A DNA stretch of 64,000 nucleotides. Source: a virus. The notes under the pieces were generated by a model that saw nothing but the letters and a program-made list of their open reading frames with translations, was not told the DNA's origin and searched no databases. Shown here one piece after another: positions 1 through 64,000 of the stretch. Every line of letters begins with the position of its first letter. Positions within the stretch are counted from its first letter, which is position 1. The stretch lies in the IMG/VR virus record IMGVR_UViG_3300028042_000004; one strand, 5' to 3'. The position numbers and the translations under genes are program-made.

Positions 1-13
1 AAGCAGAAGTAGC

Positions 14-1033
14 ATGAAAAAAGAAGAAAATTTAGTAATAATTGACGCCGATTCTCTTGTATATACTGTAGGATATAAGTTCAAAAATATGTTTATTAGG
101 CCTATGGGTATTAATAAACTTGATGAATTTATAAAGGATATATTAGTAGAAACAAAGGCAAAACATTACTTAGGCTTTTTTGGAGCTATGGGTAGTAAGA
201 ATTTTAGATATAATATAGCTAAGGAAAGACCCTATAAGGGAACTCGACCAGAGAAGGAAGATTATATCAAATTTTGGGAGCCTATTTTGAAGGATAGAAT
301 GGAAAACTTTTGGAATTTTATGCCTGTTGATAAGATTGAAGCGGATGATGCGTGCACCATTGCAGCCAATCATAACAGAGATAAATTTAAAAAGGTTTTC
401 ATTGCTACTCCTGATAAGGATTTGTTACAACTACCTGATATGTGGTTCTATGATTATAATAAGAGAATTAAAATGTATTGTAATGAGACTGTATCTAATA
501 GATTATTCTACTGCCAATTGTTGAAAGGAGATACTACTGATAATATTGGTGGTTTGCCTGGCGTTGGTGAAACAGCTGCTATAAAAGCATATGATGCTAT
601 AGATACTAATACTGGTGAAGATGTTAATGAGTCTTTTTATCTAGTTAAGGCTAGAGAATTTTATCATGAATATCTTACAGTAACACTTATAGAAAAAGAA
701 GTAAAAAAGCTTCAAAAGCAGTATTTATTAGACTATAAGCAGGCTAATGATGTCAAAAGAATGACTAAGGATATAAAAGATGAGGCCCTTAAAGAGTTTG
801 ATCCAGATCTGTCCCACATCACAAAAACAACTGAGGAGATTGATGCCTATTTTGAAGAGATATTCGCATTAATTTATATGCTTAGAACTAAAAAAGAAGG
901 AAAAGAGCATGGATTTAAATTATGCAAGCCTTTTAAAGAGGATGTTATTGATTGGGATTCTATTGTAGAATTTGAAGCAGAGCTTGATGAAATAGTTGAT
1001 CAAGATGATTTAGAGATTTTAGATGATATTTAA
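14..1033 (+). CDS. 5'-3' exonuclease / flap endonuclease (PolA N-terminal, T5 D15 / T4 RNase H-like)
   Basis: Motifs IIDADSLVY, EADD, TPDKDLLQ and the helix-hairpin-helix segment KGDTTDNIGGLPGVGETAA; acidic C-terminal tail. Confidence 0.9.
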   Translation: MKKEENLVIIDADSLVYTVGYKFKNMFIRPMGINKLDEFIKDILVETKAKHYLGFFGAMGSKNFRYNIAKERPYKGTRPEKEDYIKFWEPILKDRMENFWNFMPVDKIEADDACTIAANHNRDKFKKVFIATPDKDLLQLPDMWFYDYNKRIKMYCNETVSNRLFYCQLLKGDTTDNIGGLPGVGETAAIKAYDAIDTNTGEDVNESFYLVKAREFYHEYLTVTLIEKEVKKLQKQYLLDYKQANDVKRMTKDIKDEALKEFDPDLSHITKTTEEIDAYFEEIFALIYMLRTKKEGKEHGFKLCKPFKEDVIDWDSIVEFEAELDEIVDQDDLEILDDI

Positions 1034-1045
1034 AAAACGTAAGAT

Positions 1046-2158
1046 ATGAAAGAATTAGATTTAAGTAAATGTGAGACTAACGCTGAAGTGAGTGCGCTGG
1101 TTTCAGCACGAGTCAAAGAGCTTTCTGTCGATGAGTTAATTAAAGAAGTTAATAAAAAGTTTATCTATCTAGATCATGTGGTGAAAATCATATACACTGG
1201 GCTAAGAATGAATACTAATATATTTCTTAGTGGCCCAGGAGGGTTTGGTAAATCAACACTAATAAAGTATATACTGGACATATATAAAATACCATATAAT
1301 ACTATTGTAGGGTATAAGGATATGCCAGTTGATGCTCTGTTGGGTGTACCAGATATGAAGAAGCTTCTTGAAGAAAGTAAGTATGAGATTAATTTTAAAG
1401 ATTCTGTATTTTACAGGCCTGGCATTCTAATTGGAGAGGAATTTACCGATATATTGCCAAGCACTGCTGCAGCTCTTAAAGATATACTAACTGAGAAAGG
1501 GTATAGATATAAAGGAACTAAGATAGAAAGCCTTGTGCCTACTATGATTATAGCAGCTAATAAAAATGCCGCTGATATGAGTATAGATGACAGCATGAGT
1601 GCTCTGTATAATGAAAGGTTCCCTCTTCAGGTAAATGTAGTATGGAACTCATTTACAGCCGAAAGATTCTTTTCTTTTTTACAGCTAGTTTTCGAAGGCG
1701 AGGATGATAGAAGTCTTTATTTTATGGCTAAACTATTTGAGAATAATTTTATGGAGTTTCATAAGATTATATCACCTAGAACTGCTATAGACATGACTAG
1801 AACATTTTTAAGTCTTGGTATAGATCATATTAGCGGGTTTAATGTTAATATGAGTTATATTGATGGTATTAAGATAAAAGCTGAGGAAGATTATAAAAAA
1901 GTCAAACTAAAAGCTACTGTTGCAGATATTAAAGATGAGATAGATATAGCAAAGAATGAAAAAAATGGAGCTGTTCTTGCAGCATATTTATACTATGTAA
2001 TGTATCACTTAAAGGAGATACGACTAAGTAGTAATAATATTGACAATGTAAATGAATTAATAACTGACTTAGAAAGAGATATTAGTGCTTATCATGTTAA
2101 ATATGCTGATTATTCAAAAATAAAGGGAATGATTAAAACTCTTGAAAATGGTAATTAG
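1046..2158 (+). CDS. MoxR-family AAA+ ATPase
   Basis: Walker A GPGGFGKS (1232-1255), variant Walker B ILIGEEF, sensor IAANK, ALYNERF arginine-finger region; overlaps a downstream vWA gene. Confidence 0.75.
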   Translation: MKELDLSKCETNAEVSALVSARVKELSVDELIKEVNKKFIYLDHVVKIIYTGLRMNTNIFLSGPGGFGKSTLIKYILDIYKIPYNTIVGYKDMPVDALLGVPDMKKLLEESKYEINFKDSVFYRPGILIGEEFTDILPSTAAALKDILTEKGYRYKGTKIESLVPTMIIAANKNAADMSIDDSMSALYNERFPLQVNVVWNSFTAERFFSFLQLVFEGEDDRSLYFMAKLFENNFMEFHKIISPRTAIDMTRTFLSLGIDHISGFNVNMSYIDGIKIKAEEDYKKVKLKATVADIKDEIDIAKNEKNGAVLAAYLYYVMYHLKEIRLSSNNIDNVNELITDLERDISAYHVKYADYSKIKGMIKTLENGN

Positions 2159-3164
2159 ACATAGACAGATGGATGACTCTGGATTTGAACGTGAAATAGA
2201 GAAAGAGTTGAGTAACTTTGATATTTCTGGATATATATCTATGAAGGCTATAAAAGCTTTTTACGATATGTTCTTTTGGGTATACCTTGAAAAAGGTGAT
2301 GTTAATAATGCATTTAGTGATACTCATGAAGCTATTAAGCTAAGGAGATTACTGACTATTATGAATTTAAGTGCATTTATTAGTAGAGAGGGGCCTGCAT
2401 ATTCTGCGGTCCTTCTTTATCAAAAGATGAATCAAATAATCGATATGAGAAGTTTCGATAATGATATCATAGTAGAACTTGATGGAAAAATTAACCCTAA
2501 TAAGTTTATGGAAGAGGATTCTTTTATAGATGTTACTTTTTATAATAAGTATAGAGAGAGTGATTATGATATTGACAAATCCTTCTTTATATTTAATAGG
2601 GGTATGGAACATAGTTTCTCTTTACACACTAATAGAATGAAGTACTATTCACAGGCTATGAAAGCTAAAAATAAATCAGACCTGGTTAGAAAAGATTTGT
2701 GGTATAAAATGTACTCCAAAGAACTTGTGGTTAGTGATATAGAAGTTTCTGAGAATGAGGGAGATAAAAAGGTAATTGTCATACAGGATGGCTCTATTTC
2801 TATGAATGATTATATGGAAAAGCTGGTATTTATAAAAAATATAATTATCAATGATGCTTTTTTAAATGGTTACGAGATAGAATGGATAGAAGGGGCCAGA
2901 AATATAATTAGTACTACTATATATAATGTAGATAATTATGTAGACACTGAAATAGAAAATTACACTTTATATAATTTTGATATAGTTAGGCTATTAAATA
3001 AAAGAAAGCTTAACGGAGAAAAAATTATAATAATAACTGATGGGGAAGATTATTTAGATGACATAACATTTACAAACAACACACTTAATGTGATAAGTTT
3101 TAATGAGAATGACACCTTTAGAAGCCTTGCCTCTATTAATAATGGAAAATATTTTAAATTATGA
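2142..3164 (+). CDS. vWA (von Willebrand A) domain protein, likely partner of the MoxR ATPase
   Basis: MIDAS-like IQDGSISM (DxSxS) and IIITDGED in the C-terminal half; overlaps the AAA gene. Confidence 0.7.
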   Translation: MKMVIRHRQMDDSGFEREIEKELSNFDISGYISMKAIKAFYDMFFWVYLEKGDVNNAFSDTHEAIKLRRLLTIMNLSAFISREGPAYSAVLLYQKMNQIIDMRSFDNDIIVELDGKINPNKFMEEDSFIDVTFYNKYRESDYDIDKSFFIFNRGMEHSFSLHTNRMKYYSQAMKAKNKSDLVRKDLWYKMYSKELVVSDIEVSENEGDKKVIVIQDGSISMNDYMEKLVFIKNIIINDAFLNGYEIEWIEGARNIISTTIYNVDNYVDTEIENYTLYNFDIVRLLNKRKLNGEKIIIITDGEDYLDDITFTNNTLNVISFNENDTFRSLASINNGKYFKL

Positions 3165-4621
3165 AAGAAAAAGATAAATTACCTGATATGATACCTTTTG
3201 CGGGAATCGATCAAGATAATCTAATAGAGCTTGAAGACCTTTCCTCTGTATTTGAGTCATCAACATCCAATTTTGCATATCTTGATGGGCTTAATGAAGA
3301 GCAAAAAGATATGGTTAATGGTATTATAGAGTATGTGAAGACCAATAAAGATAATAAAGAATACTTTCTTATTCAAGGAGGTGGAGGAGTTGGTAAATCA
3401 TACGCTATTGGTAGAGCACTTCATGAATTATTTGGTTATTCAGTAGTTGCTGCTGCACCAAGCCACTTTGCTAAGAACATACTAAAGGACTTTTTAAAAG
3501 AGCATAGTGTAGAAGTACATACTGTAGCAACCCTTATGGGTAAAAAACTTACATTTAATGATAAAGGAGAACTTATATTAGTAAATAAACAAAGTAGAAT
3601 GAGGCCACCTATAGTATCTGCTGATGTTATTATCATAGATGAGGTTAGTATGATAAGTGATGATACTATAAGAGAGCTTCTTAAAATGAGTAGAGGAAAA
3701 AAGATTATATTTTTAGGCGATTATTGTCAATTACCTCCTGTTAAGCAAGATCATGATAATATAGCATTTAACAATATTCATGCTGAACTAAGTATACCTA
3801 TGAGGTTTACTGGTTTGATTTATAATCTAGCTAGCGCTGTTAGAAAAGAAATTAATAAAGCCAGAGATGGGCGATATGCAGAACTTAGAGTTATTACTAT
3901 GTTTACTAAACGTCAAAGCTTGGTATCAGAAAATGGTAGTGGTTATATATTTTTAAACAATTTTACTCCTTTCATTAATGCGGCTATTAAACGCTTTAAG
4001 GAGAAAAAAGGAACACAGCATGTAAGAGTGCTTGCATATAGAAATAAGACTATTAAGACACTTAATGATATCATTAGAAAAGCTTTGTATGGTACAAATG
4101 CTAGACAGTTTGAAGATGGAGAGTTGATAATTAATGATGGAGGATATAAAGGAGAGATCAATAATGGAGAGGTATTACTAGTAAAATCTACTAAAGATGT
4201 TATAGGCAAATTTGCTATTCCTTGTGTTGAGCTACGATTTCAAAACTCACCTGCAGTAGTCCCTGTTATATCAACCAAAGGTAAAGGCGAATACAATGAT
4301 ATGCTAGCAAAGCTTAAATTAGCTGCGTATAATACCCCCAACAAATGGAGTGAGTATTATGCATTTAAAGATAGTTTTGCATATTTCAATTATTCTTATG
4401 CGACGAGTATACATAAATCACAAGGAAGCTCTATTTCTAATATATTTATAATGGAAGAAGATATCTTAGGTATAAAGCCTATTGGCACAAAGGAGAAATT
4501 ACAATCTCTATATGTTGCCATCACAAGAGCATCTTTTAGGGTATTTATATACAATAAAGATCTAAAAGTAGATCAAACAAAATTAAATAGGATGTTCTTA
4601 AAAAGAAGAGCAGATGAGTGA
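3161..4621 (+). CDS. SF1B helicase, Dda/RecD-like
   Basis: QGGGGVGKS, AAAPSH, IIIDEVSM, FLGDYCQLPPV, YATSIHKSQGSS, YVAITRA (SF1 motifs I-VI). Confidence 0.92.
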   Translation: MKEKDKLPDMIPFAGIDQDNLIELEDLSSVFESSTSNFAYLDGLNEEQKDMVNGIIEYVKTNKDNKEYFLIQGGGGVGKSYAIGRALHELFGYSVVAAAPSHFAKNILKDFLKEHSVEVHTVATLMGKKLTFNDKGELILVNKQSRMRPPIVSADVIIIDEVSMISDDTIRELLKMSRGKKIIFLGDYCQLPPVKQDHDNIAFNNIHAELSIPMRFTGLIYNLASAVRKEINKARDGRYAELRVITMFTKRQSLVSENGSGYIFLNNFTPFINAAIKRFKEKKGTQHVRVLAYRNKTIKTLNDIIRKALYGTNARQFEDGELIINDGGYKGEINNGEVLLVKSTKDVIGKFAIPCVELRFQNSPAVVPVISTKGKGEYNDMLAKLKLAAYNTPNKWSEYYAFKDSFAYFNYSYATSIHKSQGSSISNIFIMEEDILGIKPIGTKEKLQSLYVAITRASFRVFIYNKDLKVDQTKLNRMFLKRRADE

Positions 4622-5054
4622 TCTTCGGTTTAATATAAAGCATCTTGATAAGTATGCTATAGTTACTGAGCCGTGTACAGCTATTGTAAGATGTAACTCA
4701 ACGCCTGATTTCAATAAACCTTATACAGATGATGGGTATGATAGATGGATTATAAATCTAAAGGCAGTAGCTGAAGAAAATCTGGAGATATTGAAAGCTG
4801 TATCAGATTCTGGTACTGTTGTACATTACTCTCAGATATCACATCTTCTGTTGAGTGGAGCCATTTGGAAAGACCAAATATGGGAAGAGACACAATTGCC
4901 TGTTAAAGGTGAGAATGTTATTGCTACGTTTGATTATGTAAAAGAAGTACTTATGTGTACAGCTATTACTATAATTCCAAAAGTTAATTTAGAAATATTT
5001 GATGCTAGTGAAGAAGTATTGAGTGATATAGAATTTTTTAAAAATTTAAAATGA
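4614..5054 (+). CDS. hypothetical protein
   Basis: 146-aa ORF coupled between helicase and polymerase genes; no motif recognised. Confidence 0.6.
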   Translation: MSDLRFNIKHLDKYAIVTEPCTAIVRCNSTPDFNKPYTDDGYDRWIINLKAVAEENLEILKAVSDSGTVVHYSQISHLLLSGAIWKDQIWEETQLPVKGENVIATFDYVKEVLMCTAITIIPKVNLEIFDASEEVLSDIEFFKNLK

Positions 5055-5055
5055 T

Positions 5056-7203
5056 ATGAAAGAAAAGAAAAAATATAGCTCTGTTGTATACATATATGGT
5101 GATGATGATAGATATGGCTCAAAAGAGTATAGGAAATTCATGAAAAAAAGAGGTTTTAAAGTAAAGCTTGGGGATAAAAGACGTTTTAATGAGTTTATTA
5201 AGGATAAAAAAGCTTTACAGATAGATACTGAAACTAATGTTACAGATTTTGTTACTGATAGAAGTCTCTATGTATTGCAGTTTGGTAATCTTGAGGGAAC
5301 TGAGCAACATGTATTCGACATTGGTACTATTGATATGATGCGCGATGAGATTATAGAAGTTTTAGGAAGCGATATAACATTTTTTGCACAGAACGGTAAG
5401 TTTGAATATAAGGTTTTGTTTACTCATTATGGAGTGAAGATTAAGCGCTTTAGAGACACTATGCTTGCTGCGAAGGTATTGCATGCTGGAGTAGCTGAAC
5501 CTGGACAAAATGGCCTTGCTGGACTTCTGGGGACATATCTTAACTTGAATATAAGTAAAGATGCACAGACCACTTTTGATGGTACTGGAATGTCTCCAGA
5601 ACAGTTATATTATGCCACAATGGATGTTGTATATCTTGGTACTTTATATACTAAGCTTATGTATGGAGTAAAAAGACATAAGTTTGAGAAAGTGATGAAG
5701 ATTGAGAATAATGTATTAATGGCCCTTGGGGATATGGAACTTAATGGTGTTAGAATTGATACTGTAGCACTTGATGAGAACATTAAATCTTTTACTGAAG
5801 ACGCTGAAAAACATAGACAGGCTATTATAGATGTGTTTATGAATGAAACTGATGATATTATGGAGAAGATCCGTGATGGTAAGTTTCTACAGAAGGAGGA
5901 TGAAATTATTATTAACTGGAAGAGTAGCGTGCAAAAGAAAGTAATCTTAAACGCTCTGTACCCAGATGAAGATATAAAATCATCAGCCAAAGCGACGTTA
6001 TTGAAGATGAAGAAGACTGTTAATGATAGTTTATTCATTGACTGGCTGTTAGAAGGAGATACTGGTAGTTTAGAGAGTTATTTAGTGAGCAGGCATATGA
6101 ATCTTTTAATGGATCATGGTATGTTCATAAAGAAAGGCACTATTAATCTAAACTTTAATTCACCTGCACAGCTACAGAAATTCTTTAATATATGGTATCC
6201 TGATCTTAAAGGAGTTGGCGTCAAAGCACTGAAGAAGTTGAGGCACCCAATTGTTATGGCTTATAAAAAGTATAGCAAAGCGCAGAAACTTGTAAGTTCA
6301 TTTGGAGAGAAGATGTATGGTTATATTGAAGATGATGGGAAGATTCATACAAATTTTAACCAAATCGTACCGAGTGGAAGTAGACTTAGTAGTTTAAGAC
6401 CTAACCTACAGCAGGCTCCAGCGACTGAACAATTCAGACGTATATTTATACCTGATGATGGATGGAGTTTTGTAGATAGTGATTATAGTTCAGCTGAACT
6501 TTATATTGCTGCTTATTTATCTAAGGACGACTTGCTATGGGAAGCTGTAGAAAAAGGATACGACCTGCACAGTTATAGTTCTTTCCATATATTTGGCCAG
6601 GAATGGTTAGATGCTGGAGGAAGCGCTACACCTGTAGGGAAGCCGCCGACAGCTGACGCAAATAGGTTTAGAAAACTAAGTAAGGGATTAAGTTTCTCCT
6701 TACTTTATGGTACTGGGCCACAAGCGTTTGGTGATAATGCTGGGCTTGCAATGACTGATGCTAAAGCTTTGATGAAGACATATTTTGAAACATTTCCTAA
6801 ACTGGCAGCATTCTTTAAGAATACTGGAGAAAAAGCACTTAAAGATTATATGGTTAGAGAGCCTATTTTCGGTAGAATTAGATTCTTCAATAGACCAACT
6901 AATGGTATGGAAGTATCTCATCTAAGAAATGCAGCTATGAACTATAAGCCACAAGCTATTAATGGTTCAATGATAAAATATGCTATGATCCTATTAAGGA
7001 ACTATATCATAAAGAATGATGTTGGACATAAAGTAAAATTATTACTGAATATCCATGATCAGATTTTATCAATGGCAAAAGACGACTATGCCGAAGAATG
7101 GCAAGTAATACAAGATGGTATAATGGAAAAAGCAGCTAATTATGCTGTTCCAGGAGGCTATATAAAAGTAGATAGTGAAATTTTAAAACATTGGAAGAAA
7201 TGA
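5056..7203 (+). CDS. polA: DNA polymerase family A with 3'-5' exonuclease domain
   Basis: ExoI IDTETN, ExoII AQNGKFE, ExoIII YATMDV; GSRLSSLRPNLQQAP, motif A DSDYSSAELYI, motif B RKLSKGLSFSLLYG (F at the E. coli 762-equivalent position), motif C NIHDQ. Confidence 0.95.
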   Translation: MKEKKKYSSVVYIYGDDDRYGSKEYRKFMKKRGFKVKLGDKRRFNEFIKDKKALQIDTETNVTDFVTDRSLYVLQFGNLEGTEQHVFDIGTIDMMRDEIIEVLGSDITFFAQNGKFEYKVLFTHYGVKIKRFRDTMLAAKVLHAGVAEPGQNGLAGLLGTYLNLNISKDAQTTFDGTGMSPEQLYYATMDVVYLGTLYTKLMYGVKRHKFEKVMKIENNVLMALGDMELNGVRIDTVALDENIKSFTEDAEKHRQAIIDVFMNETDDIMEKIRDGKFLQKEDEIIINWKSSVQKKVILNALYPDEDIKSSAKATLLKMKKTVNDSLFIDWLLEGDTGSLESYLVSRHMNLLMDHGMFIKKGTINLNFNSPAQLQKFFNIWYPDLKGVGVKALKKLRHPIVMAYKKYSKAQKLVSSFGEKMYGYIEDDGKIHTNFNQIVPSGSRLSSLRPNLQQAPATEQFRRIFIPDDGWSFVDSDYSSAELYIAAYLSKDDLLWEAVEKGYDLHSYSSFHIFGQEWLDAGGSATPVGKPPTADANRFRKLSKGLSFSLLYGTGPQAFGDNAGLAMTDAKALMKTYFETFPKLAAFFKNTGEKALKDYMVREPIFGRIRFFNRPTNGMEVSHLRNAAMNYKPQAINGSMIKYAMILLRNYIIKNDVGHKVKLLLNIHDQILSMAKDDYAEEWQVIQDGIMEKAANYAVPGGYIKVDSEILKHWKK

Positions 7204-7715
7204 TGAATAAAAAGAAAATAATTAATGACGCTATATTTAAAGAAATTTTAAAAGATAGAATATATGATGTAGTTATAGATATACTTAAACTACTTTCTGG
7301 CTCTGAAAAGGATGTTAGAGCAGCTGCTATATTGAATTTCCATGATGGGGCCTTTTCTACTCTTATATTTAGATTCGCTGAGGCGTATAAATATTGGTAT
7401 ATTAAAAAAGATCTGCAGGTTGGTGATGATAGTGTATACTTTAAATTTAGTAATGTTGTAATGTATGAGTCTGATAATTGGGCAATGAGCGAAAAAGAAA
7501 AGGAGTTAACGAAATCTATAGTAAAAATATTTGTTAAATCTGGGATAGCTAAAAAGAGAGTTAATAAAATATCTAAAGATAGGACAGCTACTTTTTATTC
7601 AATAGATTTTTATAGGATATTTAATTATCTTATGTATCTTCATGAAAATAGTAGTAAGCTTGATGACGCCCACAAACATTTAAAAAAGAAACTGATAGAT
7701 GGAAGTATTACTTAG
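7191..7715 (+). CDS. hypothetical protein
   Basis: 174-aa ORF overlapping both neighbours; no recognised motif. Confidence 0.6.
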   Translation: MEEMMNKKKIINDAIFKEILKDRIYDVVIDILKLLSGSEKDVRAAAILNFHDGAFSTLIFRFAEAYKYWYIKKDLQVGDDSVYFKFSNVVMYESDNWAMSEKEKELTKSIVKIFVKSGIAKKRVNKISKDRTATFYSIDFYRIFNYLMYLHENSSKLDDAHKHLKKKLIDGSIT

Positions 7716-8451
7716 AAATATAAAAGAGCTCCTTAAAAAGAGAGATATTAATATGAGCCAAGCGCTTTATCTGATATACCTGTATAACGAAGAAGAGTTT
7801 TCTATATCCACTGAATACTTATTAAAACTTAGTAAAAATAAGTATATAAAAGGAGGCAAAGTTTCATATGACTTGTTAAAATTTGAGACTGTTATTGGTA
7901 AAGATACTGTTACAGGTACTATTGAGCCAATATATAATGAAGATTTATCTAATGAGGTTGTAAGACGTTTATGTTCTATGTTCTGTGTACATAATGGTAA
8001 AGGTGCCATTGTATTTCCAGGAGATATATATGATACTGTAGAGAAAACTGCTGCTATGTTCTTAAAAGACGAGCAAAAGCTGGCATATTACTTTATGATA
8101 TTTTTGTATATGTTTCCTATAGAAGGTTCTAATAATAGAAAGTGGGAAAAGTTTTTTACTGGTAAAAGGTATACTGGACCCACATTGAGAATTAGAAGCA
8201 AGAGACTTGGTAAAGATTTTATAGCTGTAGCTAAGAAGAAGGATATGGGAGCAATCTTATATGCTGTTTTTATATACATGCAATCTGCCTACAGTGATGG
8301 TAAAGGTTTTGCTAAGAAGCCTATTAACTTTTTAGGCGACGAGTTTGAGGAATGGTATAGTAGAGCTCTTATGGATATAAGAAAGGCTAGAAATATTAGA
8401 GAGTTGTTCAAAAAGAACAATAGTAGTAATTCAATGTATACAATGGTGTAA
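7699..8451 (+). CDS. hypothetical protein, possibly replication initiator or helicase-associated
   Basis: 250-aa ORF directly upstream of the DnaB-like gene; function inferred from position only. Confidence 0.45.
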   Translation: MEVLLRNIKELLKKRDINMSQALYLIYLYNEEEFSISTEYLLKLSKNKYIKGGKVSYDLLKFETVIGKDTVTGTIEPIYNEDLSNEVVRRLCSMFCVHNGKGAIVFPGDIYDTVEKTAAMFLKDEQKLAYYFMIFLYMFPIEGSNNRKWEKFFTGKRYTGPTLRIRSKRLGKDFIAVAKKKDMGAILYAVFIYMQSAYSDGKGFAKKPINFLGDEFEEWYSRALMDIRKARNIRELFKKNNSSNSMYTMV

Positions 8452-8453
8452 TT

Positions 8454-9584
8454 ATGGGAATGATATCAAATATTAAGGACAGACTTTTAGATAAGATTGA
8501 CCTAGGAAATAGTGGGATTTTAAAGTTCCCACTTACAAAAACAGGCAAGCTCTTAAATGACTATGTTAAAGGAGAGTTTGTCGTAGTATCTGGCCGTAAG
8601 ACGTCTGGAAAGAGATCATTTATCTTTAAAAACTATGTGCTTCATCCTATTATGGAGAAGCTTACATATAAGCAGGAATTAGATGTTAGAATATTTTATT
8701 TTAGCACCAAAAAGACTGCAGATGAGATAGTTGAGAAGATTGCTACATCATATGTGGCTCAAAAAATAGCTGCTAAAAAAGATGATAAGATGCACAATAA
8801 GATAAGCATTTCTTCGTTTTATAATTACTCGGGGGCTGATATACCCATGTCGCCCTCAAATGCTAAAAGTAATCTTGTTAGTGCATTTACAGTGATAAAT
8901 GCTTTTGTAGAAAAGAACTATCTTAAGATTATTGGAGGCACTAAGTCTATCTTTGAAATAAAGAATATCATAAAGAGTATTTTTGGCTCTTATGGGAGAT
9001 TTGATGAGGATTTTGACGAATTCACATACAAAGAAGAATTCCATAACATTATTCCTATTATTATAATAGATGATGCTTCAATGGTTCTTGGAGAAGATGG
9101 TAGAAATTGTGTTAAAAACGATAACTCTGCCAGACTTGGAGTAGTTTTGAAAGATTTAGCAAAAACACTTAATGCTATTGTAGTGTTAAATGTTCCTTCT
9201 GGAAATACTTATGTATCACAGAAAGAGAGTTTTTATATAAATAAGATCGAAGAGATTGGACCGTATAGCAACTTGGCTGATAAAATATTGTTCATGCATA
9301 ACCCTAAGGAGACGGGAGACAGATACTCTTTTGATTATGAGATGGCAGATTTTACTAATTTAAACAGTGGTGTATGTTATTTTAGACATATGACTATCGC
9401 AGCCAATACGTTAGGCCCTAGTGGCATTACAGTTCCATACTTTTTCTTTCCCCAGAGTGGTAATATTTTTGAATTGCCTGGGATTGACAGCGATAAGCTT
9501 GATGAGTATAAGGAACTTGTATATAATAAAAAGAAAGCTAAGCCTAAGAAAGACGAGGTTGATGCTATCGATGATGATGAATAA
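8454..9584 (+). CDS. DnaB/RecA-fold helicase-like ATPase (divergent)
   Basis: P-loop-like VVSGRKTSGKRS, RIFYFS strand, Walker B-like IIIDDA, ADKILFMHNP motif typical of the DnaB C-terminal part. Confidence 0.6.
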   Translation: MGMISNIKDRLLDKIDLGNSGILKFPLTKTGKLLNDYVKGEFVVVSGRKTSGKRSFIFKNYVLHPIMEKLTYKQELDVRIFYFSTKKTADEIVEKIATSYVAQKIAAKKDDKMHNKISISSFYNYSGADIPMSPSNAKSNLVSAFTVINAFVEKNYLKIIGGTKSIFEIKNIIKSIFGSYGRFDEDFDEFTYKEEFHNIIPIIIIDDASMVLGEDGRNCVKNDNSARLGVVLKDLAKTLNAIVVLNVPSGNTYVSQKESFYINKIEEIGPYSNLADKILFMHNPKETGDRYSFDYEMADFTNLNSGVCYFRHMTIAANTLGPSGITVPYFFFPQSGNIFELPGIDSDKLDEYKELVYNKKKAKPKKDEVDAIDDDE

Positions 9585-9601
9585 TAATAAATAATAAACA
9601 T

Positions 9602-10294
9602 ATGAATAAACAAAAAGTACAAGATGTAGCAACAATGGAGACATTGCCTACAAAGGAGTTAGCAAACTCTATTGATGGTGCGGGATCTTTGGCAGAAAAG
9701 AAGGTCTTCGCAGCAGAAATGATCCAATCGGGCCTATTGCCTGAGACATTAGCAACACCAAGCCAACTTAGCGATCCTGTCTTCAGAGACAAAGCTATTG
9801 GGGCTGTGATTGCTGTAGTTGAATATGGTAGAGAACTAAATATTACACCATGGGTTGCCTTGAATGGTATACACGTCGTGCAAGGGAAAACTGTAATGGG
9901 TGTCCACATGTATTTAGGACTTGCGTTAAGAAATGACATTATTGTTGATGTTGTTGATGACTATATTAAAGTTTTCAATGATAAAAAACAACTTGTTGAT
10001 ATCGAGACAACTATCGAAATCACTAGAAAGTATGATAAATTTGATGGGTTAGTGAAGACTCATAGGTTTACCAAACGTTGGAGTGAGATTAAGAAAGCTG
10101 GACTTGATCAAAGAGACAACTATAAAAAAAGAGGTCCACTTATGTTGAGAACTCGTTGTATCACAGAAGGATTGAGGCTATATGCAGCAGACTTGTTTAT
10201 GGGTACATATGAGACATCTGAAATGCTAGATGTTCAAGATACTCAGTATACTATGGATGAAGACGGTAACGCTGTTTACGAAGCAGTAAATTAA
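9602..10294 (+). CDS. RecT/Redbeta-like single-strand annealing protein
   Basis: GRELNITPWVALNGIHVVQGK and KKAGL...NYKK...MLRTRC segments match the phage RecT-like pattern. Confidence 0.7.
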   Translation: MNKQKVQDVATMETLPTKELANSIDGAGSLAEKKVFAAEMIQSGLLPETLATPSQLSDPVFRDKAIGAVIAVVEYGRELNITPWVALNGIHVVQGKTVMGVHMYLGLALRNDIIVDVVDDYIKVFNDKKQLVDIETTIEITRKYDKFDGLVKTHRFTKRWSEIKKAGLDQRDNYKKRGPLMLRTRCITEGLRLYAADLFMGTYETSEMLDVQDTQYTMDEDGNAVYEAVN

Positions 10295-10314
10295 TAATTA
10301 AAAAATTTTAAAGT

Positions 10315-10941
10315 ATGACAAAAAAAAGTAAATTAAGTTTTGAAAAGATTCTAAAGTCTGGAAGATCAATAGATTTACCAGAAGGAATGCATGAAAACAT
10401 GTATTTAGCTAGTGTCGATAAGGGTGAAGAAAAAAACAGTCTTGGAGTTGAAAACAAGAAACACCTTTATATCAAATTTAATAAGGAAGGAAAAGATGGA
10501 AATATCGAAGGAAACTTTAATCTATCTTTCTTCAAATTGGATCCAGATAGAGATAGCGCTCTTTTTGCCTTAGGGAAATTCCTTAAGAAAATTAAAGAGG
10601 TTGCTATGCTTTACTACACAGAAGAAGAATTTTATAAGAAGTTCGATCCTATGCAGTCCTTATTAAAAGAAGAAGAAGAAGTAGATTCAAAAGACTTCAT
10701 GTATAATAACATTAAGAAAACTAGATTTGTTCACACATCTAATTTCTCTGTTGTTGAAAAAGAAGCTGCTATTCTTGCTGAGAAGCTATTAGAAAAGCAG
10801 ATTGGTGAAGAAGGGGCCCGTCTAAGGATCAGGCTTGAAAAGAATATAAAGACTAATTATGTGGAGATTCCACGTTATAATGACTTTGTAGAGTTAATGA
10901 GTGTTACTAAGAAAGACTCAGTATTGTATAACGCTAAATAA
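10315..10941 (+). CDS. hypothetical protein, paralog of the downstream SSB-like protein
   Basis: Aligns by eye with the next ORF (IDLPEG/IRLPFG; KHLYIKF/KNCFLTF; SFFKLD/SYFNFE; YVEIPR/FVDLPR). Confidence 0.55.
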   Translation: MTKKSKLSFEKILKSGRSIDLPEGMHENMYLASVDKGEEKNSLGVENKKHLYIKFNKEGKDGNIEGNFNLSFFKLDPDRDSALFALGKFLKKIKEVAMLYYTEEEFYKKFDPMQSLLKEEEEVDSKDFMYNNIKKTRFVHTSNFSVVEKEAAILAEKLLEKQIGEEGARLRIRLEKNIKTNYVEIPRYNDFVELMSVTKKDSVLYNAK

Positions 10942-10948
10942 GAAAGAG

Positions 10949-11671
10949 ATGAAGATAAATTTAACTAAAGTATTTTTAGATTCTATGCCAGTGGACATAA
11001 GACTTCCATTCGGAGTAGTAAAAAATGTAAGATTAACTGAGATCTCTAATGAGCCTAGAACAGATAGAAAAGGACAGCCAATTAAAAAGAACTGTTTCTT
11101 AACTTTTGCTCAATATAATGGTGAAGGCAAAATTATAGCTGAATCAACCTTCAGTTATTTCAATTTTGAAAAGCCTGATTATGCAAGAGATAATTTTAGT
11201 CACCAGTTAATTCAATTGACTGAGATATTAACCTACTGTATGCCTAAAGATGTATCTGACGATATCGTTGAAAAGGTTGGAGAGTATGTTAATGAAAATA
11301 TTGAAGACTACGATAAGATTTTCTCTAAGACTATCAAAAATGCTGATATTCCTTTTGTAACTGATACTATGACCGCATTAGTGGATTATATCATCAGTAT
11401 AAGTAATGAGCATATTAGTGACGGGGAGCTTATCCAACTAATGTTAGGATGTGATAAGACTGGTAAATTCGTTGATCTTCCTCGTGAGGACTCTGGATTT
11501 ATAGCTGCTAATGGTGCGAAAGCATTACGTGTACCTGCTAAGTATGTGAATTGGAGAGCTAAGAAAGATATCCCTCAAACGGATAGCCCTGACTTAGTTG
11601 AAGAAGATGCCATGGTGATGGATAGTTCAGATGTACTTGCTGATGCATCTGATGATTTAGAAGGTATATAA
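10949..11671 (+). CDS. putative ssDNA-binding protein with acidic C-terminal tail
   Basis: Start at ATG 10949 avoids overlap (ORF track starts at 10901); acidic tail DLVEEDAMVMDSSDVLADASDDLEGI; lies between RecT-like and primase genes. Confidence 0.5.
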   Translation: MKINLTKVFLDSMPVDIRLPFGVVKNVRLTEISNEPRTDRKGQPIKKNCFLTFAQYNGEGKIIAESTFSYFNFEKPDYARDNFSHQLIQLTEILTYCMPKDVSDDIVEKVGEYVNENIEDYDKIFSKTIKNADIPFVTDTMTALVDYIISISNEHISDGELIQLMLGCDKTGKFVDLPREDSGFIAANGAKALRVPAKYVNWRAKKDIPQTDSPDLVEEDAMVMDSSDVLADASDDLEGI

Positions 11672-12735
11672 TGAACTTGACTAGAGTATTCCTTGACAGT
11701 TTTAAGTCATTGAGTGATACTCTATTTGAACACATTAGTTCTTATGATATATATTGCAATCTTATAGGAAGAGAAGTGAAGATAGGTGAGACTATATTGA
11801 GTCCGATACGACGAGATAATACTCCCACCTTTGTTCTCTTCATCCCTGAAGACAAAGACGAGATATTCTTTAAAGATTTTGCCTGGGTGGGTGGAAATGT
11901 TTTTAAGTTTGTCCGTCTTTATGCTTTATATCAAGAAGGAGTAATCATTAAATCTAGATATGATATTGTAGCTTATATTGATAAGAAGCTTGGATTAGGT
12001 ATCTTTGATGAGGCTAATAAAGGCAACAAAGAGCTTATAAATATCAAAATAGACGAGAAGTTTTTCGCAGCAAAAAGAGTAATCAAGTTTAAATCAAGAG
12101 ATTTTACTGAAAGAGATATTATTTATTGGGAAAATTACCATATTGGTACTGATATCCTTACTGAATATGATGTAAGGTCAGTACACAAATTATTGAATGA
12201 CAATAATGAAGTAATATATACTGTTTCACGATCTACATTAACCTTTGCATATGTTATGTTTAATAAGGTTAAGCTCTACAGGCCAGAAGAAGTACCAGAA
12301 TTTAAGTGGAGAAACACTTGTCCTGGACACTATCTACAAGGGCTTGAACAGATCAAAAAACGTGGATTTAAGAATAGAAAACTTATTATAACAAAATCAT
12401 TAAAGGATATTATGGTATTTCATAAATTCTTAGGGGATGAATATGATATCATAGCACCTCACTCAGAAACCTATATATTCAGTGATGTTGAGATAGAGTG
12501 GATGAAAAGGCATTATGATGAGGCCTATATCATTTTTGACTATGATGCTGCTGGTGTAACTGGTGCAAATAGATTAAGAAAGAAAGATAAACAATATTTC
12601 AAGGTTTTATTCGTTTCTACTAATAGAATGAGGATAAATGGGAAAGTGAAGGTTATCGATAAAGATATATCTGACTTTGCATTTAGAAGAACTGAAAAGG
12701 ATATTAGAGAACGACTAACTTATATGGGATTATGA
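11671..12735 (+). CDS. dnaG: DNA primase (TOPRIM)
   Basis: SPIRRDNTPTF and FKDF N-terminal motifs, TOPRIM IITKSLKDIM and IFDYDAAG (DxD), KDISD. Confidence 0.8.
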   Translation: MNLTRVFLDSFKSLSDTLFEHISSYDIYCNLIGREVKIGETILSPIRRDNTPTFVLFIPEDKDEIFFKDFAWVGGNVFKFVRLYALYQEGVIIKSRYDIVAYIDKKLGLGIFDEANKGNKELINIKIDEKFFAAKRVIKFKSRDFTERDIIYWENYHIGTDILTEYDVRSVHKLLNDNNEVIYTVSRSTLTFAYVMFNKVKLYRPEEVPEFKWRNTCPGHYLQGLEQIKKRGFKNRKLIITKSLKDIMVFHKFLGDEYDIIAPHSETYIFSDVEIEWMKRHYDEAYIIFDYDAAGVTGANRLRKKDKQYFKVLFVSTNRMRINGKVKVIDKDISDFAFRRTEKDIRERLTYMGL

Positions 12736-12944
12736 CAGATTTTGATTTAATAAACAGTACGCTTGACGACCTACTTGAAAAATACGAGAACGATAGACCT
12801 ATGTTTATCAAGACTTACCCGTCATTACCAATAGAGATTTATAAAAGAATAGAGAAATTATCAAACCAGAGACTGATAGCTAACTTGGACCTGTGTGACA
12901 AAGCTAAAAAGGTCTCTGATTTGTTTCATAAAAGTATAAAATGA
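12732..12944 (+). CDS. hypothetical protein
   Basis: 70-aa ORF with ATGA overlap to primase. Confidence 0.5.
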   Translation: MTDFDLINSTLDDLLEKYENDRPMFIKTYPSLPIEIYKRIEKLSNQRLIANLDLCDKAKKVSDLFHKSIK

Positions 12945-12945
12945 T

Positions 12946-13425
12946 ATGATTGATAACCCATTAGCAGATCTTCCACCATTAAGAGTGAGGGGATTTGACA
13001 AGACAAAGAGCAACAGTGGTGCTCCAATACCAGCAAGGGCTACGAATGGCTCCGCTGGATACGATTTTGAATTACAACATGATTTAGAGATAATTCCTGG
13101 CAAACATAGTATAGCTACCCCACTAGGGATAAAAGCGTATATGTGCAAAGGAGAAGTTCTAAAACTATATATAAGAAGTTCGCTTGGATTTAAGCATGGA
13201 CTAGTTCTTAGTAATTCTACAGGAATAATTGATGCTGATTATTTTGATAACAAAGCTAACGAAGGAGAGATCTTTGTTAAGCTATATAACTCTGGAGAAA
13301 AGTCTATTATATTGAAAGCTGGGACACGTGTGATTCAAGGTATATTTGAACAAACACTTCCTGCCGATACTAGCTTTTTTGTAGGTATAGAAAGAGGCGG
13401 CGGACTTGGTTCAACAGGAGAATGA
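12946..13425 (+). CDS. dut: trimeric dUTPase
   Basis: GSAGYDF, IRSSLG, GIIDADY, RVIQGIF, RGGGLGSTG (motifs I-V). Confidence 0.96.
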   Translation: MIDNPLADLPPLRVRGFDKTKSNSGAPIPARATNGSAGYDFELQHDLEIIPGKHSIATPLGIKAYMCKGEVLKLYIRSSLGFKHGLVLSNSTGIIDADYFDNKANEGEIFVKLYNSGEKSIILKAGTRVIQGIFEQTLPADTSFFVGIERGGGLGSTGE

Positions 13426-13634
13426 CAACTCAAAAACTAATAAAAAGACTGGAAAAGAAGGGATACCCTCTTTGGAAGATTCATTCGATTCTTTCATTAT
13501 ATGGGGTTGAACTTCGCCCAGTAATAGATATTAATCAAGTAGAAGCTTTGTGTGATGCTATAGGGTATCAGCAAAGACTCCATGATGCAAGTGTATATAT
13601 TGATGAACTTGATGATTGGGATAAAATTAAATAA
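13422..13634 (+). CDS. hypothetical protein
   Basis: 70-aa ORF with ATGA overlap to dut. Confidence 0.5.
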   Translation: MTTQKLIKRLEKKGYPLWKIHSILSLYGVELRPVIDINQVEALCDAIGYQQRLHDASVYIDELDDWDKIK

Positions 13635-13636
13635 TT

Positions 13637-13834
13637 ATGGATTTAAAAATAATAGAAAGCCCTGGTGTAAAGACAGGAGATGCAGTAATTATGTTAGCAC
13701 CAGCTGACTTTGTTGCATATAAAGAGTATTTAGAAAAAAGAAAAGAGATAGAAAAAAATCTTGGGGTATTGGGGAATATCACTAATTTATTAGAGGACTC
13801 TTTTTTCAAAAATGAAGTTGAACAAAAAAAATAA
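13637..13834 (+). CDS. hypothetical protein
   Basis: 65-aa ORF tightly spaced in the operon. Confidence 0.5.
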   Translation: MDLKIIESPGVKTGDAVIMLAPADFVAYKEYLEKRKEIEKNLGVLGNITNLLEDSFFKNEVEQKK

Positions 13835-13836
13835 GT

Positions 13837-15387
13837 ATGAATGTAATTAAATTTTTAAGGGATTTTATTGACATGAACCCTGATGTCAAAAGTGCTAAAC
13901 TAGCCCGTTGGGTGGGTGATAATTACCCAGATTTCCCGTATACATCCAGCTCTACCGAAAGGATGCTGCAACGTATTAAAAAAGGAGATGATGGCTTTTT
14001 AAGAAGTAAAAAAGATATAGATTTAGATGAATTTCCATTAGTGGATATATCAAGTGGAAATACTGTACCACAGGAAGATAATATAGATATTAATGATATT
14101 GATGTTATTGTTGAGGAAGAGGAAATGAAGCTTGAGGCTGGTGGTACTTCCTATACCTATGATAAGGGTATATATGTACTTGGTGGTGAGTTACACGTGT
14201 CAGGAGAGCTTATTAGTAAGTTGTTTACTGATTATCCTAGAAAGGGATTAAACCTCTCTAGAACGGCTCTAATCAACAAATATGATCTTGGTAAATTAGG
14301 TGAGAACGGACCGAGCGTCCTTGGTACAATCCAACGCAAACTAGGCCTTTATAAGGACTCTAATATTGTAGCTCCTCACCTATTTGCTGAGCTTACTCCA
14401 GAAGAACTTGATTCTTATATGGACTCTCAACTTGATACAGTAATCAATAACCCTGAGTATATTGAAAAGAAGTATCATAACAGAGTAATGGCTAATTATA
14501 GAAATGTAATTAATCAGGCTTCGTTAAAGGAAATTGAGTTCTATAATAAGATTGAAGAGATAGCTAAAACGTTTAATACAGTAGACAGAAAAATAAGTCT
14601 ATCACATACTGTCACAGGTAGTGATAAAACTTGTGTGGTTACTATTGCTGACGTGCATGCTGGGGCCTCTGTAAAAGATGTACAGCGTACTCATGATTTT
14701 AATTCTGAGACAATTAGAAAAAGATTAGGCGCTATTGCTGATGCAGTTAATGAAGGAGGATATAGTAATGTAAATATTGCTATTATGGGAGATATGTTTC
14801 AAGGATCTGCTTTTAATCATATTGGTGCTGGTAATACTATTGCTGAGCAATATGCTGAGCAATTCAAATTAGCTTATGAGTTAATGGTTGAATTTTTAAG
14901 TAAAGTCCATAATATTAGTGCTATCTATGCTGTTGGTGGAAACCATGATAGAGGTAGTTCTGATAACAGACAAGATCAGAAATCAAGTATGTTGGATATC
15001 CTTGTATTTATGTTATCTAAAATTATTAAGATGCCTATTGAATTTCATCATGATACAATATCTTTTGTAGCTGATGGTGTGTGCTATATTTTACAGCATG
15101 GACATTTCAATTACCATAAGAAAAATGCAGCTGATATTATACTAGACCATGGGAAACCTGAGATGTTTAATATGATTTTAAGAGGGCATTTGCACAGTTT
15201 ACAGGTAGCTAATAATGATGACCGTAGAAACTACAGAAGAATCGTAGTTCCATCTATATATACTGGGGAGGACTATTCTTCTACAGGAGGATGGAGCAAC
15301 AATGCTGGGTTCACTATATTTGAAACTACTAATCTTGGTTCTCTTGCTAAAAAGGCTCCTAAAATGATTGTTGAATCATTACAATAA
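13837..15387 (+). CDS. calcineurin-like metallophosphoesterase with long N-terminal extension
   Basis: IADVH, MGDMF, GGNHD, QHGH, RGHLH metal-binding motifs in the C-terminal half. Confidence 0.85.
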   Translation: MNVIKFLRDFIDMNPDVKSAKLARWVGDNYPDFPYTSSSTERMLQRIKKGDDGFLRSKKDIDLDEFPLVDISSGNTVPQEDNIDINDIDVIVEEEEMKLEAGGTSYTYDKGIYVLGGELHVSGELISKLFTDYPRKGLNLSRTALINKYDLGKLGENGPSVLGTIQRKLGLYKDSNIVAPHLFAELTPEELDSYMDSQLDTVINNPEYIEKKYHNRVMANYRNVINQASLKEIEFYNKIEEIAKTFNTVDRKISLSHTVTGSDKTCVVTIADVHAGASVKDVQRTHDFNSETIRKRLGAIADAVNEGGYSNVNIAIMGDMFQGSAFNHIGAGNTIAEQYAEQFKLAYELMVEFLSKVHNISAIYAVGGNHDRGSSDNRQDQKSSMLDILVFMLSKIIKMPIEFHHDTISFVADGVCYILQHGHFNYHKKNAADIILDHGKPEMFNMILRGHLHSLQVANNDDRRNYRRIVVPSIYTGEDYSSTGGWSNNAGFTIFETTNLGSLAKKAPKMIVESLQ

Positions 15388-15437
15388 TATTAATGTTTAT
15401 ACGTTTAAATAATACGTGTAATTAAAATACGATTTAT

Positions 15438-15863
15438 ATGAGAGAATTTAAAGTAACAGAGAAAGATGTAAACAGTACAATTGTTGCGGAACAGTACACT
15501 AAATTAGGCTATAAGACAACAATATGTGTCCTTGTACTTAATAGTGGATTTGAGGTAGTAGGAAGCTCTGCCCCAGTTGATCCTGCAATATATGATTTTG
15601 AAACTGGTAAGAAATTTGCCAGAGAAAAGGCTGTGGAGAAAGTATGGGAATACCTAGGGAGCATAGTTAGCTATGAAAAAGCTATCCATGACGCCCAACA
15701 AGATGAGAAAAGGAGACATGAAGAAGCTTTAAAAGCAGAAGCAGAGGCCTTTGCTAAAACTAAGGTGGATGAAATGGCTAATGAGAGTCATGAAGTGCCG
15801 CCACCTCCACATATGGAAATTATAAAGCCAGATGTAGTTGAGGTATTGGATACTAAAGCTTAG
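15438..15863 (+). CDS. N4 Gp49 / Sf6 gp66 family protein
   Basis: TICVLVLNSGFEVVGSSAPVDPAIYDFETGKKFAREKAVEKVWEYLG matches the family pattern. Confidence 0.8.
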   Translation: MREFKVTEKDVNSTIVAEQYTKLGYKTTICVLVLNSGFEVVGSSAPVDPAIYDFETGKKFAREKAVEKVWEYLGSIVSYEKAIHDAQQDEKRRHEEALKAEAEAFAKTKVDEMANESHEVPPPPHMEIIKPDVVEVLDTKA

Positions 15864-15882
15864 TTTATAAATAATTGATTAT

Positions 15883-15912
15883 AAGGCCTCTAAGAAATTA
15901 GGGGCTTTTGTT
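15883..15912 (+). terminator. Rho-independent terminator
   Basis: AAGGCCTCTAA-GAAA-TTAGGGGCTTT stem with GNRA loop and T-rich tail, between the Gp49-like gene and nrdJ. Confidence 0.8.
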
Positions 15913-15931
15913 GTAAATAAAAATAATAATA

Positions 15932-18595
15932 ATGAAAGAAAGTAAAGAGAAAATTAAAAAGAAAAGTTCTTTGAACGATTTTTTCAGTGAGGCTGATCTT
16001 ACCATGTTTGCTAATGATAAAATACCTGGTAAGAATATAGTAGATCTGTTAAAATATTTCAATGGGGACTCTCTTGCTGCTGTTGTATGGTATCAGAAGT
16101 ACGCCGACACTAAGAACGGTGAGGTACATCCTGATGAGATGCATATAAGAATGGCAAATGCCTTCTTCGAGGTAGAAAATAGATATAATATCTCCGATAA
16201 GGCTTTCGCTAAGAAGTATAAAAAAGAGGTTGATGAACATTTAAGTGATTATGGTCAAATTAGAGACCCTCTTACAGAGGAAGATATATTTGCTTCATTC
16301 TATAATTTTGAGCATGTGATACCGCAAGGTAGTATAATGTCTCAATTAGGGGTTAGCTCTATAGGCTCTCTGTCTAATTGTTTTGTTACTGCGTCGCCTG
16401 AAGATAGTTATGGAGGAATTTTTAAGACTGACCAGACACTGGCACAAGTTGCTAAGCGTAGAGGAGGAGTAGGAGTAGAGATTTCTACACTAAGGCCTGC
16501 AGGGTCCGTCACATCTAATGTAGCTAAAACGTCAACTGGAGCTGTAAGCTTTATGCCAAGGTTTAGTAATACAATTAGAGAAGTAGCGCAAGGAGGCCGC
16601 CGTGGAGCATTAATGATTACCATGGATATAGCTCACCCTGATATACAGGAGTTTATCACAGTGAAACAAGATTTGACTAAAGTTACTGGGGCTAATATCT
16701 CAGTGAAAGTTAGTGATGACTTTATGAAAGCTGTTGAAAGTAATAAAGAATATTGTCTTAGATGGCCGATCGATTCTAGACCTATCACAAGGATGGAGGA
16801 AGATCTTAATGTATTAATAGAAAGAAAAGGAAAATATTATAAATTTGTGAACGCTAAAGATGTTTGGGATAGTCTAATAAAGGCTGCACATACATCAGCT
16901 GAACCAGGTATATTATTCTGGAGCAGAATGACACTTAACAGCCCAGACGGGTTTTATAAGCAATTTGCACCTATCTCTACTAATCCATGTGGAGAAATTC
17001 CATTACCTGCTGGAGATAGTTGTAGACTGATAGCACTTAATCTTACAGGATTTATAGAAAATAGATTCAAAGATAATACTAAATTTAATTTTGATAAGTT
17101 CTATGATGTCACTTATGACGCTATGAGACTTAGTGATGATTTAGTAGATCTTGAAATAGAGGCCGTTGATACTATTCTAAATAAGATTAAGTCTGATCCT
17201 GAAAATATAGGAATTAAACAGGTTGAGCTTGATTTTTGGGAAAATGCTAAGAAGATGGGAAAAGAGGGCAGACGTACAGGACTTGGTTTTACAGGTATTG
17301 GGGATACTGCGGCACTGCTTGGTCTTAAATATGGATCACCAAAGTTTCTTGAGTTTGAGGAAAGGATGATGAAAATAAAGATGACAGCAGAGCTTGATGC
17401 TAGTATTGATATGGCTATTACAAGGGGCCCCTTTATTGGATGGGATCCAGAAACTGAGTTTATTGAGATAGATGGAAAGCTTATTGGTATGAATCATTAT
17501 TACCAATTTATAATAGATGAATTTCCTGAGCAAGCGGCACGTATGTTTAAATTTGGACGACGTAATATAAGCTTCTCTACAGTTGCTCCTACTGGATCGC
17601 TGAGTATGCTAGCCCAGATAACTTCTGGAATTGAGCCTCTATTCAAGCCTTTCTTCAAACGCCGTAAGAAAATTATGGGGAATGAAGAAGTTAAAGCTGA
17701 TTTTGTTGATAAGAATGGGGATAGATGGACTGAGCATATAGTTGTTCATGAGCAATTTAAACAGTGGATATTTAAAAATACATCACTTAGTAAGAACAGC
17801 TCTACATGGACTGATGAAATGATGGAGAAAGCATTTAAAGATTCTCCATGGTTTGGTGCAACTGCTGAGGAAATCAGTTGGGAAGATAGAATTAAAGTAC
17901 AAGCTGTAGCTCAGAAGTACACGAGTCACTCTATATCTAGTACCATTAATTTACCAAAAGGTACTAAGCTTAAGGAGATTAATGATATCTATATGGCAGC
18001 GTGGAAAGCTGATCTTAAAGGTGTTACCGTTTATGTTGATGGGTCAAGGGACGGAGTACTTGTTAATAAGGATACAAGTAGCACATCCGATACATTTGCA
18101 TACAAGGAGTCACTGAAGAGACCTGAGGAGGTTAGAAGTGTAGCACATACTACGCAAGTTGGGCCCGACAAGTTCAGCGCATTCGTTGGACTTATAAATG
18201 GTCTCCCCTATGAGATATTCGCATATAAAGGTGGTACTAAAGAGGGAGAAGGTATGATGATTAAAGTTGGTAAAGGCGATTATCAGTTTGTTGGAGAAGG
18301 TGATGATAGTAGACGTAGAGTTATTACTGGTAAAATGACTGATGAACAAGAGATTATTACTAGGCTATTAAGTGGGTCACTTAGACATGGTAGAGATATC
18401 GTATTCTTAGTTGATGATTTACTTAAGACTAGTGGTGATATGTTTGGTTTTAATAGTGCATTAGCCAGAGTGTTAAAGCTTTATATACCAGACGGTACAA
18501 AAGGTGCTAACAAATGTCCTGAATGTGGCGATGATAGCATGGTTTATGAAGAAAATTGCTTACACTGCACAAGTTGTGGTTATAGCGCCTGCTAA
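15932..18595 (+). CDS. nrdJ: class II (adenosylcobalamin-dependent) ribonucleotide reductase
   Basis: PQGS, SLSNCFV, RRGALM, TNPCGEIPL, APTGSLS, ISSTIN, KGVTVYVDGSR; C-terminal Zn ribbon CPECG...CLHCTSCGYSAC; no class I beta subunit in the window. Confidence 0.9.
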   Translation: MKESKEKIKKKSSLNDFFSEADLTMFANDKIPGKNIVDLLKYFNGDSLAAVVWYQKYADTKNGEVHPDEMHIRMANAFFEVENRYNISDKAFAKKYKKEVDEHLSDYGQIRDPLTEEDIFASFYNFEHVIPQGSIMSQLGVSSIGSLSNCFVTASPEDSYGGIFKTDQTLAQVAKRRGGVGVEISTLRPAGSVTSNVAKTSTGAVSFMPRFSNTIREVAQGGRRGALMITMDIAHPDIQEFITVKQDLTKVTGANISVKVSDDFMKAVESNKEYCLRWPIDSRPITRMEEDLNVLIERKGKYYKFVNAKDVWDSLIKAAHTSAEPGILFWSRMTLNSPDGFYKQFAPISTNPCGEIPLPAGDSCRLIALNLTGFIENRFKDNTKFNFDKFYDVTYDAMRLSDDLVDLEIEAVDTILNKIKSDPENIGIKQVELDFWENAKKMGKEGRRTGLGFTGIGDTAALLGLKYGSPKFLEFEERMMKIKMTAELDASIDMAITRGPFIGWDPETEFIEIDGKLIGMNHYYQFIIDEFPEQAARMFKFGRRNISFSTVAPTGSLSMLAQITSGIEPLFKPFFKRRKKIMGNEEVKADFVDKNGDRWTEHIVVHEQFKQWIFKNTSLSKNSSTWTDEMMEKAFKDSPWFGATAEEISWEDRIKVQAVAQKYTSHSISSTINLPKGTKLKEINDIYMAAWKADLKGVTVYVDGSRDGVLVNKDTSSTSDTFAYKESLKRPEEVRSVAHTTQVGPDKFSAFVGLINGLPYEIFAYKGGTKEGEGMMIKVGKGDYQFVGEGDDSRRRVITGKMTDEQEIITRLLSGSLRHGRDIVFLVDDLLKTSGDMFGFNSALARVLKLYIPDGTKGANKCPECGDDSMVYEENCLHCTSCGYSAC

Positions 18596-19191
18596 TGATT
18601 ACTAAGAATACAGTATTTACACTCACAATCCCTAAATGGGAAAATAGAGTTCCAGTTGGTATAGTTACTCCTCAATATTATAAAAAGGGGAGTAAGTTAC
18701 CTGCTAAACACAAAGGAGCCAAGCTTAAAAAGTTTGGTAGATCCTCTTTCTATATAAATAGAGGAGGTAAGAAAATTGTGAAGAACGCTAAGACAGCTGG
18801 GAAAGCTAAATACTGGAACCTTAATGGTCAACAGTTTTATAGTACAAACATTCACTGGTCTACACGATCAACTATTATGAATTTCTACCATAATTACTTT
18901 ACGAAGTATATTAAGAAGCAATTCAAGAAGCAGTTTCCTACATTCATATCTCATACCCTTGAGATGGATATAGAGATACATGAGATATTCAGTAATAAAA
19001 CACCAGACATAACTAATATGTGGCTGTTGACTAAATTATTTGAGGACTCTATGGTAAAGGCTGGTATTCTAGTTGATGATAGCCCAGAGTACAGAAGGAA
19101 AACAAGTTACAAATATGTCTTCGTTGAAAAAGAGGAAGATAGGAAATTAATAATAAGATTCAGTTATGATAAGGATGATAAAACTACATGA
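18595..19191 (+). CDS. rusA: RusA-like Holliday junction resolvase
   Basis: TPDITN...FEDSMVKAGILVDDS pattern of conserved RusA aspartates; basic N-terminal extension. Confidence 0.65.
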   Translation: MITKNTVFTLTIPKWENRVPVGIVTPQYYKKGSKLPAKHKGAKLKKFGRSSFYINRGGKKIVKNAKTAGKAKYWNLNGQQFYSTNIHWSTRSTIMNFYHNYFTKYIKKQFKKQFPTFISHTLEMDIEIHEIFSNKTPDITNMWLLTKLFEDSMVKAGILVDDSPEYRRKTSYKYVFVEKEEDRKLIIRFSYDKDDKTT

Positions 19192-19534
19192 TAGGGATGT
19201 TGCCAAATTCATGACAAAGAATTTAAACAAAATATATAATATGAGTAAAGTAATTTACAGTAGTACGTTAGGTAAAGATGAAAATGACGTACAAAAAGAA
19301 GAAGATCTACAGGTATTAAAGGCTTGGGAGATTACAGTTAGAAAAGATATTATCAATACAAGTGAAAACCTTGATCAATTGACTAATATTTTATTGAGGC
19401 GAGATGACGTAGACGAGCAGCAAAATGCTATAGCTGCACATAAAGCGAAATATGCAAGAGAAAGACAAATAATCTTTTTAGATATTATTAGAAACAGAAT
19501 TGATTTTATATTAGACAGAATAACACATGTTTAA
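19166..19534 (+). CDS. hypothetical protein
   Basis: 122-aa ORF overlapping both neighbours. Confidence 0.55.
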   Translation: MIRMIKLHDRDVAKFMTKNLNKIYNMSKVIYSSTLGKDENDVQKEEDLQVLKAWEITVRKDIINTSENLDQLTNILLRRDDVDEQQNAIAAHKAKYARERQIIFLDIIRNRIDFILDRITHV

Positions 19535-19736
19535 AGAATATAATTTTATAGCTACTCAAAAGGGTATAAGTGGAGGGGAACTTGTTACATTAAGAATAAG
19601 TCCTATATCACTTATATTGCCTTTGGCTAGTGGTGAATATTCTGAAGGCGAGGAGTCGGGGATAATGGCTGACGTACTCCTTAGCTTTATTAAATCATTT
19701 AATAAGTCATACAAACTAGTTAAAATTACGCAATGA
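19527..19736 (+). CDS. hypothetical protein
   Basis: 69-aa ORF overlapping both neighbours. Confidence 0.45.
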   Translation: MFKEYNFIATQKGISGGELVTLRISPISLILPLASGEYSEGEESGIMADVLLSFIKSFNKSYKLVKITQ

Positions 19737-20266
19737 GAAAAGTTAACAAAGAGAAGAAGAAATTAGAGGTTACTAAAAAAGACCTATACTCTAATATAGA
19801 GGGAACACCTATGTACGAATTTAGTAGGATGGCCTATACAGAAATGTATGAATTTAGAATTAGAAAGTATCTCTATGAGACTGGGAAAATCAGTCCAAAA
19901 GGATTCTTATTTAATAAAGATGTATTAACACTTCCAGGACTTGCTATTAAAAACAAAGATGGGGAAGTTCTTATTGATTCACATATAACAGGATTATTTG
20001 CTAGATTTTCCTTATCTCAGGAAATTTTTAATAGTGGTAATGAGTTATTATCCCTATTAGTGGATACAGATGATGCATTATATGCAGTCATGACATCAAA
20101 ACAAGTAGACCAGGCCTCTAGTGAGGATGTGTTTAGTAATGAAGATGTTATAAAAGAAGTGAATAAAGCTTTTGATAGGTTATCTCATGTTCTATTGAAT
20201 TTTGAGATAAACAACTATATATTAGGTGATGAGGTATTAGATGAATTGTCTATGCCCAAAGTTTAA
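19733..20266 (+). CDS. hypothetical protein
   Basis: 177-aa ORF, last of the plus-strand module, followed by a terminator. Confidence 0.6.
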   Translation: MRKVNKEKKKLEVTKKDLYSNIEGTPMYEFSRMAYTEMYEFRIRKYLYETGKISPKGFLFNKDVLTLPGLAIKNKDGEVLIDSHITGLFARFSLSQEIFNSGNELLSLLVDTDDALYAVMTSKQVDQASSEDVFSNEDVIKEVNKAFDRLSHVLLNFEINNYILGDEVLDELSMPKV

Positions 20267-20278
20267 TAAGTAATTTAT

Positions 20279-20324
20279 AAATGCCCCTAGGTGTCTTAAT
20301 TGATGTCTAGGGGCATTTTTTTTT
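20279..20324. terminator. terminator between convergent modules, strong on plus and probably bidirectional
   Basis: AAATGCCCCTAGGTGTC-TTAATT-GATGTCTAGGGGCATTT long stem followed by a T run; sits at the strand switch. Confidence 0.85.
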
Positions 20325-23300
20325 ACTCTTCAAGGCTATCTACATAGTTTATACCTACATCAATACTCTTAAATGGTCCATAAAAAGCTGAGGCCGCTTG
20401 CCAATACGCAGCACCTACATCTTCTATATCAAGTTCTGGATTAGTAGTAGCTGCTCCTGTCATTGCTACAGCATCTAGAGCCTTATGCATTGCTTCAGTT
20501 ATAATAGATATCCCTATAAATAAACTACCTCGTCCTGCTGCCATATCAAATAGAGATTTTGGCATGAAAACGTCACCAGTAGCCATCTGGAATCTGTCAT
20601 AAAACATCTGCTCAGTTTCTGTCATAGTTTCATCATCGTCTCCAAGACCTTTAAACATTCCCCAAACAGCTGCACTAAGTACAACTCCTATAAACATATC
20701 AGCCATAAGCTTAGACATATTCTTCTTCTGCACTTCAGTAAGATTTTTACTCTTAAGAGCTTTAAATCCTTCTTCTTTAAACATCCTAGTAATACCAAAT
20801 ACAGAATATAAGATACCTTCAGCCGCTTGACCTCTCCATTCCATTCTATATCCTCCCTCAGCATCAGGATCGTCTACTCTCTCAAGTCTAGATAGCGACG
20901 CATTCTCTTCTGCTGTAACAGGTTTTTTGAAATAACGAGACATCTTTGCAAATATCCAAGTTCTCATCTTATTAATGAAAGCCATCCAAGTATAATAAAT
21001 ACTCATTGATTTTGAACTATTATCTAATGAAGAATATAGCTCTACAAGCTTCTCTTTCAAGTAGTTAATGTCGTATACTGTATATGCTTTATTTATCTGT
21101 CTGTCCTCATATGCGTCTCCTGGCATACCAGTAAGTCCACCATATTCCTTAGACAATTTAAGTTTCGTAGCTTCTCTTACTTTATCTTGCATAAGCTTAT
21201 CTTTCCCACCATAAAACCTTTTATCCTTTTTAACATCATATATAAGCATACCATTTCTATCTATAGAGTGAGCATAGAAACTTCCCTGCTCTATCATATA
21301 AGCTACCATGGTAATCTTTTGCCAAGACTCTAGGAACAACTTATTTAGATACATCAGGTGTTTACTTTGAAATATAGATTTTCCCTCAAGCATCTTCATC
21401 ATCTCTTGCATCTGTCTTGAATCTGAGTTAGAAAATCCATAGAACAAGTCAATTGCTTCTGCAAGTTTTTTGTCTTTTCCTCCAACTGGATTAGATATAA
21501 TATTAAATGCTTTTCTATAACTTGAGGAACTGAACTCACGTTGCCCACCAAAAAGGGTACCGTAAAGTTTATCACTCAGCCAGTTATCTGCTGTAATAAG
21601 AGGGTTAGTAAATGCCTCCAGCAAAATCTGCTTTATAGAACCAGCAATAACAGCTGTAGTAGCCATAGTATTAAATACCTCACCAACTACATTATTATCA
21701 TCACTCTCCTTATTTTTTATATTCTTTTTTTGAATAATAGTAAGTACGTCAATTACATTGTCATAGTTTTCACCAGTCAATCCTTTCTCTCTATGTATAT
21801 TATAGAACATTGATCTACCAAAAGCTGAGATATCCTTAAAATGTATCACATTAAGTGCTGCCACAGCAAAAGAATCTATCATATTTTCTATGTTATCTTC
21901 TATATCATTAAAAGAATCTCTCTCCTCTACTAACGGGTCCATAAACTCGTCAAGTCCGAGCTGCTTTCTTCTAGCATAGTTGAATTGATCGTCGACATCT
22001 TCATTTTTACTTGGAAGCTGGCTATCAAAAGGATTTGTAACATAGAATTCTTTTTCGTAGTTATCACTACTATCTATATCATTCTTAAGTGATTCGCCAC
22101 CACTAAATGTATTCTTAATAGAATCTAAAGCATTATTAAAGAAATTAGTATCAGATCTTCTACTCATCCTACTTTTCTTAACCAACGGCAGCCATCCTTG
22201 TTTTATATCTATACTTTTTCTAGATATAGATCGCTTACTAAAGTCCTTAAGAGATTTATTAATAAACCTTATTAAAGCCTTTTCTGCTTTGCTATTTGTA
22301 TCAGATTCTGCTTTTAATAAGAAAGCCTTCTTTTTATCCTTATTCTCTGGGTCAACAAAAAGACTTTTTAATACATCTTTTCTACTAGACTTATATAAAG
22401 AAGAACTCATTACATCTATACTAATTCCCTTCTCGTCCGCAAGTGCTTGTATAAGGTTATTGAATTCTGTTTTAAATGCTATAAATTCTGCACTCATCCC
22501 AGCTCTTCCTTCTGTAATCTGTCTGTTGAAATCAGCCATATACTTATTAGACACTGTTGATGGTGTGAAGAAGAACTTCTGAACAATAGAAGTATTCTTT
22601 GGATTAACTGTATAATTAAATCCTTGAACAAATAATATAGAATTACTTATAACGGTCCATATATCACTCTGCAACTTCTGTTCAAAACTATTAAAGTTAC
22701 CTTCTAGTGAATGTTGTAGTTCCTGTAAAGCATGTAAAAGCACTTTATAGTCTCTCCTTTCATCATAATTATCTATAACTTTCTTAAGTGCATTAGCTCT
22801 TTTTCTAGCTGTCTTTGTCTTGAATACATCATTAAATACATTTCTATTTGATCCAATACTACCAATATAATCACTTATAGCAGCCACTGGGTCTGGTACA
22901 TATGCATCTGGATTAAATATATCTGGATTAGCTAGAGCTTCTTCAAAGAATACAGGCAATACTTCTCCAGCTGCCTTGGCCTCTGTTAAGAATGCTTTAG
23001 TCAATGCCATAAGCTGTAGCATATCTATTTTAATAGGCATCTTGTTATCCCCATGAATATCTCTATTCATAAGCACATGACTAACTTTAAAGTCTGGATC
23101 AAGTTGTTTAGCTCTTAGAGCCATTAACCCAACCTTAAGTAGTCTCAAGTTATAGTTAGTATTTTTAAGGTTATCCAACTCTGGATATTTAGCCTTAAGT
23201 TTTCTAGTTGATATATAATTACCAAGAATATTGAAGTGTCCCTCTCTAAATTTTATAAACTTCTTATCATCGTAGTTAAGAGATATAATTCTAACCTCTC

Positions 23301-26300
23301 CTGTAATCTTATTTTTTAAGAATGATACTCCTTTAAAGTCAACACCATAGTTAACGTTTGAAGAGAATTTTACAAACTCATGAGTAGTAGAGTCAATACC
23401 ATGAAGCAGATTCTGAAATGTCTTTTCCTCATCTCTGGATCCAAGTACCTTTTTACTATACTTTTCACTCCTATCAAGAGAATAATATACATCCTCAAAA
23501 TTAGTTTCAACAAAAGCAACATCCTTTCTATTAACAAGAATATCTTTTATATGAGCTATTCTATCTTCTTTAGATCTAATATTCTCAGGTATAGTATACC
23601 TTATATTACCAGGAAGAATTACTTCAAGCCCAGACATTGCCTTTTTACCAGCAAAACCAAATTTATTGGCTATTTTCTCATAATTTCCACCTTTACCTTT
23701 ACCACCATTAACAGCTTTCGAGTATATTTTCTCTGCTGTAGCGTCGATATTCTTTGGTGTATTTACATCTACTCCTCCAGCACCTTTGATGGATAGAGCA
23801 GTAATTTCTGCAGCGTCATTTGAAATATTATCATCTTCTTTAATGATACCAACACGTCTAAAATATGCCGCAACATCTGCTGTAACATCTTTTAAATGTG
23901 TCTTGAATATTCTTTTAACTTCATAACGTAATTTAGTCTTATCAGCAAATACCTTATCCTCATCAGTTCCTCTAATATCAGCTTCAATATACGCTACTGC
24001 AATACCTTTAACTTTAAATCCTCTTCTCTCAAGGATATATTTATACACAGAAGCCTGTATACTTGCCTTCATCATAGCATTGTCATTATACGCTCCCATC
24101 TCATCAAGCATTCTAACACTACCTTTATTGTAAGACCAGCTATCTAGCTTACCTTTTTCTTTGGTTTTGTAATCAAATATGTAAAGTGCGCCGTCACCAT
24201 CTATAACAAGAAGGTCAATAATACCAACTCTTCCAAGTTCTTTATCACCGATCACAACCTCTGGAAGCATCTTCACAGGGCCTTTTATACCCTTAAAGAT
24301 ATTCTCCTTAAAGAATCCCTCTAGATTATCTAGTAAATCCTTCAACATACCAGAATCTTCCGTAAGCACATTATTAAATACAAATTCATAAGCTTTTCTA
24401 AATTGCTTATATTGTGGTGTTTCTTGTTGATCCCCAAGATAGTTGAAAAAGTACTTTGCAAAATATTTCTGTAAAGCAACCTTGTCCCCAGAGATAATAG
24501 CCTTTTTTATATACTCTGAGAAATGAGTCAAGCTTTTTTTATTTCCAGAACCGTAATCAATCTCTTGACTATAGTTAAGTGCCAATACATAAAGTTCATT
24601 TATATTGTGTAAAAATGTTCCCTCTGTTCTCTTAAACTCATATATCTTTTTAACCTCTTCTTCAGCATCTTTAGAACGTCTGGATCCAATATATTCACCA
24701 GCAACCTGAATAGCCTTGTTCTCTGCCTCATCAGGAGTCATTCCTTTTTTCTTATATCTCTTCTTTAATTTAGTCTTTGTATCATAAAATACTTTCTTCT
24801 TAGCAGCTTCTTCTATATCAAATGGAGAACTGAATTTCTCAGATATAAGTCTTGTTGTACCTTCAAGTTCTACTCCATCAAGTACATATCTTCCTTTACC
24901 ATTTTTTCCTATACTATTGCTAAAGTTAACTACATCCTCCACAACATCTAGTGGCTTAGCCCCAACATCAAATAAAATCTCTGCATGATGCTTCATTTTA
25001 TCTAAGTATTTCGCTATTCTTTTAAGGTTTTCTAAACTGTCTAATGACTTAATCTTTAAAGGTTTGCCAGAGAAATTACCATTCTCATCAACCATATTAC
25101 CGTGAGAGTCTAGTAAAATTATAGACCCGTCTGGAGCAGTTTTAATAAATCCTCTATTCACAAGACCATTAGATACTTCTCTAATATTAGCTTTCTGTAC
25201 ACTGAATTTACTCATATGTTCCATAGCTTCATCTATATCCCCATCATCTACAAAAGTACTTTTTGTTGTACCATTTTCCATCACATCATTCAGCATATCA
25301 GATATACTAAAATTAGTTCCTAATGTTTCATACTTTGGTGGTACTTCTGTTACTCCTAAAAGAGTTTTAACAAAATTACTAGTGAATTCTTGAATACTGT
25401 CTGCCATTTCTGCAACAGTCTTCTTAGCGTTCTCAGTATTAAGTGCCATTTTTTCAGCATCAATTGTATTAGAGAAAGTAGTATTTTTATCACCATACAC
25501 ATAAATATGCTCAATAGCCCTAGATAGTGCAACATACTCCAATGATTTTCTAAGAGATCCTACTGCTCTTCCCTTCTTATCTCTAATGATTTTATCTGGC
25601 ACATTCTTAATACTCTCTAAATCAAAGAATGGATTATTCATACCTTTCCCTTGCGCCTTATTAACAGTAATCGCAAAATTATAATCTACTCCTTTTTTAA
25701 GCTCTACAAAACTAACGAAATTTCCACCTGCATTTTTATAGGCGTCTTCTAAAGTACCAAAGAAGAAGTCACCAGAATATGCATCTACTACTACATTCTC
25801 TGTCACATCAACTCCTTGAAGAAGTTCTCCTATAGCCATTTTCATATGAAATTCTTGATCATTATAAGGTTTAGTACTTACCTCAAGTTGTATTTTATGA
25901 ATGGCTTTCGAAAGGGCCTCTTTATTCTTTTTTATAATTTCTTCTGTGACACCTTCATGAGTAATACTAGACTCCATAGATAATGGTAGTATACTTGTGC
26001 TTATCACAGGTTTTAAATTATTCATTCCTCTATCTTGTAATCGCTGTAAATTATCTGATTTACTTGTTATCCCTATAGTAATGAACTTAGATGCGCCAGA
26101 TATCCTAGAATAGCGTTGTATTGCTATTATTTTTGCTGTCTGTACCTTATATACAAGAGAGTTTGGTACTGAATCAAAATCCTCGTTGGCCCCTACCACT
26201 ACTTTCTTTCTACCATTTCCACCATATCCTATAATAGTAGATCCTGGCTGAATAAATCTATGTCCATCTATAGCAAGTTTAGCTTCTCTATTAAACTTTG

Positions 26301-29103
26301 CTACCTCCTCATTTTTATAAGTCATCATAGCAGTACCAGCAGAATCAGTTTTATATATTTCTATAAAAGTTTCAAACATGGCACGTTTATCTCCTATAAA
26401 CTTTATACTTCCATCCACATTCTCTACGAAATAAGATTTAAATTTAGTATCTTTTCTTATAATATTAAGTAGCTTAAGTAGGTCACTAGCCCCAGTTCTA
26501 TATACTTTATTAAGAGTAACTTTGGTGTCAGTATCAAATACTGATGACAATACTGGATTATCACTTACTGAAGGAAGTTGTGCTGAATCCCCTAAGAAAA
26601 GTAATCTAGCTGCTTCATTTCTTGTATCTATATAAAGTCCTTTACTCCCATCTTCTAATGTAACATTTTCAGTAGCATATCTTTGGTATAGTGCAAATTC
26701 TGTCTTACCCATATTAGCCTCTTTACGAGTATCTATGAAAAAATGTGCTCTATATTCCCCTGGAAGAGCCATAACCTCCTCTTTAGTAAATCCTCCATAA
26801 TGTAGTTTTAGCCAGAATATATCATCCTCAGATAACATAGAACTTTCATCTATAACATAAATACCTGATGGCTTATGTGTTAGTGCTCCTTTAGGTGTTT
26901 TATAATCTCTTCCTTCATAAAACCCTCTTATTTGCTTAACCATAGATTGAGTAGTAGCTGGATAATTTCTAACCCCTTCTTCAATTAATGACTCAGCAAG
27001 AGTAACATTAGCTGAATGTGTAGGTGATGCATATGTAATATTAATATCACTATGATACTTCGCAAGGTAACGGTGCATAAACTTTATAATAGTCGTTTTA
27101 CCAGTACCTGCTGATCCTTGAATAGTAAATGATTTATTACCTTTATTACTCACAGCATGGTCTATTGCTGCCTTAAGTGCCATTTGTTGCTCTGTACCTA
27201 GCTTGTAATCTACCTCTATAGAGTTACCTTTATAGGTAAAAGTAGTCTTCTTTTCACCGCTGGCATCCTCTAAGCTTCCTTTACTTATATCCAATAACTC
27301 AAGATATTGAGCATTGAAATCAAATAATATATCAGCAAAAGATACTGAAGCGTCTTTATCTTTACTTTCAGATAGTATAGGTAAACTGAATACATCAGTA
27401 CCTAGCTTACTTACTATAAAGTCATGTTGTCTATCAAGTTTTTTAATAGTATCTTTAGATAAATTATACTTTTCTATAAGTACATCATCTACTCCATTAA
27501 TTAAGAAATATTCATAAGCAGCAGCCGCCTCTTCTAAGTTACGTGCATATTGCTCTCCTGTAAGAGCATCAAAATTTTGATGAGGGCCCACAGCAATAGA
27601 TCCTGGTTTACTATCATCTGGTCTGAACAAACTTGAAAAATGGTCGTCATGATCAGTAGGTATTTCTATTGTATCAATCGCTATTGATGTAAGATGCTTA
27701 TTATTTTTTATATCTTCATCAGTAGCAAAGTAGATATCACTCCCCTCACTGAAAGGAGATATATCAAACCCTTCCATTTCTGGCTTGTAATTCTGCATCT
27801 TTCTTGTGATATTACCATAAGTTTTTTCAGATGCTCTAATTTCGTCTAGATCAATAATCTTGGATAGTCCTTTAAACCCATCCAGCCCTATTTTATTAAC
27901 AAACACCTCTTCCATTATCTCATCCTCAGAAAAGTCTATACCAGTATCCTCATATAATTTCCTATAATACTCTATAGCATCTGGAAATTTACTATGTATC
28001 TCTCTCATTATATCCTTCTTAAGTTGAGGATTATATGTGTCTAACCATTTCATATAGAAGTGACCGAACTCGTGAAACATTGTATCAGGTGTAAAAGTAT
28101 CTAAATTAATTACAATTTCTCCACCTATTATAAAACCTTTTTGACTAGCAAAAGCATCATTAAAGTCTTCTGCTATCTCAGCAGTAGTCATAACTCTTAC
28201 CTTTAAATTAGGTATAAGATTAGAAAATGACTTTGCTACATTACCTGCTATAAAAGCCTTACTAGCTTTTGGTATACCTTTAAATTTATTCATTAAAGTA
28301 CGCTCCTCTTTTGTTAGGAAGTAGTTTAATGTATCATTATCTGTTCTCTCACTAAATGGCTTTGTATCACTTTCTACGCTATCAACAGTATCTAGAAATG
28401 ATTCAGTATCTGAAATAGTCTCACCAAATTGAGAAGACTGTATCTTTGACGCATATCTTACATTACTACCAGCATTAAGTGCTTTAAAGCTGTTTATAGC
28501 TCTACCAATAACAGCAGTATCGATAGGAACCTTTGCATGAATACTATAACCTCTCTGAAGAGCCGACATTATAAAGGTTTTAAGATATTTATCAAAGGCC
28601 TCATCAGTAAGCTTCTCACTTCTTTCAGCAAGCTCCCTCACTTTAGAGATAAGGTCCTCATCTATAACAAAATAATCTCTATCGCCGTCTACAGTATTAT
28701 CAAAATCACCGTCCTCTATTATTACCTGTGTAAAATCTCCAACATTAGAACTGTTAATCTGTCCATTATTTCCAAAATGATCGTTAACATCTTTTAAAAT
28801 ATCTGTAGTAGTACCTATGCCTGATATAAACTTAGATATAACAGGTTCACCAAATAGTCGTGTAACCTTTGATAAATCCATGTTATTAGTATTTGTAAGC
28901 ACCGCGCTTTTTATAACAGCCTTTTCCCCATTTGAGGAAATCACTTTTTTAATTGTCGCTGGTTTCCCTGGCTTTGTAACAAATTTAACAGGGTCAAACA
29001 CCTCATTAACTGTGAGCATCTTAATAGTTGATAATGCCCCGTAAGGCTTAACACTAGCAAGTCTTTGCCCTTTATTTAATTTTACAGATATATCACATTT
29101 CAT
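20323..29103 (-). CDS. giant virion (ejected) polyvalent protein: zincin metallopeptidase + Dda/RecD-like SF1 helicase + PD-(D/E)xK nuclease + hydrophobic C-terminal region
   Basis: HEFGH (28060-28074) with downstream IMEEV; GSAGTGKT (27094-27117), VIDESSM, GDSAQLPSV, AITVNKAQG, YVALSRA (25516-25536); EGTFLH...GIIDLLVID...FDYKTK...QASVY (about 24030-24630). Confidence 0.8.
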   Translation of the reverse strand: MKCDISVKLNKGQRLASVKPYGALSTIKMLTVNEVFDPVKFVTKPGKPATIKKVISSNGEKAVIKSAVLTNTNNMDLSKVTRLFGEPVISKFISGIGTTTDILKDVNDHFGNNGQINSSNVGDFTQVIIEDGDFDNTVDGDRDYFVIDEDLISKVRELAERSEKLTDEAFDKYLKTFIMSALQRGYSIHAKVPIDTAVIGRAINSFKALNAGSNVRYASKIQSSQFGETISDTESFLDTVDSVESDTKPFSERTDNDTLNYFLTKEERTLMNKFKGIPKASKAFIAGNVAKSFSNLIPNLKVRVMTTAEIAEDFNDAFASQKGFIIGGEIVINLDTFTPDTMFHEFGHFYMKWLDTYNPQLKKDIMREIHSKFPDAIEYYRKLYEDTGIDFSEDEIMEEVFVNKIGLDGFKGLSKIIDLDEIRASEKTYGNITRKMQNYKPEMEGFDISPFSEGSDIYFATDEDIKNNKHLTSIAIDTIEIPTDHDDHFSSLFRPDDSKPGSIAVGPHQNFDALTGEQYARNLEEAAAAYEYFLINGVDDVLIEKYNLSKDTIKKLDRQHDFIVSKLGTDVFSLPILSESKDKDASVSFADILFDFNAQYLELLDISKGSLEDASGEKKTTFTYKGNSIEVDYKLGTEQQMALKAAIDHAVSNKGNKSFTIQGSAGTGKTTIIKFMHRYLAKYHSDINITYASPTHSANVTLAESLIEEGVRNYPATTQSMVKQIRGFYEGRDYKTPKGALTHKPSGIYVIDESSMLSEDDIFWLKLHYGGFTKEEVMALPGEYRAHFFIDTRKEANMGKTEFALYQRYATENVTLEDGSKGLYIDTRNEAARLLFLGDSAQLPSVSDNPVLSSVFDTDTKVTLNKVYRTGASDLLKLLNIIRKDTKFKSYFVENVDGSIKFIGDKRAMFETFIEIYKTDSAGTAMMTYKNEEVAKFNREAKLAIDGHRFIQPGSTIIGYGGNGRKKVVVGANEDFDSVPNSLVYKVQTAKIIAIQRYSRISGASKFITIGITSKSDNLQRLQDRGMNNLKPVISTSILPLSMESSITHEGVTEEIIKKNKEALSKAIHKIQLEVSTKPYNDQEFHMKMAIGELLQGVDVTENVVVDAYSGDFFFGTLEDAYKNAGGNFVSFVELKKGVDYNFAITVNKAQGKGMNNPFFDLESIKNVPDKIIRDKKGRAVGSLRKSLEYVALSRAIEHIYVYGDKNTTFSNTIDAEKMALNTENAKKTVAEMADSIQEFTSNFVKTLLGVTEVPPKYETLGTNFSISDMLNDVMENGTTKSTFVDDGDIDEAMEHMSKFSVQKANIREVSNGLVNRGFIKTAPDGSIILLDSHGNMVDENGNFSGKPLKIKSLDSLENLKRIAKYLDKMKHHAEILFDVGAKPLDVVEDVVNFSNSIGKNGKGRYVLDGVELEGTTRLISEKFSSPFDIEEAAKKKVFYDTKTKLKKRYKKKGMTPDEAENKAIQVAGEYIGSRRSKDAEEEVKKIYEFKRTEGTFLHNINELYVLALNYSQEIDYGSGNKKSLTHFSEYIKKAIISGDKVALQKYFAKYFFNYLGDQQETPQYKQFRKAYEFVFNNVLTEDSGMLKDLLDNLEGFFKENIFKGIKGPVKMLPEVVIGDKELGRVGIIDLLVIDGDGALYIFDYKTKEKGKLDSWSYNKGSVRMLDEMGAYNDNAMMKASIQASVYKYILERRGFKVKGIAVAYIEADIRGTDEDKVFADKTKLRYEVKRIFKTHLKDVTADVAAYFRRVGIIKEDDNISNDAAEITALSIKGAGGVDVNTPKNIDATAEKIYSKAVNGGKGKGGNYEKIANKFGFAGKKAMSGLEVILPGNIRYTIPENIRSKEDRIAHIKDILVNRKDVAFVETNFEDVYYSLDRSEKYSKKVLGSRDEEKTFQNLLHGIDSTTHEFVKFSSNVNYGVDFKGVSFLKNKITGEVRIISLNYDDKKFIKFREGHFNILGNYISTRKLKAKYPELDNLKNTNYNLRLLKVGLMALRAKQLDPDFKVSHVLMNRDIHGDNKMPIKIDMLQLMALTKAFLTEAKAAGEVLPVFFEEALANPDIFNPDAYVPDPVAAISDYIGSIGSNRNVFNDVFKTKTARKRANALKKVIDNYDERRDYKVLLHALQELQHSLEGNFNSFEQKLQSDIWTVISNSILFVQGFNYTVNPKNTSIVQKFFFTPSTVSNKYMADFNRQITEGRAGMSAEFIAFKTEFNNLIQALADEKGISIDVMSSSLYKSSRKDVLKSLFVDPENKDKKKAFLLKAESDTNSKAEKALIRFINKSLKDFSKRSISRKSIDIKQGWLPLVKKSRMSRRSDTNFFNNALDSIKNTFSGGESLKNDIDSSDNYEKEFYVTNPFDSQLPSKNEDVDDQFNYARRKQLGLDEFMDPLVEERDSFNDIEDNIENMIDSFAVAALNVIHFKDISAFGRSMFYNIHREKGLTGENYDNVIDVLTIIQKKNIKNKESDDNNVVGEVFNTMATTAVIAGSIKQILLEAFTNPLITADNWLSDKLYGTLFGGQREFSSSSYRKAFNIISNPVGGKDKKLAEAIDLFYGFSNSDSRQMQEMMKMLEGKSIFQSKHLMYLNKLFLESWQKITMVAYMIEQGSFYAHSIDRNGMLIYDVKKDKRFYGGKDKLMQDKVREATKLKLSKEYGGLTGMPGDAYEDRQINKAYTVYDINYLKEKLVELYSSLDNSSKSMSIYYTWMAFINKMRTWIFAKMSRYFKKPVTAEENASLSRLERVDDPDAEGGYRMEWRGQAAEGILYSVFGITRMFKEEGFKALKSKNLTEVQKKNMSKLMADMFIGVVLSAAVWGMFKGLGDDDETMTETEQMFYDRFQMATGDVFMPKSLFDMAAGRGSLFIGISIITEAMHKALDAVAMTGAATTNPELDIEDVGAAYWQAASAFYGPFKSIDVGINYVDSLEE

Positions 29104-29104
29104 A

Positions 29105-32100
29105 TTAGCAGTATTTATTATTAGTAAACGTATTTTTAGCTATTATATTGTCTAATTCGTCGTTTACATCGTTAGGTATTGATATTGATTTTTTATTCAT
29201 TCTAGCAACCTTTATATCTCTAGCTATCACTGAATAATACTGAATTTTTTTGACTTCTTTACCATCTTGCATCACTTTCTCAAAAGTCTTTATATACTTT
29301 TTACCGTACATCTCAAGCACAGCTACTGCATTTGTAAGTCCAGCCTCTTTAAATTCGCGTGGGAAATTAGATACTTTATACTTTATATTTGTAACTATAC
29401 CATCATTTAGTAATCCTAGTTTAAATGTCTCACTATAGTCCTTAGCATTCCTCAATCCTACACTACCTTTAGCATCGATATATGTTCTAATAGTAATATC
29501 CTCACCATTATACCTTGTAACAAATTGCATATCATTACTAGTCTTTATTATTCTATAAGACAATCCAGATAGATCAACAGATTCAGGAAGCATATCAGAT
29601 ATTTCAAGAATAAACCCAGGAAATGAATGTATACCCACCTCTAAACCAGTGGCTTTAAAGTATTTTTGGAAAAAGTTTTTAATAATAGCAGATCCTCCCA
29701 TTCTGAAATCTTCTCTATTAGCTATAAGGCCAACACCTTCTGACCCTATTAAAGAAATTTCATCTCCTTCTTTCATACTATTCATTACTCCAAGTATATT
29801 TCCAAACATCTTGTTTCTATCTTTCTTAGCGTCTTTTGATATCCTCTTTTTTTCTACTTTCCCCATTATAGTAGGTACAAGGAAAGATGTCTTTTTAGAT
29901 TTTATACTAGATAATGAATTAGTATTAAATTTAGCTTTCTCAACTTTATCAGATGATATAAACTCCTTATATGCTCCATTCATTTTAAATCCCTCATATG
30001 ATAAAACTGCCATATTATCAGCATCCAACATCATTATATCAGCCTTTTCTTCTGTTTCCATAAGCATAGCAGTAGCAGTATCTATTCCAACATCTACAAG
30101 AGACTTATTCACAGTAAATCCTTTAACAGATATAGCTCTTATAGAATTATCAAGAAGTTTTAATTCATTCCATCTTATAATAATTTTATCTTTTTTACCT
30201 CTAGCGACAATATTTCTAGCATTAATTCTTTCTATAACATTCCCAGATAAGAATATATCCTCATCCATGTCCATAATAAGATTCCCAGGAACATCATACA
30301 GCATACCATCGTCAAGTATCATGTATGTCTCAACAGTCTTCTTTCTTATTTCTCTTGTACCATTAAATGCAAGCACTCTACCATTAGTACCAAAAGATGT
30401 TGTAAGTCCTATAGTATGTTTAGCTAATGCCAAGTCAGATAGAATACCTTCTGATATTGTAGATATCTTAGATACATCAGATACAAAGCTAATAGGTAAT
30501 GCCTCATTTGGTCCAGAAGGAACTATCCTAAAAGAAGGATAAGAAGTATTAACACCTATAACAGGCTGACCGTCAACTGAGTAAATACTGTTAACAAGAA
30601 GGGCATTAGGAGACTCTTTCTTCTTTTTCATAGCCTCTTTTTTTATTCTATTGGCCTCTGCTTTATCTGCTGCAGCTTGCTCCTCAGGAGTAAGAACTAT
30701 ATCATCACCCTCATCTACAGTGCCTTCATAGCTATCAACATCGTCCACTCCTTCAATTAAAAACTGCTGTGCCGCATCATCAAAAAAGTCATCAAAAGAA
30801 GTATTATTTCCAGAATTCTTTTTTCTTAAATATTTGACAGTGTCTTTTCTATCCTTTAAAGTACCTCTAACAATATCGAATACCTCTTTACTAGAAATTT
30901 TTAATTTAGCATAATCTTTCTTTTTAAGAGTATTTAAATAACGAGATAAGTCAAGAGATATCTCTGGGAATAACTCTACCATAGAATTCTTTTGTATCTT
31001 ACCAGCATTCACTATAAGTGAGTACATCATAAGATTCCTATACAACTCTAGATTAGCAGCATCAAGTAGCTCATCCCCAGTTTCAATCTTAAGTTCTTCA
31101 ATAGCTTCTTTTACAGTTCCAAGCTCTACCATATCTGGCTGACTCTTGTTTAGTATAGGCATATTGATTATAGAGAAGTCAGAATTTATAGGATTAACAG
31201 ATGACATGTAAGAAAATAATTTATTATCTGTACCACCAGATAAACTTTTAATATTCTCTATACTTGTAAGAAAGTAGTCTTTAAAACCAGCTACAAACTT
31301 TTCTCTTCCTCCATTGGAATCAAGGTTTACATCCATTTTATTACCATTATCTAGGAATATTTTTCCAGTATATGGTTGTCCGTCTATACCAGCTTTTAAG
31401 AACATCATTACTTGTCCCTCTGATATATAACTATTAAGTCTACGATATACGTCCTCAGTATGTCTACCTCCAGAGAACTCATATAGATATTTTACTATAT
31501 GGGATACAGCAGGAAGTATTGTATTTTCTACTTCGAACACATTCACAAACAGTGCAGCAGATTGTGTATGTAAGAATATAATCATTTCTGGATTAAGTAT
31601 ATGTTTTCCAGGAGATGATTTAGAAGTAGCTAAAGGTACCTTAGATATATCGTCATCTATAACAGCATCATACAGTTTATTATAGCTGATATTCTTTCTT
31701 ATTCTATCCATCTCAAACTGCTCAGGCTTAAAGTTCTCATTAAGTCCTTTAACAGATCTAAGATTATGTATTTCTGCACTAACCTCTAGTAGTGATAAAA
31801 TTGATTTAATATAATCAGAGCTAACTGATACACCTTTCATTGTAGAGAAAAGACTCTTACTTAGGAATATACTTTCAAAATCAGATCTTCTCTTTTTAAG
31901 TGCCTCAATTACTTTAGACATTTGAGGATCATGTAGGAATTCTACAATAACTTTTGGATCATATCCAAGAACCATCATAGTAGTAACTATAGCGTTTGTG
32001 AAACTGTTTGCTCTAATCTTACTAAGAATAAGTTCTTTCGCATTATCCACAGCAGAAGACATGAACTGAGATTGTGTATCCACAGTAGAATCCTTACCTA

Positions 32101-35100
32101 ACATATAGTAATAAATGTCCAACAGGGCCTTATCATTGCCCTCAACCATATCCATAACAACATCTCTCAGATATCTGTCAGTTTTTTTTATATTAATTCC
32201 TAATGTATCATTTACAGCAGATAATTTATTCTTACCACCATGGGCCTCTATCTTACCAACAACATCTTTTATAGCAGCTTTAAGCACTATCCTATCGTCT
32301 TCAGATAACTCAACTTCTTGTGCAGAAGTAACTATTTTACCTAAATCACCGTTCTTTAGATTATTACGTAAAGCATTCTCATCAAGATCAGCAAACGTAG
32401 TCCTAGAGTGTACTTGATCCTTACCTCTAAGTTTGTACTTCACAGTATGGGTGAAGTTAAAAGGATCTATTTTAAGCCTCTTTCTTTTTACAGAGGTAAT
32501 GCTTTTATTAAATATAGGAACGATAATGTTTTTCATCTCACCATCCTTCTCATATCCTTTTATAATAAGTACATCAGTTACTCCGTCTTTCTTAGTCTCT
32601 TCTACAAGCTGTTGTATACTCTTCTCATCCTGCATAAAGTCATCACCAACTATCATAACCTTAGGATAATCAGCATTAATCTGTAAAGGTATAGGGCCTC
32701 CAGTATCTTTTTTGTATGAAAATATATTTAATACTCCCTCCTTAGTAAGATGACTTAATGGTTTTTTATCATCCATCTGGTAAAGTAGTATTGTAGCCTT
32801 CTCACCAGTTTTTACATCGTGTATATCAGTAATATTACCTTCAATCTCTGCATCCCCAATCATTTTAGAATACTTCTTATCCCAAATAACTTTAGCCCCA
32901 TGGATAGTTCCAATCATCTTGATTGTAGTAGCATATACAGCAATACCATCCTTACCTTGTAATGCCTCTTCTTCTGCAAGCAGTCCAAAATAAAACGATT
33001 CTCCATCATATACATTAAAGTCTATCTTTTTTATATCCCCTAAATCAGCCTCTTCTTCAGACTTTTTAAGTTTACCAGCAAGATCAACTAAAGCATTCAT
33101 AATAGTAAAACTCATCGCAGTATTAATCTCAATAGCTGCGTCTACATTTCCAAAAGCACTTTGTATACTATCTCTAACAGCATTTAAAAGATAATGATCA
33201 TATCTCTTTATTATAGAGGTATTGAATCTTCTTCTGATGCTCTTCTCTTTTTCTGCATCAATTCTCTTTTTCTCTACTTTCTCAATCTCTATAGCCTTAT
33301 CATCCTCGTTCATATCATAAGACTCTATAAGTGCTATACGTTCGTCTATAATACTATTCACAGTCTTTATATATGAGCTCACCTCTTCATTAGATGCATT
33401 CATTTTGTCAGTGAATTCTTTTAACATTCTATTTCTGTTAAAAACACCATTATCATAGAATCTGCTAGAATCTAATATAATACCGTCCTTCATGATACTG
33501 GCTGTAAGTATATTCAATAAGTCAATATCAAAGTCACCACCTGTAGTAACAAGGTGAGATGTAGAGGCCATTGAACTATTTCCTTGTGCATTCAGGAACG
33601 CTACAACATGTGCATTAAATCCAGACTGCATTGATTGCCCTGGAGTTCTTGATGCATTAACATCTATTGCTTTAACAAATGATTTCGCCTTATCAATTAC
33701 GTATTTAGCTGAAGCATCCTCTAGTATAGAGTTTATTTTTGATATATGCTGTGCAGTAACTACTCTCTCACCATCAACATCTATCGCTATATTCTTTATA
33801 ATTCCTAATATATTGATAACATAGTCAGACCCATCTCTAAGAAAAGCAGATGAAAATCTTCCCATAAGGGCATCAAAATTTATATCCTCATTCACTCTTC
33901 TAAAAGCCCCTGCTTTTTTAGTAAATTTCAAATTCTTTCTAAAATATCTTACAGCACTCGCTATCTGCTTTTCAGTATCTAGTGAGAAACCTATGATATC
34001 GTTTATAATAACACCGTCCTTACTAAGTCCAAATGCAGATGCCATATATGCTGGTAGTATAATTTCTGGTGGTATAACTTCCCATATTGGGTCGCCATTA
34101 TCATCTCTCTCTGTAAGTATTTGATACAGAACAGCTTTAGCCTCCATTACTTGTTTCTTAGTAGTCCTTTTGTTTCTCATCAATCTATGTAGATTTTTGA
34201 AAGCACTCATCTCTTCTATAGAAGATCCCTCACTATTTTTATATTGGTACCATCTTAAACTATACTTCTCTTGAACATATGGCTTTATCATACCTGCAGC
34301 TATCATACTCTCTATAGCAGATTCGCTGTAATTCTCTTTCATATGCCATATATAAGCCACATTCTTCTTACCGTTAAAGTCTATATCAACCATTGTAGAA
34401 GGGTTCTGAGCATTAAGCTCGTCCATTGTTTTATATGGACCATCTATATCTGGATTAACATCTGGTGTGATTATATATGATATTGTAAGTGATGGGTCAT
34501 TAAGATCTACTCTAAATGCCTCTAATACCTCAGTTCCTGTATGTGATGTAACTTTTACAAGATCAAGAGGTGTTATGAATCTATTGATATTAATTATACC
34601 TTCTTTATCTCCTCCTACAAATGTAGCAAGAACTGCACCATCCTCTTGTTTTCTAGCCCTAAGGTTAGTTCTCATAAATACTCCTCTAGAGACTCTTCCA
34701 CCTCTAAAGTTAAATATCTTAGCAGTCTTATGTGGAGTAGATACTACTGCCTGGAAACCACTATGTCTTATCTTCACTGTCTGCTTAAACAAACTAGAGC
34801 GTAATGTAGAAAGTACCCTTTTTTGAACAGCTGGGGAATCTAGTGATAGACCAGAATCCTTTATAACTTGCTCAATAAGTCTACTATCAGCGTTCTCATT
34901 AAAAGCCATCTCCGCTATTTGAGTAATACCCTCACGTATAACACTATTAAATAGTACAATTTGCTCAGAATTAAGTCCTTTAGTAGTAAGTTTACCACTA
35001 TCAAATCCTTCTATAATAGAATTGAACAGCTCTGGAGATAATGATATCGCCTGAAGTTCTCTTGCTATATTAGAAAAGTCTTTAGCCAGTGCATGTCTAT

Positions 35101-38100
35101 GGATATCCGCTAATGCAGCCATAGAGTTTTGTATATTAAATGAGGCATCCTCAGAGTTACCACCAGCAGATATGGATCCAACAAGCTGTGTAAGTAGCGC
35201 TAATGCAGACCCACCAGTCACATCGTACTCATGTGCTTTTGATAGTAATTCATAGTTATATTCATGCTTTGTATTATAAAGATTGAATTTCTTTTTATTA
35301 GTATTATTTTGATTAAATACGTCATCAAAATCATTATAAGCATAATTACCATTTTTTTGTACGGTTTCAAATGTAACATAACCAACAAAACTATTAAGAT
35401 TTACTGGGTACTTCATAAGCACATCAAGTATCTGCTCCCATATATCTGTCTCACTTGTATGATTACCCTTTTTAAGGAAATGTGTGTAAAGCTCATGAAG
35501 ATTTTCAAACCTATCATAACCATCTTCACCTACTTCCATCCACGGCTGTTTAAAAGGCACAGCTGTATTCATTGATTTGAATGATTCCCAAAGTTCAACA
35601 CCACCAAGCTCTCTCATTTGTTCAAAAGAGAAAGGTATCTGATTAGATTTCTTTTGAAGTTGTTGTCTAAACCTGTTGTAATTGAAAGATGTAGTCAATG
35701 TTTTAAGAGCTTCATAATTATTTGTATGGAATGCTCCAAACTCCTTACCTCTAGCATAGTCCATAATAAGATGAAGCAGAGGGTGCATATATTGAACACC
35801 ATCAGAATTGTCCTGATTAAAGTTCATATGATTAATAAGGTTAGTATACGAAACTGGGTCAGTAACAAGTAGTGACGGTATCATATCAGGCATAACAATA
35901 TGAGTATCTTCTTCATTTTCTGTAAACATATCAGATAAAACAGAAGGCTCTAATCTAACTGTGCTCACCTCAACTGAAGAGTATTCTGCTATTTTACCAG
36001 TAGACGCAGGATTATCATATCTATTTGTATTTATAGATCTGTTATATGCGCTCATAATACTTTCAGCTAATGCCATAACAAATGAACTGTCCTCTATCTC
36101 AACAGTACCATTAAAGACCCCATTTATAGTATCTTTATTAACTGTTATTTCTCTATTTCCAACATTCATTGTAAAAGAATAATCACTTCCATCTTCACTG
36201 TATGTGAAATAGCTACCATTCTTCTTTACAAGTATGCCAAGTGCGGCCAACTCTCCAAGAGTCTTTCCTTCAAATTTTGGGAAAGTATATATAAGCTCAA
36301 GCTCCAGATCATCGCTATCTGGATCAGCATCGTCCTCAATAATCTCTACATACTTAACAGCGTTATTATCTGCTGCTTCTTCTTTTAATCCTATATAAGT
36401 ATCTGATTGTAAGTATCTTGTCCCGTTAGTAGTATTAGACTGCCCTCTCTTATTTTGGGCTTTAATCATACCATCTACTTCTTCTTTACCAGTAGTAACA
36501 CCACTATCTATATCAGCATAGTAAGCGTGTATAGACTTATGATTTTTGTTATATTTTCCTGGGAAAGCTGATTCATCTCCCATAGTCATTACTTTTGCTG
36601 CATGTCCATAAACTGTCCCAGCAATGAACATTCTAACAAATATCTCATCAGTAGCGGCCATAAGACCAGACTTTTTACCACCAGCTCTAGATTTAGCATC
36701 TGAGTACTCTTTCTTAATAAGTTTACTATCTACATTCTCTTTAATAAGAAGAGCTTTATATTTTTCAATAGCCTCATCAAGTATCTTCTCACCATTATTC
36801 CTAAAAGCCGCTGCACGTACCCCTAAATGTGGCTTTATATAGATATGATCACCTCCAGATAGAGTTATTAAATCAGCTTTAACTTCAAGTTTAGACTCGC
36901 TATACATAACAAGCTTTTTATTCAATTTAATAATTTCAAGCTTTTCATTTATAAGCCTAGACATATCTCCTTTAGCATTACTAAAGTCTGTATCCATAAG
37001 ATGAGCACGAAGCTCTTTAAGTGCATCTACTCTTGCTTCAACATCTTCTCCGCCTTCTTTTCTTATAGCAGCCTCAAGCATTTTAAAATCACCCCCTATA
37101 AATAGTTTAAGGTCCCTTATGATTATTCTCTGCATGTCTTCATTCTTCTGTGCAAAGTAGTCAATATAGATAGCCCTCATTTTCTCTTCAGTACCTTCTT
37201 CCATAGAGAAGATATTAAAATCATCTAGCTGCATTTCAACAAGTTGTGGATTACTTTTATCCGCATACCCTAATGGCTGTGTAGCAAATCTACTACCAAG
37301 CATTTTCTCTCTTGCTGGCATTTGTATAAATCCACTAAGCATTTCAAATTCAAGTCGTTTACCAACTCCCCATTCAGAAACCTTCAAAGTCTCTCCTCCC
37401 TTAGTCATAGGAGTTTTAATGAAATACCCTTTAATCTCTGCTCCTGGTATAACAGCATTATCCATAAAAGGATTAAATCTCTGCTCCACACCTGCTTTTT
37501 TAGCTGCTAGCTTATACTTATCTAGCTGGATATTCATTGATCCATTTCTATTTGGTAAAGATGTAGCGGATCTTTTATTTCCACCAACTACAACACTTCC
37601 CATAATCTCTGGAGAAAACATTGGCAATATGTATGCAATATTATCAGCAGACATTACATCAGTGGGCTTCACATTAGCATAGTCATTATGTTTAACTTCA
37701 GATATGTCTTTATCTCCTAAGGACTTTGTATATTTTACATTACCTTTATTAGATCTACCAGTAGTCTTTATATTGTAAGCGGCAATTTCAATGATGTCTG
37801 AAAAAATCTTTAAGAATTTTCTTTCAACATCTTTTCCTTCTTGCTCTGTATCGTTAACAAATTTATAGATGTCAGCAGCTAATCTACCAAGACCTAGGCC
37901 TTTCATAAATCTTTGTGCTTCTTCTATTGTATCAATATCTTTAAGTTTCTTGCTACCATCATTACCTGTAGGAAGCTCCTTTTTAGCCTTATTTATAGGA
38001 CTATTAAGCAATGTGATCACATTATACCTAATATGTATTTTAGACGCAATAGAGTCATTTGTATACCCTTTATTAGTAAGGAATAAAACAAGACTATCAT

Positions 38101-39865
38101 CTAATATATACTCACTCTTTGTAAGTGTGGCAGTGACAGTAGCTTTTGTACGCCCATCTTTCGACTCTAGATATTTTTCTTGCATCTTTGAAATAAGAGC
38201 AGAAGCGAAAGCGTTTGCTATGGCATCATTTCTCTTATCATGTCTTGATAGAAGAGAGAAAATTTCTTTACCATCAACAGTCATGGACTTGTCATTAAAC
38301 ATATGAGCAAGCAATGAATTAGCTATATAGGCATGTTTTCTATTTCCTTTCTCTGCTATCTTCTGTAGACGGGCCTTTAAAGATTTTACATCTGGTTCTA
38401 TCTGTCCCATATGTGGAGCAATCTCATGGAAATCCTCCATTGTAAGTCTTTCCTTTGTATAGGTATATACCTGTCTAGTACCATCATCAGTAGTAATAGT
38501 AGTAGTATCTACACCTTTAACAAGAGATATTATATTATTTATAAACGCGGTACCTTGATCTAGCGTATTAGCTGTATCATTATCACCACTCCATCCTTTA
38601 CTCGCATTGTTCTTAGTATTCACAACATATGAAGGAATAGGAGAAATATCTACCATATCACCATCAATGTTCATTATATAATAAGCATCATCATTAACAA
38701 CATGATATACAGTATTAGGTAGCACATCAACTCTATTTAGAAAATCTGCGGTATCTGATTTTACAGTCTCAAAATCTGCTACAGCATCAAAGGCCCCGTC
38801 AACATATTCATTCTCTATGATAGGAGAAGATCCTTTCACAGCCTCAGCCATGGCATCTAGATTTATTCTAATACCATCATCAAGAGCTTCAAAAAATACT
38901 TCAGCGCTCTCTCCATACCCATCAGTATTATCTGGTTTCTTATGACTTCTAACAACTACTTTAATTATATTTTTTAATACAAAATCAAACTCATTATAAA
39001 ATACATCATGGAAATACCTACTTTTTAAAGCATCGCTAAGAAGTAATTGAGCTTTAAGATCATCTGGTATATTACCATCAGCATCTGCCTCATTATATCT
39101 AGCCACAGCTTTTTTAGCTATTTTCTCTGCATATATTTCATTACGTATCTCATTCATAATAACATTCACATCTACTACAAACCCGTTACCCTCTTTAGAG
39201 AAATCAGCTAGTCTATCAAGTACCTTATCCTGCACAAAATTTACAAATTCTATACCTATACTAGACATTCCTTTAAAGTATACACTAAGGAATGATGCCC
39301 AGTTATCAGATGAGCTATCGGCTACACCATTGGTAAGTTCTAGAAGATTTACTTTCTTTCTAGCTAAATCTGACGAAGAGTCGTCTATAGTCTCTTTAAC
39401 TTTTACAGATGTAGTAACCTCTGCAGCAACTTCTTCATCAGCAAATATGTCAGTATCAAATGAAGTAAATGCACTAAACGCATCATCCCCAAAAGTACCA
39501 TCAAATGTTGCTACATCCAATGTTTCTGCGACAGCCTCTTCACTCTCAAAAGATTTAACCATCTCTTCGAATGTAGAAAATTTACGAGAAGTCATTGCCT
39601 CTATATTACTATCAACATCTATCCCAAGGGCCTCTATACCCTCTTTTAGATTTGTAGATAACAAGCTCCCCTCAACAAGGTACTCATTTTTTATAATCTC
39701 CCCATTAGCTTCCCATCCCATGGCATAGAAAAACACACCCTCTTTGATACTAACATCTGCGGCAGATATAAGTGCCTTAAGTGATTCCTCCTTCTTTGAA
39801 AATGGTATAGGAGCAATTGATAGTTTTGCAATATCGTCTATCAGATTTAAAGTACATTTTTTCAT
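29105..39865 (-). CDS. crAss-like virion-associated single-chain DNA-dependent RNA polymerase
   Basis: Catalytic loop GGDFDID (DFDID at 33521-33535) preceded by SRTPGQSMQS; AVDNAKE motif downstream; middle gene of three giant ORFs as in crAss-like phages. Confidence 0.88.
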   Translation of the reverse strand: MKKCTLNLIDDIAKLSIAPIPFSKKEESLKALISAADVSIKEGVFFYAMGWEANGEIIKNEYLVEGSLLSTNLKEGIEALGIDVDSNIEAMTSRKFSTFEEMVKSFESEEAVAETLDVATFDGTFGDDAFSAFTSFDTDIFADEEVAAEVTTSVKVKETIDDSSSDLARKKVNLLELTNGVADSSSDNWASFLSVYFKGMSSIGIEFVNFVQDKVLDRLADFSKEGNGFVVDVNVIMNEIRNEIYAEKIAKKAVARYNEADADGNIPDDLKAQLLLSDALKSRYFHDVFYNEFDFVLKNIIKVVVRSHKKPDNTDGYGESAEVFFEALDDGIRINLDAMAEAVKGSSPIIENEYVDGAFDAVADFETVKSDTADFLNRVDVLPNTVYHVVNDDAYYIMNIDGDMVDISPIPSYVVNTKNNASKGWSGDNDTANTLDQGTAFINNIISLVKGVDTTTITTDDGTRQVYTYTKERLTMEDFHEIAPHMGQIEPDVKSLKARLQKIAEKGNRKHAYIANSLLAHMFNDKSMTVDGKEIFSLLSRHDKRNDAIANAFASALISKMQEKYLESKDGRTKATVTATLTKSEYILDDSLVLFLTNKGYTNDSIASKIHIRYNVITLLNSPINKAKKELPTGNDGSKKLKDIDTIEEAQRFMKGLGLGRLAADIYKFVNDTEQEGKDVERKFLKIFSDIIEIAAYNIKTTGRSNKGNVKYTKSLGDKDISEVKHNDYANVKPTDVMSADNIAYILPMFSPEIMGSVVVGGNKRSATSLPNRNGSMNIQLDKYKLAAKKAGVEQRFNPFMDNAVIPGAEIKGYFIKTPMTKGGETLKVSEWGVGKRLEFEMLSGFIQMPAREKMLGSRFATQPLGYADKSNPQLVEMQLDDFNIFSMEEGTEEKMRAIYIDYFAQKNEDMQRIIIRDLKLFIGGDFKMLEAAIRKEGGEDVEARVDALKELRAHLMDTDFSNAKGDMSRLINEKLEIIKLNKKLVMYSESKLEVKADLITLSGGDHIYIKPHLGVRAAAFRNNGEKILDEAIEKYKALLIKENVDSKLIKKEYSDAKSRAGGKKSGLMAATDEIFVRMFIAGTVYGHAAKVMTMGDESAFPGKYNKNHKSIHAYYADIDSGVTTGKEEVDGMIKAQNKRGQSNTTNGTRYLQSDTYIGLKEEAADNNAVKYVEIIEDDADPDSDDLELELIYTFPKFEGKTLGELAALGILVKKNGSYFTYSEDGSDYSFTMNVGNREITVNKDTINGVFNGTVEIEDSSFVMALAESIMSAYNRSINTNRYDNPASTGKIAEYSSVEVSTVRLEPSVLSDMFTENEEDTHIVMPDMIPSLLVTDPVSYTNLINHMNFNQDNSDGVQYMHPLLHLIMDYARGKEFGAFHTNNYEALKTLTTSFNYNRFRQQLQKKSNQIPFSFEQMRELGGVELWESFKSMNTAVPFKQPWMEVGEDGYDRFENLHELYTHFLKKGNHTSETDIWEQILDVLMKYPVNLNSFVGYVTFETVQKNGNYAYNDFDDVFNQNNTNKKKFNLYNTKHEYNYELLSKAHEYDVTGGSALALLTQLVGSISAGGNSEDASFNIQNSMAALADIHRHALAKDFSNIARELQAISLSPELFNSIIEGFDSGKLTTKGLNSEQIVLFNSVIREGITQIAEMAFNENADSRLIEQVIKDSGLSLDSPAVQKRVLSTLRSSLFKQTVKIRHSGFQAVVSTPHKTAKIFNFRGGRVSRGVFMRTNLRARKQEDGAVLATFVGGDKEGIININRFITPLDLVKVTSHTGTEVLEAFRVDLNDPSLTISYIITPDVNPDIDGPYKTMDELNAQNPSTMVDIDFNGKKNVAYIWHMKENYSESAIESMIAAGMIKPYVQEKYSLRWYQYKNSEGSSIEEMSAFKNLHRLMRNKRTTKKQVMEAKAVLYQILTERDDNGDPIWEVIPPEIILPAYMASAFGLSKDGVIINDIIGFSLDTEKQIASAVRYFRKNLKFTKKAGAFRRVNEDINFDALMGRFSSAFLRDGSDYVINILGIIKNIAIDVDGERVVTAQHISKINSILEDASAKYVIDKAKSFVKAIDVNASRTPGQSMQSGFNAHVVAFLNAQGNSSMASTSHLVTTGGDFDIDLLNILTASIMKDGIILDSSRFYDNGVFNRNRMLKEFTDKMNASNEEVSSYIKTVNSIIDERIALIESYDMNEDDKAIEIEKVEKKRIDAEKEKSIRRRFNTSIIKRYDHYLLNAVRDSIQSAFGNVDAAIEINTAMSFTIMNALVDLAGKLKKSEEEADLGDIKKIDFNVYDGESFYFGLLAEEEALQGKDGIAVYATTIKMIGTIHGAKVIWDKKYSKMIGDAEIEGNITDIHDVKTGEKATILLYQMDDKKPLSHLTKEGVLNIFSYKKDTGGPIPLQINADYPKVMIVGDDFMQDEKSIQQLVEETKKDGVTDVLIIKGYEKDGEMKNIIVPIFNKSITSVKRKRLKIDPFNFTHTVKYKLRGKDQVHSRTTFADLDENALRNNLKNGDLGKIVTSAQEVELSEDDRIVLKAAIKDVVGKIEAHGGKNKLSAVNDTLGINIKKTDRYLRDVVMDMVEGNDKALLDIYYYMLGKDSTVDTQSQFMSSAVDNAKELILSKIRANSFTNAIVTTMMVLGYDPKVIVEFLHDPQMSKVIEALKKRRSDFESIFLSKSLFSTMKGVSVSSDYIKSILSLLEVSAEIHNLRSVKGLNENFKPEQFEMDRIRKNISYNKLYDAVIDDDISKVPLATSKSSPGKHILNPEMIIFLHTQSAALFVNVFEVENTILPAVSHIVKYLYEFSGGRHTEDVYRRLNSYISEGQVMMFLKAGIDGQPYTGKIFLDNGNKMDVNLDSNGGREKFVAGFKDYFLTSIENIKSLSGGTDNKLFSYMSSVNPINSDFSIINMPILNKSQPDMVELGTVKEAIEELKIETGDELLDAANLELYRNLMMYSLIVNAGKIQKNSMVELFPEISLDLSRYLNTLKKKDYAKLKISSKEVFDIVRGTLKDRKDTVKYLRKKNSGNNTSFDDFFDDAAQQFLIEGVDDVDSYEGTVDEGDDIVLTPEEQAAADKAEANRIKKEAMKKKKESPNALLVNSIYSVDGQPVIGVNTSYPSFRIVPSGPNEALPISFVSDVSKISTISEGILSDLALAKHTIGLTTSFGTNGRVLAFNGTREIRKKTVETYMILDDGMLYDVPGNLIMDMDEDIFLSGNVIERINARNIVARGKKDKIIIRWNELKLLDNSIRAISVKGFTVNKSLVDVGIDTATAMLMETEEKADIMMLDADNMAVLSYEGFKMNGAYKEFISSDKVEKAKFNTNSLSSIKSKKTSFLVPTIMGKVEKKRISKDAKKDRNKMFGNILGVMNSMKEGDEISLIGSEGVGLIANREDFRMGGSAIIKNFFQKYFKATGLEVGIHSFPGFILEISDMLPESVDLSGLSYRIIKTSNDMQFVTRYNGEDITIRTYIDAKGSVGLRNAKDYSETFKLGLLNDGIVTNIKYKVSNFPREFKEAGLTNAVAVLEMYGKKYIKTFEKVMQDGKEVKKIQYYSVIARDIKVARMNKKSISIPNDVNDELDNIIAKNTFTNNKYC

Positions 39866-39871
39866 ATTGTA

Positions 39872-42800
39872 TTAATTACATTTTAATATTAAATCAATTA
39901 AGTTATCTATTGTGGCCATATATCCTTCAGTGGATCTTGCCTTAGTAGCATCTTCTTTCATAGCATATGCTATATCTTCCATAGATGCTGTCACGTCTTC
40001 TATATAATCATCTGGCCCAATAACAGAGGCAAGCTTTGTATGGAAGTCATTCATTATTTTCTTTCTAACTATAGAAGTCTTTATGAAATCCTTTTCAACA
40101 ATTGCTACCATATCTACAGCATCCTCATTCACAAGAGCATCTCTCATATCTGTAGTAATAGTATAGTCAGTAGAAAGACTTATTTCTCCAGCAAAAACAG
40201 CTGCAGAATCTATCTCAGTCTCTATATTATTGTTATTAGTTTCTTTAACACTATTAAGAGCCTCTTCCATTTTCGTTACAAGCTCTTTCATTTGTGCTAG
40301 TTGATCACTAGTATATCCTTCATAATTACCTTCCTCAACCTTCTTAACTGTGGATATCATAGCCTTTAATGACTTCTCTACAAACTCTATAGCAGACTCT
40401 GTTCCCATCATCTTCTTAAGTTGCTCTACTGTACCAACACCATACTTATCTGAAAACACAAAACTTGCTTTCATAATTTCATTCATAGGTATTTTCTTGG
40501 TATCTGTCTTCACAACTTTTTTCTTTATAATCTTTTTTCCAGGAGCAACAACAATATTTGGCGATATATCCCCTATTATACTTCTTTTCAAAGCAAACTT
40601 AGGATCATCTATAGATACTGTAGATGTAGATAAGTCTTCATCTAGACCAGAAAATGCTTTACCAAGTTCTATAAAAGGAGTATTCAATGTACCTTCTAAG
40701 ACCGTGAATTTAAACCTAGTTCCTGTCTCTGCATACAGCTTATCCAACGCTGTGAAGAAACTGTCTGGCGATGTTTTACCAAGAATAACAGATAAATTTA
40801 AAGCATAACTGTTATATGTTCTTATATACACTCTATTACCATCATCTAAATCAGCTACAGCTGTTACTGCAAGATCTGTTAAGAAATCAATAATATCTTT
40901 ATCTCCTCCTACAACAATTCTTTCTAGTATCTCTATAGCCTTTTTTCTCTGTCCTTCACCAACCTCTTTTTCAAAAGACTTTCTAACCTTATCAATAAAC
41001 CCTTTACCAGCATCTGTAAGATTATCATACTTATCTGAATCAGCGTCATAATAATGAAGCATAGCTAACTGAGCTACATAACTAGCCATATTTGGCATAG
41101 AAGGCACAGTTGCACCAAGATCATTGTATACAGCCATTATATCCTTAGCTTTCACATCAACTTTGAAAGGCATAAGTCCTATAGTAACTTCTACGCCATT
41201 AAGAACGAATGTTATCTGCTTATTATTGCTTAGAACATTTTCTTTTTTAATAGCGTCTTTTACCTCTTTAGACTCTAGGTCAACATTAGGACTGTAGGTA
41301 TATAGATAGAAATATGCTCCTCTATCAGATGCATCTGTATTAACTTGATATGGCTTCTTACTGAAAATAACTCCAGCCTCTTTCAGCTCTTTAATACTCT
41401 TACCCTTTTTACTACCGTTTGCTAGATTAATTCTGGATGCTCTCATTATTATTCCATCCTTATCTAACTTACTAGTAATAAATATTTGATTATCACCAAC
41501 AGTCTCTACACCATCACCCTTCTTAAATACTCTGTCTATCTGTTTAGATAATTCCAGTACTGTTCCAGTAGCTTTACTAAATATAAAAGCAGATACAATA
41601 TACTTCTTTCCTCCAAATGTAGCTACTAAATAAGCACTCTTATACTTACCTTTAATTGCTACAACCTGATATGAGGTGGCCCCCATAGTATCTTTAATTT
41701 TTTTCAACGTAGCTGCATCAGCCACTTCTATTTTATTAGTAGCCATGTAGCTTTTAAAATCAGTTGAAAAATATCTTGGGTTAACATCGGCAGTATATAC
41801 CTGCCCTTTTCTAACTCCTTTTTCTATATCTATAATATAACTATCAAGTGTATTATCGCTCCTATTATATAAATGCGCCCCTTTTCCTTTCTTTCCTTTT
41901 TTCTTAGCGGGAAATAGCTCATTCACTAGTTTAAGTGCTACGGCTGCATACTTTCTTCTTTTCTCCATCTCCTCATTAGTGCCAACATAATTGTCTTTAC
42001 TATTAAGAATACTGTATAAAGATTTTCTTACCTCTGTATAATTATCAGACCCAATATCTAAATATAATAAGAACGCATCAAGTCTTTCTTTCTTTTTATC
42101 AATAGAAGTTTTAGCACGTAATGTATTTTTTGCTTCTTTTGCTAAATTTAATAGGGCATTAACAACAGAATTAAACTCATATCTATTTATAAGATCGTTA
42201 AAATGGTCCACAAGTTCTCCACCAACTGTAAGAGTATCCGCATCTCCTTTAGCCATTTTCTCCAGCTCAGCTATTACAGCATCTATTTCAGCTAATGTCT
42301 TCCCTTTATTTATAAGAAGATTGAAATCACTTATCATATTATCTGTAGGATCAATTGCTGGTAATTTAGTAGCAGGAAAATCTATGTTAACAAACAATGG
42401 TCTAAATACATCCATAAAATACTTGAAGTCTACTGTTACAGCATAGTTCTTAGTAGTATCAAATGTATTAAGCTCATTCACAAGTGTAGAGAAAATATCA
42501 TAAAATGCAGTCTCTTCATCCTCACTTAATAATAAGAATCCTCCATCAAGCATTTTTATTATATAAGCAAGCTCCTCAATTTTTTTAGCTACTGCTGGGT
42601 CCTTAGAATCTCCCTCATAATACTTTTTAAATGAGCTTCGTAAAGAATCATCAAGTTCTAACTTCTTTCTTTTAGTTTCTGCGGCTTCTTTATTATTAGC
42701 CTCCTCCTTAGTCATAAGATATCCTTCAGCCCTAGAAATAACTCCAGTAGAGAAATCAGCCAATGATTTAGAAGGCATCTTCTTTCTTGCAAAATTCTCT

Positions 42801-45800
42801 GCTACGTAAAGCTCTTCTACTAAAGCAGTTATCTTTGCTATCTCCTCCTTAACAACACTATCCATATTATATGAAGTGTTTGAAAAGACACTACTGGCCT
42901 CTATAAAGTTTTCATAAGCATCTCTATCGCTGTAGTCTTTCATAAGTTCTACCACAGCTGTGAAGAAATTAATAACATTCTTAGAATCTTCGTCAGATAT
43001 ACCTGCTTCTTTTGTAATACTATTCAATGTTGATATAATATTGCTTGGAGAAAATGCAGCTCCTTCAGCTGAAAGTTCTTTAACTCTATCGTTAAACGCT
43101 CTTGCTATACTTCTATCAACTTCTTCTGCAGCTTTCTTAGCAGCTTCTTCTTTATCAGCCTTTTCTTTAGCTTTCTTTTCAGCCTCTTTTCTCTTCTTCT
43201 CAGCATCAGCCTCTTCTTTGGCTTTACGCTTCTCTTCTTTAGTCTTCTTTTTATTCTTCTCAGCTTTCTCCTTCTCTTCTTCCTCCTTCTTCTCTCTTGC
43301 TTCCTTCTCCTCTTCAGTCTCTGGTTCTACTTCAGGCTCCGCTTGTTTACCACTATCATCAGCCTCTATATCAGCTAAAATATCAAGATTATGCTTAATA
43401 TAAGCTTTCTTATCTTTAGAGTCAACAGATACATCTGGTCGTCTTACTTCTCCATCTATACGATCAGATTCATTATCTACTGGTATGATAATAGCATCAT
43501 CTTTTGTTATAATAAGTCCAAAGTCTTTTGCTCTAGTAACAACTGTATTAAGATTCTTTCTCATCTTATCATAGCTCTCTTGGGCCGCGCCCTCAACTCT
43601 CTTAGCAGCAGGTATCTCAGCTATAACATAATTAGCTTCAGATCCTCCTATAGAAGCATTATCTATAATACTAACTCTGTCTGGATACTTCTTAATCATA
43701 GCTTTAACTCTAGGTAATCCATCAAGTGAATCATTAAAGTCTATTAAGCTATCTGGTGAAATTATAATATTGAAAGTACTGTCTTTTTTAAGATTCTCCT
43801 CCATATTAGTAAGCAGCTCATCGTCTGATAAATGCTTTAATAATGCAGAGCTATCTGTATCATCTGGCTTACTATCTAAACGCATTCCATAAAACTTACC
43901 ATCAAGAAGTCCGTACTTAGTCTTCTTCTCTACTATAAGGCTATATCCAGCTTCTGCAGCTGTCATAGGATCATATTTTTTTGTAAGTGTCTCTATAGCT
44001 GCTGTTAAATATGAGTTTCTAGCTCTCATAGAGAAGTTCATATAATCAATTGGAAAGGCATTTGCCCATCCTAAACTACTTCCAGATGCTGCACCAGATT
44101 GGTCAGTATCTCCCATAACAATCCATGCAAGTTCTTGATTAGTTCCTCTATGCTTAGAATTATATGTAGCTATAAGCTCATTTATATTTTCAAGGGTGAT
44201 AGTACCATCTGTTTTACTATTATTAGCAAAGTTAACATAAGTCACTTCATCCATAACAATAGCTCCAATCTTTTGTAATGTCTTGATAGCCTCTTTATCG
44301 TTCTCAACAGCAGCTTTCTCTAGTAAATCATAAAGCTCTTCAACTGTTCTACCAGGTTGCCCACCAGCCATTTTACCTACTGAATCTGTTATTATCTTTA
44401 CTTGTGTACTATGATTAGATACTGGAGCAACTTCTAGTGCTGTCCCCTCAAATCGTTTATTCAATACATCTATTCCAAGACCTATACCAATATCTGCTAC
44501 AGCAGTAGACTTTCCAGTACCAGCTGCTCCTCTAACGAATATAGCATTAATAGTGGTCCCAGTAAAGAACTCTCCATCTTTAAATGCGTCACGTAATTCT
44601 TTAGAATATATGTAAGCAGATGAATATTTGGCAGCCCTTTCCTGCAATGCTAATAAAGCAAACTCTTTACTATCTTCTCCAATACTCTCTAGTCTAGCTT
44701 TTGACGCTGCATAGTAGTCTGTAAAATCTGTAGTAATAGCCCCAAGCAAAAAGTTTAAAACATCTATCTGTCTGACAGCTTTAGTACCATCACTAGATGC
44801 ACTACCTTTACTTTTTATATATTCTATTATAATATTCTTGATATCTTCCTGTGTACCGTCCTCATTCTCAAGCTCAGGTATGTCCTCATGAAATACTCTA
44901 TAAAGAATCTTTTCTATCTTTATATTCATCCTGGCTGTATCCACAAAGACATGTCTACCATTATACTCGCTCTCTCGTATTTTATCAAAATCAGTATGCT
45001 CATTTTCTATGAAGTCAACAAGTCTTCCAAGACCGCTAACACCAAGCAAAGAGTTATATGTTCTGAATTCTACTACAATAGCTTCATTTTTATTTTTAAC
45101 ATAAGGCACTGTAGTCTCCGTAGAAGTACCACCATTGGCCTCTATTATGATTGCTTTAGCTTTCTCTAGAAGTATATTAAGTAGTTTAAGTTTAGTAATA
45201 CCCTCTACACGTAATTTCACAAGTCCTACCTCACCAGTAAGTCCAACAGTAGTACTCTTAACATCTATGTCTTCACCGCTCTCAAGCATTTCTATCATAT
45301 CCCTAAGATCCTTCATATCTTCAAAACTTCCAAAACGATCAAACATATCTACTTTAAGAAGCTCTTCGTCTATCTTAACCTGAATCTCTACGTCATTTCC
45401 TTTACCATCATCTACTTCAACAATAGCATCTAAAGTACGTTTAACTTTACTAAGCTTTTCTACAATAGCATCATCATTATCTGTTGTAACACCCTCTTCC
45501 TCAGCTAGTAATGCCTTTTGCATTCTCACTGGATCATAAATAAAATCTACAAAGAAATCAGATAAAGCAGTCTTATCTTTATAAGCATGTACTTCTTCTA
45601 AAGTATCTGGTACCTCGTCCTCATCATATTCTCTATCAATAATACCAAGCACATTCTTTCTAAAGCTGCTAAGCATTTTACCATAGTCCTGTATACCTGG
45701 GCCATAGAACTTTCTAAATACATCAGCCATCTTATCTCTAAGATCAATCTGAAGAATTATATCATCTATTTGTTTATGGTCCTTCTTTGTAATAATATTA

Positions 45801-48800
45801 CCTATAGTATTATTAATAAGGTCAAGCACTTCAGAAATACCTTCATCAAAAATAGTTTCTTTAGTGAACTTCCCTTTTGATTCTGTTCTCATTATAACAC
45901 TTATATCCCCTCTAGTAAATGAGTTAGGGTCAAAGTATTGTCTAATCTTTGGGTCTAATGCTGTAGCAATTTCTCTACTCATTCTACTTAAAGCAAGATC
46001 TTTACTGCTTATAGAATCTAAAATAGATTTAGCTACTGGGTTATTAGATCTAGTAAGTGCTGCCAATAGTTTAACATTGGGGGAATTTATATCGTTACTA
46101 GTAGTACCTAATTCTCCATTAGCATCTAATTGAGGGATATCTTGTAAAACTATATTATCTATCCCGCTAAAAAAGCTTTCTATACTGATCTCTATGTTTT
46201 CATTAATAAAATCAAAATCTGATGCGAACTCTCCGCTCTCCTCTAATGCTTTTATATCAGCCATAGAGACTGGATACATTGACTTAAGCTTAGTATATAA
46301 CCCGTCGCCTAAAAATTCTCTATTTCCTTCAGCGTCATTCATAATAAGCTCAAGATATAGATCCTTCATATGGTCTGTATCAAGTTTTTTACCAGCGCTA
46401 TCTACACCAGTGAACTCTTTAAATATAGATCCCTTATGTTTAGGGTCCACTTTTGTTTTAAAATCCTTAAACAGATCAGAATTTTCTATCAGTTTTAAAA
46501 CGTGTTCCAAAGATTCTTTTGATATAAGACCTTTATTCTTTGCAAACATTCTATCAATATGCATGATATCTTCATCAGTCTCTATCTCCTTTATAGCCAG
46601 TATCTTAGATGTGTTTTGCTTAACTTTCTTAGCTTTTCTAAGGTGCACTTTCTCATCATCAAGAGATCTGAACACTGATTTATGCATTAAATCTATGAAT
46701 GGCTGGTCCCCAAGATGTTTGTATTTATCTGCTCTACTGCCCATTCCACCAAAAGCCTCATCATCTAAAAGCTCTTTTTGAAGTAAGTAATGCTCTGAAG
46801 CAGTACCATTAGCAACAGACCTAATCTTACTATATAGATCAAACATATTAGCAACATCTTCATCTGTAACAGTCTTTAAAGATTCTAATTGACGCTCTAA
46901 TATATTAAGTCTCTCCTTCTTACTATCCTCATCTTTAGGATATCTTTTCTCAACTACCTCTTTCTTAAGTTTTCCTTTCTTTCCTTTCTTACCTGTAGAC
47001 TCTTCATCAACCGCTACTGCTTTAGTATTTACTTGTTTCTTAAGCTTTTCAATTTCAGTTGTCTTTTCCTCTATTTGGTTTGATACACTCTTAACAATCT
47101 TAGGAATCTCTAGCTGAAGCTCTTGCTCTGTTAGATTATCAAATTGAGTTAGTATACCAACATCTAATCCTGTTCTTTTGAATAATGCAAATAACTCTGT
47201 AGAGTTTCTGATATAGTCTTTTCTCATAGCTATACCACTAATATCCTCTTTATAGAAGTCATCTGATTGTAATTTAAGCATAGCAACACCACCAAGCCCG
47301 TGTTTCATAAATGTTTCAACATCCTCAACATCAAGCTCATACATTTTATATATCATATCACCAAGAGATTCCATATCTTGCCCTTGTATGATAGGCTCAA
47401 AAGTACTAATCTCTTCATTATATTGTGTAGATAAATCGATTGGGCCCAATTCTCCTTTGGCCTTCATCTCTCTTAACACACTAAAAAGTTCTTCTTGTCT
47501 TCCTTGTAATACTATATCAACTATTGAACTTATAGGAGTGATATTATGCTTGCTTCCAATCATACCCATTCCACCACCAAGACCACCAAGTAGTCCAGAA
47601 GATGCTACTCTTTTAGCAAGATCTGGGAAAAACCCCTCATCAAAAATAGACATAAATCTACCTTTACCTGCCTCCTTAGCTCCTTGAACAATAGCACCAT
47701 AAGCACTGGCCCCTTGCTTAACAAGTTCTTGTCCTATCTCTTCACTCATCTCCTCAAGAGCTTCTTGTTGCATTTCATACATCAATCTGCTTGCTCCAGG
47801 TTTACTCGCATTAGTGTAGAGTACTTTAAAAAGTTTCCCCATTTTTTCAGACATCCAAGAAAAAGCTACTTTTCCTTTAGCACTATTAACTCCTTTTTGT
47901 ATTGCTACTGAAGATGCTTTTTCTGCCTGCTCTACTATTTTTGTAAAGGCCTTTGATATAAATCCTGGCTGCTCCTCTACTATAAGTTGTTTAATACCTG
48001 CTCTTGCCTGCTTAACATCAAATTCACCAGTAATATAACCAGCAAATCTAGTAGCCTGCCATAACGCCGCAACAGTAGCAGCAGTAATAAGAGCAGCATC
48101 TCTTTCACTAAAACCATTATCAAGAGCCTCATTATAAGAGTCCTTTGCAGCAAGTGATGTAAGTGTAGTTCTAACTACTTTGTTCGCCCAAGCTTGTTGT
48201 GCTTTGATTAATGCATTACCAGTAAGGTTACCTTTCATTAATTTGGCTGCACCAGACCCTATAGATCCAAGCCCTCTCGCTAAGAATATTTGTCCAGCAA
48301 CAGAGAATACAGCATCAAGCTGTGCTTCAAAACTACCAAACACACCATCAGTCATTGCCTCACGTGAAGATGAAGTCTTTAAACCTTTAAGTGTAATACC
48401 TATACCAGACATAACTTTATAGAATTCACTGTCTACTACGTCTAGTTTATCTTTATCTTTTCTAAATAGATTGGCAGCACTGTAAGAAAGAACAGTACCA
48501 ACTCTCATCATCTGTACAACTGTATCCAGCGTATCTGCAAATAAATTCACAGGGGCCCTAACAATTGCCTTTGTATAGTCTAAGATGCCGTCAGCTTCCA
48601 GACCATTATTTTTTAATAATCCATCAAAAGCACTTCCAGTATCAAGATCATGTCTAGATACTACTTGATCATTTCTAACATCCACAAATTCTTGTTCAGA
48701 ATCACTCCATACTTGCCCATCACGAGAGATATCAAAAAATACACCGTATACACCTGCTCTAGGGTCTTGGCTTTTCCATATATCTCCATATACAAGACCA

Positions 48801-49420
48801 TCAGATCCCATACTCATTATATTATCAAGTAAAGATGGAGAGTAGTCATAATATGTCATAACTGGATTACCGTCGGCATCAAGCTTTACATCTCTAACGA
48901 ATTTAAAGTTCTCTCTTTCGTCCCATCTAGGATCACTCCATTCATCTCCAGTTTGCAGGGTTCCCCACATATTTTGAAAACGCTCTGAGATATCGGTTCT
49001 ATATCTATCTTTAGTAGAAAGAAATACTTCAGAAGCAGTCTTACTATTTTGATGAACATCTAATTTAAAAAGAGAGTATTCTTTTTTTGTATTGTCATAG
49101 AACTTATTAAATTCTATTCTAGCATTAACTCCAAAAGCCTCACTAAACTTGTCACGGATTCCTTCATCATCCCAATAGTCATCAGAACTTTTAAGTTGAT
49201 CAAAAGCGTCTACACCATAATAATTAGATAAATCATGTGTACTAATATCAGGATTAAGCATTCTCTCCTTAAGCCAGTCTACTTTTTTAGTAGGGTCTTC
49301 TCCTTTAACCTCTTTCTCAAGTTTTCTCACCTGCTCTTCCTTCACTCTATTTCTAGTAGAAGTAGCTTCGTCAACATTATTACCTTGTTGCTGTCCTTGT
49401 TGTGCTGTAGTTTCTGACAT
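39872..49420 (-). CDS. giant virion (ejected) protein with membrane-like N-terminal segments and an SF1 helicase-like domain
   Basis: Gly/Ala-rich hydrophobic helices at about 47550-48450; GAAGTGKS (44507-44530), VMDEVT, MGDTDQ, SIGGSE, NTVVTRA (43529-43549); K/E-rich helical linker at about 43130-43350. Confidence 0.72.
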   Translation of the reverse strand: MSETTAQQGQQQGNNVDEATSTRNRVKEEQVRKLEKEVKGEDPTKKVDWLKERMLNPDISTHDLSNYYGVDAFDQLKSSDDYWDDEGIRDKFSEAFGVNARIEFNKFYDNTKKEYSLFKLDVHQNSKTASEVFLSTKDRYRTDISERFQNMWGTLQTGDEWSDPRWDERENFKFVRDVKLDADGNPVMTYYDYSPSLLDNIMSMGSDGLVYGDIWKSQDPRAGVYGVFFDISRDGQVWSDSEQEFVDVRNDQVVSRHDLDTGSAFDGLLKNNGLEADGILDYTKAIVRAPVNLFADTLDTVVQMMRVGTVLSYSAANLFRKDKDKLDVVDSEFYKVMSGIGITLKGLKTSSSREAMTDGVFGSFEAQLDAVFSVAGQIFLARGLGSIGSGAAKLMKGNLTGNALIKAQQAWANKVVRTTLTSLAAKDSYNEALDNGFSERDAALITAATVAALWQATRFAGYITGEFDVKQARAGIKQLIVEEQPGFISKAFTKIVEQAEKASSVAIQKGVNSAKGKVAFSWMSEKMGKLFKVLYTNASKPGASRLMYEMQQEALEEMSEEIGQELVKQGASAYGAIVQGAKEAGKGRFMSIFDEGFFPDLAKRVASSGLLGGLGGGMGMIGSKHNITPISSIVDIVLQGRQEELFSVLREMKAKGELGPIDLSTQYNEEISTFEPIIQGQDMESLGDMIYKMYELDVEDVETFMKHGLGGVAMLKLQSDDFYKEDISGIAMRKDYIRNSTELFALFKRTGLDVGILTQFDNLTEQELQLEIPKIVKSVSNQIEEKTTEIEKLKKQVNTKAVAVDEESTGKKGKKGKLKKEVVEKRYPKDEDSKKERLNILERQLESLKTVTDEDVANMFDLYSKIRSVANGTASEHYLLQKELLDDEAFGGMGSRADKYKHLGDQPFIDLMHKSVFRSLDDEKVHLRKAKKVKQNTSKILAIKEIETDEDIMHIDRMFAKNKGLISKESLEHVLKLIENSDLFKDFKTKVDPKHKGSIFKEFTGVDSAGKKLDTDHMKDLYLELIMNDAEGNREFLGDGLYTKLKSMYPVSMADIKALEESGEFASDFDFINENIEISIESFFSGIDNIVLQDIPQLDANGELGTTSNDINSPNVKLLAALTRSNNPVAKSILDSISSKDLALSRMSREIATALDPKIRQYFDPNSFTRGDISVIMRTESKGKFTKETIFDEGISEVLDLINNTIGNIITKKDHKQIDDIILQIDLRDKMADVFRKFYGPGIQDYGKMLSSFRKNVLGIIDREYDEDEVPDTLEEVHAYKDKTALSDFFVDFIYDPVRMQKALLAEEEGVTTDNDDAIVEKLSKVKRTLDAIVEVDDGKGNDVEIQVKIDEELLKVDMFDRFGSFEDMKDLRDMIEMLESGEDIDVKSTTVGLTGEVGLVKLRVEGITKLKLLNILLEKAKAIIIEANGGTSTETTVPYVKNKNEAIVVEFRTYNSLLGVSGLGRLVDFIENEHTDFDKIRESEYNGRHVFVDTARMNIKIEKILYRVFHEDIPELENEDGTQEDIKNIIIEYIKSKGSASSDGTKAVRQIDVLNFLLGAITTDFTDYYAASKARLESIGEDSKEFALLALQERAAKYSSAYIYSKELRDAFKDGEFFTGTTINAIFVRGAAGTGKSTAVADIGIGLGIDVLNKRFEGTALEVAPVSNHSTQVKIITDSVGKMAGGQPGRTVEELYDLLEKAAVENDKEAIKTLQKIGAIVMDEVTYVNFANNSKTDGTITLENINELIATYNSKHRGTNQELAWIVMGDTDQSGAASGSSLGWANAFPIDYMNFSMRARNSYLTAAIETLTKKYDPMTAAEAGYSLIVEKKTKYGLLDGKFYGMRLDSKPDDTDSSALLKHLSDDELLTNMEENLKKDSTFNIIISPDSLIDFNDSLDGLPRVKAMIKKYPDRVSIIDNASIGGSEANYVIAEIPAAKRVEGAAQESYDKMRKNLNTVVTRAKDFGLIITKDDAIIIPVDNESDRIDGEVRRPDVSVDSKDKKAYIKHNLDILADIEADDSGKQAEPEVEPETEEEKEAREKKEEEEKEKAEKNKKKTKEEKRKAKEEADAEKKRKEAEKKAKEKADKEEAAKKAAEEVDRSIARAFNDRVKELSAEGAAFSPSNIISTLNSITKEAGISDEDSKNVINFFTAVVELMKDYSDRDAYENFIEASSVFSNTSYNMDSVVKEEIAKITALVEELYVAENFARKKMPSKSLADFSTGVISRAEGYLMTKEEANNKEAAETKRKKLELDDSLRSSFKKYYEGDSKDPAVAKKIEELAYIIKMLDGGFLLLSEDEETAFYDIFSTLVNELNTFDTTKNYAVTVDFKYFMDVFRPLFVNIDFPATKLPAIDPTDNMISDFNLLINKGKTLAEIDAVIAELEKMAKGDADTLTVGGELVDHFNDLINRYEFNSVVNALLNLAKEAKNTLRAKTSIDKKKERLDAFLLYLDIGSDNYTEVRKSLYSILNSKDNYVGTNEEMEKRRKYAAVALKLVNELFPAKKKGKKGKGAHLYNRSDNTLDSYIIDIEKGVRKGQVYTADVNPRYFSTDFKSYMATNKIEVADAATLKKIKDTMGATSYQVVAIKGKYKSAYLVATFGGKKYIVSAFIFSKATGTVLELSKQIDRVFKKGDGVETVGDNQIFITSKLDKDGIIMRASRINLANGSKKGKSIKELKEAGVIFSKKPYQVNTDASDRGAYFYLYTYSPNVDLESKEVKDAIKKENVLSNNKQITFVLNGVEVTIGLMPFKVDVKAKDIMAVYNDLGATVPSMPNMASYVAQLAMLHYYDADSDKYDNLTDAGKGFIDKVRKSFEKEVGEGQRKKAIEILERIVVGGDKDIIDFLTDLAVTAVADLDDGNRVYIRTYNSYALNLSVILGKTSPDSFFTALDKLYAETGTRFKFTVLEGTLNTPFIELGKAFSGLDEDLSTSTVSIDDPKFALKRSIIGDISPNIVVAPGKKIIKKKVVKTDTKKIPMNEIMKASFVFSDKYGVGTVEQLKKMMGTESAIEFVEKSLKAMISTVKKVEEGNYEGYTSDQLAQMKELVTKMEEALNSVKETNNNNIETEIDSAAVFAGEISLSTDYTITTDMRDALVNEDAVDMVAIVEKDFIKTSIVRKKIMNDFHTKLASVIGPDDYIEDVTASMEDIAYAMKEDATKARSTEGYMATIDNLIDLILKCN

Positions 49421-49423
49421 ATG

Positions 49424-51754
49424 TTATATTTTAATAAAGCTGTAAAGTGTATCATCATCACCACTTGTAACAATAAATTCTTTTTCAAACATCTTAAAGA
49501 ATCCATTTTGAATCTCATTAAGAGTAACTGCATCTTGTACTGTACCAGGAGTACCTTTCAGTGCTGATTGAGCTACTTCTGATTTAAGAGGAACAAATAC
49601 TGTTGCAGACCAGTGATCGTCACTGAATCCCCAACCAGATTTATCCATACCAATATCTTGCGCAAATGTATGCTCATCAGGTGATGCTTTTGATAACATG
49701 TCTTTTCTATCTTTACCTAAAGCATCTGCAATTTCTACACTACCGTATTCAGCATCCATTACTACTTGTACAGCTCCAAAGGCTCCAAGACGTATTCCTC
49801 CTTGATCTTTAAATCTACCAATACCAGTTCTAAGTTTATCCATAGCTTTTTTAGCTCTTTCTGCTCTATTGAAATTAGCCTTAGTTGTTGCATTAGGATT
49901 ATCATCATACTCTTTTTTGAACGCCGCAAAGTTTCTTCCCATTTGAACAAACTCATTAAAGTTCTTAATGTCTCTATCAGAGTTAGCATCTATTTTATTT
50001 CCAGGTAATAACTTATCAGCATCTATTGAAATCTTTTCTCCATTAAGAGGACTAACATTAAATGCTTTAATAAGGTCTTTTTTAGCAGCTAGCTTAAGTA
50101 TATTTATATCTCTCATAACTCCAGGAACAGGATTACCTTGTCTATCAATAGGCATTATAACCATATCAACATCAGTACCAGGCGCTATTCTTATTCCCTT
50201 GTCAACAAATCCTCTAGCATCTTTTTTCATAACACTTCTCATAGAATCTCCATTAGAGAAATATACTTCTGTACCACTCTTTATTTTACCAAGCTCTTCA
50301 TTAAGACCTAATGTAGCATTACGATTGATAGCCTCTTTATTATCTCCATTAACATCTGAAGATATATTAAGTTTTTGCTGTGTAACTACTCCATCGAACA
50401 TTACTAATTCAAGTGAATCAACATTCACAAGTTTATCTTTATCAGCGTTTAAATCTACTCTATTATTTTTATCAATAACATATTTCTTACTACTAGCTCC
50501 ACTACCAGAATAAGAATGTGTGAATAGGGCCCCAAGAGTATTAGAAAGTTTTGCTTTAGATGCTCCACCAGTACTCTCTTCTTTTTTAGATGATCCTGCC
50601 CCAGGCATTTTTAATGAATTATCAAAGAACTTATCTACAAGAGCTACTTGACGCATTCTATGCAGCCTCTTCGCTCTTGTTGCTGTATCTTTAATGTCTG
50701 CCAATAATTTTCTATTATAACTGCTTTTAAGTACTTCTGCTGTAAGAGATGCTGTAAGACCAGACTTATTCTCTACACCATTAAACACATCAAAGTATAC
50801 TTCTTTGATTATACTTTCCATCATGCTTTCTTTAGCATCTGGATCAGTTTTAATAGTAGGTTTTGATTCTCTTTGTATAGATCCTGTACCTTCTATATAA
50901 CTAGTGATCCCTTGTTGTATTTGATCTGACGTGATATACCCATTAAGGATACCACCCTCACTATCTTTTCTACCAAGCTTACCACCTATAACAGCATACT
51001 TTACTTTATCTTTTTGTATATCAATATAAAGTTCATCTAAAGTATTCTCCCCAACAGCACCTCCACCAAGGAAATCTTTTATGTATACATCTGAATTAGG
51101 TACATAATGGTTTTCTTGCCAAGTAGCATATTCGCCTTTTGACATTGCTCTATAGTCCTGAGGATTAGAGGTATATTTAGATACGTCTATAAAATCATAT
51201 TTACTGTTCTTACCGTCATATACAAACATTTGATTGTTATTAGAGACAGCAAGAGCATCTTTATCTTTTTGGTCCTTAAGTGTGCTATTAGCTTGATCAA
51301 ATAATTTTCTTTCATCCTTAAGTCTATTCTCATACTCAATACCTCTCTTCACTATCTTAGAATGCATTAGTTTAGCCTCATCAGAACCTAGCCAACCATT
51401 ACCATATTCACGTATTTTATCAGAATACGCTTTTTGTTCTATGTCATATTGTTTTTGAAAATGGTCACGGGAACCCGCAAGACCTCCAGTAAGCGTAGCA
51501 AATGGCTTGAAGTTCTCTGTCTTAGTTTTACCAGGCTTTTTATAAGAGTTTCTTGCTTTGTATGCAGCTCTCTCATCTCTTCTATCCATGTCTTCTCTGG
51601 CCATTTTTTGACGCATAAGCATCATTTCGTATGGATCTTCACGCCAATTATATCCACCAGCGAAAGACGAAAGTGTCCCACCTGATTGAAATTTCTTAGC
51701 TGTATTTAGTCTTTTGCCATACTTTATTATCCCTATCTGCTTTCTATTAATCAT
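49424..51754 (-). CDS. putative virion cargo protein
   Basis: 776 aa, Cys-free, N-terminal KKFQSGG motif; first gene after an intergenic terminator and promoter-like motif. Confidence 0.6.
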   Translation of the reverse strand: MINRKQIGIIKYGKRLNTAKKFQSGGTLSSFAGGYNWREDPYEMMLMRQKMAREDMDRRDERAAYKARNSYKKPGKTKTENFKPFATLTGGLAGSRDHFQKQYDIEQKAYSDKIREYGNGWLGSDEAKLMHSKIVKRGIEYENRLKDERKLFDQANSTLKDQKDKDALAVSNNNQMFVYDGKNSKYDFIDVSKYTSNPQDYRAMSKGEYATWQENHYVPNSDVYIKDFLGGGAVGENTLDELYIDIQKDKVKYAVIGGKLGRKDSEGGILNGYITSDQIQQGITSYIEGTGSIQRESKPTIKTDPDAKESMMESIIKEVYFDVFNGVENKSGLTASLTAEVLKSSYNRKLLADIKDTATRAKRLHRMRQVALVDKFFDNSLKMPGAGSSKKEESTGGASKAKLSNTLGALFTHSYSGSGASSKKYVIDKNNRVDLNADKDKLVNVDSLELVMFDGVVTQQKLNISSDVNGDNKEAINRNATLGLNEELGKIKSGTEVYFSNGDSMRSVMKKDARGFVDKGIRIAPGTDVDMVIMPIDRQGNPVPGVMRDINILKLAAKKDLIKAFNVSPLNGEKISIDADKLLPGNKIDANSDRDIKNFNEFVQMGRNFAAFKKEYDDNPNATTKANFNRAERAKKAMDKLRTGIGRFKDQGGIRLGAFGAVQVVMDAEYGSVEIADALGKDRKDMLSKASPDEHTFAQDIGMDKSGWGFSDDHWSATVFVPLKSEVAQSALKGTPGTVQDAVTLNEIQNGFFKMFEKEFIVTSGDDDTLYSFIKI

Positions 51755-51785
51755 CTGAAAAATTTATTTTGTACGTTACCTTTTC

Positions 51786-51798
51786 ATATAATACTAAA
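51786..51798 (-). promoter_or_regulatory. putative phage late promoter motif TTTAGTATTATAT, copy 1
   Basis: 13/13 identical to 56222-56234; intergenic, 31 nt upstream of the ATG, just downstream of a terminator. Confidence 0.5.
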
Positions 51799-51805
51799 AA
51801 TAAAT

Positions 51806-51831
51806 GAAAAAAGCCCCCGTATGGAGGCCTT
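51806..51831 (-). terminator. Rho-independent terminator after the 1293-aa gene
   Basis: Minus strand AAGGCCTCC-ATAC-GGGGGCTT-TTTT. Confidence 0.75.
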
Positions 51832-51856
51832 AATCTATCTAGAGTAATTATTATGT

Positions 51857-54800
51857 TTATATTTTATACCTTGCTTTTACATCAAGAAGACCTCTTCTCA
51901 TTGCATCTGGATCCATACCTTGTTCCTCAATGAACTTATTTTTGAATTCATACACGCCTTTAAAGTCTCCCTTACTACTGGCAGCAACTATACCTGGCAT
52001 ATACTCTGTCTCATAAATATCATTCAAGGCAGTAAGCATGTTAAGTTCATCTCTGTACTTATCTTTAGCATTCTTTCCTACCATATCCTGTCCAATTCTA
52101 GCAAAAGCATTAAGCCTATTGCCCATAGATTTAGCATGGTAATTTCTACGATCTGTTTTAGCCTTAAGTCTAGCTTGAGCGCTCATCATATTATCCTGAT
52201 TAGCAGCCATAGTATTCTGGTTTTCTGCGTTTACTCTGGCAGCGTTGTTTCTATTCCTATTAGCTATTTCCATCTGTCTCTGTCTCTCAACAAAATCATT
52301 ATTTTTAACCATAAGTCTATTAACATTCTCCATACTTCTAGCGGACCCTTTTTGATCATATGCGTATTTAGCAAACGAGTCTGATGTACTTATCCCTGGA
52401 CGTCTTTGCGCAGCATTAACAGCATCACCAAATCCAGCCATCCCTTTAACTGGGGCTGTTTCTGATATAGCAGATGTAATTGGATTTCTAGTATAACTTT
52501 CCTCTAATATCTCATCCTGTCTCATAAAGTCAGAAGGCTTGATATTATTTAAAATTGCAGCTAAATCATCTGCCTTAGGATCCATTACTTTATATCCATG
52601 CTCTTTTCTAAGATTATTGTACTTATCTCTAATTGCAGCAAGTGCAGCAGCGTCTAATCTTTTTTGTTCTGCAAGTCTCTTAGCCTCAGCAAGTTCTGCA
52701 GCAGCTATCCCATCAAGTATCTCAACATCACCAGTGGTATCTGTTCTTAGTCCTTTTGGAGTATCAATAGATGTATCTATCTCAAACTCCTGTATAGGTC
52801 TTGGTTTTATAATAGTTCCCTGTACATAAGGTAATAAAGCAGCATCTATTGGTTTTTTAATACTCGGTACTTCTTTATACTTCTCTTTACCATTTACTAC
52901 TGTAGGTTCCATAGGACCATGAAAAGTTGGATCTGGAGAAGGCGTTACCCTCTCATGTAATGTAGGAGGACCACCTATAGCGGTTATTCCCATATCTTTC
53001 ATAAACGCCTGCTTATTCATACCTTTAGGAGAGTCACCATACCAGTGCTCTTCCATTGTGAATATAACTTCTGGCTGATTATCATAGTACCAATAAGGAG
53101 TTTCAGTAGCTGATATACTACCGTCATTATTTATATAAATAGCTCCTGTAGAAGACCCTCCCCCTGTAAATTTCTTAGCGTTCCTTTTACTTACTAGAGT
53201 AGGTTTAAATACTCCTCCTTGTCTTTTCTTTTTCACACCATTATATTTTATATATCGTATAGCATTTTGTCTCTGCTTTATACTTAATTTTCTCACATCT
53301 TTTTCGTCGTAACCTTCCAGCATAAGTAGATTTAAAGTAGCGTCATCAGTACTTGGGATATAGTGTTTCTTACCTTTCCCTACTATAGGCCAATCAGAAT
53401 TAGCTATAGACTTTAATGAAGCATAATTAGAAAAATGCTTTCTCGCTACAACATAACTTAATTTATCATCAATCCAATCACCAGTGTTATTAGGGTACCT
53501 TTTATACCATTTTCCACCACGTTTGTCCTGCTCTTTAGATATAGCAAGATCTATCTCTTTTGCCTCTTTATCTAGTTTAGTAATTTTTTTTCTAAATGCT
53601 GGCTTATCCCCAGTCTTTGCTGCTTTAAGATCCGCTTTAGCATCTTTCATCTTTCCTTTATTAATAGCCTTTTTATCTTCTATTTTTGAAAGTTTTTCTG
53701 CTTTAAATTCCTTATTCTTAGGCTTTAGTCCAGCATCTTTCCTTGCTTTCTCTATAATCCTTTCTCCTCGTCTTTTACCAAAAGCATCTGTAGTAAGATC
53801 ATCATAATCATCTGAAGCTATCTTAGCCTCGTCCGCATTGAAATCATCTCTTCTTTTACCTTTCTCCATCAATCTTTTTCTCTTACCAAAAGCTCTAGCA
53901 ATATCTTTACCTCTCTTATTAGTAGCAATTTTCATATCTTCTCCAGATATTACTTCTTTTTCTTTGTCGAAGCGCTCTTTCTCTTTTTTAATATCTTCGT
54001 CAGTCTTCTTTACTCTAGCATTACTTTCGTCTGCTATCTTCTTTGAGTCTCTTTTCTTCTTCTCTCTAAGTTTTTTCAAACTCTCTTCAGCAGCTTGCTT
54101 TTCTTTTACATTATCTTCTAGCCTCTTCTTCTTAATTTTCTCTGCCTTTTGTTGTTTTGGAGTAAGTTTTTTAGCTGGTTTTCTACCACCTCTCTGCACA
54201 CCAGTTCTTATAGCTCCTTTATTCTTTGTTATTAGGCTCTTCTTATTATTTTCAGCATTTTCATACAGTTCATTAAGTTCTTTATCTGCTATATCTTTAT
54301 CTTTAGATATTTTGTTTTTATTAGTCTCTAAATCTGCTAAGTTCTTTTTATGTGGCGCATCATCTACAGGAGTCTTTTTAACATAACTCTTCTTTGTACC
54401 AATGCTCAAATTCTTATCAGTATATTCTTTCTTTAGTTGCCCTGTAGATCTCTTTGCATCTTCAGCAGCTTTATGTGCTTTTGTAGTACGCTTAACCCCT
54501 TTACCAGCTCTAGCATTAGCAGTAGCACTACCAGCAAGACCAGCAACAGCAGTCACAACTCTAGTAATTTCTCTCCAATCATCAACAGACATCTCAGTTG
54601 GATTACTAGTAACCTTATCAAACAGCTCGTTCCACCTAGTACTAACAGCTACATCATAACCATTAAGTACCATAAGAGTTGACATACCTCTTCTGATTAT
54701 CTTCATTACTGAGGAACCTTTTCTCAACTTAGCTACAAGACTGAATGGTACAAAAGACACTGCCTCAGCGCCCTCTAATAACATTCTAGATCCAAAGTTT

Positions 54801-55738
54801 TTTGCTATGTCTAGATTTTCTTCTCCACTTAGATAATCACCGTAAGCTTCTGCTCCTGCAGAGAACAATCCTCCCACAAAAGAGACAATAGCTCCAGTAC
54901 CCATAGCACCTTTAGTAGCCATACCACCAACAGTTGTAACAACGTCAGCAGCAAATCCTCCAAGATACCATTTCTCAGCCTCACTTAATTCAAATTTAGC
55001 TATCTTTTTTAATGGCTCCAGTTCTTCTTCGTCCTCAACAAATTCAGGTCTAAGATTATCTACTATGGTCTCATGTATTTCTTCCTCTACTATTTCCTTA
55101 TCATCTTCGTCTGGTATAGTATCATTAGGTGCCTTACCATAAAATTTATTTACAACTTCTCTAACATCTAATAGACCGTTGATAGCATAATTCTTTTTAC
55201 CACCTTCTTCACTCTCTATCCAATATCTACCATCATCTGATCTAACTACCTTCATCCCACTATTCTGGGCATTAGCTAGTACATTTAGAGCTACATTATA
55301 TCTGTACTTAGTATCCTCATCCTCTCCAGAGCTGTCGATCATTTTTCGCATCTCCTCTGTATTAACATTAAGAACAGTAAGGTCTTCACCAGGACCTCCT
55401 TGCCAATCGTAATTAGATAGATCAAGAGTTTTAAAAGCTTTTCCTACAGCAGTATCTTTTACAGCATCATAAAAAGTAAAGTTATTAGCAAGATTATCTT
55501 GCACCATCTTTTTCTTTTCATCAGTAAAACTATAATCATCCATATTATCACTACGTGACGCTCTCATAAACTTATTAAACGTACCCTCAGCTGGTTTATC
55601 CACAGCAACAGAAGTACTAGGGATTGATACATCATATTTTGTACCTATCTTAGTATCTACTCCTATTTGAAATGGAGTTTGTGCAGGAGTAACAGCTGGT
55701 GTTTCTGGTACTACAGTCTTTTTTTCTATTAAAGCCAT
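51857..55738 (-). CDS. putative virion cargo/ejection protein
   Basis: 1293 aa, Cys-free; Gly/Ala-rich hydrophobic hairpin, long Lys/Arg-rich middle, tandem KRQGG/KFTGGG motifs, Asn/Gln/Ala-rich coiled C-terminus. Confidence 0.6.
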   Translation of the reverse strand: MALIEKKTVVPETPAVTPAQTPFQIGVDTKIGTKYDVSIPSTSVAVDKPAEGTFNKFMRASRSDNMDDYSFTDEKKKMVQDNLANNFTFYDAVKDTAVGKAFKTLDLSNYDWQGGPGEDLTVLNVNTEEMRKMIDSSGEDEDTKYRYNVALNVLANAQNSGMKVVRSDDGRYWIESEEGGKKNYAINGLLDVREVVNKFYGKAPNDTIPDEDDKEIVEEEIHETIVDNLRPEFVEDEEELEPLKKIAKFELSEAEKWYLGGFAADVVTTVGGMATKGAMGTGAIVSFVGGLFSAGAEAYGDYLSGEENLDIAKNFGSRMLLEGAEAVSFVPFSLVAKLRKGSSVMKIIRRGMSTLMVLNGYDVAVSTRWNELFDKVTSNPTEMSVDDWREITRVVTAVAGLAGSATANARAGKGVKRTTKAHKAAEDAKRSTGQLKKEYTDKNLSIGTKKSYVKKTPVDDAPHKKNLADLETNKNKISKDKDIADKELNELYENAENNKKSLITKNKGAIRTGVQRGGRKPAKKLTPKQQKAEKIKKKRLEDNVKEKQAAEESLKKLREKKKRDSKKIADESNARVKKTDEDIKKEKERFDKEKEVISGEDMKIATNKRGKDIARAFGKRKRLMEKGKRRDDFNADEAKIASDDYDDLTTDAFGKRRGERIIEKARKDAGLKPKNKEFKAEKLSKIEDKKAINKGKMKDAKADLKAAKTGDKPAFRKKITKLDKEAKEIDLAISKEQDKRGGKWYKRYPNNTGDWIDDKLSYVVARKHFSNYASLKSIANSDWPIVGKGKKHYIPSTDDATLNLLMLEGYDEKDVRKLSIKQRQNAIRYIKYNGVKKKRQGGVFKPTLVSKRNAKKFTGGGSSTGAIYINNDGSISATETPYWYYDNQPEVIFTMEEHWYGDSPKGMNKQAFMKDMGITAIGGPPTLHERVTPSPDPTFHGPMEPTVVNGKEKYKEVPSIKKPIDAALLPYVQGTIIKPRPIQEFEIDTSIDTPKGLRTDTTGDVEILDGIAAAELAEAKRLAEQKRLDAAALAAIRDKYNNLRKEHGYKVMDPKADDLAAILNNIKPSDFMRQDEILEESYTRNPITSAISETAPVKGMAGFGDAVNAAQRRPGISTSDSFAKYAYDQKGSARSMENVNRLMVKNNDFVERQRQMEIANRNRNNAARVNAENQNTMAANQDNMMSAQARLKAKTDRRNYHAKSMGNRLNAFARIGQDMVGKNAKDKYRDELNMLTALNDIYETEYMPGIVAASSKGDFKGVYEFKNKFIEEQGMDPDAMRRGLLDVKARYKI

Positions 55739-55759
55739 ATCGATTATTTATAATTAAAC

Positions 55760-55797
55760 ACAAAATCCCCTAACTCAACGCATTGTGAGAAGGGGTG
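55760..55797 (-). terminator. imperfect hairpin, possible weak terminator or RNA-stabilising stem after the 117-aa gene
   Basis: Minus strand CCCCTTCTCA-CAATGCGT-TGAGTTAGGGG-ATTTTG. Confidence 0.45.
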
Positions 55798-55822
55798 AGT
55801 TGTATTAAAGAATTAGTTTGTT

Positions 55823-56176
55823 TTATGCTTTCCCTATGAAAGACCCACCTTTTCTAAAAACTGGTGTTCCTCCCTCAGCAGGTGCTCCTTCTGGTGGTGC
55901 TCCTCCTTCAGCAGGTGCTCCTCCTCCACCGCCCATAGCAGCAGCTTGTTCCATAATCATTGGTGCAAGAGCCATTCCTAACTCCATAGCAGCTTGTTGA
56001 TCTCCTTGTGTAGCAGCTTCAGCTAAAGCAATCAATTGCTCTTCTTGGCCTCCGCCTCCGCCTTCTGGTGCTCCTCCTGCCTCTGGTGCAGCTGGTGCCA
56101 TTTCCTCTGGTGGCATTGCTCCACCCTCTTGAAATTTTAATGTATTTCTCTTACCGTATTTACTAAGATATCCCAT
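55823..56176 (-). CDS. small Pro/Ala/Gly/Glu-rich putative internal virion protein
   Basis: 117 aa; KFQEGG at the N-terminus and FRKGG at the C-terminus flank a short helical core and low-complexity arms. Confidence 0.65.
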   Translation of the reverse strand: MGYLSKYGKRNTLKFQEGGAMPPEEMAPAAPEAGGAPEGGGGGQEEQLIALAEAATQGDQQAAMELGMALAPMIMEQAAAMGGGGGAPAEGGAPPEGAPAEGGTPVFRKGGSFIGKA

Positions 56177-56221
56177 ATCCTTATTTTTTAAATATTATTA
56201 ATTAATTCAACTCTTTGTAGT

Positions 56222-56234
56222 ATATAATACTAAA
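56222..56234 (-). promoter_or_regulatory. putative phage late promoter motif TTTAGTATTATAT, copy 2
   Basis: Identical to 51786-51798; 45 nt upstream of the 117-aa gene ATG. Confidence 0.5.
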
Positions 56235-56240
56235 TTTATT

Positions 56241-57404
56241 TTACTTTATAAGGCTTCCAGTAAAAAATAATCTTGATGGATCATTCTCACTATCACCATA
56301 GTTAAGTTTTGACTTCTGTGTTGCTGGGTCATAATCAGCAATAGAATACTTTATGTGTGGTGCACTAACACTACCAGTGACATCATTATCTTCTATTAAC
56401 ACATCGCCACGCTTAACAGTCTTACCCATATATTTAGTTCTATTATTATAAAAACTCATAGGTAAGTGCATCATTCTCACTATCTTATTAGGATCCTCAT
56501 CAAGTTGAACGTAGATATATACTCCACCTTTCTGTCCTTGAGATGTGGATATTTTTTTACCATCGCCGTCTAATGCTATATTAACAATCTTACCATTAGC
56601 TATCACCATTGGATAATCTATTGGTCTATTGTTTTTAAACAGTCTTAAATCTATTCCTTTAGAATGTTGCCCTTTTCTATCTTTCCACTGTCTTATTTTG
56701 AATCCTTCACCAATCCTCATCTGGTAGTCTCCCATTTGAACATTCTGCTTTTCGTACGCTAATGGATTCTCTGGCATAGCTATAGTAGATAGACTTACAT
56801 TTTTAAAAGTCTTGTCCATAACTGTATTTACTACGCCTGATTCTTTCTCTTTCTCATCCGCCACTAACTTAGCTGCCCTTTCTTCATTATACTTATTAAC
56901 CTTAGTTGCAAGAGCAATAGGGTCAAAATCAAACTTAGTATCTCTTTCTTCTGATTCGTTGTCAGTATCACTGCTCTCAGGCTGTTTTGTGGCTGGTGCT
57001 TGTGTAGGAGTGTTGACTTTAGCAGACTTATTTATTTGTTCTGCTAGCTTATTCACAGCTCTCTGTGTATTAGTTGATAGCCCTTCGTACATCTTATTAC
57101 TCTTAGCTAACTTCTTTTGTAAATTTTTTATATCTGAATTATTGGAAGACTTCATATTAGCCATCTGCTTACTATAGGCGCTATCAAGTTTAGCTAACTT
57201 CTTATCATATGCTTTTTGCGCAGACTCTAACATCTTTTGATAATTTTGCCCATTACCATCAGATTGCTTAGCAGCCTCTCTAGGTATAAGACTTGAGGCC
57301 ATATCTCTGTTACCTTTCTTAATAGACTCATGGAACTCTCCGCTCCTAGAGTAACTCTTCTTAAGGTTACTATACGCTCTTTTATTTAGTTTTGATACTC
57401 CCAT
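56241..57404 (-). CDS. coiled-coil protein with C-terminal M23 peptidase-like domain (Zn ligands atypical)
   Basis: HSKGIDL...ANGKIV...GGVYIYV...MHL...VKRGD...TGSVSAPHIKY follows the M23/LytM pattern. Confidence 0.7.
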   Translation of the reverse strand: MGVSKLNKRAYSNLKKSYSRSGEFHESIKKGNRDMASSLIPREAAKQSDGNGQNYQKMLESAQKAYDKKLAKLDSAYSKQMANMKSSNNSDIKNLQKKLAKSNKMYEGLSTNTQRAVNKLAEQINKSAKVNTPTQAPATKQPESSDTDNESEERDTKFDFDPIALATKVNKYNEERAAKLVADEKEKESGVVNTVMDKTFKNVSLSTIAMPENPLAYEKQNVQMGDYQMRIGEGFKIRQWKDRKGQHSKGIDLRLFKNNRPIDYPMVIANGKIVNIALDGDGKKISTSQGQKGGVYIYVQLDEDPNKIVRMMHLPMSFYNNRTKYMGKTVKRGDVLIEDNDVTGSVSAPHIKYSIADYDPATQKSKLNYGDSENDPSRLFFTGSLIK

Positions 57405-58048
57405 TAATCAACATACTCAGGTTTTTGTGTATCCTGTATTTTAATTATCTTAGACATAAGCTTCCCAAGGGCCTCTGGCTCAAGGTCACCACTTTTAACT
57501 TTAGCAGCAAGCCTCATAAGGTCTTCAGTATGTTTTATAGAGAAGATACGTTCACCTCCGTCTATATTCATAAGCACAGTTCCCTTATCATCTAGTACAT
57601 GCATCTTACCAGGAAGTGCTTTCACTCCCTCCTCCACAAGTTGAAAGGATCCTCCTTGCTCAAACTTAGGATTAGCAACAGTAATGTTCTGTACATCCTC
57701 ATTGACAACAGGCTTTTTAAGGCTCACATATTCATCTAATAATAATACCCCTTCTCCTCTGTTTACCTCTAATACATACTTGATATCATTGAAAGTAACT
57801 TCATGCTTTCCTGGATGCATTGTTTCAACAGCTGTAACTTTCTTCTTACTATCAATGAACAACATATCAAGAGGAAACTCCATCTCAAACATATTCATAG
57901 TAACCCTTTGAGACTCACCGAAATCAAATATCATTCCATGGCCCTTCTTGAGTTCTTTATGTTCAGATAGCCCTATACTCATAGCTTTGGCATCTTTAAC
58001 CACTTCTACTTTAAATGGTGTATCTCCTACATATATTGTTCTAGTCAT
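57404..58048 (-). CDS. DUF192-like domain protein with a C-terminal domain shared with the 401-aa protein
   Basis: FKVEVV...IGLSEHKEL...GMIFDF...MFEMEFPLDMLFID...YVLEVNRG; then KFEQGG and an IDGGERIF domain. Confidence 0.7.
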   Translation of the reverse strand: MTRTIYVGDTPFKVEVVKDAKAMSIGLSEHKELKKGHGMIFDFGESQRVTMNMFEMEFPLDMLFIDSKKKVTAVETMHPGKHEVTFNDIKYVLEVNRGEGVLLLDEYVSLKKPVVNEDVQNITVANPKFEQGGSFQLVEEGVKALPGKMHVLDDKGTVLMNIDGGERIFSIKHTEDLMRLAAKVKSGDLEPEALGKLMSKIIKIQDTQKPEYVD

Positions 58049-58049
58049 A

Positions 58050-59255
58050 TTAAGTCATTTTATCAAGTTCTTTAAACTTCTCTGTATAAGAGTGGGTATT
58101 GTCTATAAGCTGTGTAGCAAGAAATGAACCAAGCTCTTTTACTTTACCACCTTTAGCAAGCTCTTCAATTCTCTTAGTAACATCTAAGGTTGTGATTAGC
58201 TCTTCTTTTTCTATCTCATACTTTTTTTCGCAGCTGGTCTTTTGTGCATTACATTTAACCACTGGCATACCTTTATCACCCAAACTATTCTCTTCTTCAT
58301 GAAGTACACCGTTTGGTATAATGTTAACTGTATCAGCTAATTGTCCTCCTTTTCTAAAAATCAGAAGTTTTTTTTTACCTTGTACCTTAATGTCTAAAAG
58401 ATCAGCTGCAGATAAAACTCCTCCTAACTTATTAGAAGCATATCCATTAGAGTAGTATCCAGCATTAGCATTTCTATTATCGCTATACGGAGTTCCACCA
58501 CTTCTGGCATTAGCCTTATCTCTATTTACTAAATCAGCCATACCACTAGACATATTACGTTGATCAGCAGCTTTAGCTAGTTGACTTTTCTTTTGATTAG
58601 ACGCTTTCTTGTTCTTACTATTACTAATAAGACCTGTAACAAGACCAACAGCAGCTCCTACAGCTATACCTATTGGGTTTAAAGTTGCAGCGCCCCCTAA
58701 GGCTCCCATAGCAACACTCATACCAATTGATTTAGCAGCAGTACCTTTTGTATGCTCCCCTTCAAAAGAAGTACTTGCAGCTTGTTCTTGTACAGCTTCG
58801 TTTGCCATACCTGCTCCAGCACTAATAGCAGCACCAGTAGCTTTACCAGCGTCCGTCTTCATATATGATTGAACCTTTCCTTGCCCATTTTGATTTGGTG
58901 GTGGTTGTGGTGGCTTTTGTGATGGAGGTGTAGCAGATTGCTTCTTCCCCATAGCATCGTTTGCACCATACACCCCTTTGTCTCCATAAGGATTCATGCC
59001 AGCAGAGAACTTTCCATTGCCCTGCTTATATCTGTCTGGTGATCCACCAAAATTATCTGCTTTGATTGGTGCAAATGTACCTGCATCACTCATACCAGCA
59101 TTCTGGTCTTGACCAGTTGGTGTGTAACCATACCCTGAACTAGCTTTACCATTTCCATAATAAAGATCACTATCCATAGGAATAAGTGTTCCAACACCTC
59201 CAGTAGTCTTATCTCCTGCCTGTGCTTTTTTTGGTCTTTTACTGTAATATAACAT
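58050..59255 (-). CDS. putative virion cargo protein with Gly/Ala-rich membrane-like segment
   Basis: IGMSVAMGALGGAATLNPIGIAVGAAVGLVTGLI hydrophobic stretch; KLGG and FRKGG motifs; C-terminal EIEKEELI domain. Confidence 0.6.
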   Translation of the reverse strand: MLYYSKRPKKAQAGDKTTGGVGTLIPMDSDLYYGNGKASSGYGYTPTGQDQNAGMSDAGTFAPIKADNFGGSPDRYKQGNGKFSAGMNPYGDKGVYGANDAMGKKQSATPPSQKPPQPPPNQNGQGKVQSYMKTDAGKATGAAISAGAGMANEAVQEQAASTSFEGEHTKGTAAKSIGMSVAMGALGGAATLNPIGIAVGAAVGLVTGLISNSKNKKASNQKKSQLAKAADQRNMSSGMADLVNRDKANARSGGTPYSDNRNANAGYYSNGYASNKLGGVLSAADLLDIKVQGKKKLLIFRKGGQLADTVNIIPNGVLHEEENSLGDKGMPVVKCNAQKTSCEKKYEIEKEELITTLDVTKRIEELAKGGKVKELGSFLATQLIDNTHSYTEKFKELDKMT

Positions 59256-59281
59256 AATTTATTTTTTTTTATTATTATTTA

Positions 59282-62200
59282 TTAAGGGCAATTACCTGGA
59301 TATATCCTATGTGCCTCTACTATTTCTCCTTTATCAAATTTAACAGCAACAGCCTCTCCTCTATTTTCAGTAGGTACATTTTTTTCTATATCAGTTTCAT
59401 GCATTATTACATAATATTTTGAATCATCTATATTTGATGTGTACCCAAAGACTCTAGACCCAACTGCAGATACAAAACGTCTACCAATTACTGGGTAAGT
59501 TCCTATAGTACTTTCAACTCTAGTAAACATATGCTGATCATCTGTGTCCCAACTATCACAAGCATCAGCAAGTGTAGTAGAAGGGAATCTAGACATACCA
59601 ACTTCGAATAAAGGCTGTACCCAATCAGTCCCGTCATAATATTTCCAACTTCCTACATAAGCTGCTGGATAATGACTTAGTCTCATATTCATAGAGCTTG
59701 TTATATTAGTATATTCAGGAGGAATACCTACCCCGTCAACACCTGAAGTATCTCCACTTGATTGACTAAATGCTGTTCTTGCTCCTTTAGATACATATAA
59801 ACTGTCAACATCGTTTACATTATCAAAATAATACTCATTATATTGATCAAATTTCATTTTCTCAAAAAATGATACAGAAGGCCTATTTACTCTTGTACGA
59901 ATCCAAGTGACTCCGTCTGGTTGTCTATTAGTTTCATAGTAACTATTTAAATCCATAGAACACCCATCGCCGTAGAAAATATTATCTGTAACTATATTAG
60001 TAACCCATCTATCTCCTAGTGTTCCTGGAGCGGCTGGTGTCCCAAGAAGGCCATCGATATCTTGTTCTGTAAATGTGTCTCTAGGACTATTAGGGTTATA
60101 TGGGTGCCATACAGTATAGTATGTACTAATAGATGATGATCCCCCATCTTCCCCACGAATTTGGTAAACAGCCCACTGTGCAGCAGGTCCCTCACTCCAG
60201 TTCTTTTGTGCAATCCAGAAAGCGTTTCCTGCAACATCATCTGGATCCTCTTCCCACCCAGTAGGATCTATATCAGGGTTTGCTGGTTTAATACCTGCCT
60301 GTCCATCGGCTGGGCTTCCATCTCCTCTATGATATTTATAATCCATACCAGCTGTATCTCTAAGTAAACTAGATTTCCCCCAATTCAGCGCATGTGACGA
60401 TCCACTAACACATAAATTGTCATTACTATTAAATACACCTTGAAGCATCCAAACTCTTTCTGTAGAATCTGTCTGTGGTATACCGTCCTCCAACTTAAAG
60501 TAAGGATCAGCATTATTTTCTGTATATAAATCACCATCAATTAAGACACCTCCACCCATATTAACAGTGAAACCATCTGCCGAGTTACCATCAAGACATC
60601 CTCCGACAGCATCGAAAGGACTTAAATCTATAGGTAATCCTCCGCCATCAAATACAGGCTTTTTAATGAATATAGTACTAGGAATATAGGCATATGCAGG
60701 ATCTCCTTTTTGCCCAGGATTTCCATCCTCACCAAAAACTTTTACATAAACCCACTCAGTCCAAACTCTTCCGTTTGCATCTGGTGTAAGTGATGTATCT
60801 CCAGTATTCCATGGTCTATAGTAAGCTGTAGCCATCCAGATCACAGATCCAGTAGCAGCAACAGTATCATCTATCCATCCTGTACCACTAAGGTTAAGGA
60901 CAGTATCATTATTTGATAGATATGTTCTAATATATTGAAGATCAGTATATGTATCTGATTCATTCCATACAGCCCAATATCCAGCATTTGCTCCCTCAGC
61001 ACCATCAATCATTATTGGGGTAGACCATTTAATTGTGCCAATAATATCTCCAGCAGCTGTTCTGCTATAAGATGTAGTTGACATCCATAATCTATCTCCA
61101 GAAGCCGCACTTATCTCAGGTGGGGCATCATACCATGGTGGTGTTGAAATATTTTCTTTTGTTGTACCATCTATTGGTTTAGTTGGTCCAGTAACAGGTG
61201 GCACAGCATTTGGATTTGGTGGCGGTGCAGCAGAGAAAATATTGTAATAGTTCTCTCCTCCATCTCCTTTACCAAAAGGAACACCAAGGGTCCATCCAAC
61301 ATCATTACAGCCAGTAGCTGAAGGATCTGTTGTTTTAAAGTATAGATTACTAGTATCTGAATCAAGATAGGCAAATCCCTTATCTTCTGTACAATACATA
61401 TCAGGTGTAGGTGCTCCACTTCCCTGGTCATTAATAGAGAAACTAGCCCCTTCTTCACCTTTCTCACCTTTTACTCTCATAAACTGCCATGCAGACCATG
61501 CTCCTTTTCTGAAGTAGGTATTAGCCATCCATACAGATGTTCCTGTGGCAGAGTCATACCACTCAGAGTTTATAGGAAGGGTGATTGTATCATTATCATT
61601 ATCTATAATAGTATCTGCAGTAGGTAAGTACGGCAAATCATTTTCTAATATTGTGTTATTATCCGTCCATACGCTCCATATACCAGCCTCATCTCCTTCA
61701 GCTCCATCAAGCTCAACTGGAGTTGTCCAGTTAGTATTTGGGCTATTCAGGTCAACAGATACTTCAATGAAGTAAAGTCTCTCTGTAGGTATTGGTGGAG
61801 GTGTTCCTATAGTAGGTGGTGCATCACTCCATACTGTATTATCTCCAGCAGGATCTGCATTGACAAGTGCAGCCGCTTCAGTACCAGTAGTAAAATCTGT
61901 ACCATCCATATAAGGAATAGCAGTAGTAACTCCAGCAGGTGTTGCCGCAGCTCTAGCAAATAAATTTATTTTATAAGGTGGCTTTTCTCCTCCTATTTGT
62001 GATACTTGCCATGCATCCCATGTACCAGACGCGTTCAGATATGAAATCTGTGCCATCCATCTAGGCTGGTCTTTGGCAGGATCATTAGGATCGATATCAT
62101 CAAACCAAGCTTGATTTGGGTCAGCTACCCATGAATCAGCTCCAGCCCCATCCTTTGTAGGTTTATTAGTAGGAACAGCAGGCATTGCTTGCCCCTCACT

Positions 62201-63235
62201 CCATACTACCCAGAAACCAGCATCACGGCCTTCACGACCATCAAGACCATTCTCACCCTCTACCAATACTGGTATAGACCATGAAAACACATCTGGTGCA
62301 GTTGTAACTGGTACTGTTGTATCATCAGTTATAGCATAAGTTGCTTGTGACATATAAAGAATACCAGGCTGTGCTCCCACATCAGGTACTCCATCACTCC
62401 AATCTGGACCAACAGCTTCTTGAACTGTATCGTCAGCAGGTCTATCATTAACGCCTAAGGCTGTTGTAGATCTTCTAAATACTGTCCATACACTGGCTCC
62501 AGGGTCTCCTTTACCAAAAGGGATACCAGGATCTGACCAACTACATTGCCCAGAAACAGGAACTATTGCAAAATATATAAGACCATTGTTAGGCCCGCTT
62601 GTTACAAGATATGAATATCCATCAGCAACAGTGCTACAGTCTGGTCTAGCAGAATAAAGTCCTCTACCTTGTACAGTAAATGCCTCACCTTTATCTCCTT
62701 TAAGTCCTTTCTGTCCGTCATCACCAGGCGCTCCTTTGATAGTCCCCTCAGGTACATATCCTTCAACACCGTTTGGGTGAATCTCTACTCTCCAAACATT
62801 ATATTGTTCGTATCCAGGTACTCCAGAAGTTACACCACCAGAAGATACAATTAAATCGTTATTACCATATCCAAGAGTTGAAGGCTTTGCTGCCTGCAGT
62901 CCTGACACAGTATAGTCATATACATTTTGTTGTCCTCCGTAGAATAAGAAACCTGATCCAGCTACTGGGGGCGTAATTGGCCCACCACCACCACCGATAG
63001 GTGCTATCTCAGTAGTAACAACTCCACTTCCGTCAATATTGATTATATAGTGTTTTCTCTCTCCAGATACCCAAACAAGGTCACCATCTGTATAGTAAGA
63101 CCCTACATTCAAGATAAGCTCATTAAGCTCAGCTAATGTAAGGACTGCCAATTTAGCATCGTAAGCACCTTTACCTAAATAGAAGTATCTTACATTGATG
63201 TCACTTTGTCCTGGAATTATGTTATTTGCTGCCAT
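59282..63235 (-). CDS. tail fibre / collagen-like repeat structural protein
   Basis: Short Gly-X-X runs (GAPGDDGQKGLKGDKGE, GENGLDGREG, GEKGEEG) separate repeated Trp/Pro/Asp-rich modules. Confidence 0.7.
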   Translation of the reverse strand: MAANNIIPGQSDINVRYFYLGKGAYDAKLAVLTLAELNELILNVGSYYTDGDLVWVSGERKHYIINIDGSGVVTTEIAPIGGGGGPITPPVAGSGFLFYGGQQNVYDYTVSGLQAAKPSTLGYGNNDLIVSSGGVTSGVPGYEQYNVWRVEIHPNGVEGYVPEGTIKGAPGDDGQKGLKGDKGEAFTVQGRGLYSARPDCSTVADGYSYLVTSGPNNGLIYFAIVPVSGQCSWSDPGIPFGKGDPGASVWTVFRRSTTALGVNDRPADDTVQEAVGPDWSDGVPDVGAQPGILYMSQATYAITDDTTVPVTTAPDVFSWSIPVLVEGENGLDGREGRDAGFWVVWSEGQAMPAVPTNKPTKDGAGADSWVADPNQAWFDDIDPNDPAKDQPRWMAQISYLNASGTWDAWQVSQIGGEKPPYKINLFARAAATPAGVTTAIPYMDGTDFTTGTEAAALVNADPAGDNTVWSDAPPTIGTPPPIPTERLYFIEVSVDLNSPNTNWTTPVELDGAEGDEAGIWSVWTDNNTILENDLPYLPTADTIIDNDNDTITLPINSEWYDSATGTSVWMANTYFRKGAWSAWQFMRVKGEKGEEGASFSINDQGSGAPTPDMYCTEDKGFAYLDSDTSNLYFKTTDPSATGCNDVGWTLGVPFGKGDGGENYYNIFSAAPPPNPNAVPPVTGPTKPIDGTTKENISTPPWYDAPPEISAASGDRLWMSTTSYSRTAAGDIIGTIKWSTPIMIDGAEGANAGYWAVWNESDTYTDLQYIRTYLSNNDTVLNLSGTGWIDDTVAATGSVIWMATAYYRPWNTGDTSLTPDANGRVWTEWVYVKVFGEDGNPGQKGDPAYAYIPSTIFIKKPVFDGGGLPIDLSPFDAVGGCLDGNSADGFTVNMGGGVLIDGDLYTENNADPYFKLEDGIPQTDSTERVWMLQGVFNSNDNLCVSGSSHALNWGKSSLLRDTAGMDYKYHRGDGSPADGQAGIKPANPDIDPTGWEEDPDDVAGNAFWIAQKNWSEGPAAQWAVYQIRGEDGGSSSISTYYTVWHPYNPNSPRDTFTEQDIDGLLGTPAAPGTLGDRWVTNIVTDNIFYGDGCSMDLNSYYETNRQPDGVTWIRTRVNRPSVSFFEKMKFDQYNEYYFDNVNDVDSLYVSKGARTAFSQSSGDTSGVDGVGIPPEYTNITSSMNMRLSHYPAAYVGSWKYYDGTDWVQPLFEVGMSRFPSTTLADACDSWDTDDQHMFTRVESTIGTYPVIGRRFVSAVGSRVFGYTSNIDDSKYYVIMHETDIEKNVPTENRGEAVAVKFDKGEIVEAHRIYPGNCP
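59900..62740 (-). repeat. protein-level repeated modules within the fibre gene
   Basis: Two copies of a Cys-containing ...W..G(I/V)PFGKGD.G module (about 62498-62740 and 61256-61470) and alternating W.D.PP...WS/TP and AG(F/I/Y)W.VW...WMA modules; boundaries approximate. Confidence 0.7.
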
Positions 63236-63241
63236 ATTGTA

Positions 63242-64000
63242 TTAAAATTTTATCTTTATTCTTGTTGAATAATATGTTGGTTGAATACCCATCCAGATCT
63301 TGTATGAGTTACCTTTAAATGTTAGATTGCCTATATCAGAAAAACCTGTCGCTATAGGGCCCCTATTTAATGCACTCTCGTTACCAGATGCGTCTACAGC
63401 AATCCATTCTGTTGGAGTGTAGCTCTGATGAACAGCAAACCAATAGTTATTTTGTGGTAATGGTTGTGCAGATGGAATCAAGCTATCGAAATTAGCTATC
63501 AGGTAATGTGTCCCAGAGATATCATGTAATGATTGTTTTTGTGTTTCGTCTAGCGCTCCTATACTACCTAAAGTGTTTCCTGCTCCAGCATCTATAAGAA
63601 ATGGATAAATAACTTTTACATCATCAGTTGCATTCATAATCATCTGTGGGTATTGTGGAGATGGTGTAGTTCTTAAACTTACTCCATACTCTATTGTTCC
63701 TACATTGTTTGCTGTAAGACTATCAACATTTGATGGTATATCTATATTACCTCTGCTATACGTTACTGGAAAACTACCATCTACGGTACCTCCAGAGTTT
63801 TGTACATAGTTGTATGATAATACTACATTAGTAGGCTGATTAACCTCGATAAGGTATTTATCAGCTGTAAGCGTAAGTACTGGTGGTATTGGTGGATTAC
63901 ATAAAGCATTCACCACATTATCTAATGACCATCCTGTCCTAAAGGTAAATCCTCGAGGAGTGGATAACTCGTCCGTATTCACTGCATAGTCTCTTGTTAA
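63242..64000 (-). CDS. structural protein, beta-rich / Ig-like, 5'-truncated by the window edge
   Basis: Frame stays open from the GTG at 63982 to position 64000 (LTRDYAVNTDEL...); beta-strand-rich sequence upstream of the fibre gene. Confidence 0.5.
   Translation of the reverse strand, partial: LTRDYAVNTDELSTPRGFTFRTGWSLDNVVNALCNPPIPPVLTLTADKYLIEVNQPTNVVLSYNYVQNSGGTVDGSFPVTYSRGNIDIPSNVDSLTANNVGTIEYGVSLRTTPSPQYPQMIMNATDDVKVIYPFLIDAGAGNTLGSIGALDETQKQSLHDISGTHYLIANFDSLIPSAQPLPQNNYWFAVHQSYTPTEWIAVDASGNESALNRGPIATGFSDIGNLTFKGNSYKIWMGIQPTYYSTRIKIKF

Follow-up and report, generated by a model that had tools for sequence, protein, structure and literature searches.

Cysteines confined to the facing ends of three giant proteins of a crAss-like phage suggest a disulfide-linked cargo thread

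The three giant proteins A, B and C of a very divergent crAss-like phage contain four cysteines among 9,694 residues (0.04%), and all four lie at the inner ends, where A meets B and B meets C. The phage was analysed as one stretch of DNA of 64,000 nucleotides (IMG/VR record IMGVR_UViG_3300028042_000004), which we call the window. At the level of the sequences, the analysis demonstrated the cysteine pattern and its deep conservation, showed that it does not depend on gene adjacency, and found that paired cysteines are lost together upon gene fusion. From these observations we infer the disulfide chemistry, its timing, the order of ejection and the release by reduction. As a whole, we consider it moderately probable that inter-protein disulfides tether the proteins into a pseudo-polyprotein for ejection.

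Results

Cysteine content of the giant proteins

Gene coordinates were taken from a six-frame ORF listing, and cysteines were counted by script. They were located at −2 in A (residue 3181), at +4 and −1 in B (residues 4 and 3586) and at +3 in C, with no internal cysteine in any of the three. A sequence-only reading of this DNA had reported four cysteines, and its count, residues and coordinates were all exact. Its statement that the outer ends (A N-terminus and C C-terminus) were cysteine-free agreed with the script count. The features were as follows.

49424..57404, minus strand: three upstream virion genes of 776, 1293 and 387 aa, no cysteine
39872..49420, minus strand: gene A, 3182 aa, giant virion or cargo protein, sole cysteine at residue 3181
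39878..39880, minus strand: Cys3181 codon of A (TGT), penultimate residue, proposed partner Cys4 of B
29105..39865, minus strand: gene B, 3586 aa, crAss-type virion RNA polymerase, cysteines only at residues 4 and 3586
39854..39856, minus strand: Cys4 codon of B (TGT), invariant in the alignment with two relatives
33521..33535, minus strand: DFDID catalytic motif of B, residues 2111-2115
29108..29110, minus strand: Cys3586 codon of B (TGC), last residue, proposed partner Cys3 of C
20323..29103, minus strand: gene C, 2926 aa, sole cysteine at residue 3
29095..29097, minus strand: Cys3 codon of C (TGT), N-terminal cysteine of C
20279..20318, no strand assigned: terminator-like hairpin with a 17-bp stem and flanking T and A runs, closing the giant-gene operon

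The starts of B and C were the first possible start codons of their ORFs, and M1, K2 and C4 of B did not vary in the alignment with its two relatives. A contained a P-loop with Walker A at residue 1631. In C, a Dda/RecD-like SF1 helicase and a PD-(D/E)XK nuclease accompanied a zincin-like motif (HEFGH). The HExxH motif, helicase and nuclease were in C of the window, whereas Crassvirales have the zincin motif in A, close to its C-terminus.

Identification of B and of its genomic context

B was assigned as a crAss-type virion RNA polymerase from its DFDxD motif, which was present as DFDID and invariant across three relatives. A window-lineage profile was aligned by hhalign against phi14:2, crAss001, DAC15 and p-crAssphage. 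Over 219 columns surrounding the motif, the catalytic region of B matched the Crassvirales polymerases (probability 93%, E 3e-7). BLASTP of B against crAss001 gp50 gave E 6e-4 in a small database. Nothing was obtained for B from Pfam, PHROGs or a PDB sequence profile. B had no megablast or tblastn match in INPHARED and no BLAST-level similarity to any INPHARED phage. No relative was found in IMG/VR.

On the ORF map, B was flanked by giant virion-protein genes where the virion module ends, opposite the replication module, and the plus-strand module contained PolA, an SF1 helicase and RNR. The same layout around the polymerase was seen in phi14:2, crAss001 and p-crAssphage. Like B, phi14:2 gp66 (GenBank locus tag gp077) is a giant single-chain polymerase with a DFDID loop, and two giants flank it in the terminal part of the virion module, although it is 2180 aa compared to 3586 aa for B. 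The phi14:2 proteins also had four cysteines in ~5,400 residues, all at inner termini, and gp47, gp50 and gp49 of PhiCrAss001 followed the same terminal rule as A, B and C. The window phage is here labelled crAss-like rather than a member of the order Crassvirales.

By analogy with phi14:2 and crAss001, the only phages for which virion packaging is known by mass spectrometry, A, B and C of this uncultured phage are probably cargo that is packed in the head and expelled into the host. The six-gene block from 20323 to 57404 had four cysteines in ~12,150 residues, as in a cysteine-suppressed ejection operon. The other genes of the window had 0-1.2% cysteine, mostly 0.3-1.2%, and two replication-side ORFs were also cysteine-free. 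The three upstream genes probably encode further ejected cargo, judging from the cysteine-free genes at the equivalent position in phi14:2, Fpv1, cr1_1, cr118_1, cr50_1 and L007.

Published work already describes a scarcity of cysteine in the ejected proteins of N4-like phages. Schitoviridae (N4 gp50, gp51 and gp52; DEV gp71, gp72 and gp73) resemble the window in that a giant virion polymerase and its companions are expelled and nearly cysteine-free, which was explained by passage through the disulfide-forming periplasm (PMC11445570). Our N4 control gave 0 cysteines in 4,294 residues. The N4-type proteins lack cysteine even at the termini, whereas the crAss-type proteins have exactly one per inner end. 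The N4-type polymerase is also one chain, but of an unrelated fold class.

Conservation of the terminal cysteines

Two close relatives (54% and 42% identity) kept all four terminal cysteines and had no internal one, while the residues around them differed; A, for example, kept its C-terminal cysteine within a different surrounding sequence. When 1.84 billion representatives were searched with an HMM, 49 distant B homologues of at least 2000 aa were obtained. Cysteine was found in the first 8 residues of 46/49, in the last 8 residues of 47/49 and at both ends of 44/49. No internal cysteine was present in 38 of the 49, and the internal total was 36 in 168,843 residues (0.02%). Homologue P0040 (locus L008) had an N-terminal but no C-terminal cysteine; its contig stops before the next gene, and it was left uncounted. 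Among the relatives of B and the 49 homologues, the flanking residues were not conserved, while the cysteine itself was nearly universal.

Across 26 genomes, including crAss001, phi14:2, DAC15 and p-crAssphage, cysteine was present at 72/72 inner termini and 0/39 outer termini (Fisher p = 7e-31, a value overstated since the genomes are related). The sequence-only reading had proposed testing whether inner cysteines are conserved in orthologs and outer ones absent; the outcome was strongly in favour, both in the two close relatives and in all crAss-like phages examined, cultured or not. Control ORFs from the window and the fetched loci (n = 164, 200-1299 aa) had 1.01% cysteine overall, with a cysteine in the first 8 residues of 3.0% and in the last 8 residues of 9.1%. 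The positions were −3 in gp47, +5 and −9 in gp50 and +5 in gp49 of crAss001; −1 in gp78, +3 and −2 in gp77 and +3 in gp76 of phi14:2; and −3, then +5 and −1, then +4 in DAC15. Overall, the offsets ranged from +3 to +8 at N-termini and from −1 to −11 at C-termini.

We considered whether the pattern was a by-product of nucleotide signals at the gene junctions (start contexts, coupling, read-through) or of chance. In the window, three of the four cysteine codons lie within AAATGT, which embeds ATG, and the giant genes are 1-6 bases apart. However, cysteine codons, offsets, spacers and junction frames differed among the relatives, including the two close ones, and the contrast between inner and outer termini was complete. 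A C-terminal cysteine is retained by A in crAss001, DAC15 and cr116_1, whose A gene lies on the other strand; therefore, junction signals were not the cause. This reading, to which we give a negligible probability, was refuted by these three genomes, and the pattern in the sequences is neither chance nor a gene-junction artefact. The original observation that the cysteines sit at ends facing the next giant thus held by protein order, but not by gene adjacency.

Two further candidates were rejected. A split intein or trans-splicing would need halves of roughly 100 and 35 residues, for which cysteines 1-11 residues from the ends leave no room, and the flanking residues were unconserved. A lipoprotein lipobox (L-x-x-C, preceded by a signal peptide of about 20 residues) did not fit either, as the cysteines stand at residues 3-8, directly behind the start Met, and a hydrophobic signal sequence was absent.

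Loss of cysteine pairs upon gene fusion

Gene fusions provided a natural experiment. A and B were fused in nine genomes (L007, Fpv1, cr1_1, cr118_1, cr10_1, cr113_1, cr50_1, cr7_1 and cr130_1). There the fusion protein had cysteine only at the C-terminus, and C kept its N-terminal cysteine. In the three genomes with B-C fusion (p-crAssphage, crAss002 and cr11_1), A kept its C-terminal cysteine and the fusion protein had only the N-terminal one. The AB proteins of Fpv1 (4401 residues) and L007 (4237 residues) each contained a single, C-terminal cysteine, which leaves the fused junction certainly cysteine-free. No triple A-B-C fusion was found; the 5801-aa gp79 of cr130_1 is an AB fusion.

Since only the pair of the fused junction was lost, the cysteines behave as pairs that follow the order A, B, C. 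The proposed pairing of the A C-terminus with the B N-terminus, and of the B C-terminus with the C N-terminus, was supported in that each pair was gone exactly upon fusion. On this evidence, the interpretation given in the sequence-only reading is supported in part. A B protein closed on itself by an N-to-C intramolecular disulfide, with A paired to C, would account for two cysteines in B and one each in A and C. It would leave the remaining cysteines of the fusion genomes without their supposed partners. It is contradicted by the AB fusions, which lost the B N-terminal and A C-terminal cysteines together, and by the BC fusions, which showed the reverse; we regard it as highly improbable.

Anchoring of the cargo in the head is another explanation, in which each terminal cysteine would bond a third component (portal, inner capsid protein or other cargo). 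The portal vertex and tail of crAss001 are rich in inter-subunit disulfides, and lone C-terminal cysteines with no obvious partner occur in other proteins encoded at cargo positions, such as p-crAssphage gp47 (−2) and crAss002 gp30 (−8). Restriction to the inner ends would not be expected from such anchoring, as no outer terminus had cysteine, nor would paired loss upon fusion while the pair of the other junction stays. We consider this explanation unlikely.

A preprint reports A, B and C fused in some phages (bioRxiv 10.1101/2020.03.07.982082), so covalent continuity in the order A-B-C is tolerated. The fused polymerase polyproteins of Crassvirales resemble the split proteins in modules and order, as two or possibly one polypeptide. 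In the preprint of Drobysheva et al., citing Yutin et al. 2018, fusion was interpreted as a polyprotein that is probably cleaved. Unlike that reading, the fusions here served as evidence that the split versions rejoin via their terminal cysteines.

Discussion

In the mechanism that we propose, the C-terminal cysteine of A would bond the N-terminal cysteine of B, and the C-terminal cysteine of B the N-terminal cysteine of C. These inter-protein disulfides would arise once the filled particle, with its cargo non-covalently pre-docked, meets oxidising conditions. A, B and C would then form one N-to-C thread of ~1 MDa, a post-translational polyprotein, which could be drawn in a defined order through the narrow tail. 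In the cytoplasm, host reductants of the thioredoxin type would cut the thread into free subunits.

Disulfides are not possible in the reducing cytoplasm where the head is filled, and therefore any setting of packaging stoichiometry would need prior non-covalent docking. Many crAss-like phage hosts live in the anoxic gut. Because of both conditions, the bond could arise only once the particle has been released, and in nature it may be incomplete. Co-folding of the last 280 residues of A with the first 280 residues of B gave folds that were themselves uncertain. The variable cysteine offsets fit flexible tails, and a defined interface was not indicated.

A different bond could join the same pairs. 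The paired cysteines may share a metal ion (Zn, Fe or Cu) or be joined through a persulfide, a thioester-type link or another kind of thiol chemistry, since the covariation with fusion shows pairing but is silent on the type of bond. A metal bridge, unlike a disulfide, would be compatible with assembly in the reducing cytoplasm. The Suoliviridae junction combines a C-terminal HC with a CPN motif at the following N-terminus, so that a histidine stands beside the C-terminal cysteine, which could hint at a metal site instead. On the other hand, each end has only one cysteine, neither a His nor an Asp nor a second Cys is conserved close to the termini across the 49 homologues, and offsets varying by up to 10 residues are unlike a defined metal site. 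We consider this alternative improbable.

The junction cysteines might also act only transiently, in docking or recognition during co-assembly or packaging, or as processing signals, leaving the mature virion without a covalent link. The assembly compartment is reducing, and, according to a preprint, recombinant phi14:2 gp66 alone was an active polymerase, so that the link is unneeded for catalysis. However, one thiol by itself offers little for recognition, and near-universal cysteines among unconserved neighbours suggest thiol chemistry rather than a binding motif. We think such a role rather unlikely.

In the literature, no description of junction cysteine pairs or of a disulfide cargo chain was found. 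Virions of crAss001 contain structural inter-subunit disulfides, and gp47, gp49 and gp50 were found in them by mass spectrometry (PMC10172136). The disulfides were reported only in the portal-vertex protein gp57 and the tail hub and ring proteins, the cargo proteins were unresolved, and no disulfide cargo chain was described (PMC10172136). The word cysteine is absent from the main text of that paper, apart from carbamidomethylation of 'cystine' in the methods. The crAss001 disulfides were observed in aerobically purified particles. Bayfield et al. 2023 regarded packing and the interactions among the proteins as the likely determinants of ejection order (PMC10172136).

The inter-protein disulfide thread has a functional analogy in A-B toxins. 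In diphtheria toxin and the clostridial neurotoxins, one disulfide joins the chains through membrane translocation and is reduced in the target cytosol, which frees the active chain. The proteins are unrelated, and the toxin chains are produced when a single polypeptide is nicked, rather than being encoded separately. Unlike the proposed A-B-C thread, no head-to-tail concatenation of several giant proteins occurs in the toxins.

The terminal cysteine rule has several uses. Cysteine-free genes would predict ejected cargo genes, and the terminal cysteines would give the joining order of the cargo proteins. The rule also corrects gene starts: crAss002 gp33 probably begins 32 codons downstream of where it is annotated to start. 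In addition, it distinguishes genuine fission of a gene from interruption by an intron, as in cr116_1.

The crAss-like supergroup includes the most abundant human gut phages. How folded enzymes with a total mass between several hundred kilodaltons and a megadalton pass a tail channel narrower than the proteins is a puzzle, and the crAss001 structure paper explicitly poses the storage, order and expulsion of cargo as an open question (PMC10172136). A covalent head-to-tail tether, if true, would be a concrete and cheaply testable answer to the ordering and ejection of cargo. If the disulfide reading is true, gene fusion and a disulfide staple would be evolutionary alternatives for the same link. 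The general proposal, which we hold to be evenly balanced, is that across the crAss-like supergroup the cysteine-stitched giant products form a covalent thread. Such a thread would be evolutionarily interchangeable with gene fusion, would order ~0.7-1 MDa of enzymes and pull them through the tail, and would be dismantled in the reducing cytoplasm of the host.

Cysteines at the ends of the three giant proteins

Three giant genes, named A, B and C in protein order, were identified in the six-frame ORF list of the window. B is the crAss-type virion RNA polymerase, and A and C are the flanking giant virion proteins.

39872..49420, minus strand: gene A, 3182 aa
29105..39865, minus strand: gene B, 3586 aa
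20323..29103, minus strand: gene C, 2926 aa

Cysteines were counted by script. A had one, at residue 3181 of 3182; B had two, at residues 4 and 3586 of 3586; and C had one, at residue 3. Beyond these four, the 9,694 residues of A, B and C contained zero. The counts, residues and codon coordinates read by eye in the sequence-only reading were all correct by ORF list and script count, and no internal cysteine had been missed. All four lie at the inner termini (the C-terminus of A, both ends of B and the N-terminus of C); the outer termini (the N-terminus of A and the C-terminus of C) have none. The virion genes immediately upstream of A (776, 1293 and 387 aa) also had 0 Cys. The remaining genes of the window contained 0-1.2% Cys, mostly 0.3-1.2%, with 0 Cys also in two replication-side ORFs. 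No start codon precedes those of B and C in their open frames, and the first residues of B are kept in relatives, with M1, K2 and C4 invariant in the alignment. The N-terminal cysteines therefore belong to the proteins.

Identity of the genes and remoteness of the lineage

The catalytic motif DFDID was located at residues 2111-2115 of B, and the profile of this region matched the virion RNA polymerases of phi14:2, crAss001, DAC15 and p-crAssphage (hhalign probability 93%, E 3e-7). An HEFGH motif, an SF1 helicase of the Dda/RecD type and a PD-(D/E)XK nuclease were located in C, and a P-loop in A. PolA, helicase and RNR are encoded in the plus-strand half of the window, a replication module, and the gene arrangement is that of a crAss-like genome. 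A hairpin at 20279-20318, which separates the end of the giant-gene operon from this convergent module, resembles a bidirectional terminator. It has a 17-bp stem with a run of A on one flank and a run of T on the opposite flank. The lineage is remote: only two close relatives were found among 5.8 billion proteins. No match was obtained for B in INPHARED by megablast and tblastn, for A and B in PHROGs and Pfam, or for A in NCBIfam. PDB sequences searched with a profile of 3 sequences also gave none, and no relative was found when IMG/VR was scanned with the catalytic-region alignment. Whereas the zincin motif of Crassvirales lies near the C-terminus of A, the window has HExxH, SF1 helicase and PD-(D/E)XK nuclease in C and the P-loop in A. 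Modules have been shuffled among the three giants while the terminal cysteines persisted.

Conservation of the terminal cysteines

In the two close relatives (loci L001 and L002; 54% and 42% identity), all four terminal cysteines were kept and internal Cys was 0, while the flanking residues, codons, spacers and relative reading frames of the junctions all differed from those of the window. Joining of the genes by read-through or frameshift was rejected, since the junction frames differ between relatives and the spacers hold extra stops. A split intein, a lipobox and CaaX-type prenylation were ruled out by the position of the cysteines.

When 1.84 billion cluster representatives were searched with a profile for distant homologues of B, 49 proteins of at least 2000 aa were obtained. 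Cysteine was present within the first 8 residues in 46/49, within the last 8 in 47/49 and at both ends in 44/49. Internal Cys was absent in 38/49, with a total of 36 in 168,843 residues (0.02%). The exceptions were mostly truncated calls or fusions; P0040 (locus L008), from a contig that stops ahead of the next gene, remained as an exception without a C-terminal Cys.

The same placement was found in known crAss-like phages and in metagenomic lineages, a TARA Oceans contig included.

Cysteines of A, B and C in three crAss-like phages (+, counted from the N-terminus; -, from the C-terminus)
crAss001: A (gp47), one at -3; B (gp50), +5, -9 and one internal; C (gp49), one at +5
phi14:2: A (gp78), one, the last residue; B (gp77, the polymerase published as gp66), +3 and -2; C (gp76), one at +3
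DAC15: A, -3; B, +5 and -1; C, +4

When 26 genomes were tallied, a Cys lay at most 11 residues from the end in 72/72 inner termini vs 0/39 complete outer termini (Fisher p = 7e-31, overstated because the genomes are related). Among 164 other ORFs of the window and the fetched loci, terminal Cys occurred in 3.0% at the N-terminus and 9.1% at the C-terminus. The expectation that orthologues would carry Cys at the four inner termini and none at the outer two was thus borne out in the close relatives and in wider crAss-like phages, and the observation is far more general than a single window.

Gene A of crAss001, DAC15 and cr116_1 is encoded on the other strand from B and C, so the cysteines track proteins and not gene junctions. 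An explanation by start sites or coupling signals was removed because the cysteines are independent of gene adjacency. The earlier description of ends facing an adjacent giant gene holds for inner protein ends, but adjacency of the genes is not needed.

The late genes of cr113_1 (L016), cr7_1 (L018) and cr130_1 (L021) carried many table-11 in-frame stops, 38-148 per giant gene. Stop-codon recoding is known in some Crassvirales, and these stops are consistent with it. The terminal cysteines were placed in the same way in these three genomes.

Single C-terminal cysteines were also observed in two smaller proteins at cargo positions, p-crAssphage gp47 (L004, 5588-8161; Cys at -2) and crAss002 gp30 (L011, 6393-8066; Cys at -8). 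No N-terminal Cys partner was found in the next gene of either, and the lone cysteine could serve homodimer formation or attachment to a different component.

Fusions and fissions

Fusion of the three proteins in some phages was described in the phi14:2 preprint (Drobysheva et al., bioRxiv 10.1101/2020.03.07.982082), in which cysteine is not mentioned. We found A and B fused in nine genomes (L007, Fpv1, cr1_1, cr118_1, cr10_1, cr113_1, cr50_1, cr7_1 and cr130_1). In 9/9, the fusion protein had no N-terminal Cys and retained the C-terminal Cys, and C retained its N-terminal Cys. The fusions of Fpv1 and L007 had one Cys in 4401 and 4237 residues, respectively, and those of cr1_1 and cr50_1 had 0 Cys near the mapped A-B junction. 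B and C were fused in three Intestiviridae (p-crAssphage, crAss002 and cr11_1), where Cys was present at the C-terminus of A and the fusion protein began with MSC and ended without Cys.

Both cysteines of a junction are thus present when the proteins are split and both absent when they are joined by a peptide bond. This is as expected from direct A-B and B-C pairing. An intramolecular bond between the two ends of B, or independent anchoring of each end, was contradicted by the joint loss on fusion. Taken together, these comparisons showed that the cysteines are under selection, specific to inner ends, independent of gene adjacency and co-lost on fusion.

A triple A-B-C fusion, expected to be without terminal Cys, was looked for and none was found; cr130_1 gp79 (5801 aa), considered as a candidate, was an AB fusion with the usual cysteines. 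A new fission, expected to create a Cys pair, was also looked for, and the cr116_1 candidate was not a real one. In cr116_1 (L026, MT774389), an insert of ~840 bp within 17600-18470 interrupts the polymerase gene inside the catalytic motif, between DFD and xD (after GSDFD), so a true fission of B was rejected. The insert carries a Cys-rich 215-aa ORF, and homology to unsplit polymerases picks up again from the second residue of the following ORF. The insert, placed within the active-site codons, is most likely a self-splicing intron, and its ORF looks like a gene of the homing-endonuclease type. In crAss002 (L011, NC_055828; 17088-17190), residues 33-35 of the B-C fusion gp33 are MSC, matching the starts of p-crAssphage gp44 and cr11_1 gp66; the annotated start probably precedes the true one by 32 codons.

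Possible linkage of the cargo proteins

The sequence-only reading had proposed a chain linked by disulfides or a metal site, and this interpretation is partly supported. The comparative evidence gives good support for pairing of the cysteines in A-B-C order, while the chemistry and a part in ejection are hypothesized. Inter-protein disulfides are the favoured reading. A, B and C would already be docked end to end at packing. Since the cytoplasm is reducing, the A-B and B-C disulfides would be made only once the particle has been released, giving a single N-to-C thread. The thread would determine the order of exit, and its subunits would be released by host reductants. The scarcity of other cysteines fits a disulfide thread, since an extra thiol could scramble the links. 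When residues 2903-3182 of A were co-folded with residues 1-280 of B, the score was 0.00 with pLDDT ~34, and the folds were of low confidence.

Less probably, the ends are joined by a metal ion or by a different kind of thiol chemistry, and junction motifs of Suoliviridae hint at variation. At the AB/C junctions of L013, L014, L015, L016 and L021, the C-terminal Cys follows a His (HC), and the protein after it begins with ..C-P-N (CPN). This conserved context could be a family-specific interface or a set of metal ligands.

Inter-subunit disulfides of the crAss001 portal vertex and tail were described, and gp45, gp46, gp47, gp49 and gp50 were detected in virions (Bayfield et al. 2023, PMC10172136). 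According to this paper, the cargo can leave through the tail only after partial unfolding, and its exit order probably follows from packing and mutual interactions; the paper makes no statement on the Cys of cargo proteins. Terminal Cys pairs were not found described in full-text literature searches. In the window, a 1317-aa tail-like protein (59282-63235; weak PHROG tail match) had a Cys at -2 plus eight internal Cys, and the former may be due to chance or to a structural tail disulfide as in crAss001.

Suppression of Cys was reported for ejected proteins of Schitoviridae and ascribed to passage via the disulfide-forming periplasm (PMC11445570). In N4 (L020, NC_008720, 10524-23524), gp50 (3500 aa), gp51 (644 aa) and gp52 (150 aa) had 0 Cys in 4,294 residues, and the primase of the same locus had 1.1%. 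This count agrees with the published suppression, so the Cys-free background is a known property of ejected proteins. The N4 proteins resemble the crAss-type giants in this background but lack the terminal Cys. A sharp drop in Cys content was also observed within the virion module, at 49424-57404 of the window and at the same position in L005, L007, L012, L013, L014 and L017. Upstream of the drop, a muzzle/stabilisation-type protein has 13-34 Cys (about 1-1.8%), and the two to four genes that follow, like the giants, have none or almost none. Virion genes for ejected cargo may be predictable from their lack of Cys.
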